A DNA stretch of 63,668 nucleotides, counting the filler, from Folioceros fuciformis (taxonomy: Eukaryota), in the NCBI GenBank assembly GCA_049999805.1. It is 4 parts of 2 records of this genome, joined end to end, with 100 filler letters (N's around TTAATTAATTAA, not from the genome) between each part and the next. Parts side by side here need not be neighbours in the genome. Positions count along the whole stretch, not along the records: positions 1 to 16,456 come from JBNGIO010006314.1; 3 more parts are not named here. The stretch is one strand, 5' to 3'. The position numbers and the translations under genes are program-made. This document shows, piece by piece, positions 1-63,668 of the stretch; position 1 is the first letter of the stretch; each line of letters opens with the position of its first letter. The notes under the pieces are model-generated. The model was not told the origin of the DNA. It made no database searches and saw only the letters and a list, made by a program, of their open reading frames with translations.

Positions 1-1940
1 TAAATCTATTATGGTTTACCTACCCTTCTTAGAGTAGATTTTTCATCTTTTTATTTTTTATTTTTTATGAAATAAATAAATAATTGTGAAACAACTATTA
101 TGCTTTATTCTAAGAGTAGATTTTCTATCTTTTTTTATTTTTATAAAATTAATAATTGATTGTGAAACAACTCTCTCAAAGTCCAACCACTTGGCAAAGG
201 CCACAATCATGGTTATACCAAACATTTTTATTAAAAAAGGGATAGAACATCCTATCATCAAAAGGGTACAAGACCCTTCGACTATCTTTCTCAAAATTAT
301 CTATTGCCTCCAAAAATATCATGATGTAGACTAACAAAAGGTCTTCATGATGTAGACTAACAAAAGGTCTTCCTCGGTGACTTTAATTGTATACCTTTTG
401 CACATTTGAAAAGTCCTTGGCCATGGCCCTTGGGTCTCAAGAGCAAGAGGCATGAAAACATGCCCGTCTTGTAGAGTATTAAGAATAAGAGAGATGAAAA
501 TATTTTGCAACGGAGAATACTTATCTTATCGACTTTGGCACTTGCACAACGCTTGGGCCGCCCCATCTAGGAGGTTTAGGGTCTGTACTAGAAAGTGTAT
601 TCTAAATAACCATTCAATGTATACAAAACGATAAACTCTATAGGGCCAAGTTTAAGTGACAGGATAAGAGAGCGCCTAGTTACAAATATTAGCTCATAAA
701 CTGGCATTAGGTTAAAATAAGATATGTAGTACAACTTTTGAGGTAGAATAGTGGTTTAGTGGCAACAGGCTGGTAAGATGTACATCTATTAACATCCTAG
801 CTAATGATAAGATTGTCGATCTATCCCTTTGGACCCAAAAGAAGCCAAACATCTAACACAAGAAGAGCCTTCATGCGGACCCAATAGGAAGAGGTCATCT
901 TATTCTATAAGGACTTGATAAAAATAAGATGGTGGCACTCTCATGGACTACGTAGTCTTACACCAAGTCATGCAGTTAAGGGCTTGTATGCCAGTAATAG
1001 AACACTTATAAGTTAGGAGAAAACCATAGACATGCAGGATAGAGAGGAAAGAAAAGTGATAGATGACGTTCGGAGCATGGTTACAACGTGTTTTATAGTC
1101 ACCACATTAGGATTTTGACGCTCAGTGTGTTTGGTCTAGTCTAACTAGCTCAGACTTATGATCTAATGAGTCACGACTCGCGGAACCAGACTCTTCCTTC
1201 CGTATGTAGCCACCATGCACACACATTCCAAGGACTAGTGAAACGGTCGCGGCGGGCTACGAGTTCTATTAGCTCTGCATGGTGGTGCTAAGTGTATGGA
1301 GTTGCGTAGTTTTGGCAAGCTCATCGTGCGGAGTTGCCGTGCACCGGCAACGACCAGCAGAATCCGGAGGCGAGTGACGTGCGACTTCAACTTGCCTCCG
1401 CAACGCAATGGCGTGTGAAGATTGAAAGGCGGGGCGAAAGATTTCTGGTCCATTGTGTAGATACCGGACAATTCCGCGATCCAGTGAACAGCTGTTGCCA
1501 CGCCGTGAAAACTCGAACTGACACGGAGAGCCGCCACACGATGGATACGAGATATACCTCTGATTCCGATTCTTAGCATGTACATCCTTCAGCCTTGGCA
1601 TATGCCTTGTGGTTAACGAAGGGAACTGGGTGAAAGTTGAGATTGTAAAACGAAGTTTCGAGAGATTGGGTATAACAAAGTAGTGTCAGTCATGCCTATA
1701 TTGTGAGTTCCACTTGCTCAACAGTTTGTGCGTTCAAGTCTTGGATGCATGCTGTTCGCTGCTGTACCAAATTTTAGCCCATCGCACGGATTTGTCCGCC
1801 TAGAATAGTTCACGAGGCTGCTGTCCTGGGATGTTGCGGAAACGCTCTGCCCGCTCGCCCTGGTTGCCCAGTCTCTCACCTTCTTAAGAAGAATCAAACT
1901 GGCTGCAAATTGGACCAGCTCAAGTGCTCGTCGCTGAAAG

Positions 1941-4900
1941 ATGGAGCCCAGATTCCTCCACGCACTTACACTGACTGTACTTGCTGTGGCCGTCCTAAGG
2001 CTTGCTCCTACCTCCGATGCCGCCCGACAAGTCGCCCCATCCGCGGGAATTGGTCCCAGCGAAGGACGCTCCGGCAACGCCTCCTCCTCAATCGCAGCTA
2101 TTGGTAAGGCGAGGAAATGGACAGACGAGCAATTGGCTGGCCTCAATCTTCCGCCATTCAGAACCATAAACCGAAGGTCTTTGCTGAGCTGCGACGATCC
2201 CAACCCCTACCTTGCTATAAGCTTGGACACGGGAGGCCCGCTCAACGACGTGCAGGAGGTCTCTGTCACGGTGTCAGGAGTTCTTGACCCAAGCGACAAG
2301 GATTGGATTGCCATAATGTCGCCCTCAGATTCGAAGTGAGTTTGAATTCCAAGCCTCTATTGGTCAGGAGGAGTCTCTGTGAGACTGTGTCACTCTGGAG
2401 TTGGTGGGATGCATGTAGTTTGCACTGTGCTTTCCATACCTGACTCGGGGATCCCGACCAGCACCGGCCTCTGTCTGCAGAACAAGGCGCTGTACGTTGA
2501 AACAGGAGACCTCAGCAGTCTGCCTCTGCTTTGCCACTATCCTGTCAAGGTACGAGGCCACCATGCTGTGATGCCGGTCAAGGCGGTCCAAGTTCTTCGC
2601 TTACAGTTGCAATTATGGTCTCTCAGTTTTTGTACGTGAGTGCCGATCCCGACTATCTTAGCTGCGCGAACAGCCAGTGCCAGAAGTCCGTAGCCGGTGT
2701 CTGCATAGTGAAGACATGCAGTGGCACGGTCAAATTCAGGCTCATCAACATCCGCACCGACGTTGTGTTTGTCTTCTTCACTGGTGGGATGGATACTCCC
2801 TGCGTTCTCACTCAGTCCGACACACTTTCGTTTGGCAACCCCGCGTCTCCTCTGTATCCGCATCTCAGCAGCTTGGTTTCCTCGGGGACTAGGGTAACCT
2901 AGGCTGCTCTGTCCCTTGTTCCTGTCTCACTGGACCACGAGCTTCCGCCTGTGATTGTACTAAACACGCACTCGGTAGAAGTTGATTTGATCAAATGTGC
3001 GGCTGCAGATCACGGTGACATGGGTGAGTGGCAACGGTGATACTCAACAAGTTCGATGGAGTCAACAGCAGGCGTCTTCCTCCGTGGATTCATTCCGAGC
3101 CAGCGACATGTGTGGTCAGCAAATTTTATACCATAATCTCCTCTGCTGTTTGCTTCCATGCATGGTGGAGTCATACTTGGGGAGCACTTGTGTAGATGGG
3201 GTGCCCAATCCGGCAGCGGACTTCGGATGGCATGATCCTGGATATATCCACAGCGCAGTCATGTCAGGACTGTCACCTTCCACCTCCTACAGCTACTCTT
3301 TCGGCAGGTAACACTCTCTATACGCAGCTGCTCTTGCCGTTTGGGGAGAGCTGTGCCTCATCGATCCCTGAACCACGCTCGTTGATGCCACAGTGATGCA
3401 GCGGGATGGAGTCCAAGCATCAGCTTCCGAACCCCTCCTGCAGCTGGCAGTGGCAGTCTCAAATTCATAATTTATGGAGACATGGGCAAAACTGAGCAAG
3501 ACAACGGTTTGGAGCATTACATCCAAGTAAGATGGATGAAGATTGCCTGAAGGATAGGCAAGAGGATTTATTGCAGAAATGTTGAAAGCTAACGGCGCAG
3601 ATCGTTGACTTGTACAGCCAGGAGCGCTGGGAGTGATAAACGCAGTTGCTGAGAGAGTGGCAAACGATCAGGTGGATGTTGTTTTCCACATAGGGGACAT
3701 CAGTTATGCAACTGGATTCCTTGTAGAGTGGGATTCGTTTTTGGAGATGATCACCCCCGTGGCGTCTCATGTCTCCTACATGACCGCCATAGGCAATCAC
3801 GAACGGTAAAGGCGTGTGCAGCTCGGTAGTACCGTATTGACACTTCTCCGGGGACTGACTAAATCGTCATTCCCAAATGTGACAGCGACTTTCCAGATTC
3901 CGGATCCTACTACGGACTTCCAGATTCAGGTGGGGAATGTGGAGTTCCATACAACAAGTATTTCCCAATGCCTGTACAGGAGGCGGACAAGCCTTGGTAC
4001 TCGATTGAGTTTGGACCAGTGCATTTCACCGTGATGTCCACAGAGCACGAGTGGTCATCAGGATCCGAGCAAGTGGGTTTGAAACTCACGATTAACTCTG
4101 CTGCGGACTCTGACCAATAGGCGGTAATGACACACATTGTCTTTTTTCTGTCACAGTACAGCTGGATTCAGTCGGACCTTCATTCTGTTGATCGGACTCG
4201 CACACCATGGGTGATCTTTGCTGGGTAAGAGGTTTGACAGCAATTTTTTGTTTGCCCTTTTTCATGGTTGCCTGCTCATCTATGCGTCTGTAGACATCGA
4301 CCAATGTACTCTTCGGTGAAAGCCGGCTTGGCTTCAGCCCTGGCGCCTAGCGTTGACCCCGACTTTGTGGCGGCAGTCGAGCCCCTCCTTTATGATGCAC
4401 AAGTAACACTAGCAATAACCTAGCCCTGTTCTTGGTTGGCTTGTCCAGCTCCTGAAGCCGAAAATTGGGCAACTGCAGGTAGACGTGGTTTTCTGGGGCC
4501 ACGTGCACAACTTTGAAAGGACATGTTCCGTGTTCCAAGGAAACTGTGCTGTAGGGGATGAAACTGCTCCAATCCACGTTGTGGTCGGCATGGCAGGATT
4601 TCAGTTGGATGACTTTCAGGATGATGTGAGTAACTGGATCTCAGGAACTGGGTCAATGAACTGCAGGAGCCGAGCTGCACTAACCTGGTCGTTGTTATTG
4701 TTTTTTCTTTGGTCCCCAGACCCCCACTTGGAGCGTATTCAGGACGTCTCAATATGGATATGCTGAGATCTCCGTCGATTCTGTCACAGAAGGTTCACAG
4801 CTTACCTGCAACGTAAGTGGCTCCCACCACTCCCATGAACGAAGAGCGTGTTGCATGACAGTTTTGCCTAATCACCATATTCTGTCCTCGCAGTTTGTGA

Positions 4901-4953
4901 CGGCGTCAGATGGGAACGTGGTAGACTCGTTTGTGCTGGACAAACACCTGTGA
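1941..4953 (+). CDS. Purple acid phosphatase / nucleotide pyrophosphatase-phosphodiesterase-like (PAP1/24/27 group), multi-exon, with signal peptide
   Basis: Spliced translation gives TGDLSSLPLLCHYPVK, INIRTD and DFGWHDPGYIH, plus all five metal motifs: GDMG, GDISY, GNHE, FAGH(RPMY), GHVH. GT-AG introns; TGA at 4951-4953. Confidence 0.92.
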
Positions 4954-5146
4954 CGTACGTCGCTGCTTCCTATATAACGTTATGTATCGGTGTATATAGA
5001 TTGTAGAACTGTGCCATAGCTTCGATAAAGAGAAACTCCCGTCCATGACCGTATCTCCAAAATTGATAACTAGAGTCAGCAAGGCAGATAGAACCCACCC
5101 CTTTATTTTCCACTATGAAAAGAATGTTGTAATTTTACAAAAACTG

Positions 5147-8100
5147 TTAAGACCATATATCCCTCACATAGCGGCCTTGCTTTGTCATCTCGTTGAGATG
5201 AGCAATTGCCATACTTTCCTTAAGACCGCCATGCACCTGAAGTACCTGAAGAAGTGCTAAGTGAACATCCTTTGCCATGCTGGCTCCATCCCTGCAATCC
5301 AGAAGGACGATATCACGTTATTACGAAAAACTTCTTTTATCACCATTCAAACGTAGATCGATAAGACGTTTCTGACGATACCGCAACATACCCACAAATG
5401 TAGACGTGGCTGCGAGTGTTCAGTAGTACAGTGCACAACTCCTGACCATGCTCTTTCATCTTGTCCTGAACATACACCTGCAACACGTGCACAAAACACG
5501 TCACAAAGGGAGCAGTCAGCAATATCACTCAATGCCGCAAAATTCTACGGACGCCAGCTCACTTTCTTCTCTGACGCTCGAGAAAATGCCACTTCGAAAT
5601 AAGAAAGTGTCCCATCCTTGGCAAACTGCTCGAAGTCACTCTGGTATAGATNNNNNNNNNNNNNNNNNNNNNNNNNNNNNNNNNNNNNNNNNNNNNNNNN
5701 NNNNNNNNNNNNNNNNNNNNNNNNNNNNNNNNNNNNNNNNNNNNNNNNNNNAGATAGTCTTCTTCTGCCCTTCGACATCCAAAAAACAACCAAGAGTCGC
5801 CCACATCCGACTCTGGAGATACTTGCATGGCCTTGCGACGTTCCTGAAGAAATCCTCGAAAAGGAGCCACACCAGTGCCTGGCCCAATCATGATGATGGG
5901 TGCGCTTAAATCAGCAGGATGGTGAAACGCACCACCACTCTTGATGAAAATAGGTAGCTGAAGATCGGCCACATCTCCCCTTGTTTCCAGCTCCAACACC
6001 TTTTCCAACCAATTAGTGCAAACCCCCTTGAAGACTCTCCCTTCTTGCCTTTCGAACTTCACAACACTAAAAGCTATGTCGATGCTATCAGGGCTCTCCG
6101 CAGGTGAGCTGGAAACAGAATAATATCTAGAAACAAGAGGAGGTAGACTGTCAAACAGGTGATCAAGAGGTGGGTTACATGAAGGGAACTCGCCCAACAG
6201 GTCAACAACACTTGGCCGACCTTCCAGAATATCTTTGGCATAAAGCTCCCTTCCACCACGTGAGCACAGCAGAAGCAGCCTGGCCTTCTCTTCCGCATCT
6301 GATGTGTACTCAGCTAACATTCGGAGAAAACCTTTTGTAGGAACGCCTGTCAAACTACAGTTTTTCAGAAGAGCAGTTCTCACTGAACAAGGACATTTGA
6401 TGTGCGTACAGACTGCTCCAGCGCCATCCTCTATTCCTTGTAGTCTAAACAACTTGCTTCCATCAGTCCTTAATCTTACTAAAAGGTTATCCACCAGTTC
6501 CTCACTGTTCAAAGGCATTATCCCAATTGAGTCTCCTGGATGATATCTAATGCCACTTCCCTTGATGTTGACCGTCATGTGAATTACCTTTCGGTCAGAC
6601 CATTTTGGTGTCATGTATTTAGCTGAGCATACTGAGGCCAAAAATGGGGACGCCGGAGTGAAGTCCTGTTGATCTCCATGAACACCGTTCTCCACTGTCC
6701 CCAAGTCTGCCAGTTCACTCTCTTCCCAGACAATACGTGCACGGCATGGCTGCAACGCAGGCACACCAACTAGCTTGATTTCCTCGGTTGGTGGAGCAAC
6801 GGTAATAGATGCCTCAAACTCTGGGGCACTTCCGCCTTGCAAAGCAGCTGTCTGCATGGCTGCTTTCAAAGGTCCCCATAAACCGGCTGTCCACTTATCC
6901 ACAACATCTTCAAGCCTGCAAAAGTTTATTGCAGATATTCACTAAGGGTCATGCACATCATTCCAGGCGACTTCTACACAAAGACTGTTAACAAGAGAAC
7001 CGAGGTACATTAGAGAAGCCACGTAATTTACCCTTCAACTTCATCGGCCTCGCAACTTTTATAAAAGCAGTGAGCGCCAAGCTCAGAGAAGCGAGTATTG
7101 AAAGTTTTTGGCACCCCCATAAACTTGGTGTAATTCGAGTCCCCAAGTCCTGCAGAAACAGCAGTAACACAGAGAAATGGCAATGTTTGGCATGTGCGCA
7201 CAAAAGGCCTGGGATCTCCAAATTCCGGTGGGAAGTTTGGCAGCTCTCAAGGTCTGGTAATGATATATCGCGGACCGCGATAAAGGTGAATTCTTACCAC
7301 AGACAGAATACCATACGTTCCTCAGATAGTTACGCTCTGAAGCCTTCCTTATGTTTTGATAAAATCTGTCACAATTTTCAGGTGGATCTCCATCTCCAGT
7401 GCTAGACACCACAAGGACAACGACCTGAATAGTTGGAGAGCAGGCCAGTTTTGCCTAAAAATAAATATGAAGGGATGACTGTTATGTGGATTACACATCC
7501 AAATTGCTTGAATTCTGACTATGATCTTCACAGGAGCACACAAGGCTTGGGGCTCACAACAAAAGAACTGGAACTTGGCTTACCAGCGGAAAGTCATTCA
7601 TTGCGAACACACGCGACTTAATCCCCCTGCCAGGAGCTTCCGCAGCAATCCCTTTAGCAATCTCCATGGCATTGCCAGTTTGTGAACCATACAGGACTAA
7701 CAAATCCGACTGCCCTGTCACACCTGCAAGTAACTTAACATATGCCTTTGATGGACAGAGGGAGCTCATGAAAATCGCAGGCGAGCGAAAACTGAGAGAT
7801 CTAGCAGCTTAGATTCAGGAGAGCAATGATAACGAACCCGCTGGAGACGACCTTGCAGTTCTTGCTCTTAAAGCTGCAGCCATAGCTCTGGCGCCAGGAG
7901 AAGCAGACACGCTGTCTTTCAGCTTGGACAGATCGGGCCCTTTAGATTTGTCCTCGAAGTCGCTCACAGGAATTGATTGCTGATCAGAAGATTTTGTAGC
8001 TGGTTCCTGGGGACCTCCAAGCTTGGCCCCCGGAGTCGCGCCCGATCCAGGTGTGTCGTCTGCCAACAATTCTTCCTGACCACTTTTCTGCTCGATGAAT

Positions 8101-8507
8101 CCCACAGGTAGGATCCCCCCCTGCGCATCCCCACTTCCAGGAAAAGGGCCATTTTCTACATCCCCGTCCCCTCCACCATTTGCAGTCAAAACCCCTGCTC
8201 CGGTGGCACTCCCGGTGACGTCAGCCACCCGTTCCCCTACCAGAACAGCCCCCTGCATTTCTGATGCAGGGGGTCCCGCCTTCGGCACACCGGCCTCACG
8301 ATCCACGGAACTGCTCGGCTCCAAGTCTCCATCAGGCCCTTCTCTCGAAGGTGCCTCGGGTTTGGGTGCGTAAACCAGGACCGCAACGAATCCCAGAACA
8401 ACGGAGATCGACACGGGAGAAAAGAACAGCACAGGGAAGAAGAACAACAAGACGAGAAGCGGAACAGACAGCAGAACAAGAAAAACATGATTTCCCATCA
8501 GCCCCAT
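5147..8507 (-). CDS. MTRR: Methionine synthase reductase (diflavin FMN/FAD/NADPH reductase) with ~220-aa N-terminal extension
   Basis: In-frame exons give [114 protein letters not shown] and C-terminal RYVRDIWS*. These match MTRR better than CPR or NDOR1/ATR3. Exon 8507-7838 joins in frame through intron 7837-7724. Confidence 0.88.
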
Positions 8508-8964
8508 GGCAGCACAAACCGTCGTAAGTCAGCCAAGCCAGGCTCTGGAGCTACCAACATCCAGATTCCCGACCCCCATTCCTTTCCAACACAGAGCCAA
8601 TCTACAATTCTGAAGAGACAACAAGCGCTGTGGTACGAACGACTACAAAGGTCCGAACATTGGGTCCCTGCAGGGACCCAATTAGACCCAGAGAAAGGTT
8701 TGCCCACCACGAGACACAAAATCAGACGAACACAATAGACCTTGCTCGCCGATCAAAGCCAGGGATTTTTGAACGAACCGCAAAACTCCATGAAATAAAC
8801 TGCGCACAAAATTCGACAACAGCTGAACGAGATTCGAATACTATATTGCAACAAGTACTATCTTCATTTAAGAATGTCATTTACATTTGGTGTCATTAAA
8901 AACTATGCTATTCTCAAGTATTCAGAAGTGATATTATATCAAACAAACATGAATATTTTAGGGT

Positions 8965-9441
8965 TTACGGTTTAGAGGCTACATTATCATAATAAGGATT
9001 TAACGGCGATGTATCATATCGGATGTAACAATCATGCAATCCTATAGTTGCATGACGAGAACTTTTACAAATCTCAAAAACAAGGTTACAGGCAGTTTGA
9101 AGACAATATTCGCATTCAGCCATTTGAAGAAGATGAGAGCAACCACCGTCTGCATATACCGTGCGATAATCTTGGTATACACGATAATCAGGACTCACAT
9201 TTGTTGGCTCATCAAGAGGAGCAACGCTCGAGGCACTATATGAGTAGTCATGTGAAGGAGTCATTCTTACCACCTCCCGCATGGCCACTTGTGCAGCTTG
9301 TATGACAAAAATATTTCCATCGAGTCTATCTGAACTGCACCTTTGTAAAGTGACAGCTACGTTCATGGATTCTACATATGATATGAGAAAAGAAGTCCAT
9401 AGAACTAGTAGCCCACCCAACGAGATTTTGGAGTATACCAT
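8965..9441 (-). CDS. Secreted single-domain Gnk2/DUF26 (stress-antifungal) protein
   Basis: Hydrophobic signal peptide; C-X8-C-X2-C motif (CSHLLQMAECEYC) and DCYIRYD; intronless. Confidence 0.82.
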   Translation of the reverse strand: MVYSKISLGGLLVLWTSFLISYVESMNVAVTLQRCSSDRLDGNIFVIQAAQVAMREVVRMTPSHDYSYSASSVAPLDEPTNVSPDYRVYQDYRTVYADGGCSHLLQMAECEYCLQTACNLVFEICKSSRHATIGLHDCYIRYDTSPLNPYYDNVASKP

Positions 9442-11082
9442 TTTTAGTACTATGAAGTAGAATCAATATCTACTAAAACATTGAAGATCCTTGGTTCCAA
9501 CTAACAACACCATCACTTACTTCACACTCAAAGAATGAGACGGAGATGAAGAAAAGATAATGAGTAGATCTAAGAATCAAACTTTCATGAACAACAAGAG
9601 AAGCACATATATGAGATTGATGAGATTGAGGTGTGGTTAATCAATCAATCGTTGCATATGGATTGTATTATAGCAGCAGGAGATTAATACATGTGAAAAA
9701 TTCTTTGATCCATCTAAATTATGCTTGCAAGAAGCATATCCAAAAAATATACAATGGATATGACAGTCTCCACAGTTTTGGCAATCCTACAACATTAGGA
9801 GGTTTATGCTCATGAAATATTCACAACAAAATTCTGGTTGATCAACGTAAGCTTGTCTCAGTTGACCAGCATACGTATGCTTTTATATTTTATGTATATT
9901 ATTATTATTATTAACACTATTTATCTTTTTAAGTTGAATCTAAGTAATCATATAATATAATAAATTATATAAATAATAAATATCAATAGCTTTTTTGGTC
10001 AACCATAATCATTATATGTTATAGTAGCATCTAAAGGTGGCTTATGTTCTGAAAACTTCTGTCTCACAAGTAATGTCATAAAGGGTAATGGTATGGAAGC
10101 AGTTGTACAATGAACCTACCCACTATAAGATAGTTCTAGAAGATCTTGATGTAATACCTATTTCAATAAAGATAATATGCCATGATTGTGTATTGTATTT
10201 AGAGATTTTTTTTAATTTTAATTATATTTTTATTATATAAAATAAATATATCCACCAATAACACATCCTATTTTTCAGTGACCATGTAAGCCATGTAAAC
10301 GACATGGGATGCATCACTGTAAAGACCTATCCATTATTTTCTACAATTGAAAAAGAGATAGGAAAGTCCTATCTACTCTAAAGATAAGAGGAATGACCTG
10401 AGCAGCGCCAAATGTCAAAAGGGTTTTGGTCTATTTGGTGCTAAAGGAGCCATTTGATCACTATACACATTTTATCCCCATCTTTGTTGAGACTTTGCTA
10501 TGTTCTCTAATAAGGCATATTAGAGGCACATGAGAAGGGTTCCATTTTTAGAATAGAGTGTTCTTTAGCTTAAAAATTTAAGATCAAAGTATGCAATCAA
10601 ACATATTAAGATAAAGCATATATAAAAAAAATTTCTTATAGCTTTAGAATAGAAATAATTCTAATTATATAAGGTTTAAGGTATATGTCTCAATAACCGA
10701 GTCCTTAACAAGTCTACCCAAGTCAATAGGGTAGTAAGACTAAACCTAGAGTGTTGAAATTTATTATGTGATAGAAGGTGTTGGCATATCTCTATCTCTC
10801 CTTCATCAAGCTGTCAATGTAATATATACTTTGTAGATCATTATATATTTAAATTTCTAAACTAACAAAGCTGATAGTGAAACTAAGCTTATGAGATAAA
10901 ACTATTTCAAGTGCAATGTACTATGGCATCTGCTCTTTTAGTAAAGTCTACTTATTAGTCCATCGCGTTATGGGTGGATTGCGGGTTAGGTGGGTTCACT
11001 GTGCGATCCCACATGAGACGATGCTCTTCGTGTGAGTGCACTCATTCAATAAGTGAGATAATTGCTTCTGCACTACTATTGA

Positions 11083-11529
11083 TCAAGGGGTAAGTTCTGT
11101 CAGGCAATTGTCGAACATGGTGGCGTCGAGGCGGAGACAGCAGTCAGTACCGGCAGAAGCTCGACCCCATCGGACGCTGCTGCACTGCGACCCGAGCTGC
11201 TTGGACACACGGTTCAGACAGGATGTGCAAGCTGCTTGGCTCAAGGTGTCACTGCAGGCGCCGCCTGCGTATGCTACCGGTCCCGCGTCGATGAAGACGG
11301 AAACCCCATAGTGGTAGCCATTGTAGGCCGTCTGCGCAACCACGTCATCTACCGCCACGCCGGTGGTGAAATCGACCAGCGGGCCTGATCTGCCGGTGGA
11401 TTCTCCGCACCTCACACTCACATCTGCTCCATCAACAGCATTAAGAACCAGGCTCGCGAGAAAGACGAGGAAAATGTACTTCGAAAGCGCTCCTGCTGTG
11501 TTAGATGTGGAAGTGACAGTGGCCATCAT
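11083..11529 (-). CDS. Secreted single-domain Gnk2/DUF26 (ginkbilobin-2-like) protein
   Basis: Signal peptide; TAYNGYHY, GPVAY, C-X8-C-X2-C (CSDTLSQAACTSC) and DCCLRLD. Confidence 0.85.
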   Translation of the reverse strand: MMATVTSTSNTAGALSKYIFLVFLASLVLNAVDGADVSVRCGESTGRSGPLVDFTTGVAVDDVVAQTAYNGYHYGVSVFIDAGPVAYAGGACSDTLSQAACTSCLNRVSKQLGSQCSSVRWGRASAGTDCCLRLDATMFDNCLTELTP

Positions 11530-11704
11530 CCGCTGCTGTCAGTGCTACCAATAATACGAGGCCTTCAGGGAGGGTGCGCGAAAAGGACTCGGATCGGATC
11601 TGGCCGCTCACCTTGCACGGTATAAGAGAATCGCGATTTAGGAAAAGTTGATGTTTGGAGCATCACTGACGTGCTACGATGCGTTTAGGGTTGAGGTCAT
11701 GGAA

Positions 11705-14102
11705 CTACTCCTGCTTTGCGTGGAGCTTGACGGCTTCGATGACTGCGGAGAAGTCTTGGTCCCCGAGACCCCAGGCCTTGGCGAGTTTGTATAGTTCGTT
11801 CACCGAGGCCGCAACCGGCGTGGGCTGGTCCACTTGCTCCGCCATTGCCAAAGCGAGTCGCAAATCCTGTACGTTCGTGGCACCGTTGGTACTCGAATGG
11901 TACGAACACAGCAGTAAGCTGAACCTGGGTTAACATTTGGGACCCAAGTTTTTCACCTTCTGCTGATGCTTCAAGGGGAATGCTGGTGAGTACACGCCCT
12001 TCACCATCGTAGGACCCTTCATGGTCCACATGGGAGCGCTTATGACGCCCTGTGATAGAACCTGTAACACAAATAAGAACGAGACAGGGTCTTTAGAGCC
12101 GCAATAGGGAAGGGGAGGCAGACAGGAAGGCAGGAGGAAGTAAGTGCGAGGTTCACCTCAATGATGGTTTGCTGATCCAGTCCGACTTTGCTCCCCAATA
12201 CCAAGCCTTCAGAGAAAGAGGCCATCATGCTGCCATCAGTCACGAACAGAATTAGACGGAGCTGCTGGACACGTCGTCTTTCTAGACATACTGAAAGGCA
12301 GGTGACGAGGTTGTCGAACCTCCCCATGATCATGTTCACCACAAGCTTCATTGCTGCACCATTTCCGACATCGCCCAGGAAGAACCGGGACTGCACACCA
12401 CACACTGGTCGTGAGCGGATGGGCCTAGTATGGTAAAACGCTATTCCCGCAAGACAGTACTGGTCAACACACCACCTCCACCACTCTAGTTTGCAGTACC
12501 TTGCCCATGACATCTAATATAGGCGCTGCTTGGTCGTACAGTTCCTTGTCCCCTGCCAAGTTGCTTTCAGAGAATCATCCTCGGGCTGGGCCTGCTTCAT
12601 GAGAAGGCTACTTGGGTAGCGATGGTTTTCTTACCAGCTGTCAGAAAGATCAACTTGCCCTCTTCTGCAGGCTTCTTGGAGCCTGAAACTGGAGCCTGAT
12701 GATGAAAAGAAGCATGGTGAAGCCTACTTCTTGAAGAACAGGTCCATGATGGTGGAACTTGACCCACGCTCAGATCTCTTCTTATCTTGATGATGCTGCT
12801 GCGAGTATACAGCTAGGAAACAGAAACAGATCCTCACAAGCAAGAGCTTGTCCATGTACCACAATACCTCGAGGAACAAGGCGCCAGTCGAAGTAACAGC
12901 TTCGTAAATAGCTTTTGATGTTTCTCCATTCACCGTTGAGACGTCAACGTACCTGTCGTGTTATCTCCAAACACACGTGAAACTGGTTAGAGGCTTCCAT
13001 TGCATCCTAGGAGCTTCAAAATCGAAACAATTGTCCCTACAGCATTATCGTCTAATGCATGTGCAGGGAACGAAGGCCGTTTCACTGACCAACAAGTTTT
13101 TAATGCAAGGATGGACTACATAATATTAAGGTCTGGTACCCTTTTCCCTTGCCTAATCCCAAAATGGCTCCATCTGCTCCCGAGGCGACCTCGATCTAAC
13201 ACAAGGTGACACAGCTTAGCGGAGCCACAGGAATACCAATATTAGTCATCACGGAGCTCGCAGCATATGCGATTGGGAATAAGGTAGACTGATACTGAAC
13301 TGCAGCTGCTGGATCTGCCAACATCGCGAACGTGATGTCGCTAGCCGAAGCAGTCTCTGCTGGGGTTTTCCCGTGTCTGCATGATGGCATAACTTGCCCA
13401 GGTTAGGCTCTTCAAAACTGCCTTGATGCATGCACAAGGTAAGTCAGTAACACTCCCGTATAATTGAAAACCCGACATCCTACTTGGCTCCTTCTTTGAC
13501 AAGCTGCTCACACTTGCTGGCAGTCCTGTTCCAAACAGTCACATCGTATCTGCCACGGGTGATCGCAGATTAGATAGTTCGAGCGCACGTAAGGAGATCA
13601 AGTACGCAAGAAGTAGAGGAGATTGCAACATGATAACTTCACCGCCTAAAAGTGAGACACGTACCCTGCTTTCAAGAGATTGCGGACCATGGCAGTGCCC
13701 ATGATACCCAGTCCTAAGAAACCAAGTGTCGGACGACCTCCACCTTCTTCTGTGGTGTAGGCCTCAAACGGTGAGGGACAGCACAAACTCTGATGAGTTC
13801 ACAGTCAACCTGAAAGAAAGACCACGTCGATAGATCACAAACCCTGTGGCACGTTGTTGATTTTCACCTGATGATGATCCGGAGCTTGCTCTGACGGTGA
13901 GAGCCCTTCGTGTAAGAAGGGGCCCTTGCTCCAGACATGCCAGACGAAGGCGAGTGGAAGAGTGGAAGGGCAATCCAATCCTACAAACTCGTCTCCCGAG
14001 GGGAAAGCCTACCACAATGGTCGATCTAGGAGGCAGGAAATCGGACGTGCATACAAGAGGGTGCTGCAAGCGCAGCAATCTGACTCTAGCCAGACCTGTC
14101 AT
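11705..14102 (-). CDS. GLYR2: Glyoxylate/succinic semialdehyde reductase 2, plastid-targeted, multi-exon
   Basis: Transit-peptide-like N-terminus; GFLGLGIMG, VWNRT, FAMLADP, YVDVSTV, FLEAPVSGSKKPAEEG, GNGAAMKLVVNMIMG, AFPLKHQQKDLRLAL. TAG at 11705-11707. Confidence 0.9.
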
Positions 14103-14625
14103 GGCTGCACCCGGTGCTGCTGGAGCAGAGCGGACATGCGGAAGGAAGCCTCACTCATGGGATTTGGCTGTCTTATTAAGTGATTTCCAGGCCAGTTATA
14201 ACGCGGATAAATAACATTAAAAAACAGATAAATATCATTCAAGTGTCTCCGAACTGTACATGCGGACCTACCCGGCTTCTCCGGGAGGCCAAGCTTGAAG
14301 CTTGTCAGGTCATAGGTTAGCAACAGGGTGAGGCCTTCCGCATTGAGACACCGGGTAAAATCAACACGGCTCGAAAGGTTTAGGACAACCCTGATACATA
14401 TGGTACATGATCTGTGAATTTGACCGCTTTCAGACCAGCTTTATCTTGACATACAAGTGGCACATGAGCCAAGTCTAGATTGAATTTCCATCTTGCACCG
14501 TCCATCAGGAAATCGATTCATACATCGCAAGATAAACGACAGCCTCAAGAGTTCTGCGTTTCTCGACTGTCTTGCTGATTTCTAGGATTCCAGGTGAAAT
14601 CCATGTCAGAAAAGATACATACGTT

Positions 14626-16456
<1,831 letters not shown>

Positions 16457-17028
16457 NNNNNNNNNNNNNNNNNNNNNNNNNNNNNNNNNNNNNNNNNNNN
16501 TTAATTAATTAANNNNNNNNNNNNNNNNNNNNNNNNNNNNNNNNNNNNNNNNNNNNGTTAAACACTTCCTAAAGAAATTTTCTCAGGCGTTGACGATTGG
16601 CGGTTGCGCTCATCCGCAGTGCCTGAAGCATTTTGGGGCCAGAGATCTCTGACAGACACAATGCGCAATCGCGTATGGCCGGATGACAATTGCTTGTGTA
16701 CGGCTACGTTTCCAACCGAACGCAACGCCGTTTCATCTCCACTTTCAATAGCGCACCAACTTGTATCTAAAAGCAAAAGCAGTGTCAGTGACTATTTCCC
16801 TCCAGTGAAATTGCCAAGGACACCCCCGTTGCTGAAAGGGGTCCGATGACGAGACAGAGATCCCAGTTTGTCCCGACCTGGAACCCTGCAGCAAATTGCC
16901 AAGGACAACCCACTTACAGTTTCTCTTCGCAGGGGAGAGTTGCGCCAAATATCCGAGGATCTGCCAGCCACCCGTCAAATCTGGGCCTGAACATTTAAAG
17001 GAGGTGTCCAATAATGAAGTTTCATCCC

Positions 17029-18947
<1,919 letters not shown>

Positions 18948-19127
18948 CTATATATATAGAGACCGATTCGATGGCTCGGTCTCTACGTATAAACTGCCTT
19001 TTTCGATAGCTAATGTGATGGATATATGTCCTTATTAAGTATGTTTTTTTATACTATTCTTGAGACCGGCCGCTTGCGATTTCTGGTCAGGTTCCCGATA
19101 ACCAGATTGGGGCCGCGAGGAGAGCCC

Positions 19128-19172
19128 GGGGGCAGGGGCAGGGGCAGGGGCAGAGGCCCGGGGGCGGTAGGG
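19128..19172 (+). promoter_or_regulatory. G-quadruplex-forming (GGGGCA)n tract between the divergent YY1 and PPR loci
   Basis: gggggcaggggcaggggcaggggcag: four G4+ runs with 2-nt loops. Function is unshown. Confidence 0.4.
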
Positions 19173-19451
19173 AGAGTTTCCACGGTCACCTGTGGCGCAT
19201 CTGGGGAGGTGGACGGATTGAAGAAAAAGGCGTCGTATCCACCTGGAACTCGGAATGTTGTTCAAGATTGCAATACTGTAGATAGCAAGATGTTAGTTGA
19301 AACCAAGAATGTTGCGTTTGTTGCCTTAGATCGGACCACGAGACAAGGTGAGGAAGTAAATTTAGGGCCGAATTTCGCTGTGATGGTCCTTGTAGGCGCC
19401 GGCATAGACATTCTCAGGCGTTTGTCTGGCCGATCCATTTGTGTGAGGCAC

Positions 19452-22400
19452 ATGCCCAGGTTGCGTCAAAGGATTCGCTTATTTATGGGTCGTCGTGCCT
19501 CCAAAGTTGAAGCTGGACAGGGACAGGCTTTGGGAGTTCTGCTACAATCCTACCCTTGTGTTTCCTCATCTGTCTCTATTACAATCGTGAAGAGGTGTGC
19601 AGTCAAGAAGGATCTAGTTCTGGGTCGCCTTGGCCACGCTTTTACTGTGAACACGGTACACGAGTCTGATACGTTCCTGTGCAACCACATTCTGCGAATG
19701 TATGCTTCTCATGGAAGGTTGCAAGATGCGATGGATGTGCTGGAAGACCAGATGCTTCCACGTGGTGTGCCATAATTTCTGCGCATGTCAAACATGGACA
19801 AGACAATCAGGCCATACAGCTGTGAGACCGGATGCGCAAAACAAGCGTGAAGCCAGATGGTCACGTATTCGGTGCAGCCCTGCAGGTCTGTGCAATAGGG
19901 TCAGACTTGAAAACTGGGCAGCAGGTGCATGGTGATGTGTTGTTGGCGTGTGGCGGTGAGCCTGATTTGTTCCTTTCTAGTTGCTTGGTGAATATGCGCG
20001 CAAAGTGTGGCAGCTTGCAAGACGCTCAGAGAGTTGTGGACGGGCTTTGAAGAAAAGATTTGGTGACGTGGACTGCTCTAATTGCAGGATATTCCAAGGA
20101 AGGCACTGGCACTGGTCAACAAGCCCTTAGTCTCTACAGTGCTATGCAAGAAGAAGGCTTGGTTGTATCGGATTCTGTGACATTTGTGTGTCTTTGGCAC
20201 GCCTTTGCCTCCGTGAGCTGGTGACCTGGCCAGGTTTGGATATGGGAAAGCGTCACTTCATCTCCAAGTAAGGAAACACGGACAAGAAGCTTATGTGTTT
20301 GTAGCCGTGCTTGCAGTCTGGTGAAAATGTATGTGAAGTACGGCAGCTTGGCAGATGCTCAAAGAGTGTTTGACGGACTTGCCCAGAAGGATGTAGTGGC
20401 ATGGAATGCTATGATAGCAGGCTATTCTCGGCACTGCTTGGGCCACGTAGCCGTACGTCTTTACAGTGCCATGCTAGTAGGAGGCATGTCGGTACCCGAT
20501 TCCGTGACATTTGTGTGTTCTCTTACAGGCATGCGCAAGTGTGGGTAACCTGGCTTTAGAGACAGGGAAACAGCTTCATGAAAAGATCAAGTGAAAGAGT
20601 TCACGAAGCTGATTAGTTGGTCGCCAGCACCGACCATGATAGCGAGAATGGCTTGAGACCAGGTGTGATGTTCCACACCCCTGCCGCAGCCATCTGCTGG
20701 TCGACGTTCGAGGCTAGCAAGGACCTTCTCCAGCACTGGAACGAGAAGCAGGGCCATTAGCGTGCGGCGTCTGGACGGATTACGGGTGTGGGTACCGTGT
20801 TAAACACCGTAGAGGTAGAAGGTGAGACGATTTGGGAGTGGTAGACATCAGGCTCGTGTGGTAGGAGGAGGCCTTCATTCCTGTGGTGATAGGATGGCCT
20901 CATTCTACCGCAGGTATTGTCGCTATGGCTTTATTCTGAGGGGCAAATCTTCGTTGGTAGCACCACAACGATCATTTGTAGAGTTTTAAGAAAAAGTTCC
21001 GACACCCTCCCCTGTGTCCTCTTTGGTACGCCATGTAATGTTCACACCGGAGCACACCATATAGCCTATAGCCAGTGGGATCTCCGGAACCACAAGCAGA
21101 TCCATGCGCGCATGGACAATGGGGGACACCAAGATGATGTATTTGAAGCCAGCACTTTAGTGAACATGTATGCTAAGTGTGTTGAGTTGCAAACCTCTCA
21201 ATCTGTGTTTGATGTACAGGGTCGAAACGATGTGGTCACATGGAATTCCATGATTGCTGGGTATTCCCGTCAGGGTATGGGGCAGAGAGCTCTTAATCCC
21301 TACAGTGCCATGGAAGAAGGAGGCATGGTTTTATCTGATTGCATGACATTTGTGTCCCTCTTGCAGGCCTGTGCAAGTGTAGGCCTTCTCTTCGGCTTTG
21401 GAGAAGGGAAAGCTGCTTCATGCACAAATAAGGGAACAAGATCTCCAAGCTTGATCTGTTTGATGAACCTGTACTCTTAAGTGTGGTAGCTTGGAAGATG
21501 CACAGAGAGTGTTTGACGAAGTCAGCCAGAAAATTTTTTGTGACATGGACTACTCGTATTGGAGGCTATTCCCAGCAGGGCATGGGCCAGAAAGCCCTTC
21601 GTCTCTACAGTGATACTTGCAAGAAGAGGGCTCAACGGAGCCAAATCGTGTGACATTTTTGCATAGCAGTGAAAAGACCAAGGGCTTCATGGCCAATGCT
21701 CTGGTGGGAGTACCTCCCCCATCATTGCATTCCACATCACCGCATCTTTTTGGTTGAAGGCATCGCTGCACCTAATTCAGTGACTTTTGTGTGCCTCCGA
21801 CAGGCATGTGCAAATGTGGCAGCTTTGCATCTGGGAAGACGGTTACATGCACAGATTGAAGGACAAGGGCTCCATTCTGAAGAGATTGTAGCGGGTTGTT
21901 TGATAAACATGTAAGGGAAGTCCGAGAGCGTGGCTGATTCATGCGCAGCAGGTGCTTGATGCTCTGCCTGTAAGAGGCGTGAGTGCACTGATTGCACCCT
22001 ACGCCTGTCAAGGAAAGATTGAAATGGTCTTTGACTTGATTGAAAGATTGAGAGACGTTGGCATACAGCTATTAGGTATTGCATTCCTCAGTGCAGTGAC
22101 AGTGTGCAGTCATGCAGGTGAAGTGAGCAAGTGTAGACCGTACATATTTTGAAGCTATGAACTGGCTGCAATACAACATAACTCCCACAGTGGAGCACTG
22201 CACATGCACGGTGGACCTCCTTGGCCTTGCCGATCGCCTAGACGAGGCACTAGTGGTGACAACGACAATGGCTATGGTGCCCAACTCTGCAGTTTGGCAC
22301 ACCCTCTTGTGTGCTTGTCGAAAGTGGAGCAACGTGGAGGTGGGATGGCAGCCATTCAACCAAGCAGTGGAGGTGTACAAGGAAGATGCTGCAGCTTATG

Positions 22401-22545
22401 TGTCGATATGGATGATACATACCACCGCCCAGACGTGGGAGTAGGCACGTGAGATGCAGATGAGGAGAATACAAATTAAGGCTTGCAAGCAGCCAGGTCA
22501 TACGTGGTGAACAGGCAGGCATACATGGCCTGGTGCACCTCTAGC
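19452..22545 (+). pseudogene. PLS-class PPR (E/E+) organellar RNA-editing-factor pseudogene
   Basis: Repeated LVNMYAKCGSL, DVVAWNAMIAGY and PDSVTFV motifs; E motifs EHCTCTVDLLG and VWHTLLCACRKWSNVE; KQPGHTW. Many stops, frameshifts and insertions. Confidence 0.88.
20650..20907 (+). pseudogene. Inverted copy of the mitoferrin last-exon end plus 3' UTR, inserted in the PPR pseudogene
   Basis: Aligns by eye to the reverse complement of ~46022-46278 (GLRP.VMFHTPAAAICWST.EASKDLLQHWN and downstream UTR). Confidence 0.9.
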
Positions 22546-23202
22546 AAACTTCTGTTCATTTGGAGGAAGCTTCTGGATGTGGACCTTGTCAGAACTCTCA
22601 AAGTTGTCCGAAAGAAGATCAGGCTTGCTAGCTCCAAGCTCCATGTGCAGAGCCCTACGACATGTGCAGACCCCCGGAATTCTCTTGCATCCGGCGTACA
22701 CGCTGCCGCAGATGAAGAGGAGGATCAAGCAGAGATTGAACAAGAAAGCACCGATGATGAAAGTGATCCTCTCCTGGCCCACGACGATCGACACCGACGC
22801 ACAAAATGCGGCAACGAGGCACTGGACAGAAACAAAGCAGAGCGCTGTCCCACTCCACGAAATCATGCTGGGCGGCAACAAAAACGAGATGAGGACAGCG
22901 AAATAAGCAAACGCCATGGCACACCCATTCGCGACGAGGAAGATACAGAAAACCGTCGACTGCGGCAGCAGATTTGCCTGTCCTGGCTTAAACTTGTCAC
23001 ACTCTGTGTCCGTACTGACGCCCCCCGGAGGCTGCAGCACTGCAGCGAATGAACACGCCATGATCAATGCGCACAACGTCAGTAGCTTCTGCACCTGGCC
23101 GTCAAGCTGGCCGTCGGCGAACAACCGAAGCGACCCCGAGCTCGTGTCGTCCCGCCGCGTCGGCATCTCAGAGTGGCCCCGCCACGCCGCTGATTGCTGC
23201 AT
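22498..23202 (-). CDS. Stand-alone PGG-domain membrane protein without ankyrin repeats, copy 1
   Basis: LLTLCALIMACSFAAVLQPPGG followed by three further hydrophobic helices; paralog at 33970. Confidence 0.75.
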   Translation of the reverse strand: MQQSAAWRGHSEMPTRRDDTSSGSLRLFADGQLDGQVQKLLTLCALIMACSFAAVLQPPGGVSTDTECDKFKPGQANLLPQSTVFCIFLVANGCAMAFAYFAVLISFLLPPSMISWSGTALCFVSVQCLVAAFCASVSIVVGQERITFIIGAFLFNLCLILLFICGSVYAGCKRIPGVCTCRRALHMELGASKPDLLSDNFESSDKVHIQKLPPNEQKFARGAPGHVCLPVHHV

Positions 23203-23258
23203 CGAGTAGACCTGCGCTGATGGCTTGCCAATGGCTGAGGGAGGCCTCTTCCAGGCGA

Positions 23259-23408
23259 GATTGTACGCAGGCCGAAGCTCCAGGTACTTGCTCCAATCTT
23301 TGGAGCCGCGCGCTCAATCAAACAGTTGGGGGCAAGATTTGTATGCAGGCGGAAGCTCCAGGTACGTGCTCCAATCTTTGCAGCCGCACGCTCAATCAAT
23401 AGTAGGGA
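23259..23408. repeat. Two-copy 78-bp tandem duplication upstream of PGG copy 1
   Basis: ttgta(c/t)gcagg..gaagctccaggtac..gctccaatcttt recurs at 23261 and 23339. Confidence 0.85.
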
Positions 23409-23579
23409 GCGTCGTCAAATTGGCTCGAGCCGTATCATTCGCGGAAGAAATAACGAAGACCGGACCCGCTGTAGAGGCTGTTTCACAGGCCGAGACGCTA
23501 TTGTACATACAGACTGCTATCGACGGGGAAGAAGGGGTCACGTTAAATAGTCGGAGCCCGTCCGACGGTACCTACTAAG

Positions 23580-23860
23580 CCCTTCCCGCCGACCATATCT
23601 TCGGCGCCAGCTGCCCCTTAAAGGACTTCTCCGGGCCCGTGACCTGGGCCCCACACAATGGGGGCAGCTAAGCTCTCTTACGCGCCAGCTGCAGCTCCCT
23701 CCACGGCCACCGCATCGATCCCAACTACGTAAGCAGCAGCATCACATAAGCTTCCCCAAGGAGCTCTGGGGTAGCCCCATATTGCATTTCATCGACCTGT
23801 CCAACCATCTCTTCAACAGCAGCATCCCGCCGCAAGCAGGCGCCTTCCGAGTCGCACCAT
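23580..23860 (+). pseudogene. Decayed LRR receptor-like ectodomain fragment
   Basis: Frame-shifted pieces KDFSGP, CSSLHGHRIDPNYVSSSI and FPKELWGSPILHFIDLSNHLFNSSIP follow the plant LRR consensus LxxLDLSxNxFxGxIP. Confidence 0.55.
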
Positions 23861-24142
23861 GCTGCTCAACGACGACTCTGATTTGTAGAAACCTATAACG
23901 TCCTCAATCGCGATGAGGATATACTGTCGCCTATAAATAACAAGTCCTCAATCGTGACCACATATAATATACTGCCTGCCTAAAAATAACAAAAACTTAC
24001 AAGTCCTCAATCGCGATCACATACATTGCCGCCTAAAAATAACAAAAACTTATTAGATGTTTAAATAAAAGTATTAAGTACAAACAGGTATGATAACTTT
24101 TGTATGTAGCGGCATGCAAGTTTTGCTTTTTACTTGTCATTT

Positions 24143-24296
24143 ATGTGACTTTGGTATTGACCGGGCGCACTTCCACTTGTTTTAGGCCGGTTGATGTGAC
24201 TTTGGTATTGACTGGGCACACTTCCACTTGTTTTAGGCCGGTTGATGTGACTTTGGTATTGACTGGGCACACTTCCACTTGTTTTAGGCCGGTTGA
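24143..24296. repeat. Three-copy 51-bp tandem repeat; a looser aagtcctcaatcg..gcctaaaaataacaa triplication lies at ~23900-24050
   Basis: atgtgactttggtattga..gggc.cacttccacttgttttaggccggttg at 24143, 24194 and 24245. Confidence 0.9.
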
Positions 24297-24769
24297 CTGA
24301 CGGTCTATCCCATAACCCTTTCTAGAAAATGCAAATATCGACAGGTGATAATTTTCAAGAATAGGGTTAACTAATATGAGGTATAGCTCAAACACGCAAG
24401 ACCTTACANNNNNNNNNNNNNNNNNNNNNNNNNNNNNNNNNNNNNNNNNNNNNNNNNNNNNNNNNNNNNNNNNNNNNNNNNNNNNNNNNNNNNNNNNNNN
24501 NNNNNNNNCCTTACATGGAATCAGATAACACCTGAATTACGTGATACCCGCCATAATACGGAGTTTTGTCATGTATTTGAATGCAAGGACGCCCGCAAAA
24601 TTGATGTTTACAGTCGTACGCAACACTCTTTTAGGCCACATATATGCATCTCTTGACAAAAACGCATGAAAATGCGGATATCTGACACGAATTTTGAGCA
24701 TCAAAATCTTGCGAAGCCCGAAATGGTGGAATCCGCCCATTTGGGTTAGACCTTGTTCTGCCCTCAAAT

Positions 24770-24898
24770 AGTCCTGCATAGACAGATTTAGCCAGTGCAT
24801 CTCTACGGTCGATAGCTTGACAACACAAAAGGCTTTACAAAGGTGAGCATACAGTGAACGAAATTCACCACAGAAACATTTTCTGGACATTAGCTGGA
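24770..24898 (-). pseudogene. Duplicated intron-exon fragment of the myosin VIII pseudogene
   Basis: Near-identical to ~30972-31090 (gtcctgcatagacagatttagccagtgcatctcta... plus intron sequence). Confidence 0.88.
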
Positions 24899-25794
24899 CT
24901 GTGCGCAGTCTTTTGAGGAGAAAGGCAAGGAGACCCCAAAGCAAGGAGTCAGAGCTAGGAAGCGTGCGCCATAGCGGGCAAGGAGGCGTCGGAGCAGCTA
25001 GCTCGTGTTCTGAGGTATGGGTGTGTGCCGCGACACACATGCCTTGAGCAAGTTATGGAGAAAGGAAGCCCGGGGTTCGATGTTTCTCGCCAGGGCCTTA
25101 GTTGTTGCAGGCGTTGCGAACCAGGGAGGCCACTCTATAGGTGTTGTTGCATGTTAGCCTGTTTTCGTTTTGTTTCGTTGGCCATAACGATGAAACTTGT
25201 GAGCAGTTCACAACATACGCCAAATCGTTGACGGATAGGCTAGCCCAAAACTTTTGATAGAAGATTTTGAACAGTCGAGATCGCTTATTTCTTGCAGACG
25301 TGTAGACAATCATACACATGCGTAAACAATCGACCCAACCGTGTTGGCAACACAAGATTGAATCCCTCCTACCTACATCAAAGCTATGATCACATGTAAT
25401 ATAACAGTCGCATAAATGGTTTGTAGGGTTTAGGGTTGCTGGGAGGGAGATATGTCCAAGATTGCACCTCCAACCATTCAGCGAAGGCTATGAAGGACAA
25501 GGCAAATCCAGCTAAGCACTCAGTAAGAGTGAACAACACCACCCACCATCGAGCTGTAGGCTCTTGCAAGTGGAAGCATGCTCACGCAACCAAGTTGGTA
25601 CCTGGTCTTGCCTTGCCTTGCCTTGCCTTGCCTTTCGTGGTTCACCTCCAACACCTCTAAGGATTTGCAATACCCCCTCCTCCTCTGTTACAATAAAAAT
25701 CGACGATAAGCTGCAACCCAACCGATTGCATTAGCTGAAGGTGAGGTTGCGGTAGGAGCAACATAGCCTTGCAGCCCTGCAACCCCGCACACGG

Positions 25795-25945
25795 GAGACT
25801 TTCTCCAGCCATGTAATCCTTCACACGACTCCATTGAATGTATGCGATTTGTACTTGCTTCTGGATTTGCCAATCTAACGTGTCTGTACTGAAATGTCCG
25901 AGTGGTGGGAGTTGAACATTGAGCAGGAACTCCATCGGAATGTAA
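25795..25945 (-). mobile_element. N-terminal fragment of a SWIM zinc-finger/MULE-related protein (AT4G13970-like family)
   Basis: EFLLNVQLPPLGHFSTDTLDW..VQIAYIQWSRVKDYMAGE resembles the family N-terminus as recalled (LPVQNP..EFS..DL.W..ALIP..RV.DF..GE). Confidence 0.55.
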
Positions 25946-26207
25946 GCACGGTGCAAAGCGTACTTGCTTTAGGGTTTAAGAAAAATGTTGTTGAAGCTTA
26001 AACCCGATTTCACGGGTTGAACATGGTTTCATGGCTTAGACTAGGAGGTGGCAAAATTGGGCAATACGAGTATAGGTGATCATGGTATGTGATTTCCTCT
26101 ACAGAGAGATGGGTGAAGAGAGATGCATGGCGAAGGATGGAGACGCCATGCTACGGGGGATTACACATAAGAGAAGCATTTATTGGATCAGAGATTGAGA
26201 CGCCCGC

Positions 26208-26444
26208 GTGAAAAACGTTTCTTCAATCTGACCGAGAGACACCCTTCTTTGCTGCCTCATACGATGCAAGATGCACAGCCGTGAACGGGATGCTCATCAT
26301 CACTGTCGTCCTGTAAGATGCATAGAAAGCCCCAATACCCTCTTGCTTCAACATTTGTCTCACACAATCTACAAGACCCCTGTAAGGACTTTGCTTTAGC
26401 TGCAACCTTTGCTTAACAGCGTCCATGGGCATAAGAGCTGCATC
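26208..26444 (-). pseudogene. Second mitoferrin fragment (middle of the coding exon)
   Basis: Near-identical to ~46620-46855 (PMD.VKQRLQLKQSPYRGLVDCVRQMLKQEGIGAFYASYRTTVMM.IPFTAVH). Confidence 0.92.
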
Positions 26445-26853
26445 TCTAGCCTTGTGTCTCTTTGCGATTAAGAAAATGAACTGCCTCGAAATACTTTCCT
26501 CCCATGAAGAAGGATACTTATTGAGCCTCATCCTCTAATGTCCTTTTCGGCAACGAGGGTTTCACCTTTTCGCCGAGGAAGGTTTTATTCATCCTTACCC
26601 CAACACGTTGTGTGAACTCCACATTTATGACAATTGCTCGCCATAGAATCTATGTATGTTTCAGCTCTCATGGCGAAAATGGCGCTTGCTTGTCTTTATA
26701 TTTGGACAGGTCCTAAAGTTTTCCTATGTGCAGTTGGTTAGACAACTTGTCAATCAAAATTGGCATTCGTATGGAATACTGATACGGTCATGCTGGCTTT
26801 CACACAAAGTTTTGCGCGGCGGTATACGGTCCAAACTTTTGGCCGCAATACAT

Positions 26854-27327
26854 TTGTCCCTTCGGTCGTTTGGCTGTAACACATGTGTCCCTTCGGTCGT
26901 TTGGCCGTAACACATGTGTCCCTTCGGTCGTTTGGCCGTGACACATGTGTCCCTTCNNNNNNNNNNTCGGTCGTTTGGCCGTGACACATGTGTCCCTTCG
27001 GTCGTTTGGCCGTAACACATCTGTCCCTTCGGTCGTTTGGCCGTAACACATCTGTCCCTTCGTTCGTTTGGCCGTAACACATCTGTCCCTTCGGCCGTTT
27101 GGCCGTAACACATCTGTCCCTTCGGCCGTTTGGCTGTAACACATCTGTCCCTTCGGCCGTTTGGCCGTAACACATCTGTCCCTTCGGCCGTTTGGCCGTA
27201 ACACATCTGTCCCTTCGGCCGTTTGGCCCGGCCGTTTGGCCGTAACACATCTGTCCCTTCGGTCGTTTGGCCGTAACACATCTGTCCCTTCGGTCGTTTG
27301 GCCGTAACACATCTGTCCCTTCGGTCG
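26854..27327. repeat. 31-bp minisatellite, about 15 copies, with a small gap
   Basis: Unit tgtcccttcggtcgtttggccgtaacacat(c/g), period 31, no spacers. Confidence 0.95.
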
Positions 27328-27397
27328 TAGGGTACCATCTAGGCGTGTCCCGATCGGAACAAACCCTCATCGATTCGGATTCATCTCTCACTCACAG

Positions 27398-29190
27398 TCA
27401 TTCACTTTCTTTTTTGTTAGGGTTAGGGTTTGTGGTTCAGATTCCATCCTCCACATGTAAGGTTCATAGCCTTTCTTTTTCTTTAGAGTTAGGGTTTGTA
27501 GTTCAGATTCCATCCTCCACATGCAAGGTTCACAGCGGACCTTGCCGTTTAACGTTCACCATTTCTGTCTTGTGTGCACACATCTCTCTGGCCTCCATAC
27601 ACACCCCTAACCAGCCTCTTGTGTGCAAAGCTATTTCATAGCCCATGACGGCATGGCAGACTCGTCTCAGGTGCAAGGCTTCTCCTCCTCCTCCTTCCTA
27701 ATGTCCTACTCCTAACTCCTCCTTCCTAATGTCCNNNNNNNNNNTCCTAACTCCTCCTTCCTAATGTCCTACTCCTAACTCCTCCTTCCTATTGTACTAC
27801 TCCTAACTGATCACCCTTTGATGCGATGTGCTCGCAACGAACCTAAACCCTTGGTGATGCAAGGATGGCGGTGGTTTTTTTTTCCAGTGTGTAACTCGTA
27901 CTACTCCTAACTGATCACCCTTCAATGCAATGTGCTTGCGACGACGAACCCTAAACCCTTGGCGATGCAAGGACAGCTGTGGTTTTTTCCAATGTGTGAC
28001 TCGTACTTACAAACATGCACAACACTCGTACTTAAAAACATGCCCATGTTGTGTAGAACCCTAAACAAAACCTTATTTATCCCAATATGATGTACTATAC
28101 TAAGATGGCCCCTGTTACATAGGAAAAAATAATCTAGTTTACTATACTGCCCGTCACATAGGTGTATATGACGAACATGATGTCATTCACTTTCTTTTTT
28201 GTTAGGGTTAGGATTAGGGTTTGTGGTTCAAATTCCATCCTCCATATGCAAGGTTCATAGCCTTTCTTTTTCTTTAGGGTTAGGGTTTGTGGTTCAGATT
28301 CCATCCTCCACATGCAAGGTTCACAGCAGACCTCACCATTCTGTCTTGTGTGCACACATCTCTCTTGCCTCCATACACACCCCTAACTAGCCTCTTGAGT
28401 GCAAAGCTATTTCACAGCCCATGACGACATGGCAGGCTCGTCTTGTGTGCAAGGCTTCTTCTCCTCCTCCTTCCTAATGTTCTACTCTTAACTGATCACC
28501 CTTTGATGCGATGTGCTCGCGATGTACCTAAACCCTTGGTGATGCAAGGATGGCGGTGGTTTTTTCTAGTCCTACTCTTAAATGGGTGGTTTATTTCTAG
28601 TCCTACTCTTAACTGGTTTTTCTAGTCCTACTCTTAACTGATCACCCTTTGATGCGATGTGCTCGCGATGTACCCTAAACCCTTGGTGATGCAAGGATGG
28701 CGTGGTGTTTTCTAGTGTGTAACTCTTACTACTCCTAACTGATCACCTAACTGATCACCCTCCTAGTTTTTTCTAGTGTGTAACTCTTACTACTCCTAAC
28801 TGATCACCCTCCTAACTGATCACCTAACTGATCACCCTCCTAATTGATCACCTAACTGATCACCCTCCTAACTGATCACCCTCCTAGTTTTTTCTAGTGT
28901 GTAACTCTTACTACTCCTAACTAATCACCTAACTGATCACCCTTCGATGCAATGTACTCACAACAAACCCTAAACCTTGGCGATACAAGGACTTTCCGAT
29001 GTGTAACTCATACTTAAAAACATGCACAACACTCGTACTTAAAAACATGCCAATGTTGTGCAAGAACCCTAAACAAAACCTTATTTGTCCCCATATGGTG
29101 TACTATACTAAGATGGCCCCGTCATAGAGAAAAACATAATGTGGTTTACTATACTCAAATGAGTCCGTCACATAGGTGTATATGACAGAC
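27398..29190. repeat. Tandem duplication of a ~0.8-1 kb block with internal repeats and telomere-like motifs
   Basis: Copies start at ~27398 and ~28183 (cattcactttctttttt gttagggttagg); internal ctcctaactgatcacc expansions; aaccctaaa motifs. Confidence 0.85.
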
Positions 29191-29250
29191 ATCTATACTA
29201 AATTATATGACAGACATCTATACTAAATTATATGACAGACATCTATACTA
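29181..29250. repeat. 25-bp tandem repeat, about three copies
   Basis: tatgacagacatctatactaaatta repeated. Confidence 0.85.
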
Positions 29251-29339
29251 GATTTTAAAGTGTATTTCCATATAAAGTACATATTTGAAAAAAAAAAAAG
29301 TGTGTCCAACCACTGTCCCTATTGATATTCATGCTCAGA

Positions 29340-32300
29340 GGTCATTGATGCCAGAGCGAGCCATACCTGTCCAGCAGGGAAAAACAACTTGCTCAAACCC
29401 ACTTATACATTTCAGGATGTATTCCAAATTGATGCAGAATAGCAAAGAAAACACTCAAAATATCCTGCTGGATAGGAACATCCTTTGATAGTCGAAAGCC
29501 ATACCTGCAAACCGTAAGTGTACGGGAAATTGAATTACAAGACTAGCAAATACCAGTCATTCCTAGTGCAGCATAGTGCTCAAATCTTTTGAGTGCATGA
29601 AGTTCACGCTTTCACCAGGAAACGGCAATCTCTCTGCAAACTTGTGATGCAGATGTCGAGTACGATATCCTGATCGACAAATTCGCACCACTTCCAGCAC
29701 ACCACAACATTGTAGTTGCTGCAACACTAGCTCCTGCTCATACACCCCTGGATGCTGTGAAGTGCTTGGTTTAATGAAGCGAATGAAGTGAGGGGCTGTG
29801 CTCTCCAGTCTTTGCATCCATTTCGACAACTGGCCCTGCACTCATAGACAAGCCACATATTCACGTCTTGCTTCACACATCAGATCCAAATACCCCGTGT
29901 ACCTTGTTCATGAAAACTTAGTAACTTGAACTTGGTTGCCACAGTCTGCTTCTGTGATTCATTGACTGCAAGTCCTCTCCTTATTGAACTGATCAATTTC
30001 TTTACACTTTGAGAAATCTCGGCTGCAAAGAGCTGGGGCTCCGGGCACTCCCAGAATAAAAGAAGATTTAGAGGCTCGGCATGCAACAGATCCCTGTTCT
30101 CCTCCAAAAATCCTGTTCAATCATACACAACCTGCAAGCGGTGACAGGGTTGTAGCCTTCACACATTAACTGAACGCAGTTCTGGCATTGTACAATAAAG
30201 GGGACAAAAGGCAGGATCTTACTTACATCTCCTGCATGATGGCAAGTCCGGAACAGGGATGTGTTGCATGCCGACCAGGAATCCGGGTCTGGAAACAAAC
30301 GTTTCCCTGTTCCGGATGTTTCCAGCAATGAGATCAACCCAAGAGGTCTCTGCAAACCCGAGCATTGGCATTGGTGATTCATGACTGCCTCAACTGCTGT
30401 ATTCTCTCCATTGCAGGGATAGAACTTTATACCTCAAGGGAGGTCAACCGACCTTCTCTATCAGATCTAGACATTCTTCATTATCTTCAAAATCAACTTC
30501 GGTCCAATCAATCTCCTCTGACGTGTACTCCTGAAATGGATATGAATGAGCTATCTTTAGTAGTGAAACTTAAACAGAATGACGAACAGTCCAACTGAAC
30601 TATGTTCAATAAAAGGTTGACAAGTAGACATTGCATACAAAAAATGCACAAGGGCTAGCGACATGGCACCTCTTGCTCGAGTTTAAACAAGTGTCTGTTG
30701 AAATGCTGCTGCAACCTTTCATTCGAAGAAATCATAAATCATCGCTCAAAGATGTTTCTCTGCCCATGACACACGAGGAATTATACTTCAAGACACTTCC
30801 TGTCTCAAAGACATGATAAAGCATAGAGAAACAATTTCTCCCAAGCGCTTCAAGCAAGATTATACCTTGAAAGACTCAAACCCATAAATGTCCACAATAC
30901 TCATAGATCTGCCAGTCCTGCGCTTGCCCACTTCCAGGGATTTGTTGACACGTTCCACCAGCAACTCCAACAGTCCTGCATAGACAGATTTAGCCAGTGC
31001 ATCTCTAGGGTCGATAGCCTGACAACACAGAAGGCTTTACAAAGGTGAGCACACAGTGAACGGAATTCACCACAGTAACATTATCTGGACAAAAGCTTAA
31101 CGGAACACACCACACCTGGGCGACGTGAAGACTTCGTACTGCGTCATCAGACCCAGCTCGCATCTTTGTTAAGCACAGAGCTGAAGTCAGGTCTTCCGCT
31201 TTGCATGGCAACAAATGTGCAGCTGCTTCAAGGGCTGAGAAATGACAGAGTACCCTTCAGCAAAAACGAAGACTGAAATTTGTGACGTACGACTTACACC
31301 AACCAATTTGAGAATCCACTGGCCCTACTCACCTTCAACCTCAACCACATTTACATGACCATCATTCTCCACCACATGGAAGGAAATGCTTCCAATACAG
31401 AGCACTGCTGAAATCATGGCAAATGCAACTTCTTGATCCTCTTCGCTGATTTGCACAACATTCATTGCGCTCTGGAAACAGAGAACAAGGCATATGGTCA
31501 TTAGAGACCAAGACGTCAGACAAACAGAAAACCACCGGAGCAAGTACCAAAGAGATATAAACAGGTCGCATCGAGCATTTAAACACTCATTGCTTACCAT
31601 AACAGCATGAAACTGGTGTCCATCATTCACATTCTCGATCCGCATACAATCACTTTGGTTCAAGAACCGATTATGCTCGGCTGGCCTGACCCACAATCTC
31701 TGTACGTAGAGTTCAAGAAAAGGTATGAAGACCCGATGCAAAGCAGAAGAAACCTCTGCTAATCAATAATTTCTACAGGTGGCCGAATTCGGCAATACCT
31801 CCAAAGAGACCTATCAACCCCAGAACAGAGCTGATAAAATATGTGATAATTCCGCTCGCCTTTTGCCTTTTCTCCAGGATGAGAATCAGCATGTGCTAGA
31901 GAGACAAATAGGTGGACAGACACACAGAGTTCCTGAGAGTTACCTTCTCCGGCAAGTCTGTAAAGGTCCAGGAAACAGACAGGAACATGCAACCAAAACC
32001 GATTGGGTAACCGTGAGACGATCCAGCTGCTGCACAATTGCACAGGTATACAAAGAAGATATAGGGTAGCACAAGCCGGAAGACACGCTTACATGTTTGA
32101 ATCTTGGCACCACATATCTTGCCCGATCTAGCAAAACGTATGCCAATGAACTTTCCCTGCAGAAAAACCCCGCAGCAGCCCCCACACCCATGTGATGAGC
32201 TATGAATCTTGATGGCACGCCAGCTGAGTGAAGGATGTGATGAACAAATACTCACACAACGACTAGAGTTGTCAATTTTAAGCGTTTTGGCGTTTCCAGA

Positions 32301-32935
32301 AGCCTCCAAATTGGATTGGTTTGCAGTATGTCATTCTCAACACCACTACCCCCTCCAAGAACAGCAATCAGATTCGGAAAAAAAAGATGGATTACCTTCA
32401 TGTCCGACATGTGGTATGCCAGTATCTGATGATTATGGACTAATTAATCTCGTCTGCAAAACAATTCAGGACCGGCGAGCACCGTGAAAGATCGTTCTCA
32501 CTTCACCTAGGCAAAAGCACATAGTCTTTGCCTTTGGAAGCGCACGACATGCAAGAGTCTTCTGCACTAACCTGAAATCTTTGCATTGTAAGCACTACCT
32601 GCCACAAGGTACACGTGAGGACTCAAATTTTCCCCATTCTTCCGATAAGCTTGGACATGATCAGCCTAATAATACAAGGGTACTTTCTTGAAGGGATTGA
32701 CAGCAATCAACACAGGTCCAGCTCTAGTCTGCAAAGGATACCAACATTCAGCGTCGTCGAAGTCCACCACATGCACAAGTGACAGAGTTGAAGGTTCCAA
32801 TCAATTCCCTTACGTGTATACGACGTGCTGGTCATATTTGCATTGCAGGTTGTGGAGCACTGCAGGCTCATTCAGCCGGGGATGTCGGGTTTCGGGCAGT
32901 CGGGCCGACAGACAGACTGCCCGACGCAGATCAGA
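29340..32935 (-). pseudogene. Myosin VIII motor-domain pseudogene with introns
   Basis: LNEPAVLHNL, GPVLIAVNPFK, LGGGSGVE..LQTNP, GNAKT..DNSSR, GERNYHIFYQLC, RDALAKSVY, GKRRTGRS.SIVDIYGFESF, PHFIR.IKP, QLQCCGVLEVVRI. Stops and frameshifts present; P-loop not found. Confidence 0.9.
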
Positions 32936-33969
32936 TGCTGTCCTTACAAGAGACAAAGTTTGTACAGTTACATACTTACAAAGGACCGGATGGAATCCCA
33001 TTTAGGGAGGACTGAGTGTCACGTGTTGACCCCACTCGCCAGGTATAAGTACCGTAATGTAGTTTTACGTGTACAACGCAGGCAGCTGCTGGTGGATGCG
33101 GCCTATAAGGAGGCTATATACAGTACATGTATTGCCCTGTGGGCCGTATTCAGGGCATGTATTGCCATGTAGGATTTCCGGCATAACTCACCACGTACGT
33201 AGTATTTCGTACGAGTAAAACGGGTGGTTAAATTCCAGTGGAAAGCGGGAGTTCCTGGTGAATCGTGATACCCTCGGGGACCACCACCGAGCTTCCAGCG
33301 CCACAGGTTGGTTGCCGGCGCCCAGAAAAAGGCAGTGTCGTTTCTTTTCCTGTTTGGCGTCGTTTCTTTTCCTTTTTGGCGTCGTTTCTTTTCTTTTTTG
33401 GCTTGCACCTCCAAAGGGACGTGTAAACCCTGTGTTTGTAATATTACCTAGACAGAGGGCACGCGTACCCGCCCCTGGGACTGGTCAAACTGACACCTGG
33501 ATTACCTAGCCCGAACCGGCTAGCCGTCGCCCGAACCGGGGACACCCTTAAACCCTTAAATGTACAAGGTGGGCCACGGATGTGTATTGAAGTTCACATC
33601 ACGTGTGCTTGTTAGGTGTGAAGTGCGGCTTTGGATCGCTGGGTTTGCTCGGGCCACGAATGGCACGGCCGGACGCGTGGCGGATCTCAGCCTGTAAGAG
33701 TGCCTATATAAGAGTGCCTATAGAGTGCAATATGCCCAAGGTCCTCCTCTGCTTGCTTGTAGACGCAGCCGTTGCGCGTCCCCGAATTGTGTTGAAGGTG
33801 GCCGCTTCCCCTTCGATAGCACTGCGTGAAACAGCCGCTACAGCGGATCCGGTCCTTTTTCCTTTCTTCTCTCATTCTCAGTTGCAGCCAGAATCGTCAT
33901 TTTCTGTTGAAGCCCACAAATCTCTCAATTTGTGTTGAAGCCAACAATTCTCTAGTTCAGGTACTAGCG

Positions 33970-34683
33970 ATGCAGAAACCAGTGGCGCGGCCGAGGGACT
34001 CTGAGTTGCAGATGCAGATGGGGGACGACATCAGCCAGAGGTCGCTTCGGTTGTTCGCCGACGGCCAGCTTGACAACCGGGTGCAGAAGCTACTCATGTT
34101 GTGCACCGTGGTCATGGCGTGTTCATTCGCCGCGGTGCTGCAGCCTCCGGGGGGCGTCAACACGGACAATACTAACCGTGACAAGGTGAAGCTGGGACAG
34201 GCGAATCTCTGGCCGGATTCGATATACATGTTTATCTTCGTCGCCGCGACTAGCTGCGCAATGGCGCTTTCTTATTTCGCTGTCCTCATCTCGTTTTTGC
34301 TCCCGTCAAGGACGATTTGGGGGAGTGGGACAGCGCTCTGCTTTATTTCTGTCCAATGCCTCCTTGTTGCATTTTGTGCAGCACTGTTGATCGTCGTGGG
34401 CCAGGAGTGGAGCACTCTCATCATCTGTGCTTTCTTGCTGAATCTCTGCTCTTTATCTGCTGCAGCGTGTGCGCCAGGTGCAAGAGAATCTGGGACTCTA
34501 CTACGCATACGAGCCCAGACATCGTCGCTTCCTACGAAGCTGGCGAGCCCGAACTACCGTAACACTTCTGAAGGGCCTCTGCCCTTTCAATGCAAACGAC
34601 ACCGAGGGCGGATGAGGGCGGTACAGTCCGCCCTCCCTAAATGCTACCTGTTGGGTGTAGGGCATTGGGTAACATTTAAGTAG
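33970..34683 (+). pseudogene. Stand-alone PGG-domain gene, copy 2, frameshifted near the C-terminus
   Basis: SLRLFADGQLD..VQKLL..SFAAVLQPPGGV is near-identical to copy 1; 10-nt deletion at ~34449 relative to copy 1. Confidence 0.78.
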
Positions 34684-36381
34684 GCCTAGCAACTAGAGAA
34701 TTCAACTATTTATCAAAAAATAAAAATATTTAAAATTTTATTTGAAATGTAGAAATTAAAAAATATATTATATATAGTGTAATATATCTATTTATCTATT
34801 TTATTAAATACNNNNNNNNNNNNNNNNNNNNNNNNNNNNNNNNNNNNNNNNNNNNTTAATTAATTAANNNNNNNNNNNNNNNNNNNNNNNNNNNNNNNNN
34901 NNNNNNNNNNNCTGGGGAAGCCTACAATGACCGTGGGATTGATGTGGCCACGATACATGTGAGCGGGTGCCTGGTAGGGATACCATACCCGCTTGCCCAC
35001 ACAGGGGCACTAGGCTTGAGAAAGGTGACGCTTCGGGCGAGAACCATGACACCAATCTTAGGATTGTAAAGTTTGTAGGCTTTGGTTCTTTCACTATAAC
35101 CTACAAAAAGTAAGCCCTGTGCTCGAGGATCCAATTTCCTTTGTTTCTCAACAGGTATGTAACCAAAAGCCTGTGCTCCAAAAAACTCGGAGATGTAACA
35201 GACTTGGCTTCTTATGCCAAAACAATTTGTATGGCGTCTTTTGTGGGACAGAGCTTGTGAGTACACTATTCAAAATATATGTTGCTGTCACCATAGTTTC
35301 TGCCTGGTATCCTTGAGGCAAACCTACGCAGATGAGCATGCTGCGCGTCATTCCAAGCAGGGTTTGATTTTTCCTTTCTGATACTCCATTTTGTTGTGGT
35401 GTATAGGGTATAGTGAGCTGCCTTAACACTCCATGTTCTTGAAGGCAATCGTCAAAAGCAACATTAACAAAATCTGTCCCATTATCAGACCTAAGCATTT
35501 TTAACAGTTTTCCAGATTGCCTTTGAGCAATGTGCAACCAATCCTTGAAGTAGTCAAAGGTGTCACTCTTCAGGCGTAGAGGGAAAGTCCATGTATATCT
35601 ACTGTAATCATCCGTTAGGGTGAAAAAGTATTGAGAACCCCCTAGGGAAGGTACATGGAATTTTCTGGAGATATCTACGTGCACTAACTCAAGAACTTGG
35701 GTGGCTCTGTGTGCAGCTGCGTTAGGAAAGGGTGATTCCTTTTGATTCGCCAAGATGCAGGACTAGCACACTGGTAAGTTTTTGAAACACTTTGGTAATG
35801 GCTCCCTGTCACATTCAGTGACGGACATGTCAATCAGTTTTCCTCTGTTCACATGCCCTAGTCTTGCATGCCACAGCACCACCTCTTGCTCAGTAGTGAG
35901 TAAAGGAGTAGCAGTGGAGCAAGCTACATGCTTACTAGCCATTGTACGTGTACAGGCAATATCCAAGCGATATAATGAACTATCAGGGATCCCTCTGAAG
36001 ACACATCTGTGAGGAAGTGACTTCTTGTAGAATGAGCAATGTTGAGAATGAGCCACCATTGTGAAGGTACCTAGATGCATAAGCTGGCTCATGGACATGA
36101 GATTCTTTGACATACTAGGCACGAAGAGAACATCTTCGAGTATTAGGTTTGTGTTATCATGTAATCTGAATACACAATGACCTTTTCCTTCTATATGCAG
36201 GCTAGTCTTAGATTGCTCATCACCTAAAAAGACCTTGTCATGGATATGAGCAAGGTTGAGTGAAGTAAACAACTCCCTCTTTTTGCAGATCTGCGTGGTA
36301 GCCCCGAAGTTGAGGTACCAACTCTCATCATCATGTGTCGAGCTTGACAAACATATGGTGAGAATTTTGATTGGTACCTTT

Positions 36382-39300
36382 TGTAGAGGAAAAAAACTTT
36401 CAGAACTCCCATTTTGAAGAACAGAATGAACAAGTAGTGTTTTTTTTTTTTGTAAAGATGCGAGTGAAGCGGCTTAGTATGGAAATAATACTCGGGTATT
36501 TATACCCAAAAGGCTCCTTGGCCCTTGATGATTTGATAGGATTGTGTGACAGGACCAAGGAGAAGTGTGGGCGATGGTGCCCTTGGCCCTTGGTAGTGCG
36601 GGGCACTCAGGTGTCTATATATGTACCCCCCCCCCCGGAAAATAAGAAACAGGAAATGGGGTAGGGGCTGAGGTATTTGTGGACTTAGGCGAAAACCGGA
36701 GTGTGATGACTGGGAGACGGTAGCTGGTTGGGCGACCGTTGTGGAAGGGAAACCGGCAGTAGCCCAACCGGTGGTAGTGGAACGGGAACGGCAGCATAAA
36801 ACCCTAGGGTGAATCAGGGAAGACCTGGGCAGTAACCGAGGCAGAAACTTTCGCAAGTTGGAGCAGGAGCGGGAGTAGCCGCGAAGCGTGACGACGGCCA
36901 GAGGGGAGTAGAAGCTTAGGCAGTACAGCAAAGAGGGTGGAGAGCGCCGGCGACCACAGGTGCAGCAGGGCAGCAGGGTTCGGATTACGGGGGAGAATCA
37001 GGCAGGATGAGGTCACGCCAGAGTTGCTACTGGGAGTAACGGTACCTGAGCAGGAGGGAGACTCCCTTGTACCCAGAATTGATGTGCTCTAGTGGCCCAA
37101 CATGGAGCACTGGAGGGTCAGAGCCGGAGGACTGGTCGGAGAACTAGGCCTCGGGTTCATGATCCAGAGGTGGAATCATGCGGTGCCACAGCTGGTTAAG
37201 GAGTGCTCCCTGAAAATGAGAGAGCCTGTCCGAGAAGAGGGAATTTGCGGGAGACCCCAGGCATGGAACTTGGAGCTGGTAAGGCGAGTGTATGGCCGTG
37301 ACCAGCAGGAGGAGGGAGGACTAGTGCTGGAATCCCTGAAGAAACGACGGGGCACGGAGGAGGCTGAAGGGCTACTTAAACCAAGCACCAAGAAGGAAGC
37401 CAACGGGTGGCTTGTCCGCGACATGGCCAACCCTCAGTTGATGGGTGTGGCCAGGTGGTTCCTATGTTTCCTGCAAGTTTGCAAGCAGGATTATCTGTCC
37501 GACCAGATGCTCCTGTTTGTGCACGAGGTGGTCAAGGGGAGCAAGGTGGACTGGGGGAAAATCCTGTATGCCAGGATGGACGAAGAAAGGCATAATCTAA
37601 CTTGTCCTCTCCCCGACCTTCAATGATTTCTCCCTTTCTAATTCATATCTACTGCTATGCTAATCTCATGTCTGAGCTGGAAGTGCTCGCCTCACTGCAC
37701 ATGTGGAGACGAATAAGAGATGTAAAGTGGAAGCCCGCCGAGCCAGCGGGAGCCAACTCTAGCAGCTGGGAGTCAGGCGATGCGGATAGCTCGGAGGAGG
37801 GGACCCCCGCCAGGCAGAAGAGAAAGGCAGGGTCAAGGGAAAAGGCTCCCACCAAGAGGAGACGGCCCAGTGGTCAGATTGTCAGAAAAGGAAGCGGGTC
37901 GGCGTCACAGGAAGTAGACCTGGAACGGGCTGGGGGGGAGCATGGAGCTATTCAAAAACCAACAGACCAAGGGTTGGCAGAGTAGGAACCGAACGAAGAG
38001 GAACTAGAAGCACCCAAGAGCAGATGCCAGTGATGGAAGTGGCCCCTCCTGAGAGAAGGGGTGAATTAGGGCACGCTCTGGAACGGGAAGCCTTTCCAGA
38101 ATGGGAGGATGTTTTTAGGAAAATTCCTCAGGTGGATAGGTTGCAGGCAGGGGAGCTAGAGAAGATACGAGCGCTGCTGGGGAGGCAAATAACCAAGAGG
38201 GGAATGGCTCTTGTGGAGTCACAGGAGGTGGATCTGCCAGGGCTAACCTCATCCATGGTGCAGGCACAAGCGGACGTGTTGGACCAGGTGGCTAGGGCAT
38301 TGACTTGGCTGAGCAGGCAGGCGGAGAAGGAGGCCGAGGCTCGAAGTGGGGAGGTAGAGGCAAGAGGAAAGGAGTCCGAAGTCTGGAGACAGCTGGCGGA
38401 GTTTGAAACGGCACGACGATTCCTGGAAGAAGAGCGGCGGGTCCTGAGCGAGGGCAAGGCACAAGCAGAAGAAGAGGCGTGTCAGGCCAAGGCAGAGATC
38501 CAAGCGCTGATGGAGCAATAGGAGTCACTCCTAGCTCAGGTGAGGGTAGCCCATGAGACTCATTTGGAAATACAGCAGGAGGTGGCCAAGGCTCAGGAGC
38601 AGGAGATGGTTGCGATAGAACAAGCCCAGAAGCTGGCGGACAAGTATAAACGGGAGCGAGATGAGGCCAGGGAGCGAGTAAAAGGGAAGGGCAAGGCTGG
38701 GCATAGTGGTCAGAAGACGACGTTGGTAGCCGAAAGAGCTACCGGTAGTCCAGTTCCAGAACCGGTAGACGGAGGGGCTACTGGTAGTCGTGTTCCAGAA
38801 TCGGTAGCCGAAGGGGCTACTGGTAGTCGAATGGCCACACCAATGGTCTCGCGACGCCCGAGGTAGTTGAGGGGGCTACCGGTGGGGGAGGTACGGCGTC
38901 GGTAGCTGAAGCCACGACCCCAGTAGCCGAAGCAGTAAGGGCAGAGGCACTTGTGCCCAGGTGTTCTAGGAGGGCGACTCGCACTAGGCGAACTAAGCTG
39001 GGGGAAGCAATAGCAGCTAGGGAAATGGAGGACTCTCAGGGACCTCAGGAGAGCAGGGATCAGGCAGCCCGAGGTAGCCCAAGGGAAGAAGGGGTAAGCA
39101 CCTCCCTTATGACAGAGGGTTAGGTTATGCTGCAGTATGAGGAGGAGGCTTCTTATGTGCTAGGCCTATATGTGGAGGGAGCCCGAGTTCCGAAGCAGTT
39201 TTTGTATGTAGGTATGGGCACAGGAGGGACTCGGGGCTACGGCCTACAATTGAAGACCCGCAGGGGCATCTACTCCTACCGCTGGCGGGTATGAGGGCTA

Positions 39301-40990
39301 CCCCACTGCTACTTTGAGGCAGTCTTGGAGAAACTGGCGGAGGAGGAGGCACAGCGGTGGGTTGAACGGGAGCTTGTCCTCATCCTCAGTAATCGGCAAC
39401 GGCGGGAGGAGAGGAATTTCCTGCAACGGGACCCACTTGTGCCGCCAGCGAGGGCCAGCAGTAGCAGCAGTGAGGTGGAGGTCCTGTGGGAGGACCTGCC
39501 TGACCAGCGGCGGGGCAGGAGGGCCAGAGGCAGACCAGTAGGGGGAGGAGCACGACGGCTAGGAGAAAGGTGCCAGCGGCAAAGAGGGAGGCGATAGTAA
39601 TTACAATCTAGTCTAGTTTTTTCTAGATTGTTTTTGCTTGGACCTAAGCTGCTCAGAATTTAAGAGCGCTGACTGACTCCTGACAAACTTTATGGCGGAA
39701 AGACCGCCACTACTGTGTACAAGAGGCCAGTTTGAGGCCTCGGAAAAATCAGCAAGAAACCAGCCAGACATTCCGACCTTGTAGAAGCCTAGCGATGGCC
39801 GTTGCTAGACAGGAGGTCTAGGCAAGCGAGCGCACATAGTGTTCTGAAGGTGTGGGTGCAGGTGGTGGATGCTCCGTAATCGGAAACCGGGAACGAATCG
39901 GGAGGAGAGACCTTGCCGAGTGGGAGACGAACTCCCCAGCTATTCCTATGACGGTTGCGTGGAGTGGTAAAGGTGCTGGAGGTCGAATCCGCGAGTCCAG
40001 AGTGGAAGTGGATACCCCTTCCCTTAGTCTTCGGTGACCCACCATTCCTTCAAGCTTCGAAGGGAAGAGAAGGCCCAGAAGGGGCACGTTGTGAGTTGAG
40101 AGTGGAGCTGAGGAACCGTAAAATCAGAGCGGTGAGGTGAGCGCCGTAGCCGTATAGTCGCGACGGACGAGCGATTAAATAGAGCGAGAGTGTGACGAGA
40201 ACTAGATGTGTCTATGTGCTGTGACGGGATGCTGTGAGGTGAAGAGAAGTTATGGGTGTGTATGTGACTGAATCACAGGCACGCGCGAGTGGACGTGAGG
40301 GGTCTGGTCTAGGGTTGTGAGCAGAATGCGGCAGTGGAGGTGGGCGTGCTGACCAGGTGTGAGTCGGGTAGGTATGTGTAAGTTCGTGTGTGTGTGTGTG
40401 TGTGTGTGAACTGAGCGCCTTCGATCCCTGAGGTGCAGTGAGTAGACGTGAGTGGATGGAGGGGTGTGTGCCGTAAGGCAGGGGTAATCACCAGTAAGAG
40501 AGAGAGATCCGCGACGGATCTCGACCATCAGAAGGCATAAGCCGGAAAAGTAAGCCGTGGGGTAAGTAGGGAGAGAGAGGGAGTACGGAGAGAGAGAGAG
40601 AGAGAGTGAAAGTTTGAGTTAGAGGGCGAGAGAGAGAGTGTGTGGACCCCACTAAGGTAGCCGATTGGGCAACCGTTTCCAAGGGGGAACCGGAAGTAGC
40701 CGGGAGCAGTAGTAGCCGAAGGGGCGACAGAGTAGCCGGGCCGGTTGCAAGGTAGCCGGGAATAATGTAGTTGAGGTGGCGATGGTGGTAGTGGAGTCGC
40801 AGTCAACGTAGTCGGATAGGTGGTAGAAGTAGTCGTGCGAGACTGACCTGGGGTAGTAACTAACTTTGTGAGACAACCTGCGTTATTTAACACAAATCAT
40901 TTCCTTGGGATTGAAAATCCCACTGCTATAACGACAAAGAGGGTTTGTGTGGACCTCACAGCACCCCCGGGTGCAATATTTTCCCCCACA
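36382..40990 (+). mobile_element. 4609-bp TG..CA insertion with 5-bp TSD CCTTT; giant solo-LTR-like element with an Athila/Tat-like U5 end
   Basis: ccttt|TGTAGAGGAAAA ... TTTTCCCCCACA|ccttt. Removing it plus one TSD restores the Copia frame (..KDKPVEKVPIKILTICLSSSTHDDESWY..). Confidence 0.88.
36990..39597 (+). pseudogene. Decayed retrotransposon accessory-type ORF(s): globular domain plus long coiled coil, inside the 4.6-kb insertion
   Basis: Consecutive ORFs 37102-37626, 37602-37985, 38024-38521, 38540-38866 and 39325-39597, mostly separated by single TAG stops or frameshifts. Motifs GRPQAWNLEL, KVDWGKIL, ISPFLIHIY and E/Q/A/R-rich heptads. Confidence 0.65.
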
Positions 40991-42414
40991 CCTTTTCAAC
41001 AGGTTTGTCCTTCACTGCAACACTTGCAACAGGCTTTGCCTGTTTCTGGGGCTCACAAGCTTTATGCTTGCGGCACTCACGTGCCCAGTGGCCAGGGATG
41101 CCACACCAGTTGCATGTGCCTAGTCATTTTGAACTTGAGGATTCAGTCCTGTCCTTGGGCTGTCCTGGGGAATTTCCCCCTCTAAATTTGCCCTTTCCTT
41201 TAGGGCAAAAATTCACAGCTAATGCCCGTTCCCCTTTGTATTGCTTGTGCTTGCCAGCCGATGTCAATCGGGTTTGCTCTTCTTGGTAAAGGGCTCCTAT
41301 TACATCTTCCATTGTAATAGCAACAGCCTGAGTTCCTCCTGCTGCATCTGCTGCAACAGGGCCATTCTAAAAGCTAGTGACAAAAGATTGATAAGAGGGT
41401 GGCAAACTGGTGAGTAACTAGGAGACAGCTTCAGACTCCGTCATATGTGTGTTCGTGATAGACTGGATCTAAGCTCGGAGATGACGAAATTTGCTGGTAT
41501 GTACAGCTATTTTGTCACCTTCCTTCATGCGTAGAGTATAGAACTCCATATGGACTGCTGACAATGTAGCCATCGTGGTTATGTGGTAGGTTTTCTCCAG
41601 CTGATTCCATATGTCCTCCGCCAATGTGAGGAATTCCACATTGGGGATAAGGGCAGCATCCAGCCCATTGACGATGACGGCCATTGCGACACCATTATTG
41701 TGCTCCCATGTGGCATACTCGTCAGGTTTGGCTTGTGGGTCAGGTTTCTTAAAGGAACCATCAGCACTGGACCATACACCACGCGCTATGAGGATGGTTC
41801 TCATCCGCACTCGTCAGATAGAATAACTAGTACCTCTAAACCTATCCTTGTCTTTGACATCAGAAATGTAAGAAACATGGGTTGCCATGTTTGTATTGAG
41901 TGCAAGCTGCAAACTGAGGTTATTGAAGCTATTTATCAACGCATTTAACTGTGAGGTTGTGGTCATAAGGTACCTATGGGCATCAAAAACTATGGTTTCT
42001 GGTGAACAAATAAGTACACTTATACCTAAACTGAGAGTGATTAGAGTTGTCTAAAATCTTGATGAAACTGACCACTGTATGCAGGAGGAGAGTGCTATAG
42101 AGATCAGCAAGGGAAAGGACAACAACAAACAAGGTGCTGGACCCTGCTCATGCTGAGCTCCTAAGCATGCCACTCATATCTACCGTGAACGGGCACAAAA
42201 ACCCTAAAAATTAAAAACGTTTCATGTTCAAAAGACTTGTTCAAAGACAAACCCTAACTGTCATATCATGTCCATGTGAAACGACAGATTAGATACACCA
42301 ATCACAAAGCTACATGAAAGTTTCAGGAAGAGATGTAAGGAAGAAAGCACCGCTTCGAATCTGGGCAGGTTTGGCTCCTGCCGCTCTCGCTCCGCTCCTA
42401 TGCAGTAGAAGAAT

Positions 42415-43094
42415 TCATAGCACTATGGAATCTGATCCAGAATGGGAGCATCTAGCCTCTAAATCTTGTAGCTTTGCATCCATTAATCTGAGAAATCTAG
42501 CAACTTCGTTGATGTCTCTCTGGATGTCCTGCTTGCATTTGGTGATGGATTGCTCGGTGTCAGAATCCAAGCTGTCCACTTTGTCTTTGAGGACTTTTTG
42601 ATTAGAAATGGCGAGGGAGAGTGCTTTCTCCACCCTAAATAGAAGCAATTGTGTCTCGTCAGCAACACTCGCTTGTGATCTGATGGCGTTTCTGATGTAT
42701 CTGTGCTCCGGTTGTGATGCAGGGTGCCAAGCAGGTGGTAATCTCTTGGCTCTAGGGTTGCGCTCACAATCATGGTATGGTCTGAACAAGTAATCAGATG
42801 ATCCAAATGCCTCTGGTCGAAGAGCGTGGAACAGATTAGGGTTTTGCCCCCTCCTCTCACAATGCTCTCTATAGGGACGATTTGTTGTGCGATTTGTTGA
42901 ACACGCAGTGAATTGCCAGCACAGGAAAGTGCCAGCAATGTTTGTGGCCAAATGGCAAGGTAGTTGTATTCATAGAGGTCCAACACCGTATTAACTGGTA
43001 GAGGTGCTGTGTGTCTTGATGGACGTCCTCCACGACGAGATTGTCTCGGAGGTCCACCACGACAAGAACCTCTAGAGCCACCATGCCTCGGCAT
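42415..43094 (-). pseudogene. Extra ORF between the Copia PBS and gag (basic R/G-rich N-terminus, coiled-coil C-terminus; one frameshift)
   Basis: ATG at 43094 just after the PBS: MPRHGGSRGSCRGGPPRQSRRGGRPSR. The overlapping frame ends in heptads VEKALSLAISNQKVLKDKVDSL..MDAKLQDLEAR. Confidence 0.55.
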
Positions 43095-43126
43095 TTTGCT
43101 CAAGCTTCATCAATAAAACAAAACAT

Positions 43127-43139
43127 GGCTCTAACACCA
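43127..43139 (-). promoter_or_regulatory. Degenerate tRNA-iMet primer binding site
   Basis: Minus strand ..CA|TGGTGTTAGAGCC versus canonical TGGTATCAGAGC(C); two transitions. Confidence 0.7.
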
Positions 43140-43280
43140 TGCGTAAAACGAGCATAGGCGAGAGCATACAGAACTTTGATAATTGGAATGAATGATAATC
43201 TCAATGACAAAAACGTTTAAATACTATCCATGTGTCTATTGACCGGACAACCCTAAGTCCACGTAACCTGAATATAATCA
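43140..43280 (-). mobile_element. Candidate short (141-bp) Copia 5' LTR
   Basis: TG..CA termini abutting the PBS; internal TATTTAAA. The partner LTR is not in the window. Confidence 0.55.
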
Positions 43281-44268
43281 ACTGTGCGTTAGGTTTAACT
43301 TCTAAGCTAATAGAAGCGAATGAGCGAGTGTGTGAACCGAGACGAGAAGAAGTGAGATCGTAGTGTCTGTAGAGCGGGAGACGAATCCACCGACTGCGGA
43401 GTGGAAGGAGTATCTCACCTTCCCTTATTTTCCGAGCTGCTAACCGCGAATGGGTGTGCTGTGAAGACTGAGTGTCTGAGAGAGTGTTAAGGCTATGACG
43501 AAGTCGCTAAAGGATTCCCGGAGGAATTGTGAGTGCTGGAAATATTGTCCAAAGTGTATGGTATGAGAGACTACTGAGAATTACTTAAGAAATCGTGGAT
43601 ATTGCTGAAAGTGGAAGTGAGTTGTGAGGGGCGACTGTACGCCGGAGTTGGCGTGAAGCGCTATGTGGGTGTGAAGGGTAATGAGGGGACGCCGCGGAGT
43701 CGGACAGTCCAAGTGTGCATCTGGGGTCCTGAGGAGAGATTAATAACCCCGACCCGTGGTTCCGGGAAATCTGGGTCGGAACCCGTGCGCAGAAGCCCGT
43801 AGTGGTACCCTTGACATCAAGAGCCAGTTAGGATTGTGGGTGGGATCCACCACAGTAGTGGAATCCACTATCGGTTGTGGAGACCCCAACCGGTCGTAGA
43901 GGGGCCAGTGGTCGTAGAGACCCCTACCTCAGTTGTGCGGTAGTGACTAGAGCTGTAGAGCAAGCCTGGTGTAGCTAGACTAGCTAAGGGGTAGTGGTAG
44001 TTGAACTTGTAAGTAGTAGGGCTGGTGGTAGGTAAAGCCTGACCTAGGTAAGAGTCAATATTAGAAGAAACCTGTGTTACTTGGAACAAATCATTCCCTT
44101 GGGATCGAATCCCACAGCTACAACGACATAGAGGATTTGTGTGGACCTCGCAGTGTCCTCGGACACAATATTTTCCTTCACACCTTGGGATCGAATATCA
44201 TGGCTACAGCGACATAGAAGGTTCGTGTGGACCTCACGGTGCTCCCGGGCACAACATTTTACTCCACA
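43281..44268 (+). mobile_element. 3' ~1 kb of a second LTR related to the 4.6-kb insertion, with its terminal ~85 bp duplicated
   Basis: Shares ctgacct..aacctg.gtta..acaaatcatt.ccttgggat.gaa..ccac.gcta.aacgaca.aga..tttgtgtggacctc..aatatttt..caca with 40840-40990; ends in CA inside the Gypsy RNase H. Confidence 0.75.
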
Positions 44269-45350
44269 ACAACACAAAGGACCTATCCAAGGGATAGGGT
44301 CTCCAAGCCTATAGACAATGGATGACAACAGTCATCTCCTTCTCATACGTGGGATACTTCCTCTCATAAGGATGCGACTTCCTTGACTCAAAAGCTAATG
44401 GCTTTTGGTCTTGCATCAAAACTCCACCTATAGCCACATTTGAGGCATCACAATACACTTGCACATCTCTCTTGGGGTCATACATTCCCAACACCGGATT
44501 AGTACTCATTTTCTTCTTCAAGTATTCAAAGGTTGCTTAGCACTTAGCCATCTCCAAGCTTTTGCTATCTTCAAGAAGTTAGTTATGGAAAAGCCTCCTG
44601 TACACAAAAGCCAAACCCATAAAGCTTCACACCTCATGAATGTTTCAAGGGGGCTGCCAATCTTAAATGGCCTTAACTTTATCAAGATCCATTATGATGC
44701 CCTCGACAGAGACAATGAAATCTAAGAATGGAATTTCTATCTTGATAAAATCACACTTTTTGATTGCCAAGAACAAGGAATTCTCTCTTAGTCTCTATAC
44801 CACTTTCCTTAAGTGTTCAAAATGCTCCTCCAAGGTATGACTATAGATCAAAATGTCATCTAGATAGATTACAATACTCTTGTCCACCAGATGTATGAAT
44901 ATAGTATTCATAAGAGTCTAAAATGTAGCAGGTGCATTAGTAAGTTCAAATGGCATGACAAGAAACTCAAAATATCAATACCTTGCTCTACATGTTGTTT
45001 TGTACTCATGCCCCTTAGCAATCTTGATATGATAGTACCCTACCATCAAGTTCCAGCTTGGTGAAATACTTGGCACTGTTCAGCCTATCAAACATATCAT
45101 CCATTCTTGGCAAAGATATGCATTCTTGATTGTAATATGGTTCAAAGCTCTGTAATCTAGACATAGTCTAAGTCCTTCATTCTCTTTGCGCATGAATAGT
45201 ACAAGCGCACCAAAAGGAGACTTAGAAACTTTGACATATCCCGTTGCCAACAGGTTGTCGCTTGAGTTCTTGCAACTTATCATGTGACAATCTAATGAGG
45301 CTCTTAAAGGAGGCATACTCCCGGGCTTCAACTCAATTTCACGATCCAAG
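44269..45350 (-). mobile_element. Ty3/Gypsy reverse transcriptase-RNase H remnant
   Basis: [72 protein letters not shown]; many stops. Confidence 0.92.
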
Positions 45351-45427
45351 CTTCAACTCAAGTTCACGATCCAAGCTTCAACTCAATTTCACGAACCAAT
45401 GGTGGCCAATCATATGGCATCAAGTCC

Positions 45428-45601
45428 TTGAACTCATCTAGTATAACTTCAAAGCAGTAGGTGCTTGGACTACGCCTTGAGAGCATGTATTGNNNNNNNN
45501 NNAGTAGGTGCTTGGACTACGCCTTGAGAGCATGTATTGAACTCATCTAGTATAACTTCAAAGCACTAGGTGCTTGGACTACGCCTTGAGAGCATGTATT
45601 G
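45428..45601. repeat. 62-bp tandem repeat spanning a small gap
   Basis: ttgaactcatctagtataacttcaaagcagtaggtgcttggactacgccttgagagcatgta repeated; copy number uncertain. Confidence 0.75.
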
Positions 45602-46163
45602 CTTGTCGCATGAGAGATGTGTTGTGAAGGAGATCAAGAGAAGGGAGAACTAAGCTCGTAACTTAGGCAAAGATGCAAAAGTTCTATCGCTACATGTTCT
45701 CTCTAACTTTCGTGAGGGGTAGAGTGCAACGCAAGGATCGTACACAAAGTTTATACGTGTGGGATTAAGCATCCTGCGTTCACATTCGGAATCAAAGATT
45801 CCCCAAGTAGCTATGTCTATTATGCTACTAGTTGTTAGTCGGGAAATCGGTTCTTAGTACGTACAAATAACTTGGTTTTTCTTCTTCGTGCGCGTCCTTG
45901 CGCAAAACGACTCCTCCGCCGTAGGTTCGCTTCGCAGGTCACGATCTCCTTCAAATCAAGGCAGTTGGGTTAAGTAGTGAGCGTACTGCTTGGCTGTGGC
46001 GTCAGCAATTGCTCTTGAACCATAGGATGAGGCCATCCTATCACCACAGGAATGGACCCCTCATCCCACCACACGCGCCTGATGTCTACCGATTCCAAAT
46101 CGTCTCACCTCCTACCTCCACGGTGATTAATAGGGTACCCACAACGTAATCCGTCCAGAGGCC

Positions 46164-47320
46164 CTACGCTACGCCCTGCTTCTTGTTCCAGTGCTGGAGA
46201 AGGTCCTTGCTAGCCTCGTACGTCGACCAGCAGATGGCTGCGGCAGGGGTGTGGAACATCACACGTGGTCTCAAGCCCTTCCACAGCGCCCATGTACCTT
46301 CGTGTGCAACAATCTTTCGAACAATGTCCAAAATTGATGTGCTGTGGAAACGCTCCGCACCACAAACTCCCTGCATTCGCACACCTGGTTTGTTACGACC
46401 AATGTCGTCAAGGGTCCACACATACCATTTCCGCAACTATCGCATAGTCGACACCCAGCTTCTGCGTCTATAACGGAGAGCGATCCAGTGCTGACACTCC
46501 AAATGACAGGTTAAAGCACGCAGTACAGTACCTGAGTTTGCAACCGAGTCTTCACAACATCCAAGGGCGTGGTCACAGCACTCGCAACGGCTCCAGCCAC
46601 CCCACCAGCCGTCATATGTGTGAATAAAGTTTCTTCATCTGACCGAGAGACAACCTTCTTTGCTGCCTCATACGAGGCAAAATGCACAGCCGTGAACGGG
46701 ATGTTCATCATCACTGTCGTCCTGTAAGATGCATAGAAAGCCCCAATACCCTCCTGCTTCAACATCTGTCTCACACAGTCTACAAGACCCCTGTAAGGAC
46801 TTTGCTTCAGCTGCAACCTTTGCTTTACAACATCCATGGGCGTCAGAACTGCATCACTGGCCGTGGTTGCAACCGCCCCTGCGAATGCATGGGCCAAGGG
46901 ATGATGGCCCTCCCTGTTACCTCCAAACTTCTCCTTGCACACCTCATACACTGAAAAGTAGACAGCATGTGCTGGTCCAGCTCCTAGTCCCATTGCCCCA
47001 ATTCCTCTGTACAACCCTGAAGCACCCTCACTCTTCAGTATGGAAGAAAAAGCTCTCGACACTTGAGTTTTAGCACCAGGAGCGGACAAAACTTGCATGC
47101 GTGTCTTAACTGTGTCTACAGGGAACATGGCCATGTGTTCCACCATTCCAGCCACAGATCCAGCGAGCATGTGCTGTTTAAACGTTACGTCATACGAAAC
47201 TGGCTCTCTACGTATCTCACGGGACTGCTCGTCGTTATCCTTCACTGCAAAACCTTCGTCTCCCGTATAACATTTCTGCCAACCGTTTGCCCCATTGTCC
47301 TTCAGCGCATCACTTTTCAT
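46164..47320 (-). CDS. Mitoferrin-like mitochondrial iron carrier (SLC25), two exons
   Basis: HMLAGSVAGMVEHMAMFPVDTVKTRMQ, GAGPAHAVYF, three PxDxxKxR repeats, HTPAAAICWSTYE. Intron 46531-46371 (GT..AG). Confidence 0.93.
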
Positions 47321-48751
47321 TTCATGTTTATACCATTTCTGCCAACAAAGCTCAAGTGAGTGAGCTTATACACAAGACGAGAACCGCCACAACTCACGAA
47401 GACACCTAAACAGCAAGCCACACACCAGAAGCCCAAACTCGGAGAACCTCTGGGATACCTGGCCTACCCAGTAACCACCAAGGAAGAGATGCATCTCCTT
47501 CATCGATGCTTCCTGCGGGTCTGTTCCCACCTGCTGCAAACGCCTTTCCATGTCAAACCAATGAATGAATCACCTTTCATTCCCTAGCATGAACAACTTT
47601 AACCTACTACGATTTCGGACTTGGTAGCCAGAAGCAATCACCTTAGTGTCATCATCAGCATCCTTGACATCTTCAACAGGGGAGCCCTTCTTTGCTATCA
47701 AATTTGTGCTTTCTTTCGCTGCTCTACCCTCCTGGCCAGTTGCCTTGTCCGTTGTGTCGATGAGAGACTTTCCCGAACCATTCGCACCCAGGGAACCCAT
47801 CTATTCGTAAGAACAACGTTAACAACATTCGCTGCTGGTCATACTAAGATGGGGCTCACCTCGTCGCTATTCTCTGGGCCTGAGCAATCTTCCACTCCTA
47901 CAAAGCTTGCTGGATGTGCGATAATCGGTCGCTAGCAATCAGCCTTCAAATAGGGGAATCAACCATTGTGACCCCATACTCGTCTCTCCATTCTCCTACG
48001 AGGCCCCGAGCCAGGAGTCCGCCCGTCCCTCACCTATCTGGCCCTCCAACAGAGATGAGTGAAGGCGCCCTGAACAATTCGCCGCTAGCGATGAACAAGG
48101 CAACGCTTCAACCCCTGTTGAAGGGTGTTGAGGGTACCACTTCCTTCATGCGCAAATAGCATACGCAATTCCTCTGTAACGCCACCACCTCTGCAACGCC
48201 ACCACAGACATCAAGCGCAAGGCTGAACAGACGTCGTGTAGGACTCATGCTGGTGCTACAAGAACCCAGATCATCTGGCTAGAGGGCAGGCTCTGACTGG
48301 GCTGGACTACTGCAATGCAGCAAACAAGTAAAACCCTCGCCGATGCATTCTACACACAGATGTCAGGAGGACAAGGACAGCAATCCACGCATGCAAGCTT
48401 TGCACGCAGAATTGGAGTGGTATCCAACTAGGACAAGCATTACACCGGAGCAGCTGGAGAGGCAGCGCGGCATCAAGCACCCAAGGAGACCAAGCGCAGA
48501 GGCCAGAGACAGGCGTAGGCAGTGAGTCTGAAGCCATATTGGGGAACGAGTAGATTACAGTGTATACCTGGGGCGCCGTGCTGCGCCCACATGCATCCAG
48601 CCACTGCTACCGAGGCGTTCCACGGCCGCATTCTTATGCCTCTGCCACGCCCAAGTATCACGACAGCTTAACCGGTAACATCCCCGGAACTCCGGTGATC
48701 AGCCGGTGTCCGGGTATTTCAAGGAGCGTCCTTTCCTACTGGAAGCCGTTC

Positions 48752-50720
48752 TCACTGACCAGGGTTGGCTGGCTGGATTGCTGGAAATAACTCACAAGCT
48801 ACCCGATGTACTTCAGGTTTGGAGGTGGTGACCAATTCCAAGTCCGCCGCATACACAGACAATGTGGATTGCTTGCTGCAGAAAGGATGCGCAAAAACTG
48901 AACGAGCAATAGAAATGGCGCCACCAGCAGTTGCATCCAAACTGCCGGAGGGAAGTGGTATCTTGATTCTTGAGAAGAGAAAGGATAACAAACGCCGTGT
49001 GTACAAGGAAGGGAATTCCGGTTAGGCAAGCGGATGACGTGCAGCCGTCCTTCGAAATGCATACAGCACAGGGTTCTTGTTCTTCACTCGGGACTTACCA
49101 TCACCAACGCGCACCGAAGTATGGGGCCCAAAGCTACGAGCCAAGGAAACTTATGGCGCAAGGACATCCCTGTCTAGGAGATCCACTGCCAGCGTATTAA
49201 AGCAGTTAAGGTCCTCTACTGAAATGGGTGCAAAGCTGATGCCAAAGTTCTGTATAGTTCGAGCTTTGCTGCTGGGGCTTGATCTTCGATGGAGTACCTT
49301 GAGGGCCCTGTCTCTGATGAGCAGAAATGGACGCAGGATCTGCAATAGCCCAGCAAGGCAGAGGGTGCCAAAGGATGTAGTGAATGCGAACCTGAAGAAA
49401 CTAACATGACTTACTTCAGCGAGCAACCAAAGTCGTGGAGGTGGGCATACGAAGCAGCTGTGCCTAAGGATGCACTGACCCAAGAAACAAGAAACCAGCA
49501 CTGCGTTCCAAGCATCCCCTACAGACAAGTTGAAAAGAGTAAAAAGAGAACACAGCTTCATTGCCAGTGTCACAAGCCTTCCATCAAGGCTCGGATAGTA
49601 TGTTTAAGAGATTTGCAGGCCTTCATCTTTGGCCAAGTACCACTGCCTAATGGCTCCACTCAAGGCAAATTTCTCAACCGCATGTAACACATAGACAGCT
49701 TATAGGATACAGACGCTGCTCAACAGGCAGAGACTGCAGAAGATATAACCGGCTTGTACTTCACCAAGCTGGACGCAACAATTTTTCTGGGATGGCAAGG
49801 ACCCGCATACATCTCCAGAAAGTAGTTTTGGATTAAGCACAGCGCTGTATGGTGACAATTGGATGAGGAGGACGACAACAAGTAAAAGCACAAGATATAG
49901 AAGAGTTAAAACAACCGGAATAATGAGGAAGATCCCAGGATTTCCTGAACAGACATAAGCAGCTAAGGCGCTAAGCTTAACGCAGTACTCGTGCAGTATC
50001 CAGGACTCACTTGAAATGAGTAAGGTAGACTCCTTTCTGACACTTGCCAGGAGTAGAGAACAAAGAACCCCTACAATTCCAATACTGACAAAACGTAGTC
50101 TGCAGCTAGAAAGCACGCATGTGAGACTACTACCGGAGGACTGTAGGAGCATGGGTGAAGCCCCGCACTCTGCACTTAGCGATAGTAAGACCAGGCCACA
50201 CAATACTAGAAGAGGAGCTGCACAGAGCAAAGAGTGACGCTTCCTAGAGTCTATGTGTGCGTCACCCATACAAAAGACATGCCAACTGGAATCCCGCCAA
50301 TCACGACAAGCACGAGAAACCCGAGGAGGATGAGGAGCAAAGGTAACCTCCATGGACTCCGGCCTAAAGTACCAGCGACGACGTTCGAGTTCCTTGCTTC
50401 AATCGTGTGAACGGAGACACGTAACCGATTTGCAAGAGCGCGACAGCTAATAGGACAGATATCATCAGGACTCGACATCAAGGTGTTCCAGACGATTGAG
50501 TAGCCTTCTCCAGAGCTCCAAAGCGGTGTGTGGTGCAGGCCAAAGCCCGCTGTTGCAGAAATCAGAAGATGAAACCCCCATGCAAATCCTTATCTCGAAA
50601 CGACCTCTGCCTCACGTCCAGAAGAGTGTCACGAAAATCGCGAGACAGTACCGGTGCCGAGGCTGATTGCAGAAATTCTGGCCCGTGCCTGGTCTTTCCT
50701 TCAATATCAGAATGCTCCAT
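48752..50720 (-). pseudogene. Degenerate choline-transporter-like (CTL/SLC44) paralog
   Basis: Fragments RSFRDKD, LNPKLLSGDVC..NCCVQL, FAFTTSFGTLCLAGLL, FGISFAPIS..VDLLDR and YAADLELVTTSKPEVHRV are collinear with the gene at 52407; many frameshifts and stops. Confidence 0.72.
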
Positions 50721-52406
50721 ACCCTCACGTATGCGCAAACAGTTTACCAGATCAAGAAACCCGAACACTGCAATACAAACCGAGAGCAGCAACCTGAAAT
50801 CGAGCTCCCCAGCTCACCGTCTCCTCGAATTCCGTTCCTTCATCACCCCAAGTTTGCACTCCAGAATGAACTTGGACATGCCACCAACCGAAGTCCGGAC
50901 ACAAACTTCTCCTGGTACCTGTTGTCGTTGGATTAAAAGACACCAATCTTTTGTTCAACAGAGAACAAGATCCCATCCAACCGAGGGAGCCGAACAGCGT
51001 CCCCCACCGAGCCTGGGCTCACAATCTTGTTCCTCCATGCTCGGGCAGGAAATAGTGGGATAGTCTCGCTCCACTCAGCGGCTGGAGGGCTGAGGTGGCA
51101 GCAACGTCCTTTAGCGCGCATTTCTTGCGTCACGCTAACTTGAAATTCACAAGAGTGCGTGACAGTTATAGTAACATGGAGGAATTGCAATCCGCACTGC
51201 ACCTCAGCGGTGTCTTCCACTTGCTTACATAAGTCAGAAGAAGCATGATTTCAGGTAGGCTGATGGGAGCAATCGACAGAGATGACGGGCAATCGGGGAT
51301 GGAACGGCTGGATGAGACTCACAATGATTGCCGCGGCACTCTTCCTCCAACTCCACCAGCGGCACACACAATCGATTTCAGCTACTCCGCGCATGTCACA
51401 CCTGACACTGAGGAAAATCCTTCTGGTTCCTACGTTCACTATCCAGTGGCAGGCCAGAAAGCCACCATGTTCGGGGCCGAGCGAGCGTTCGCGGCCCCGC
51501 TGACAGTCGAGGAGGATCGAGCCTCCACCGCCATCGGGTGGTGCCGAGAAAACGTTTTTCTTTGATAGTTTTGACGCACGCGGAGGCGTCGCGTCGAACT
51601 GTACTGGAGCTTATTCTTCATGGAAGCAAAAGGAGTGTCGTCTCTTTTCCTTTTGGCTTGCAGATCAAGGGCCGGAGTGGAATCTTCCTCCGTGCATTTC
51701 ACTACGACAGTGAGAGTAGCTGGGAGCTGGCTGTAGCGAGAGGCACCAAGAGCTTTCGTGCCTGCGAAGCGTTCGTCGCGTTGAACACCGCGTTGCCTGT
51801 GACCGGTTCAAGTCTTAGTGGTTATCGCCTGGCCATGAAGCTTCGGTGCGACGACGAAGCGGACGGCTCTGGACTTTGGGATATTCGTGGCTGATGTGTA
51901 AAGTGTTTAGTGCGGGTTTTACAAACTGAAGCTGTGATTTGGCAATAAATCATGTGATCCTACTATTCTTCTGCGTTGCTGCGGGGAATGGCCGGCTGAC
52001 TTGCTGCAGAAGTCCTCATCCTCGTTGTGTCCATTTTGTCGAAGAAGGTGCACGTCAATCAGCTCTTATACTTCGTTGGCTGCTGGGATAGTGAATTTCC
52101 ACTCATCGCTGCTTGCTGGGGGGTGAAGCGTCTGGTGCTTGCAAGTCCTTGAGCTCAGTGGATGTGTGTGGTTTGGTATTTGGATGGGCATGGGGTGGTT
52201 TTGTTGGGGTAAGATCTGTCTTGGAGGGAGGTGAACCTATGGGCGCTCGATTTGCGTATTATGATCCATAAGGTGGTGACGGCGTGATGCCCGATGCTGA
52301 TGAGCCCTTTGATGTTCTTGCTAGGTGTGAAGACTTCCGTTCTTGATCGGTGGCTTGATGCGTTGCAGGAGCTTCTGTTGCTGATTCGTTGAAGGGGGAG
52401 CTCGTC

Positions 52407-54600
52407 ATGGCTCCGCCAGGGGGTGACGACAGCAGGCAGAAGTCTTCGCATAGCGCGGAGACTTCAGGTGAGGATGAGGCGGATGAGTCCATGAAGCACC
52501 CACTACTGGCACCTCGGCCAGTGGAGGCGAGCAAGTCAATCCCCAGTGCCTCTTCCACAGATGAGCGTGTCGACCAGGGCTACGGGTACTCTGATTTGGA
52601 AGCCGGGGGTGTCTCCTTGGACAGCTCTTTGCTCCCAGAGAACGTCAAGCTGACTGGCTATGTGCACGAGTCTATCAGGAGCTACAAGGATGTGCCCTTT
52701 GCGGTAGCTTACCTGGTTGTGTTTGGTCTAGCTGTACTGGTGGGGATGGTGGCGCTCAACACAGGTGATCACCGGTTTCACAGGTACCATGGTGAGTACG
52801 TCAGGCACCACTCTTTTTTCGACAAGCAGGGGATTTGTTCGGTGAAACATCCTTCTTTCCTCGCGCCAGGAGAGGATCGGACCGTGTTCAAGGATAGCTT
52901 CGACCCGCTCAGGCTACCCTTGCAGGTTCATGGATACAGAGGACACAGAGATTACCGGGAAGGGAGAGATCATGATGATTCTCCTGACTTGATGGGATTG
53001 ATTATCGGGAGCACTGTTCTGCTTACTATGCTAGCGGTGAGTGTGGGTGCGGCATTGGGAATAGGCATGGCCTACAACTGGCTGTTTAAGAAGTACACTG
53101 AGCAGATTACGAAGCGGGTCATTCCTGGGTTTCTTATGACGTGCATACTGCTGTTGTTGGGGGGTGCAACCTTGTCAGGAAATAGTGCACAGTCCTGGCT
53201 GTGTCTGAGTGTTGCTTTCCTCTTCTGTGTATTTCTTGTATTGTTTCTCCGCCGGAGTAGACTGGGCAACTTTGAACTGTCAATCAGGATTTTGAAGGTC
53301 GCTTCACAGTCTATCAGCGACAATCTCCAGCTGCTAAGCGTGATGCTATACTTGCTCAGTGCTTGCATAGCTATATCATCTTTGGTGTGGATCGTCATAG
53401 CTGGTACCTTCAACCATCACTCTGTTCTCATCCCCAATCCTGATCTTATACCTGGAGCTACATGTGGTGGCGAGGATCTGGATGCTGTACCTTGCTGCGT
53501 CAGAGTCTTGGAGGACTGGACCAAATTCTACGCTGGATTCGTCGGAGGTTTCTGCATCTGGAGTCTCTTCCTATTGCGACAGCTTCGTACATATTGTATC
53601 AGTGGAACGGTGGGACAGTGGTATTTTGCTCCCAGTGGGTCCAGTTCCGTCCATTTTACCACGTCTGCCTTGAGGTAAAGCCCTTCCACTCGATGCTTCT
53701 CACTTCTCTTCAGAATTCTGTTTCCCGAACAGTTCTTCTTATCTTGTGACTGGCTCCGATTCAGGAACGGTGTAGGAAAATCCTTCGGAACATTGTGCTG
53801 TGCTGGCCTCACGTCCGGCATCATGTACTTTGTGAGGTATTTGGCTTCGAGGTTGCCTGCAAGAGACGCTTGTCAGGGTGTTGTTGCTGTCTTCACCAGG
53901 TGACATTTCGAAGCCTATCCTATCTATCTATTGCCTACGTCTTGCCATGAACAGACTTCTAAAGAGTTTTGTGACATGTCCAGATGTTGTCTAAGGCACC
54001 TCGAGGGGATTGTTACCTTCTTCACCAGATTCACGGTGAGCTTCGCGGCCATCACAGGGGAGAGCTTCCTGTCATCTGCCAAGCTTACCGTCAACCTCCT
54101 GAAACGCAACTTTTGCTCAACTGTGGTGGTGGACCTGTTTGCCGACTATGTCCTTCAGCTATATGCACTCCTTTGTATTGTGATTACGACTTTGGTAAGT
54201 CCGTGTAGGAGTCTCTCTTTCTTGCTGATTGCATGCTCGACGATCCGCTTGCTGATGAAATCATTGGTCCTCATTTCAGGTGCTGGTTGGCGTGTTCCGA
54301 TTCACATCTTTGTTCATCCATTTTGAGCCAGACGTCGACGGGATCACCGGGGTCCAGTTTACGCTCATGTTTACAAGGGTGATCCTGATGTTGGTCCTTG
54401 TGGCGTCGTGGTACGTGCTGCTGTGGTTCGCCGGAGCAATGAGGGTAGCGGTGGACACCATTTACATTTGTTTCGCTCTCGACAAGGAAGTGGGCAAAGT
54501 CTCAAAGCCGGAGGCGTATGAAGTTTACGTCCTACTTCCCTCATCCGATCCTGACGACGGGAACCTGGCCGTTGGCATCTCTTCCACAAGGTGCTCCTAG
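52407..54600 (+). CDS. Choline transporter-like (CTL/SLC44) membrane protein, four exons (52407-53674, 53765-53899, 53984-54194, 54280-54600)
   Basis: RSYKDVPF, multiple TM helices, YCISGTVGQWYF, SFGTLC, FAAITGESFLSSA, VDTIYICFALDK; canonical splice sites preserve the frame. Confidence 0.9.
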
Positions 54601-55479
54601 GTGTGGTCTTCGGCATCGTATTGTGGTCCACAATACATAGTACATAGTTTAGTGCTCAGTAGATGGCTTGTTACAGTACACAGTACATAGCTTGTAAATT
54701 ACTGGGGAACTTCATACAGAGTGCATAGCGTGTGAAATATTGAGGAGGCTTTCTGGGTATGGGCTCTACTGCTGACCATAGCTTAGTGCTTTCCTACTAC
54801 CCATTCTGCACCTTCCAGGTGTGGCACCGGGGTTATAAAGCTTAACCGCAATGTATGAGCATAGCATTGCGTTGAAGTGCAGCATTCATCGTCAACCCGT
54901 TTCGGCGATGTTTCGTGCACAAGACTCCTGACATTTGCAAGTCTGCAGCAGGGCAGGTAGAATAATCAAGGGGATCAGTCTGCAGTTAACTCACTACTCT
55001 ATTTCCCAAACATTACTCGAAATGTGACAAGCCTGACAGGGCCTTTTCCAATTACAATGCGCAGCTAGGCCGCAGTTGCCCAACAGAACGGGTGATAACG
55101 ATTTCTGAAATCTTTTTATCCATTTTTGGGTCATCACTGCACCATATAATTGCAGTTTATTCTATCAATAAAGGACGAACAATGATTCTGGTTCCATACA
55201 TTCGCCTGGATTATAATAATGGAAATGCCGATTCATGATTCGTTAGTAAAAAAGTAATGATTTTGCTGCACGGATGTCCCATGACCTCGTACCATGGCTA
55301 GCCCTCCAAGCCCCGATCCTATTCACCTCAAGCTGGCTAATCCTCCAAGGTTTGATGTGTGCAATCTCATGCCTACCCCTCCTCCAAGTTGCTATACTCC
55401 ATTCATGCAACTAGTTGCCATGTGATTCACTCCATATATCAGGCCTTCTACATCTTCGACCGATTGTTAAATACAATTT

Positions 55480-57700
55480 CATATGATGACGACAAGGACG
55501 TCTTGCCAAAAGTTGCTAGAGAGGGGAACTTTAGGTGGTCAAATGAAGCCACAATAGTTTTGGTTGAAGCATACCACAAGATGTATTCACAACAATTACA
55601 ACAAAGCAACTTGGGCAACCACGGATTAAGAAGAGGTCTCTAACGCAACTCTCTTGCCCAGCAGTACAGGGAAGACGTGCAAGCAAAAATTGGAGAATTT
55701 AAAGAGAAAGTATCGTGGCGAAAGGAAGAACAAGACAACCACATGGAACACCAACAACACATAGCCACATTTCATTGCAATGGCAACTCTTTGTGAAGGG
55801 AACTCTAAGTTTGTTGAGTGATTGTAAGAGTGGATCCAAAATTTTGCACTCAACATTTCAAGAGCTCAATGAAATGAAGCTCTCAAGAGAAGGAACTGGA
55901 GGAAGTGAGACACATCCCCCCAACTACAATGCCAACCACATCTCTAATAGCCAATAACAAGGACCAGCAACCACCATAAGCAAGGAGACAAGCATAGTAC
56001 ATAATCCTCATGTAGTCACTTGAAGGCTCAAAGGATAAAAAAAAGCAAAGGTCTTCCGTGGGCTCACTTAGTAAGGAGTTATCGAAGGGCATTTCCCATT
56101 TTGCAAAGTGTATGGCTCAAATGGAAGTGGAAACACAAAAGACCTTGGAAGCAACATGTGTACAAAGCCAATGGATTCTACAATTGCAATTACTCTAACG
56201 TAAGTTAAGATAAGAGGAAATGCAATTGCAAAACCATATCACAATTATCAAGCTACTCTTCAAACCAAGTTCTTGTCCTATTAGAAATTATGGTCATGGT
56301 GGTTGGAAGTGAGCATGTTCAGCATTGTACATAAATCTTAGGCAAGTCAAGTGGCTTTTGGTAAGCTTATGTGTGTGTTAAACAACTATGTGTTCTATTT
56401 GCATGTGTGCTCCATATACTTGTGTGCAAGTCTGGTGATTGGGTGTTAACGTTTTGAGCAATTCTAGGGCAATTCTAGTGCATGTATGTGGATATATCGT
56501 TCTCTTCTCTGAGTGCTTCTATGCTTCTCTTCTCTACGTGTGTTTCAAGAGAATCTAGGAAGGGTGTGTTCCAAGTGGTTGTGTTCTAAGTAGTGTTCAT
56601 CACACACAAACATAAGGATCGACTTTTGAAAATTCCATCTCTGTTTTATACCACTTACTATTTGCATAGCATGAAAATACATAATACATTATGTGAAGGG
56701 AAATAAATCTGCATCTACCTATTGTAACTTAGGTTTTTTTTGGAGCATATAAAAATGACCAAGCACACAACACACTCCTACAACTTGGTAAGTACACTAA
56801 AGTCTAACAATCCAAATTTTCAAGATTTGCCACTTGTTTCTCAAGAAGGTAAATGTATTTGCAATCTTTACTCTTCCTTGTTGTAAACTCCTTGTTTTTT
56901 TTGCCACAACTACTCTAATAAACTCAAGATGGCTTTAGAAGAAATGACATCAATGGGTACGCACTATCCTTAAGAAGATATGAATGTTTAGTTTGTTCTT
57001 CTATTTGAAGCACCTTCTTGCAACCTTGTCCACAAGATGCTATCGCCCAAAATTTGGGCATTATAAACACGATCGGTTATGTGCAATATACATCAATAAA
57101 CTTTTTATACACATCACAACACCTTGCAAACACTTGAATGGATGTCATGCCTATACTAATATGCTGCAAGGTTGTGTTGTTGATTGGGCTTTATAGCTAA
57201 CATCATGTAAGAGCAATCTATTGTTTCAACCATGTTTGGTATTATAGTCAATGCTTGAAATTTGTAGAATTTTCATATACCATTTATGCAATGGATAACA
57301 TAGATATGAAGCAAGATAGCAACTTGTTCCTATTGTTCAAATTAGAAACTAAGATTGTGTACAACACCTCTCTTGAAGCTCCTACCATGGGCCCAACATA
57401 TTCGCAACAATATGAGGTGAAGAATAAGCCAATGGGCGAAGAATAAGAGCAACAACATGATGAGTCTCTAACGGTTCTCAAATCGAAGAATGGTTAATAA
57501 ATGGCTGCAACAAATCCACCAACCTTACAAACAAAGGATTTGAAGCTTCGTCCATAGCAACTATAAAGAAGACCAATGAAATTGTACAATAAATTAAAAC
57601 ATAATACGAAATAGAGCCATTTATCAATGTACAAGACATAATCATTACAACATATAAGGGTCTTAAAAGAACCTTCAAAGAAATTAAAGTCCAACATCCG
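55480..57700. mobile_element. PIF/Harbinger transposon remnant: Myb/SANT-like ORF on +, DDE transposase on -
   Basis: + strand FRWSNEATIVLVEAY and TCKQKLENLKRKYRGE (~55525-55800). - strand LQGVV, YLLKDSAYPL and RVKIANTF..LRNKWQIL (~56780-57150). TIRs not identified. Confidence 0.75.
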
Positions 57701-58032
57701 TCCATGGTGTACACACCAACGGCCCAACCTAAATAACCAAAAGAGAGGCTTTAGGACACAAGAATTTACATGTGGCCACTTTCTCGTGGATACCCGACGG
57801 CCATTAAGGCAAACACGGTCAAACCCGTGCGGACGCACAACTCGAGGTACCCTTATTCATATGCAAATACGCAACATAGCAACATGTGTTTGTGTTGCCA
57901 TTTGTGTTACCGTCACCACATAAATTTCATACCCAGCTTTCCAATTCCTCGGTTTTCCTTACTCGGGAGACAAGGTTTCTAAACCCTTGCTTTCAAACTC
58001 CACTTTCAACTTACGTTTTCGAACTTTACTCT

Positions 58033-58282
58033 TGCAAGAAAGCGTGCGCATGCGGGCAAATGCCTAAGCAGTTGTGGAGATGGCCACAAAAGTGTGCGCA
58101 CGCAAACGGACACCTAAGCAGTTGTGGAGACATCCAACAAATAGTGCGCACGCGGGCAGAAGCCTAAGCAGTTGTGGAGACATGCAAGAAAGCGTACGTA
58201 CGCGAGCAGATGCCTAAGCAACTGTGGAGACAACCAAGAATGCATGCGCACGCGGGCGCATGCCCAAGTAGTTGTGGAGACA
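58033..58282. repeat. Five-copy 50-bp tandem repeat with a conserved ~20-bp core
   Basis: cctaagcagttgtggaga at 58063, 58113, 58163, 58213 and 58263 (the last two with substitutions). Confidence 0.92.
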
Positions 58283-59524
58283 GGCATCACAGGTGACGCA
58301 ATTCACAAGGGAAGTGGTGAGCTTGTGATTGTCTGAGCATTTGCATAAACGAGATATTTTATCATTTGCACTGACGGGATGTTTCACCATATATGTAGAC
58401 CAGAAGGCAGATATGATAGCCAAGCAAATGCATGAATGGTAGGCCTATGCGGACACCTGAATAGCTTCCCTCACTCCTTTGCAGACATCAAGGAATCACC
58501 TACACAACGTCAGCAAGATGGGGTCTCCCCACAGGGAAAATATCACAGCATGCCACTTCACAAGTTCCAAACATTGAGTTCAATTGTCTGAGGTGTTTGA
58601 ACATTCCAAATTTGCTTTAATTCTTCATGAATAAGATGATTGTTTGCCTTAACAAAAATTATATCAGTAGGTGGTAAGATGTCTATGTTGCATGCTACTT
58701 TTGGTGTCTGTGCATGTAGGGGTGGTAAGTATAGAGTGACCAGCGACATGTTTGAAGGTATGAAATTGCTAAAGGCTGAAATTCTTCCTCTCATTACATG
58801 CTTCTTGCCTCAGTTGAAATTGTGCCTACTTTATAGGAGGGCTACTTTCGATATTGCCTTCATAGGCTTGTAAAGCACATAAGTGTAGGGACCGATTACA
58901 CTCACCAATTTGAAGGAGCAAATTTCTTTTGTTGTCATGGTACGAACAACTTCAGCTATGATTTATGTTCAGACTCATTTGCTATTACTCCATTGCTTCA
59001 TTGTATGCCTATTGAGGCTTATGCATAGAGTTTGGATTTCTTCCTTCCAAGAGTAAAAACCTACCTTTCATCAAACCAAAAAAACTGTAGAGTTATGATC
59101 TAAAACCAAAACAATGGATCATGGCCTTCTTAAACGAAAAAGTATAAACTTGATAAAAAAAGTGCTATCTTCTATCATATCCATTCTAATAAGAGGACTA
59201 TCGGCTTCTAAAACCAAAGGCCTATTTCACCTTATCATTCAAATCAGTTGCCTAAGTTCCTTCTTACCGTCTTCTTTTCTTGCACACAACTTCCTCCAAA
59301 CCAATATATCGTTTCAGTCTATTCGTTCCCTCATTCTCATCATATGTTTTCCGCGCTTCTTTTCGTTGAGGTTTTTCATCTGCCTATGCGATTATTTGTC
59401 TAAGCTTATGTTCAGTTTGCTCCATGATGGTCAAAAGTTAAATTTTCACGCTTATATGCGGTGTTACATACTTCAGCACATGCCGTTTTAATAAAATCCA
59501 ACCGTTTTCTTTTGTTACCTCAAA

Positions 59525-60200
59525 CTATTTGTTTGATATTGGTGCTACTAAGGGGTTGGTAGGCAATACATTGTTTGGAGCTTCTTCATCCTGTTTCCCT
59601 AAAGCCATAGTTAACTTCTTACCATTACTACTTTCAGCAACATTTGTTCTATTTATTTTCCCATTTTTCCTAACTGCTAATGCACCATCCTTGTCTATGC
59701 CTAGAACTTGTTGAACTTTCACCACGTGTTTGTAAATGAAACCTTTGTTCCCCATAGGACATGTGCATGTAGCCCAAGGAGAGTAAACATGTTCAATCAC
59801 ATACCACAAGTTAGGAGTGGATGAAGACAAACAATGGGCAACAACATTTTTAGCTTGCGGTGAAATAACTGAGCTTGTAAGAATAGTTTCTGCACCCTTT
59901 ATAGCTGTTTCCTCCAAAGCTTCCAACTTCTTGTTATGCCTGTATGCCCCTTCTTTTTTAAAGTGTTGGTACCTAAAAGGTCAAACGATCACATTGACTA
60001 ATTGGTGGAGTAATCAGTCTAGTCTACAACAAGGCAAACTTAACTTACTGAATGTTGCACATTCTTTTATGAATCTATGGAATCCTTCCACAACTGAAGT
60101 TATGTTGCATTGCATGAGGCAACATTCTAGCATTACACTACCACGTATCTTTAGTCTCCTCCCATGGGGTCTTCATATACCTCACAACAGGTGTGTTAGT
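59525..60200 (-). mobile_element. SWIM zinc-finger/MULE-related remnant (C-terminal part)
   Basis: RLD*LLHQLV and SWIM-like WATCTCPMGNKGFIYKHVVKV (third Cys changed to Tyr); stops present. Confidence 0.65.
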
Positions 60201-60859
60201 TGGCAACTCTTCTAAATTACCACAAGAATGTAAATCCATATTGTTATCTTTCAACCCTAAACCCCCATCTCTAATGATAAAACCCTAATCCTAGCCCTAA
60301 CCCTAATCTCGATCTTGAAACAACATCTGTATCTCTAATAATAACACAAGGACGCTTCAAAACAAGTTTCACATGCCGCTCTAAACTCGCACCTAACATT
60401 GCACTTGTAACCTTAAAAAATATTATTAGTACCAAGTAAACGGATACAAATTCCAGGGTTTCTCATGTCTCGTGTTGAGAACACTTGTGGCCATCCGTTC
60501 CCTACTGTATGACTTACTATGGTATGGCCATGGGCAAGAACATAAAGGTACATGTAGNNNNNNNNNNNNNNNNNNNNNNNNNNNNNNNNNNNNNNNNNNN
60601 NTTAATTAATTAANNNNNNNNNNNNNNNNNNNNNNNNNNNNNNNNNNNNNNNNNNNNACAGTCACAATAAAGCTTGTTATCGAGCAGATTGAGTCTACTT
60701 AGCCGACTTCACGACCGGCAGAGCTGGATTGAGTCGACTCAGCGGGCAGAACCAGAGACCACAGTACGCGCAGTCCTGGAGCCCGGTGAGAGCTTGAAGA
60801 GCCGGGGTGGCACAGTCGCGTCAAAGCCCGCTCGATGGTTTCTCGGAAGAGCAAGGACA

Positions 60860-62070
60860 ATGACAATGGGGCTGCCATCGCTCCCGTCTTCGAGCCTCCA
60901 GGCTCGGCCGCAGCGGAGCGGGCTGCTGCAACAGCTCCCTCCTGTGCACTGCTTGTAGCCTGCGACGGCGCTTCCGACGCGCAACCTCGGGCATGCCAGC
61001 CGCAGCCTGGCGCTCTTGCCACACCTTGGTTAGGGGCTGCTCGCAAGCCTCTTTGTGCATCACCGTTTTCTTATAATCAGCATCACTCCGCTGAGGGGGC
61101 GCCAGCCGGAGGAGTCACTGCCGTAGACCAAGATGCCTTCTTGGAGCTCGTCGTGGCGCTGGAGACAAGCTGGTGGTTCTGGAAATGTACACCCAGAGGT
61201 AAGTGAGGGTGCCGTCATCGCCTTGGCTATGGCAATGCATTCCCCGCTTTTCTCTCCCCCTAACCTGACTCACTTGACTGAGCAGTGCTTGTTTGCCGAA
61301 TGACGTAATGTTTGAACTCTTCCTTTCCAAGTGCCCGCGGTGCGAGTCCGTATCCGGCAAGTTCGAGGAGCTTTCCCGGAAGTACACAGATGTAATGTTC
61401 CTCAAGGTGGACTGCACCAGAGACCGTAACGTTCGCACCCGTCTCACACGTAGAGAGCCTGTACACTGCCGGTCCATGCAAGTGAAGATCGGAATGAACA
61501 CTGCTGATTGCTGTGCCCTCAGTCATGTCTGTTTCTTAAGCTTTTCGGTGTTTGTTCCAGAATTGGCTAGGGAAGTGCGGTTGCAGGTGGTGCCTAATAT
61601 CAGGTTTTTCATGCGCGGAAAGATTCTCCTGAACTTCTGTACATAGCTCCAGTGCCACACCAGGTCCAACAAACGTCGTTCCTTAGATCAGGGAATCCGA
61701 GGCTGAGATTTCGGAGCTGTTTGCGACAATTTTGTTGTGCCTGCTGACGCTGCAGATGAAGGAGCTTTCGTCTCTTTGGTTTGTGCAGCATCGCTATCCC
61801 AAACCAAAATAGGCGTGGTCAGATCGTTTCCGTAGAGTCATCACCAGTTCCCCCAAACCAAGACAGGCGTGGTCAGATCGTTTCCCTGGAGTCATCACCA
61901 GTTCCTTCCCAACGACGAGATTGCAGTTTGGGCCAATATGATAATATCACACCGGCGAGACCTTGACCTGGGATACCTATTTTTTATTGCTGTCGTGCTC
62001 GTTAGTGATCCGTGTGGAACTCTCGGAAGAGGTCAGCACAAGGAGCTCCTTTGCTGCGATAGGGGTGCAG
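60860..62070 (+). pseudogene. Thioredoxin-f-like pseudogene
   Basis: GVTAVDQDAF, AGDKLVVLEMYTQ, CPRC..KFEELSRKYTDVMFLKVDC, ELAREVRLQVVP and KELL/AAI are collinear with Trx f. 1-nt frameshift at ~61158 and a disrupted acceptor at ~61330. Confidence 0.72.
61798..61905. repeat. Two-copy 54-bp tandem duplication
   Basis: cccaaaccaa.a.aggcgtggtcagatcgtttcc...gagtcatcaccagttcc twice. Confidence 0.85.
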
Positions 62071-63300
62071 ATCTCCTGCGAGGAGTCTTGGTACACGTGC
62101 AGATTGAGCACGGAGATGGGTGGCGAGAAGGCGCGGTGGTACGACAGGCATGAGTTCTGTTGGTATGAGTCCTGCTGGCATACCCGGAAATCCCGTGAGC
62201 GAGCAGTCAGTGATCACAGAAGATGCGGCCCTGAAGAAGATGAGTCGGATGGGGGCGAGTTTGAAGATGACCAGCTGCCAGCACCAGCATAAGCAGGCGG
62301 TCCAGGTGAAGGCGAGTGATCCCACAGCCTGATGCTTCGTATCCTGCGTGCACAGCTCAGGGCTCCAGATCCGTGAAACTTAGATAAGAGTCCTCGCTGG
62401 TGTGCTATGAGAGGTTTGGTGACGGTGGTGAAAAAGCTCGGTCATGTTTCATCTGGCCCGTACTCCACTGAAGAGCAAGTGCATCACCGTTGAGCAAGTG
62501 CATCACCGTTCCATTGGTGCCGATCGAAAGCCCTTAAAATGATCCCCACACCCTAGGGTAACTAATCGCATACCATGTATGTAATATCGGTCAGATCAAG
62601 TGAATCTATGATCAAGTGTAGAGAAGGAAGTATTCCAACAACATTTCAAGTAGTGTGTAGAGAAGGAAGTATTCCAACTAGTCTTCGTAACGTCGGAATT
62701 CCATAATCAAAAAGATGTAGCGCTGTTCACCAGCTAAGGAACCAAAAGATATATAGTGTAGATATCAAATAATCAACTATTGCAACTTATGTGCCACCCA
62801 TTATGGTAATTTAATTGCTACTCATTGTAGCAACAATTGCAAATTATGTCTAATGCATCCATCTTGCATGCAACATAGGGTCCACATAGTCTAGGCCTTG
62901 CTACTAACGTTGGGTTGGACTTCAAGTAATCTAGGTCTAGATCTTGCCACCGCTTGCAATTAACATTGAGTCCACATCTTGACTTGTTGGCAACATTAGA
63001 TCCACAAACTCTACACTTTAAATTTGCCAATGACATTACATTCTCGCTATAGCCTTAGCAATGAAAAAAGTTACCTACCTTGCCAAAGATATGAGTTGTG
63101 TGTCCACATTATCCCTTGCTAGGCATTATAAGTTGGGTCCTTCTCAAAAGCATTGAGTAGAGACTACACCTTCCTAGAATCATTTGATCGACACTACTAC
63201 TCTGAGAGAGTAGTAGTGTAGTAGGCTTGCCATTGGGTCATTCAATCCACACTACTACTCAATTGCCATTGGGTCCACACTGCGCCATTGAGTTTGAACT

Positions 63301-63510
63301 ATGCCTCGTAGAATCATTCAATCCACATTATGTCTTGCTAGAATCATGCAGTCCACACTACACCTTGCAAGAATCATGCAATTCACATTACGCCTTGCTA
63401 GAATCATGCAATCCACACTATGCCTTGCAAGAATCATGCAATCCACACTATGCCTTGTAAGAATCATGCGATCCACGCTACGCCTTGCTAGAATCATGTA
63501 GTCCACACTA
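63301..63510. repeat. Seven-copy 30-bp minisatellite
   Basis: Consensus tgccttgctagaatcatgcaatccacacta, period 30. Confidence 0.92.
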
Positions 63511-63668
63511 CTAGCTTGCCATGTGGTACACACTGTGCCTTTCTCATAACATACATTGGGTTTAGGATCCATATTACCACTTTTGAGTTCATGCTGCACG
63601 TCACCATACACTGGGTCCATATTCATGTTTTTATAGATCGATAAATTGATTAACAGCGAGCACAAGGC

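What the first reader, a model, noticed from the sequence alone, without database searches (positions are those of the whole stretch)
5147..8507. Intact methionine synthase reductase in a land-plant genome: marker of vitamin B12-dependent metabolism
Seen: all exons splice in frame into a full FMN/FAD/NADPH reductase with MTRR-type segments ([55 protein letters not shown]). Known: MTRR reactivates cobalamin-dependent methionine synthase (METH); flowering plants lack METH/MTRR and use METE. The neighbours (PLS PPR, myosin VIII, DUF26, GLYR2) are land-plant genes, so this plant probably retains a B12 pathway fed by bacterial cobalamin (inference). I recall retention being reported for hornworts, so presence alone may not be new.
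Basis: partly seen in the sequence, partly recalled or inferred. Interest (0 to 1): 0.75.

Follow-up and report, generated by a model that had tools for sequence, protein, structure and literature searches.

The report
Expressed methionine synthase reductase in a plant
This is an intact, transcribed gene for methionine synthase reductase, the helper enzyme of vitamin-B12-dependent methionine synthesis, in what is most likely a hornwort, and its presence in hornworts was already published in 2024.

Summary
On the minus strand, 8507..5147, seven exons with six GT..AG introns give an 854-aa flavodoxin + FAD + NADPH reductase. A spliced, error-free contig from a run of the same organism confirms every junction. 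It also reads straight through the 100-N run inside exon 5, so that run is an assembly artefact.

With bacterial outgroups, the protein sits among streptophyte-algal sequences named methionine synthase reductase (MTRR). That group joins animal, oomycete and Naegleria MTRR and excludes cytochrome P450 reductase (CPR) (SH-aLRT 97; AU p 0.02). It carries the MTRR residue at 24 of 35 columns that separate MTRR from CPR.

Three things remain open:
- No NDOR1/ATR3 sequence could be fetched, so that family is excluded only indirectly.
- No genome is held, so the partner enzyme METH could not be sought.
A neighbouring gene places it inside land plants but outside liverworts, mosses, lycophytes, ferns and seed plants. 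A hornwort fits this by elimination.

Dorrell et al. 2024 already reported METH and MTRR in hornworts only, so this is already known. The scan has no earlier relevant note.

One side observation may be new: a membrane-anchor-like N-terminus, shared with 13 of 31 named green-algal MTRRs.

The parts
8508..8733 (-). 5' UTR as far as the RNA-type contig reaches (226 nt). It holds three upstream ATGs opening short ORFs of 5, 16 and 20 codons.
   Evidence: X3 contig piece 7836-8733; uATG/uORF count.
7838..8507 (-). Exon 1, coding part (aa 1-224). A lineage-specific N-terminal extension with no Pfam family and no detectable homologue.
   Evidence: The frame is open for 224 codons, while the other two sense frames hold 7 and 5 stops. 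Pfam finds 0 families. phmmer against 1.84 billion representatives finds 0 hits.
8373..8486 (-). Strongly hydrophobic segment, aa about 8-45: a predicted membrane anchor or signal anchor. It is followed by a spacer of about 180 aa rich in G, A, S and P.
   Evidence: The maximum Kyte-Doolittle 19-residue mean is 2.88, starting at aa 8. By the same measure, 7 of 7 plant CPR membrane anchors score 2.26-2.86.
7584..7723 (-). Exon 2: start of the FMN (flavodoxin-like) domain, with [12 protein letters not shown].
   Evidence: Pfam Flavodoxin_1 E 2.1e-06; junctions.
7298..7454 (-). Exon 3: FMN domain, with [13 protein letters not shown].
   Evidence: Pfam Flavodoxin_1 E 0.0018; alignment; junctions.
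7032..7149 (-). Exon 4: end of the FMN domain, with GLGDSNY ... ADEVEG.
   Evidence: Pfam Flavodoxin_1 E 8.1e-06; junctions.
5563..6915 (-). Exon 5, the large exon: linker, FAD-binding domain and first half of the NADPH-binding domain ([25 protein letters not shown]). It is interrupted in the assembly by the N run.
   Evidence: Pfam FAD_binding_1 8.6e-55 and NAD_binding_1 4.8e-06. PDB matches are CPR at 198 bits and human MTRR 2qtl at 187 bits. The RNA-type contig is continuous across it.
5652..5751 (.). Run of 100 N: an artificial scaffold gap with no sequence missing. The 4 letters AGAT stand on both sides of it.
   Evidence: Three contigs (X3, X4, X6) join 5647 to 5752 with 'both = 4'. The flanks are read. 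Relative P0122 reads through the same place in one ORF.
5392..5477 (-). Exon 6: NADPH-binding domain (YVQDKM ... HVYICG).
   Evidence: alignment.
5147..5291 (-). Exon 7, coding part: end of the NADPH domain ([10 protein letters not shown] ... RYVRDIWS) and the TAA stop at 5149-5147.
4900..5146 (-). 3' UTR, extent unknown. The same RNA-type contig runs on into the convergent neighbouring gene (purple acid phosphatase, + strand).
   Evidence: X3 contig piece 4900-5290, with 2120 further letters beyond 4900. The fn3_PAP domain lies at 2501-2902 +.

Best explanation
The gene encodes an orthologue of methionine synthase reductase (MTRR), inherited vertically along the streptophyte line. It sits in a land plant that is most probably a hornwort. 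Shown here: the gene is intact, spliced and transcribed; it has the full FMN + FAD + NADPH architecture; and nearly all conserved family positions are kept. Inferred from what is established for MTRR: NADPH reduces FAD, electrons pass one at a time through FMN, and the FMN domain reduces inactive cob(II)alamin on the B12-dependent methionine synthase METH. S-adenosylmethionine then re-methylates the cofactor, returning METH to its catalytic cycle. The plant cannot make cobalamin, so the cofactor would have to come from bacteria. Also inferred: the first 45 or so residues form a membrane anchor joined to the enzyme by a flexible spacer of about 180 residues, so the reductase may work tethered to a membrane.
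For: Gene model. The CDS is 2565 nt (854 aa, one terminal stop), with six GT..AG introns. A spliced contig of run X3 matches with 0 differences. Spliced orthologous contigs exist in two related organisms, whereas the DNA-type run X1 keeps the four upstream introns (its contigs break within 5407-5789, so the other two are not covered).

Domains and residues. All three Pfam domains are present. The window keeps 104 of 108 columns conserved in both MTRR and CPR, including the C-terminal ...DIWS.

Family assignment:
- In the whole-exon search, the rows that carry an organism's name (roughly 50 of 120; the rest are unnamed metagenome or transcriptome records) come only from green and streptophyte algae, a haptophyte, oomycetes, Balamuthia and animals; most are named methionine synthase reductase, and the few other names are generic automatic ones such as NADPH-ferrihemoprotein reductase. 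The best reach 42-46% identity.
- At columns that separate MTRR from CPR, the window has the MTRR residue at 26 of 30 and the CPR residue at 2. Defined from non-green MTRR only, the counts are 24 of 35 MTRR, 4 CPR and 7 other.
- In a tree with bacterial CysJ and BM3-like outgroups, one clade holds the window, its relative P0122, the green sequences and animal, oomycete, Naegleria and Balamuthia MTRR (SH-aLRT 97). CPR lies outside it. The window sits in the streptophyte subset (SH-aLRT 99).
- Forcing the green sequences together with CPR costs 22.3 lnL (AU p 0.0195).
- In a FastTree of all 215 rows, the clade of the window and the 4 animal MTRRs holds 177 rows, none of them CPR-named.
- The animal anchor is a true MTRR: Saccoglossus P0121 scores 457 bits to human MTRR 2qtl and 300 bits to CPR.

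Against NDOR1/ATR3. None of the 240 listed rows is named NDOR1 or ATR3. No non-CPR row comes from a fungus or an annotated land plant, although those groups all possess NDOR1. Plant CPRs do appear in the list.

Literature. METH and MTRR were found in hornworts and in no other land plants (PMC11439496, section 5).

Taxon. The neighbouring mitoferrin is 62-73% identical to liverworts, mosses, lycophytes, ferns and seed plants alike. In its tree it branches inside land plants but outside each of those groups.
Against: - No NDOR1/ATR3/Tah18 sequence could be fetched, so the trees cannot show where that family falls.
- The two FMN-domain exons have the NDOR1 FMN domain (4h2d) as their best or only diflavin match in the PDB (E 0.0059 and 0.33). 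The green-clade profile scores 4h2d at 128.9 bits against 102.8 for a CPR FMN domain. No MTRR FMN domain appeared among the PDB matches for comparison.
- The language-model look-alike search ranked two NDOR1-named clusters at 0.92 (ranks 2 and 3). A chordate MTRR cluster came only at 0.87 (rank 28).
- By plain similarity, human MTRR is no closer than human CPR: 187 against 198 bits for the exon. With the green-clade profile, on FAD/NADPH-only constructs, the scores are 438.5 against 431.2 bits.
- The trees are 'quick' searches with SH-aLRT support only. Several rows have long branches or odd composition. The group tested by AU was chosen after the tree had been seen.
- METH was not sought in this genome because none is held.
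- The label 'RNA' for X3, X4 and X6 is the tool's guess. Only the absence of introns in those contigs argues that they are transcripts.
'Hornwort' is an inference by elimination.
Confidence: 0.85

Rival explanations
1. It belongs to the MTRR clade but no longer serves METH, or does not serve only METH. It could be a membrane-tethered diflavin reductase that passes electrons to another acceptor, or a relic kept in a plant that relies on METE.
For: The N-terminal hydrophobic segment scores as high as the membrane anchors of plant CPRs, which serve membrane-bound partners (2.88 against 2.26-2.86). METH could not be checked in this genome. Dorrell et al. state that active use of B12 by hornworts still awaits functional proof (passage).
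Against: The gene is intact and transcribed in three related organisms, and 104 of 108 universally conserved columns are kept. The literature reports that METH and the cobalamin-handling proteins CblC and CblD occur together with MTRR in hornworts. No other acceptor is suggested by any result here.
Confidence: 0.07
2. It is an NDOR1/ATR3-type reductase, or another unnamed diflavin paralogue, that automatic annotation has mislabelled together with its algal relatives.
For: FMN-domain motifs are shared with NDOR1: 4h2d is the best PDB match of exon 3 and the only diflavin match of exon 4. NDOR1-named clusters rank first among named look-alikes. No NDOR1 sequence was in any tree.
Against: NDOR1/ATR3 occurs in all land plants and fungi (recalled). 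Yet none of the 240 listed rows carries that name, and none of the non-CPR rows is from a fungus or an annotated land plant. This holds although proteins of 252-804 aa were eligible and plant CPRs did make that list. The clade contains animal proteins that match human MTRR at 457 bits. Its named members all come from groups reported, or recalled, to use B12-dependent methionine synthase. An independent reciprocal-best-hit and tree analysis placed hornwort sequences with streptophyte MTRR (PMC11439496, section 5).
Confidence: 0.04
3. It is a cytochrome P450 reductase (an ATR1/ATR2-type CPR) with an N-terminal ER anchor.
For: Human and rat CPR are the top PDB matches by bit score (198 bits). The N-terminus is anchor-like.
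Against: Plant CPRs form their own clade, apart from the window. Holding the green sequences with CPR is rejected (AU p 0.0195). Only 2 of 30, or 4 of 35, discriminating columns carry the CPR residue. Plant CPRs are only 43-49% identical even in the most conserved 126-aa stretch.
Confidence: 0.01
4. The gene is algal contamination of the assembly, or a recent horizontal acquisition, not a plant gene.
For: All named close relatives are algae.
Against: The gene lies on one stretch with DUF26, PLS-type PPR, myosin, kinase and mitoferrin genes. The mitoferrin branches inside land plants. The gene's introns are short GT..AG introns of 85-148 nt. Orthologues about 93% identical in nucleotides, with the same introns, are found in two related organisms, and a copy 67-69% identical in protein in a further relative. 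In the trees the window is a separate branch within streptophytes, not nested inside any algal genus.
Confidence: 0.02

Closest known systems
Hornwort MTRR reported by Dorrell et al. 2024 (Phil Trans R Soc B 379:20230354; PMC11439496)
   Same: A land-plant MTRR with Flavodoxin_1, FAD_binding_1 and NAD_binding_1 domains that groups with streptophyte sequences within Viridiplantae. This is what searches show for the window. The paper found it in Anthoceros genomes and in OneKp hornwort transcriptomes, and in no other land plants (section 5).
   Different: I could not confirm that the window's species is one of theirs, or even that it is a hornwort. In the sections and passages I read, the paper says nothing of an N-terminal hydrophobic extension, and 'transmembrane' has 0 occurrences in its main text.
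Human MTRR (PDB 2qtl/2qtz, FAD/NADPH domains)
   Same: Same three-domain enzyme family. 2qtl matches residues 31-387 of the large exon at 187 bits. An animal MTRR that matches 2qtl at 457 bits falls in the same clade as the window.
   Different: Sequence similarity is no higher than to CPR. Animal, oomycete and Naegleria MTRRs begin at or near the FMN domain: 12 of 13 non-green rows have no N-terminal extension of 60 aa or more. The window carries 224 extra residues with a hydrophobic start.
Streptophyte- and green-algal MTRR (Chara braunii P0010, Klebsormidium nitens P0126, Closterium, Spirogloea, Chlorokybus and others)
   Same: These are the nearest named relatives, at 42-48% identity, and fall in the same starred streptophyte clade. 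They share the linker motif KLVGVP.LQPCR. The Chara, Closterium and Chlorokybus proteins also have a hydrophobic N-terminus and a long spacer.
   Different: The window and its unnamed relative P0122 form their own branch (SH-aLRT 100). The N-terminal extension itself has no detectable sequence similarity to anything.
Plant cytochrome P450 reductase (ATR1/ATR2 type)
   Same: Same fold and cofactors, and an N-terminal hydrophobic anchor of similar strength.
   Different: A separate clade with different FMN-domain signatures: LATYGDGEPTDN and GLGNRQYE in CPR against [13 protein letters not shown] and GLGDSNY here.
NDOR1 / ATR3 / Tah18 (diflavin reductase of cytosolic Fe-S assembly)
   Same: FMN-domain motifs are alike: 4h2d is the best PDB match of exon 3 and the only diflavin match of exon 4.
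   Different: No NDOR1-named protein appears among the 240 best rows. The window's clade lacks fungi and annotated land plants, where NDOR1 is universal. A direct tree test was not possible.

Membership tests
Methionine synthase reductase (MTRR) | Diflavin architecture: an FMN (flavodoxin-like) domain, then a FAD-binding domain, then an NADPH-binding domain, in one chain | tested here: met
   Pfam finds Flavodoxin_1 in three exons, and FAD_binding_1 (8.6e-55) and NAD_binding_1 in the large exon. The spliced product is 854 aa.
Methionine synthase reductase (MTRR) | Conserved cofactor-binding and catalytic positions of the family are intact | tested here: met
   The window keeps 104 of 108 columns conserved in both MTRR and CPR. 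The four changes are M for L, N for D, S for D and F for L. [32 protein letters not shown] and the C-terminal DIWS are all visible in the alignment. Which of these bind which cofactor is recalled, not tested.
Methionine synthase reductase (MTRR) | Groups with bona fide MTRR, to the exclusion of CPR, in a tree rooted on outgroups | tested here: met
   The clade of the window, the green sequences and animal, oomycete, Naegleria and Balamuthia MTRR has SH-aLRT 97, with CysJ and BM3-like outgroups. The alternative with CPR is rejected (AU p 0.0195). In the FastTree of 215 rows, none of the 177 rows in the window's clade is CPR-named.
Methionine synthase reductase (MTRR) | Carries MTRR-specific residues where MTRR and CPR differ | tested here: met
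   26 of 30 columns. With the MTRR consensus taken from non-green species only: 24 of 35 MTRR, 4 CPR and 7 other.
Methionine synthase reductase (MTRR) | Distinct from the NDOR1/ATR3 paralogue | tested here: inconclusive
   For: none of 240 rows is named NDOR1 or ATR3, and no fungal or annotated land-plant member is in the clade. Against or neutral: FMN exons match NDOR1 4h2d best, and NDOR1-named clusters rank above a chordate MTRR cluster in the look-alike search. No NDOR1 sequence could be put into a tree.
Methionine synthase reductase (MTRR) | Long linker between the FMN and FAD domains (about 80 residues in the human enzyme; recalled) | tested here: inconclusive
   In the alignment, the stretch from GLW to the start of the FAD domain is about 76 residues in the window and about 66 in Selaginella CPR. 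Saccoglossus MTRR is far longer there. This feature does not separate green MTRR from CPR.
Methionine synthase reductase (MTRR) | Co-occurs with its partner, B12-dependent methionine synthase (METH), in the same genome | not testable with these tools
   No whole genome is held for this window. No B12-related Pfam domain was found in any of the 116 ORFs of 110 aa or more in the window. The literature reports METH in hornworts (PMC11439496, section 5).
Methionine synthase reductase (MTRR) | NADPH-dependent reductive reactivation of cob(II)alamin-bound METH | not testable with these tools
   This is a biochemical assay. Nothing here bears on it.
NADPH-cytochrome P450 reductase (CPR) | Falls in the CPR clade, with CPR-type FMN-domain signatures | tested here: not met
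   Only 2 of 30, or 4 of 35, discriminating columns carry the CPR residue.
NADPH-cytochrome P450 reductase (CPR) | N-terminal hydrophobic membrane anchor | tested here: met
   The Kyte-Doolittle 19-residue maximum is 2.88 at aa 8. All 7 plant CPRs examined score 2.26-2.86. This is a resemblance in how the protein may be placed, not evidence of membership.
NDOR1 / ATR3 / Tah18 | Orthologues are present in all land plants and fungi, so these should be the closest named relatives | tested here: not met
   No such rows appear among the 120 best proteins of 252-804 aa or the 120 best of 679-2000 aa. The second range excludes typical NDOR1 lengths, so only one search counts as a test.

The most novel reading that the evidence does not exclude
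MTRR of the green lineage, including this land-plant copy, is tethered to a membrane by an N-terminal anchor followed by a long flexible spacer. Reactivation of B12-dependent methionine synthase in plants and green algae would then take place at a membrane surface rather than free in the cytosol, as in animals. I found no paper describing this arrangement. A second, less likely novel reading (about 0.07) is that the window is not from a hornwort, which would add a new land-plant lineage that keeps B12 metabolism.
Probability: 0.35. Interest if true: 0.5.

Novelty: already known. Interest (0 to 1): 0.25.

Why it matters
Land plants are textbook examples of life without vitamin B12. An intact, transcribed MTRR shows that at least one land-plant lineage still carries the machinery that keeps a B12-dependent methionine synthase running. 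This bears on what the first land plants inherited from algae, and on possible vitamin exchange with bacterial or cyanobacterial partners. That point was made in print in 2024 for hornworts.

This window adds four things:
- a transcript-verified gene model;
- proof that the assembly gap inside the gene is not a real break;
- evidence of expression in three related organisms;
- the observation that the enzyme, like many green-algal MTRRs, starts with a membrane-anchor-like segment. If that anchor is real, it says something new about where the reaction takes place.

Tried and rejected
- **Whole-genome search for METH.** Not possible, because no genome is held.
- **Supplementary tables of Dorrell et al.** These would list the hornwort MTRR sequences and targeting predictions, and could have named the species. 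They were closed and I did not try again.
- **Earlier notes of this scan.** By place there were none. By words there were none. By sequence there was one unrelated bacterial CYP102 cluster, which I did not use.
- **Sequencing-run search.** No holder is on record as RNA, and the 'RNA?' labels are guesses.
- **Getting NDOR1/ATR3 sequences for the tree.**
  - A search restricted to the most conserved 126 residues, over proteins of 252-804 aa, brought CPRs but no NDOR1.
  - A FastTree of all 210 fetched proteins showed only two eukaryotic clades.
  - No other tool could supply such sequences.
- **PDB similarity as a classifier.** It does not separate MTRR from CPR for this protein. The scores are 187 against 198 bits, and 438.5 against 431.2 bits with a profile.
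- **Linker length as an MTRR hallmark.** It does not discriminate here.
- **Homologues of the N-terminal 224 residues.** There were 0 hits among 1.84 billion representatives. Low-complexity sequence may be filtered out, so this is weak evidence of absence.
- **The first tree.** It contained only CPR and MTRR-like rows, so 'groups with MTRR' followed trivially from the rooting. I replaced it with the outgroup-rooted tree.
- **A first regex count of N-terminal anchors.** It missed the FMN motif in 14 of 32 green proteins. I replaced it with the alignment-based count.
- **Protein-level conservation of exon 1 between the related organisms.** This could not be measured. The table of differences showed only 40 of 320 positions, none of them in exon 1.
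- **Literature on a membrane anchor in algal or plant MTRR.** Two full-text searches returned 6 and 7 papers. By their listed titles and abstract openings, none is about this.
- **Not run.** Structure prediction, fold search and complex prediction. The fold is not in doubt, and no METH sequence from this organism was available.
Full report
**What is there**

The finding lies on the minus strand. Reading from the ATG at 8507 to the TAA at 5149-5147, seven exons give a CDS of 2565 nt. This is 854 codons plus one terminal stop.

The six introns are 5292-5391, 5478-5562, 6916-7031, 7150-7297, 7455-7583 and 7724-7837. They are 85-148 nt long, and each has a GT donor and an AG acceptor.

Pfam finds Flavodoxin_1 in three small exons. 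In the large exon it finds FAD_binding_1 (E 8.6e-55) and the start of NAD_binding_1. It finds nothing in exon 1.

**Transcript evidence and the N run**

A search of public runs found three that hold half or more of the sampled words: X1 (0.97), X2 (0.82) and X3 (0.74). All three carry one coded organism. No holder is on record as RNA, and the 'RNA?' labels are the tool's guesses.

Laid on 4900-8800, the single X3 contig (5158 nt) matched with 0 differences and skipped exactly the six introns. The DNA-type run X1 has a contig that runs uninterrupted through the four upstream introns (5789-8185); its contigs break within 5407-5789, so the two downstream introns are not covered.

Contigs of two other coded organisms (X4, X6) skip essentially the same introns; two junctions were placed 4-5 nt differently, and their piece across 5563-5647 is not among the rows shown. 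They differ from the window at 78 and 75 of about 1000-1160 positions in the large exon. Contigs that lack the introns are best explained as transcripts, so the gene is expressed in three related organisms.

The window has 100 N at 5652-5751, in the middle of the large exon. All three spliced contigs join 5647 to 5752 with four shared letters, and AGAT stands on both sides of the run. The joined reading is ...[17 protein letters not shown]..., in frame. A relative's single ORF (P0122) reads EDYLYQEDFEGF at the same place.

No shift of that joint gives GT..AG ends. The run is therefore a scaffolding artefact, not an intron and not a lesion. X1's own DNA contigs also break here, leaving 5652-5788 uncovered. 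I cannot explain that.

**Which diflavin reductase**

Plain similarity does not decide the question. Against the PDB, the large exon scores 198 bits to human CPR and 187 to human MTRR 2qtl.

In the large protein collection, the 120 best proteins of 679-2000 aa are dominated by sequences that sources name methionine synthase reductase. These come from green and streptophyte algae, a haptophyte, oomycetes and animals, and the best reach 42-46% identity.

A second search scored only the most conserved 126 residues, over proteins of 252-804 aa. It brought three kinds of hit:
- a closer unnamed relative, P0122 (74% identity in that stretch; 67-69% overall);
- more algal MTRRs;
- named plant and crustacean CPRs, from about 107 bits down.

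My first tree held only CPR and MTRR-like rows. Its 'MTRR clade' was therefore just the other side of the root and proves little.

I then fetched bacterial relatives, translated CysJ-type and BM3-type reductases from them and rebuilt the tree.
- The window, P0122, 11 named green sequences and 7 animal, oomycete, Naegleria and Balamuthia sequences form one clade (SH-aLRT 97).
- CPR (SH-aLRT 92), the BM3-like pair and CysJ all lie outside it.
- Within the clade, the window lies in a streptophyte set with Chara, Klebsormidium, Spirogloea and Closterium (SH-aLRT 99).

Holding the green rows together with CPR costs 22.3 log-likelihood units (AU p 0.0195). I chose that group after seeing the tree.

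A FastTree of all 215 rows gives two eukaryotic clades. One holds 33 rows, of which 30 are CPR-named. The other holds 177 rows with the window and the four animal MTRRs, and none of them is CPR-named. The animal anchor is sound: Saccoglossus P0121 scores 457 bits to human MTRR and 300 to CPR.

Residue by residue, the window keeps 104 of 108 columns conserved in both families. Where the families differ, it has the MTRR residue at 26 of 30 columns and the CPR residue at 2. When the MTRR consensus is taken from six non-green species only, the counts are 24 of 35 MTRR, 4 CPR and 7 other.

**The NDOR1 gap**

I could not obtain a single NDOR1 sequence, and several results show that the question is real:
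- The FMN-domain exons have the NDOR1 FMN domain (4h2d) as their best or only diflavin PDB match (E 0.0059 and 0.33).
- A profile of the green clade scores 4h2d at 128.9 bits, against 102.8 for a CPR FMN domain.
- The language-model look-alike search put two NDOR1-named clusters at 0.92 and a chordate MTRR cluster only at 0.87.

The exclusion is therefore indirect. None of the 240 listed rows is named NDOR1 or ATR3. None of the non-CPR rows comes from a fungus or an annotated land plant, although these groups all have NDOR1 (recalled). Proteins of NDOR1 length were eligible. A land-plant ATR3 orthologue would be expected to find other plants' ATR3 first, and it finds none.

The named members of the window's clade all come from groups reported, or recalled, to use B12-dependent methionine synthase. 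Dorrell et al. reached the same assignment for hornwort sequences by reciprocal best hits and trees (section 5). I put the NDOR1-type reading at about 0.04.

**Which organism**

No name is given, and the run names are coded. The neighbours are as follows:

| Gene or element | Position |
|---|---|
| Purple acid phosphatase | 2501-2902 + |
| Two DUF26 (Stress-antifung) ORFs | 8965-11538 - |
| Protein kinase | 14760-16402 - |
| PLS-type PPR gene | about 19.0-22.4 kb + |
| Two PGG-domain genes | 22498-23313 - and 33820-34683 + |
| Myosin | 31325-32330 - |
| copia-type retroelement pieces | about 34.9-36.5 kb and 41.5-41.8 kb |
| Mitoferrin-type carrier | 46511-47365 - |
| Choline-transporter-like gene | 52359-54600 + |
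| Thioredoxin exon | 61278-61646 + |

DUF26 and PLS-type PPR genes are typical of land plants (recalled).

The mitoferrin exon is 62-73% identical to liverworts, mosses, lycophytes, ferns, gymnosperms and angiosperms alike. Its best hit is an unnamed record at 76%. In a quick tree it falls inside land plants, but outside the starred liverwort, moss, lycophyte and fern groups and outside the seed plants. It pairs with that unnamed record (SH-aLRT 98).

The collection holds no annotated protein close to either gene, even though one of the related organisms has runs from at least five studies. A deep land-plant lineage without annotated proteomes in these sources fits hornworts.

[quoted passage not shown] I put 'hornwort' at about 0.9. 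This is an inference, not a test.

**How it most likely works**

- **Shown:** an intact, transcribed three-domain reductase of the MTRR clade.
- **Inferred from the family:** electrons flow from NADPH to FAD to FMN, then to cob(II)alamin on METH. S-adenosylmethionine re-methylates the cofactor.
- **Not shown:** that METH is present in this genome, or that the plant takes up cobalamin.

Among the 116 ORFs of 110 aa or more in the window, no B12-related domain appears.

**The N-terminal extension**

Exon 1 adds 224 residues ahead of the FMN domain. Its frame is open throughout, while the other two sense frames have 7 and 5 stops.

Residues 8-45 or so are strongly hydrophobic, with a Kyte-Doolittle 19-residue maximum of 2.88. 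The next 177 residues are rich in G, A, S and P. The segment has no detectable homologue in 1.84 billion representatives.

The layout, however, recurs. I located the FMN domain by local alignment and counted segments of 2.0 or more upstream of it:

| Group | Rows with such a segment |
|---|---|
| Named green-lineage MTRRs | 13 of 31 (13 of the 24 with an extension of 60 aa or more; two more score 1.98) |
| Non-green MTRRs | 1 of 13 (the haptophyte Pavlova) |
| Plant CPRs (control; their N-terminus is a known ER anchor, recalled) | 7 of 7 |

Truncated gene models may hide further cases. The same segment could instead be a signal or a targeting peptide.

Two literature searches found no paper that, by title or abstract opening, deals with this. 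The main text of Dorrell et al. has 0 occurrences of 'transmembrane'. Its targeting predictions are in supplements I could not see.

**Comparison with what is known, and verdict**

The central claim is in print for hornworts: a land plant keeps MTRR, and hence probably a B12-dependent methionine synthase (PMC11439496; I read the abstract, sections 5 and 9 and further passages). A 2026 preprint still cites this as an open lead; I saw its search listing and one passage.

I therefore rate the finding as already known, and at most a further species. The new pieces here are technical: a verified gene model, a false assembly gap and expression in three relatives. The anchor-like N-terminus is the one item I would follow up.

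Interest is 0.25.

Noticed in passing
window 5652-5751: A run of 100 N inside the largest MTRR exon is a zero-length scaffold gap. Spliced contigs of three organisms join its two sides in frame, and the 4 letters AGAT are repeated on both sides. The window holds 494 N in all, so other such gaps exist.
   Followed up: yes
window 8373-8486 (aa 8-45) and proteins P0004, P0010, P0031, P0035, P0048, P0049, P0064, P0068, P0070, P0080, P0091, P0103, P0113, P0062: A membrane-anchor-like hydrophobic N-terminus, followed by a long spacer ahead of the FMN domain, recurs in 13 of 31 named green-lineage MTRRs and in one haptophyte. It is absent from 12 of 13 animal, oomycete and amoeboid MTRRs. Plant CPR anchors score alike by the same measure.
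   Followed up: partly
window 8508-8733: The 5' UTR covered by the RNA-type contig has three upstream ATGs. They open short ORFs of 5, 16 and 20 codons, and two of them are in the frame of the main ORF.
   Followed up: no
window 5407-5413 and 5652-5788: Contigs of the DNA-type run X1 break here. One contig goes on after 5407 with 29 letters unlike the window, and nothing covers 5652-5788. This could be a heterozygous or repeated stretch, or an assembly-graph effect.
   Followed up: no
window 4900-5146 and below: The same RNA-type contig (5158 nt) covers MTRR and runs 2120 nt further into the convergent purple acid phosphatase gene. The 3' ends of the two genes therefore abut or overlap. A contig across two genes does not show a single transcript.
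   Followed up: no
window about 19000-22450, + strand: A PLS-type PPR gene with repeated ...W(N/T).(M/L)IAGYS... units and an E-like C-terminal part is spread over all three + frames, with many stops. It may be a decayed copy or contain several frameshifts.
   Followed up: partly
window 22498-23313 (-) and 33820-34683 (+): Two PGG-domain ORFs in opposite orientation share a long, nearly identical stretch (SLRLFADGQLD..VQKLL.LC..MACSFAAVLQPPGGV), which suggests a recent duplication.
   Followed up: no
window 34922-36473 (-) and 41469-41813 (-): Pieces of a copia-type LTR retroelement: integrase core, Pol beta-barrel, GAG-pre-integrase, an SH3-like domain and, 5 kb away, a gag piece.
   Followed up: no
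window 8965-9462 and 11083-11538 (-): Two ORFs with DUF26 (Stress-antifung) domains lie directly upstream of the MTRR gene, probably exons of one gene or a tandem pair.
   Followed up: no
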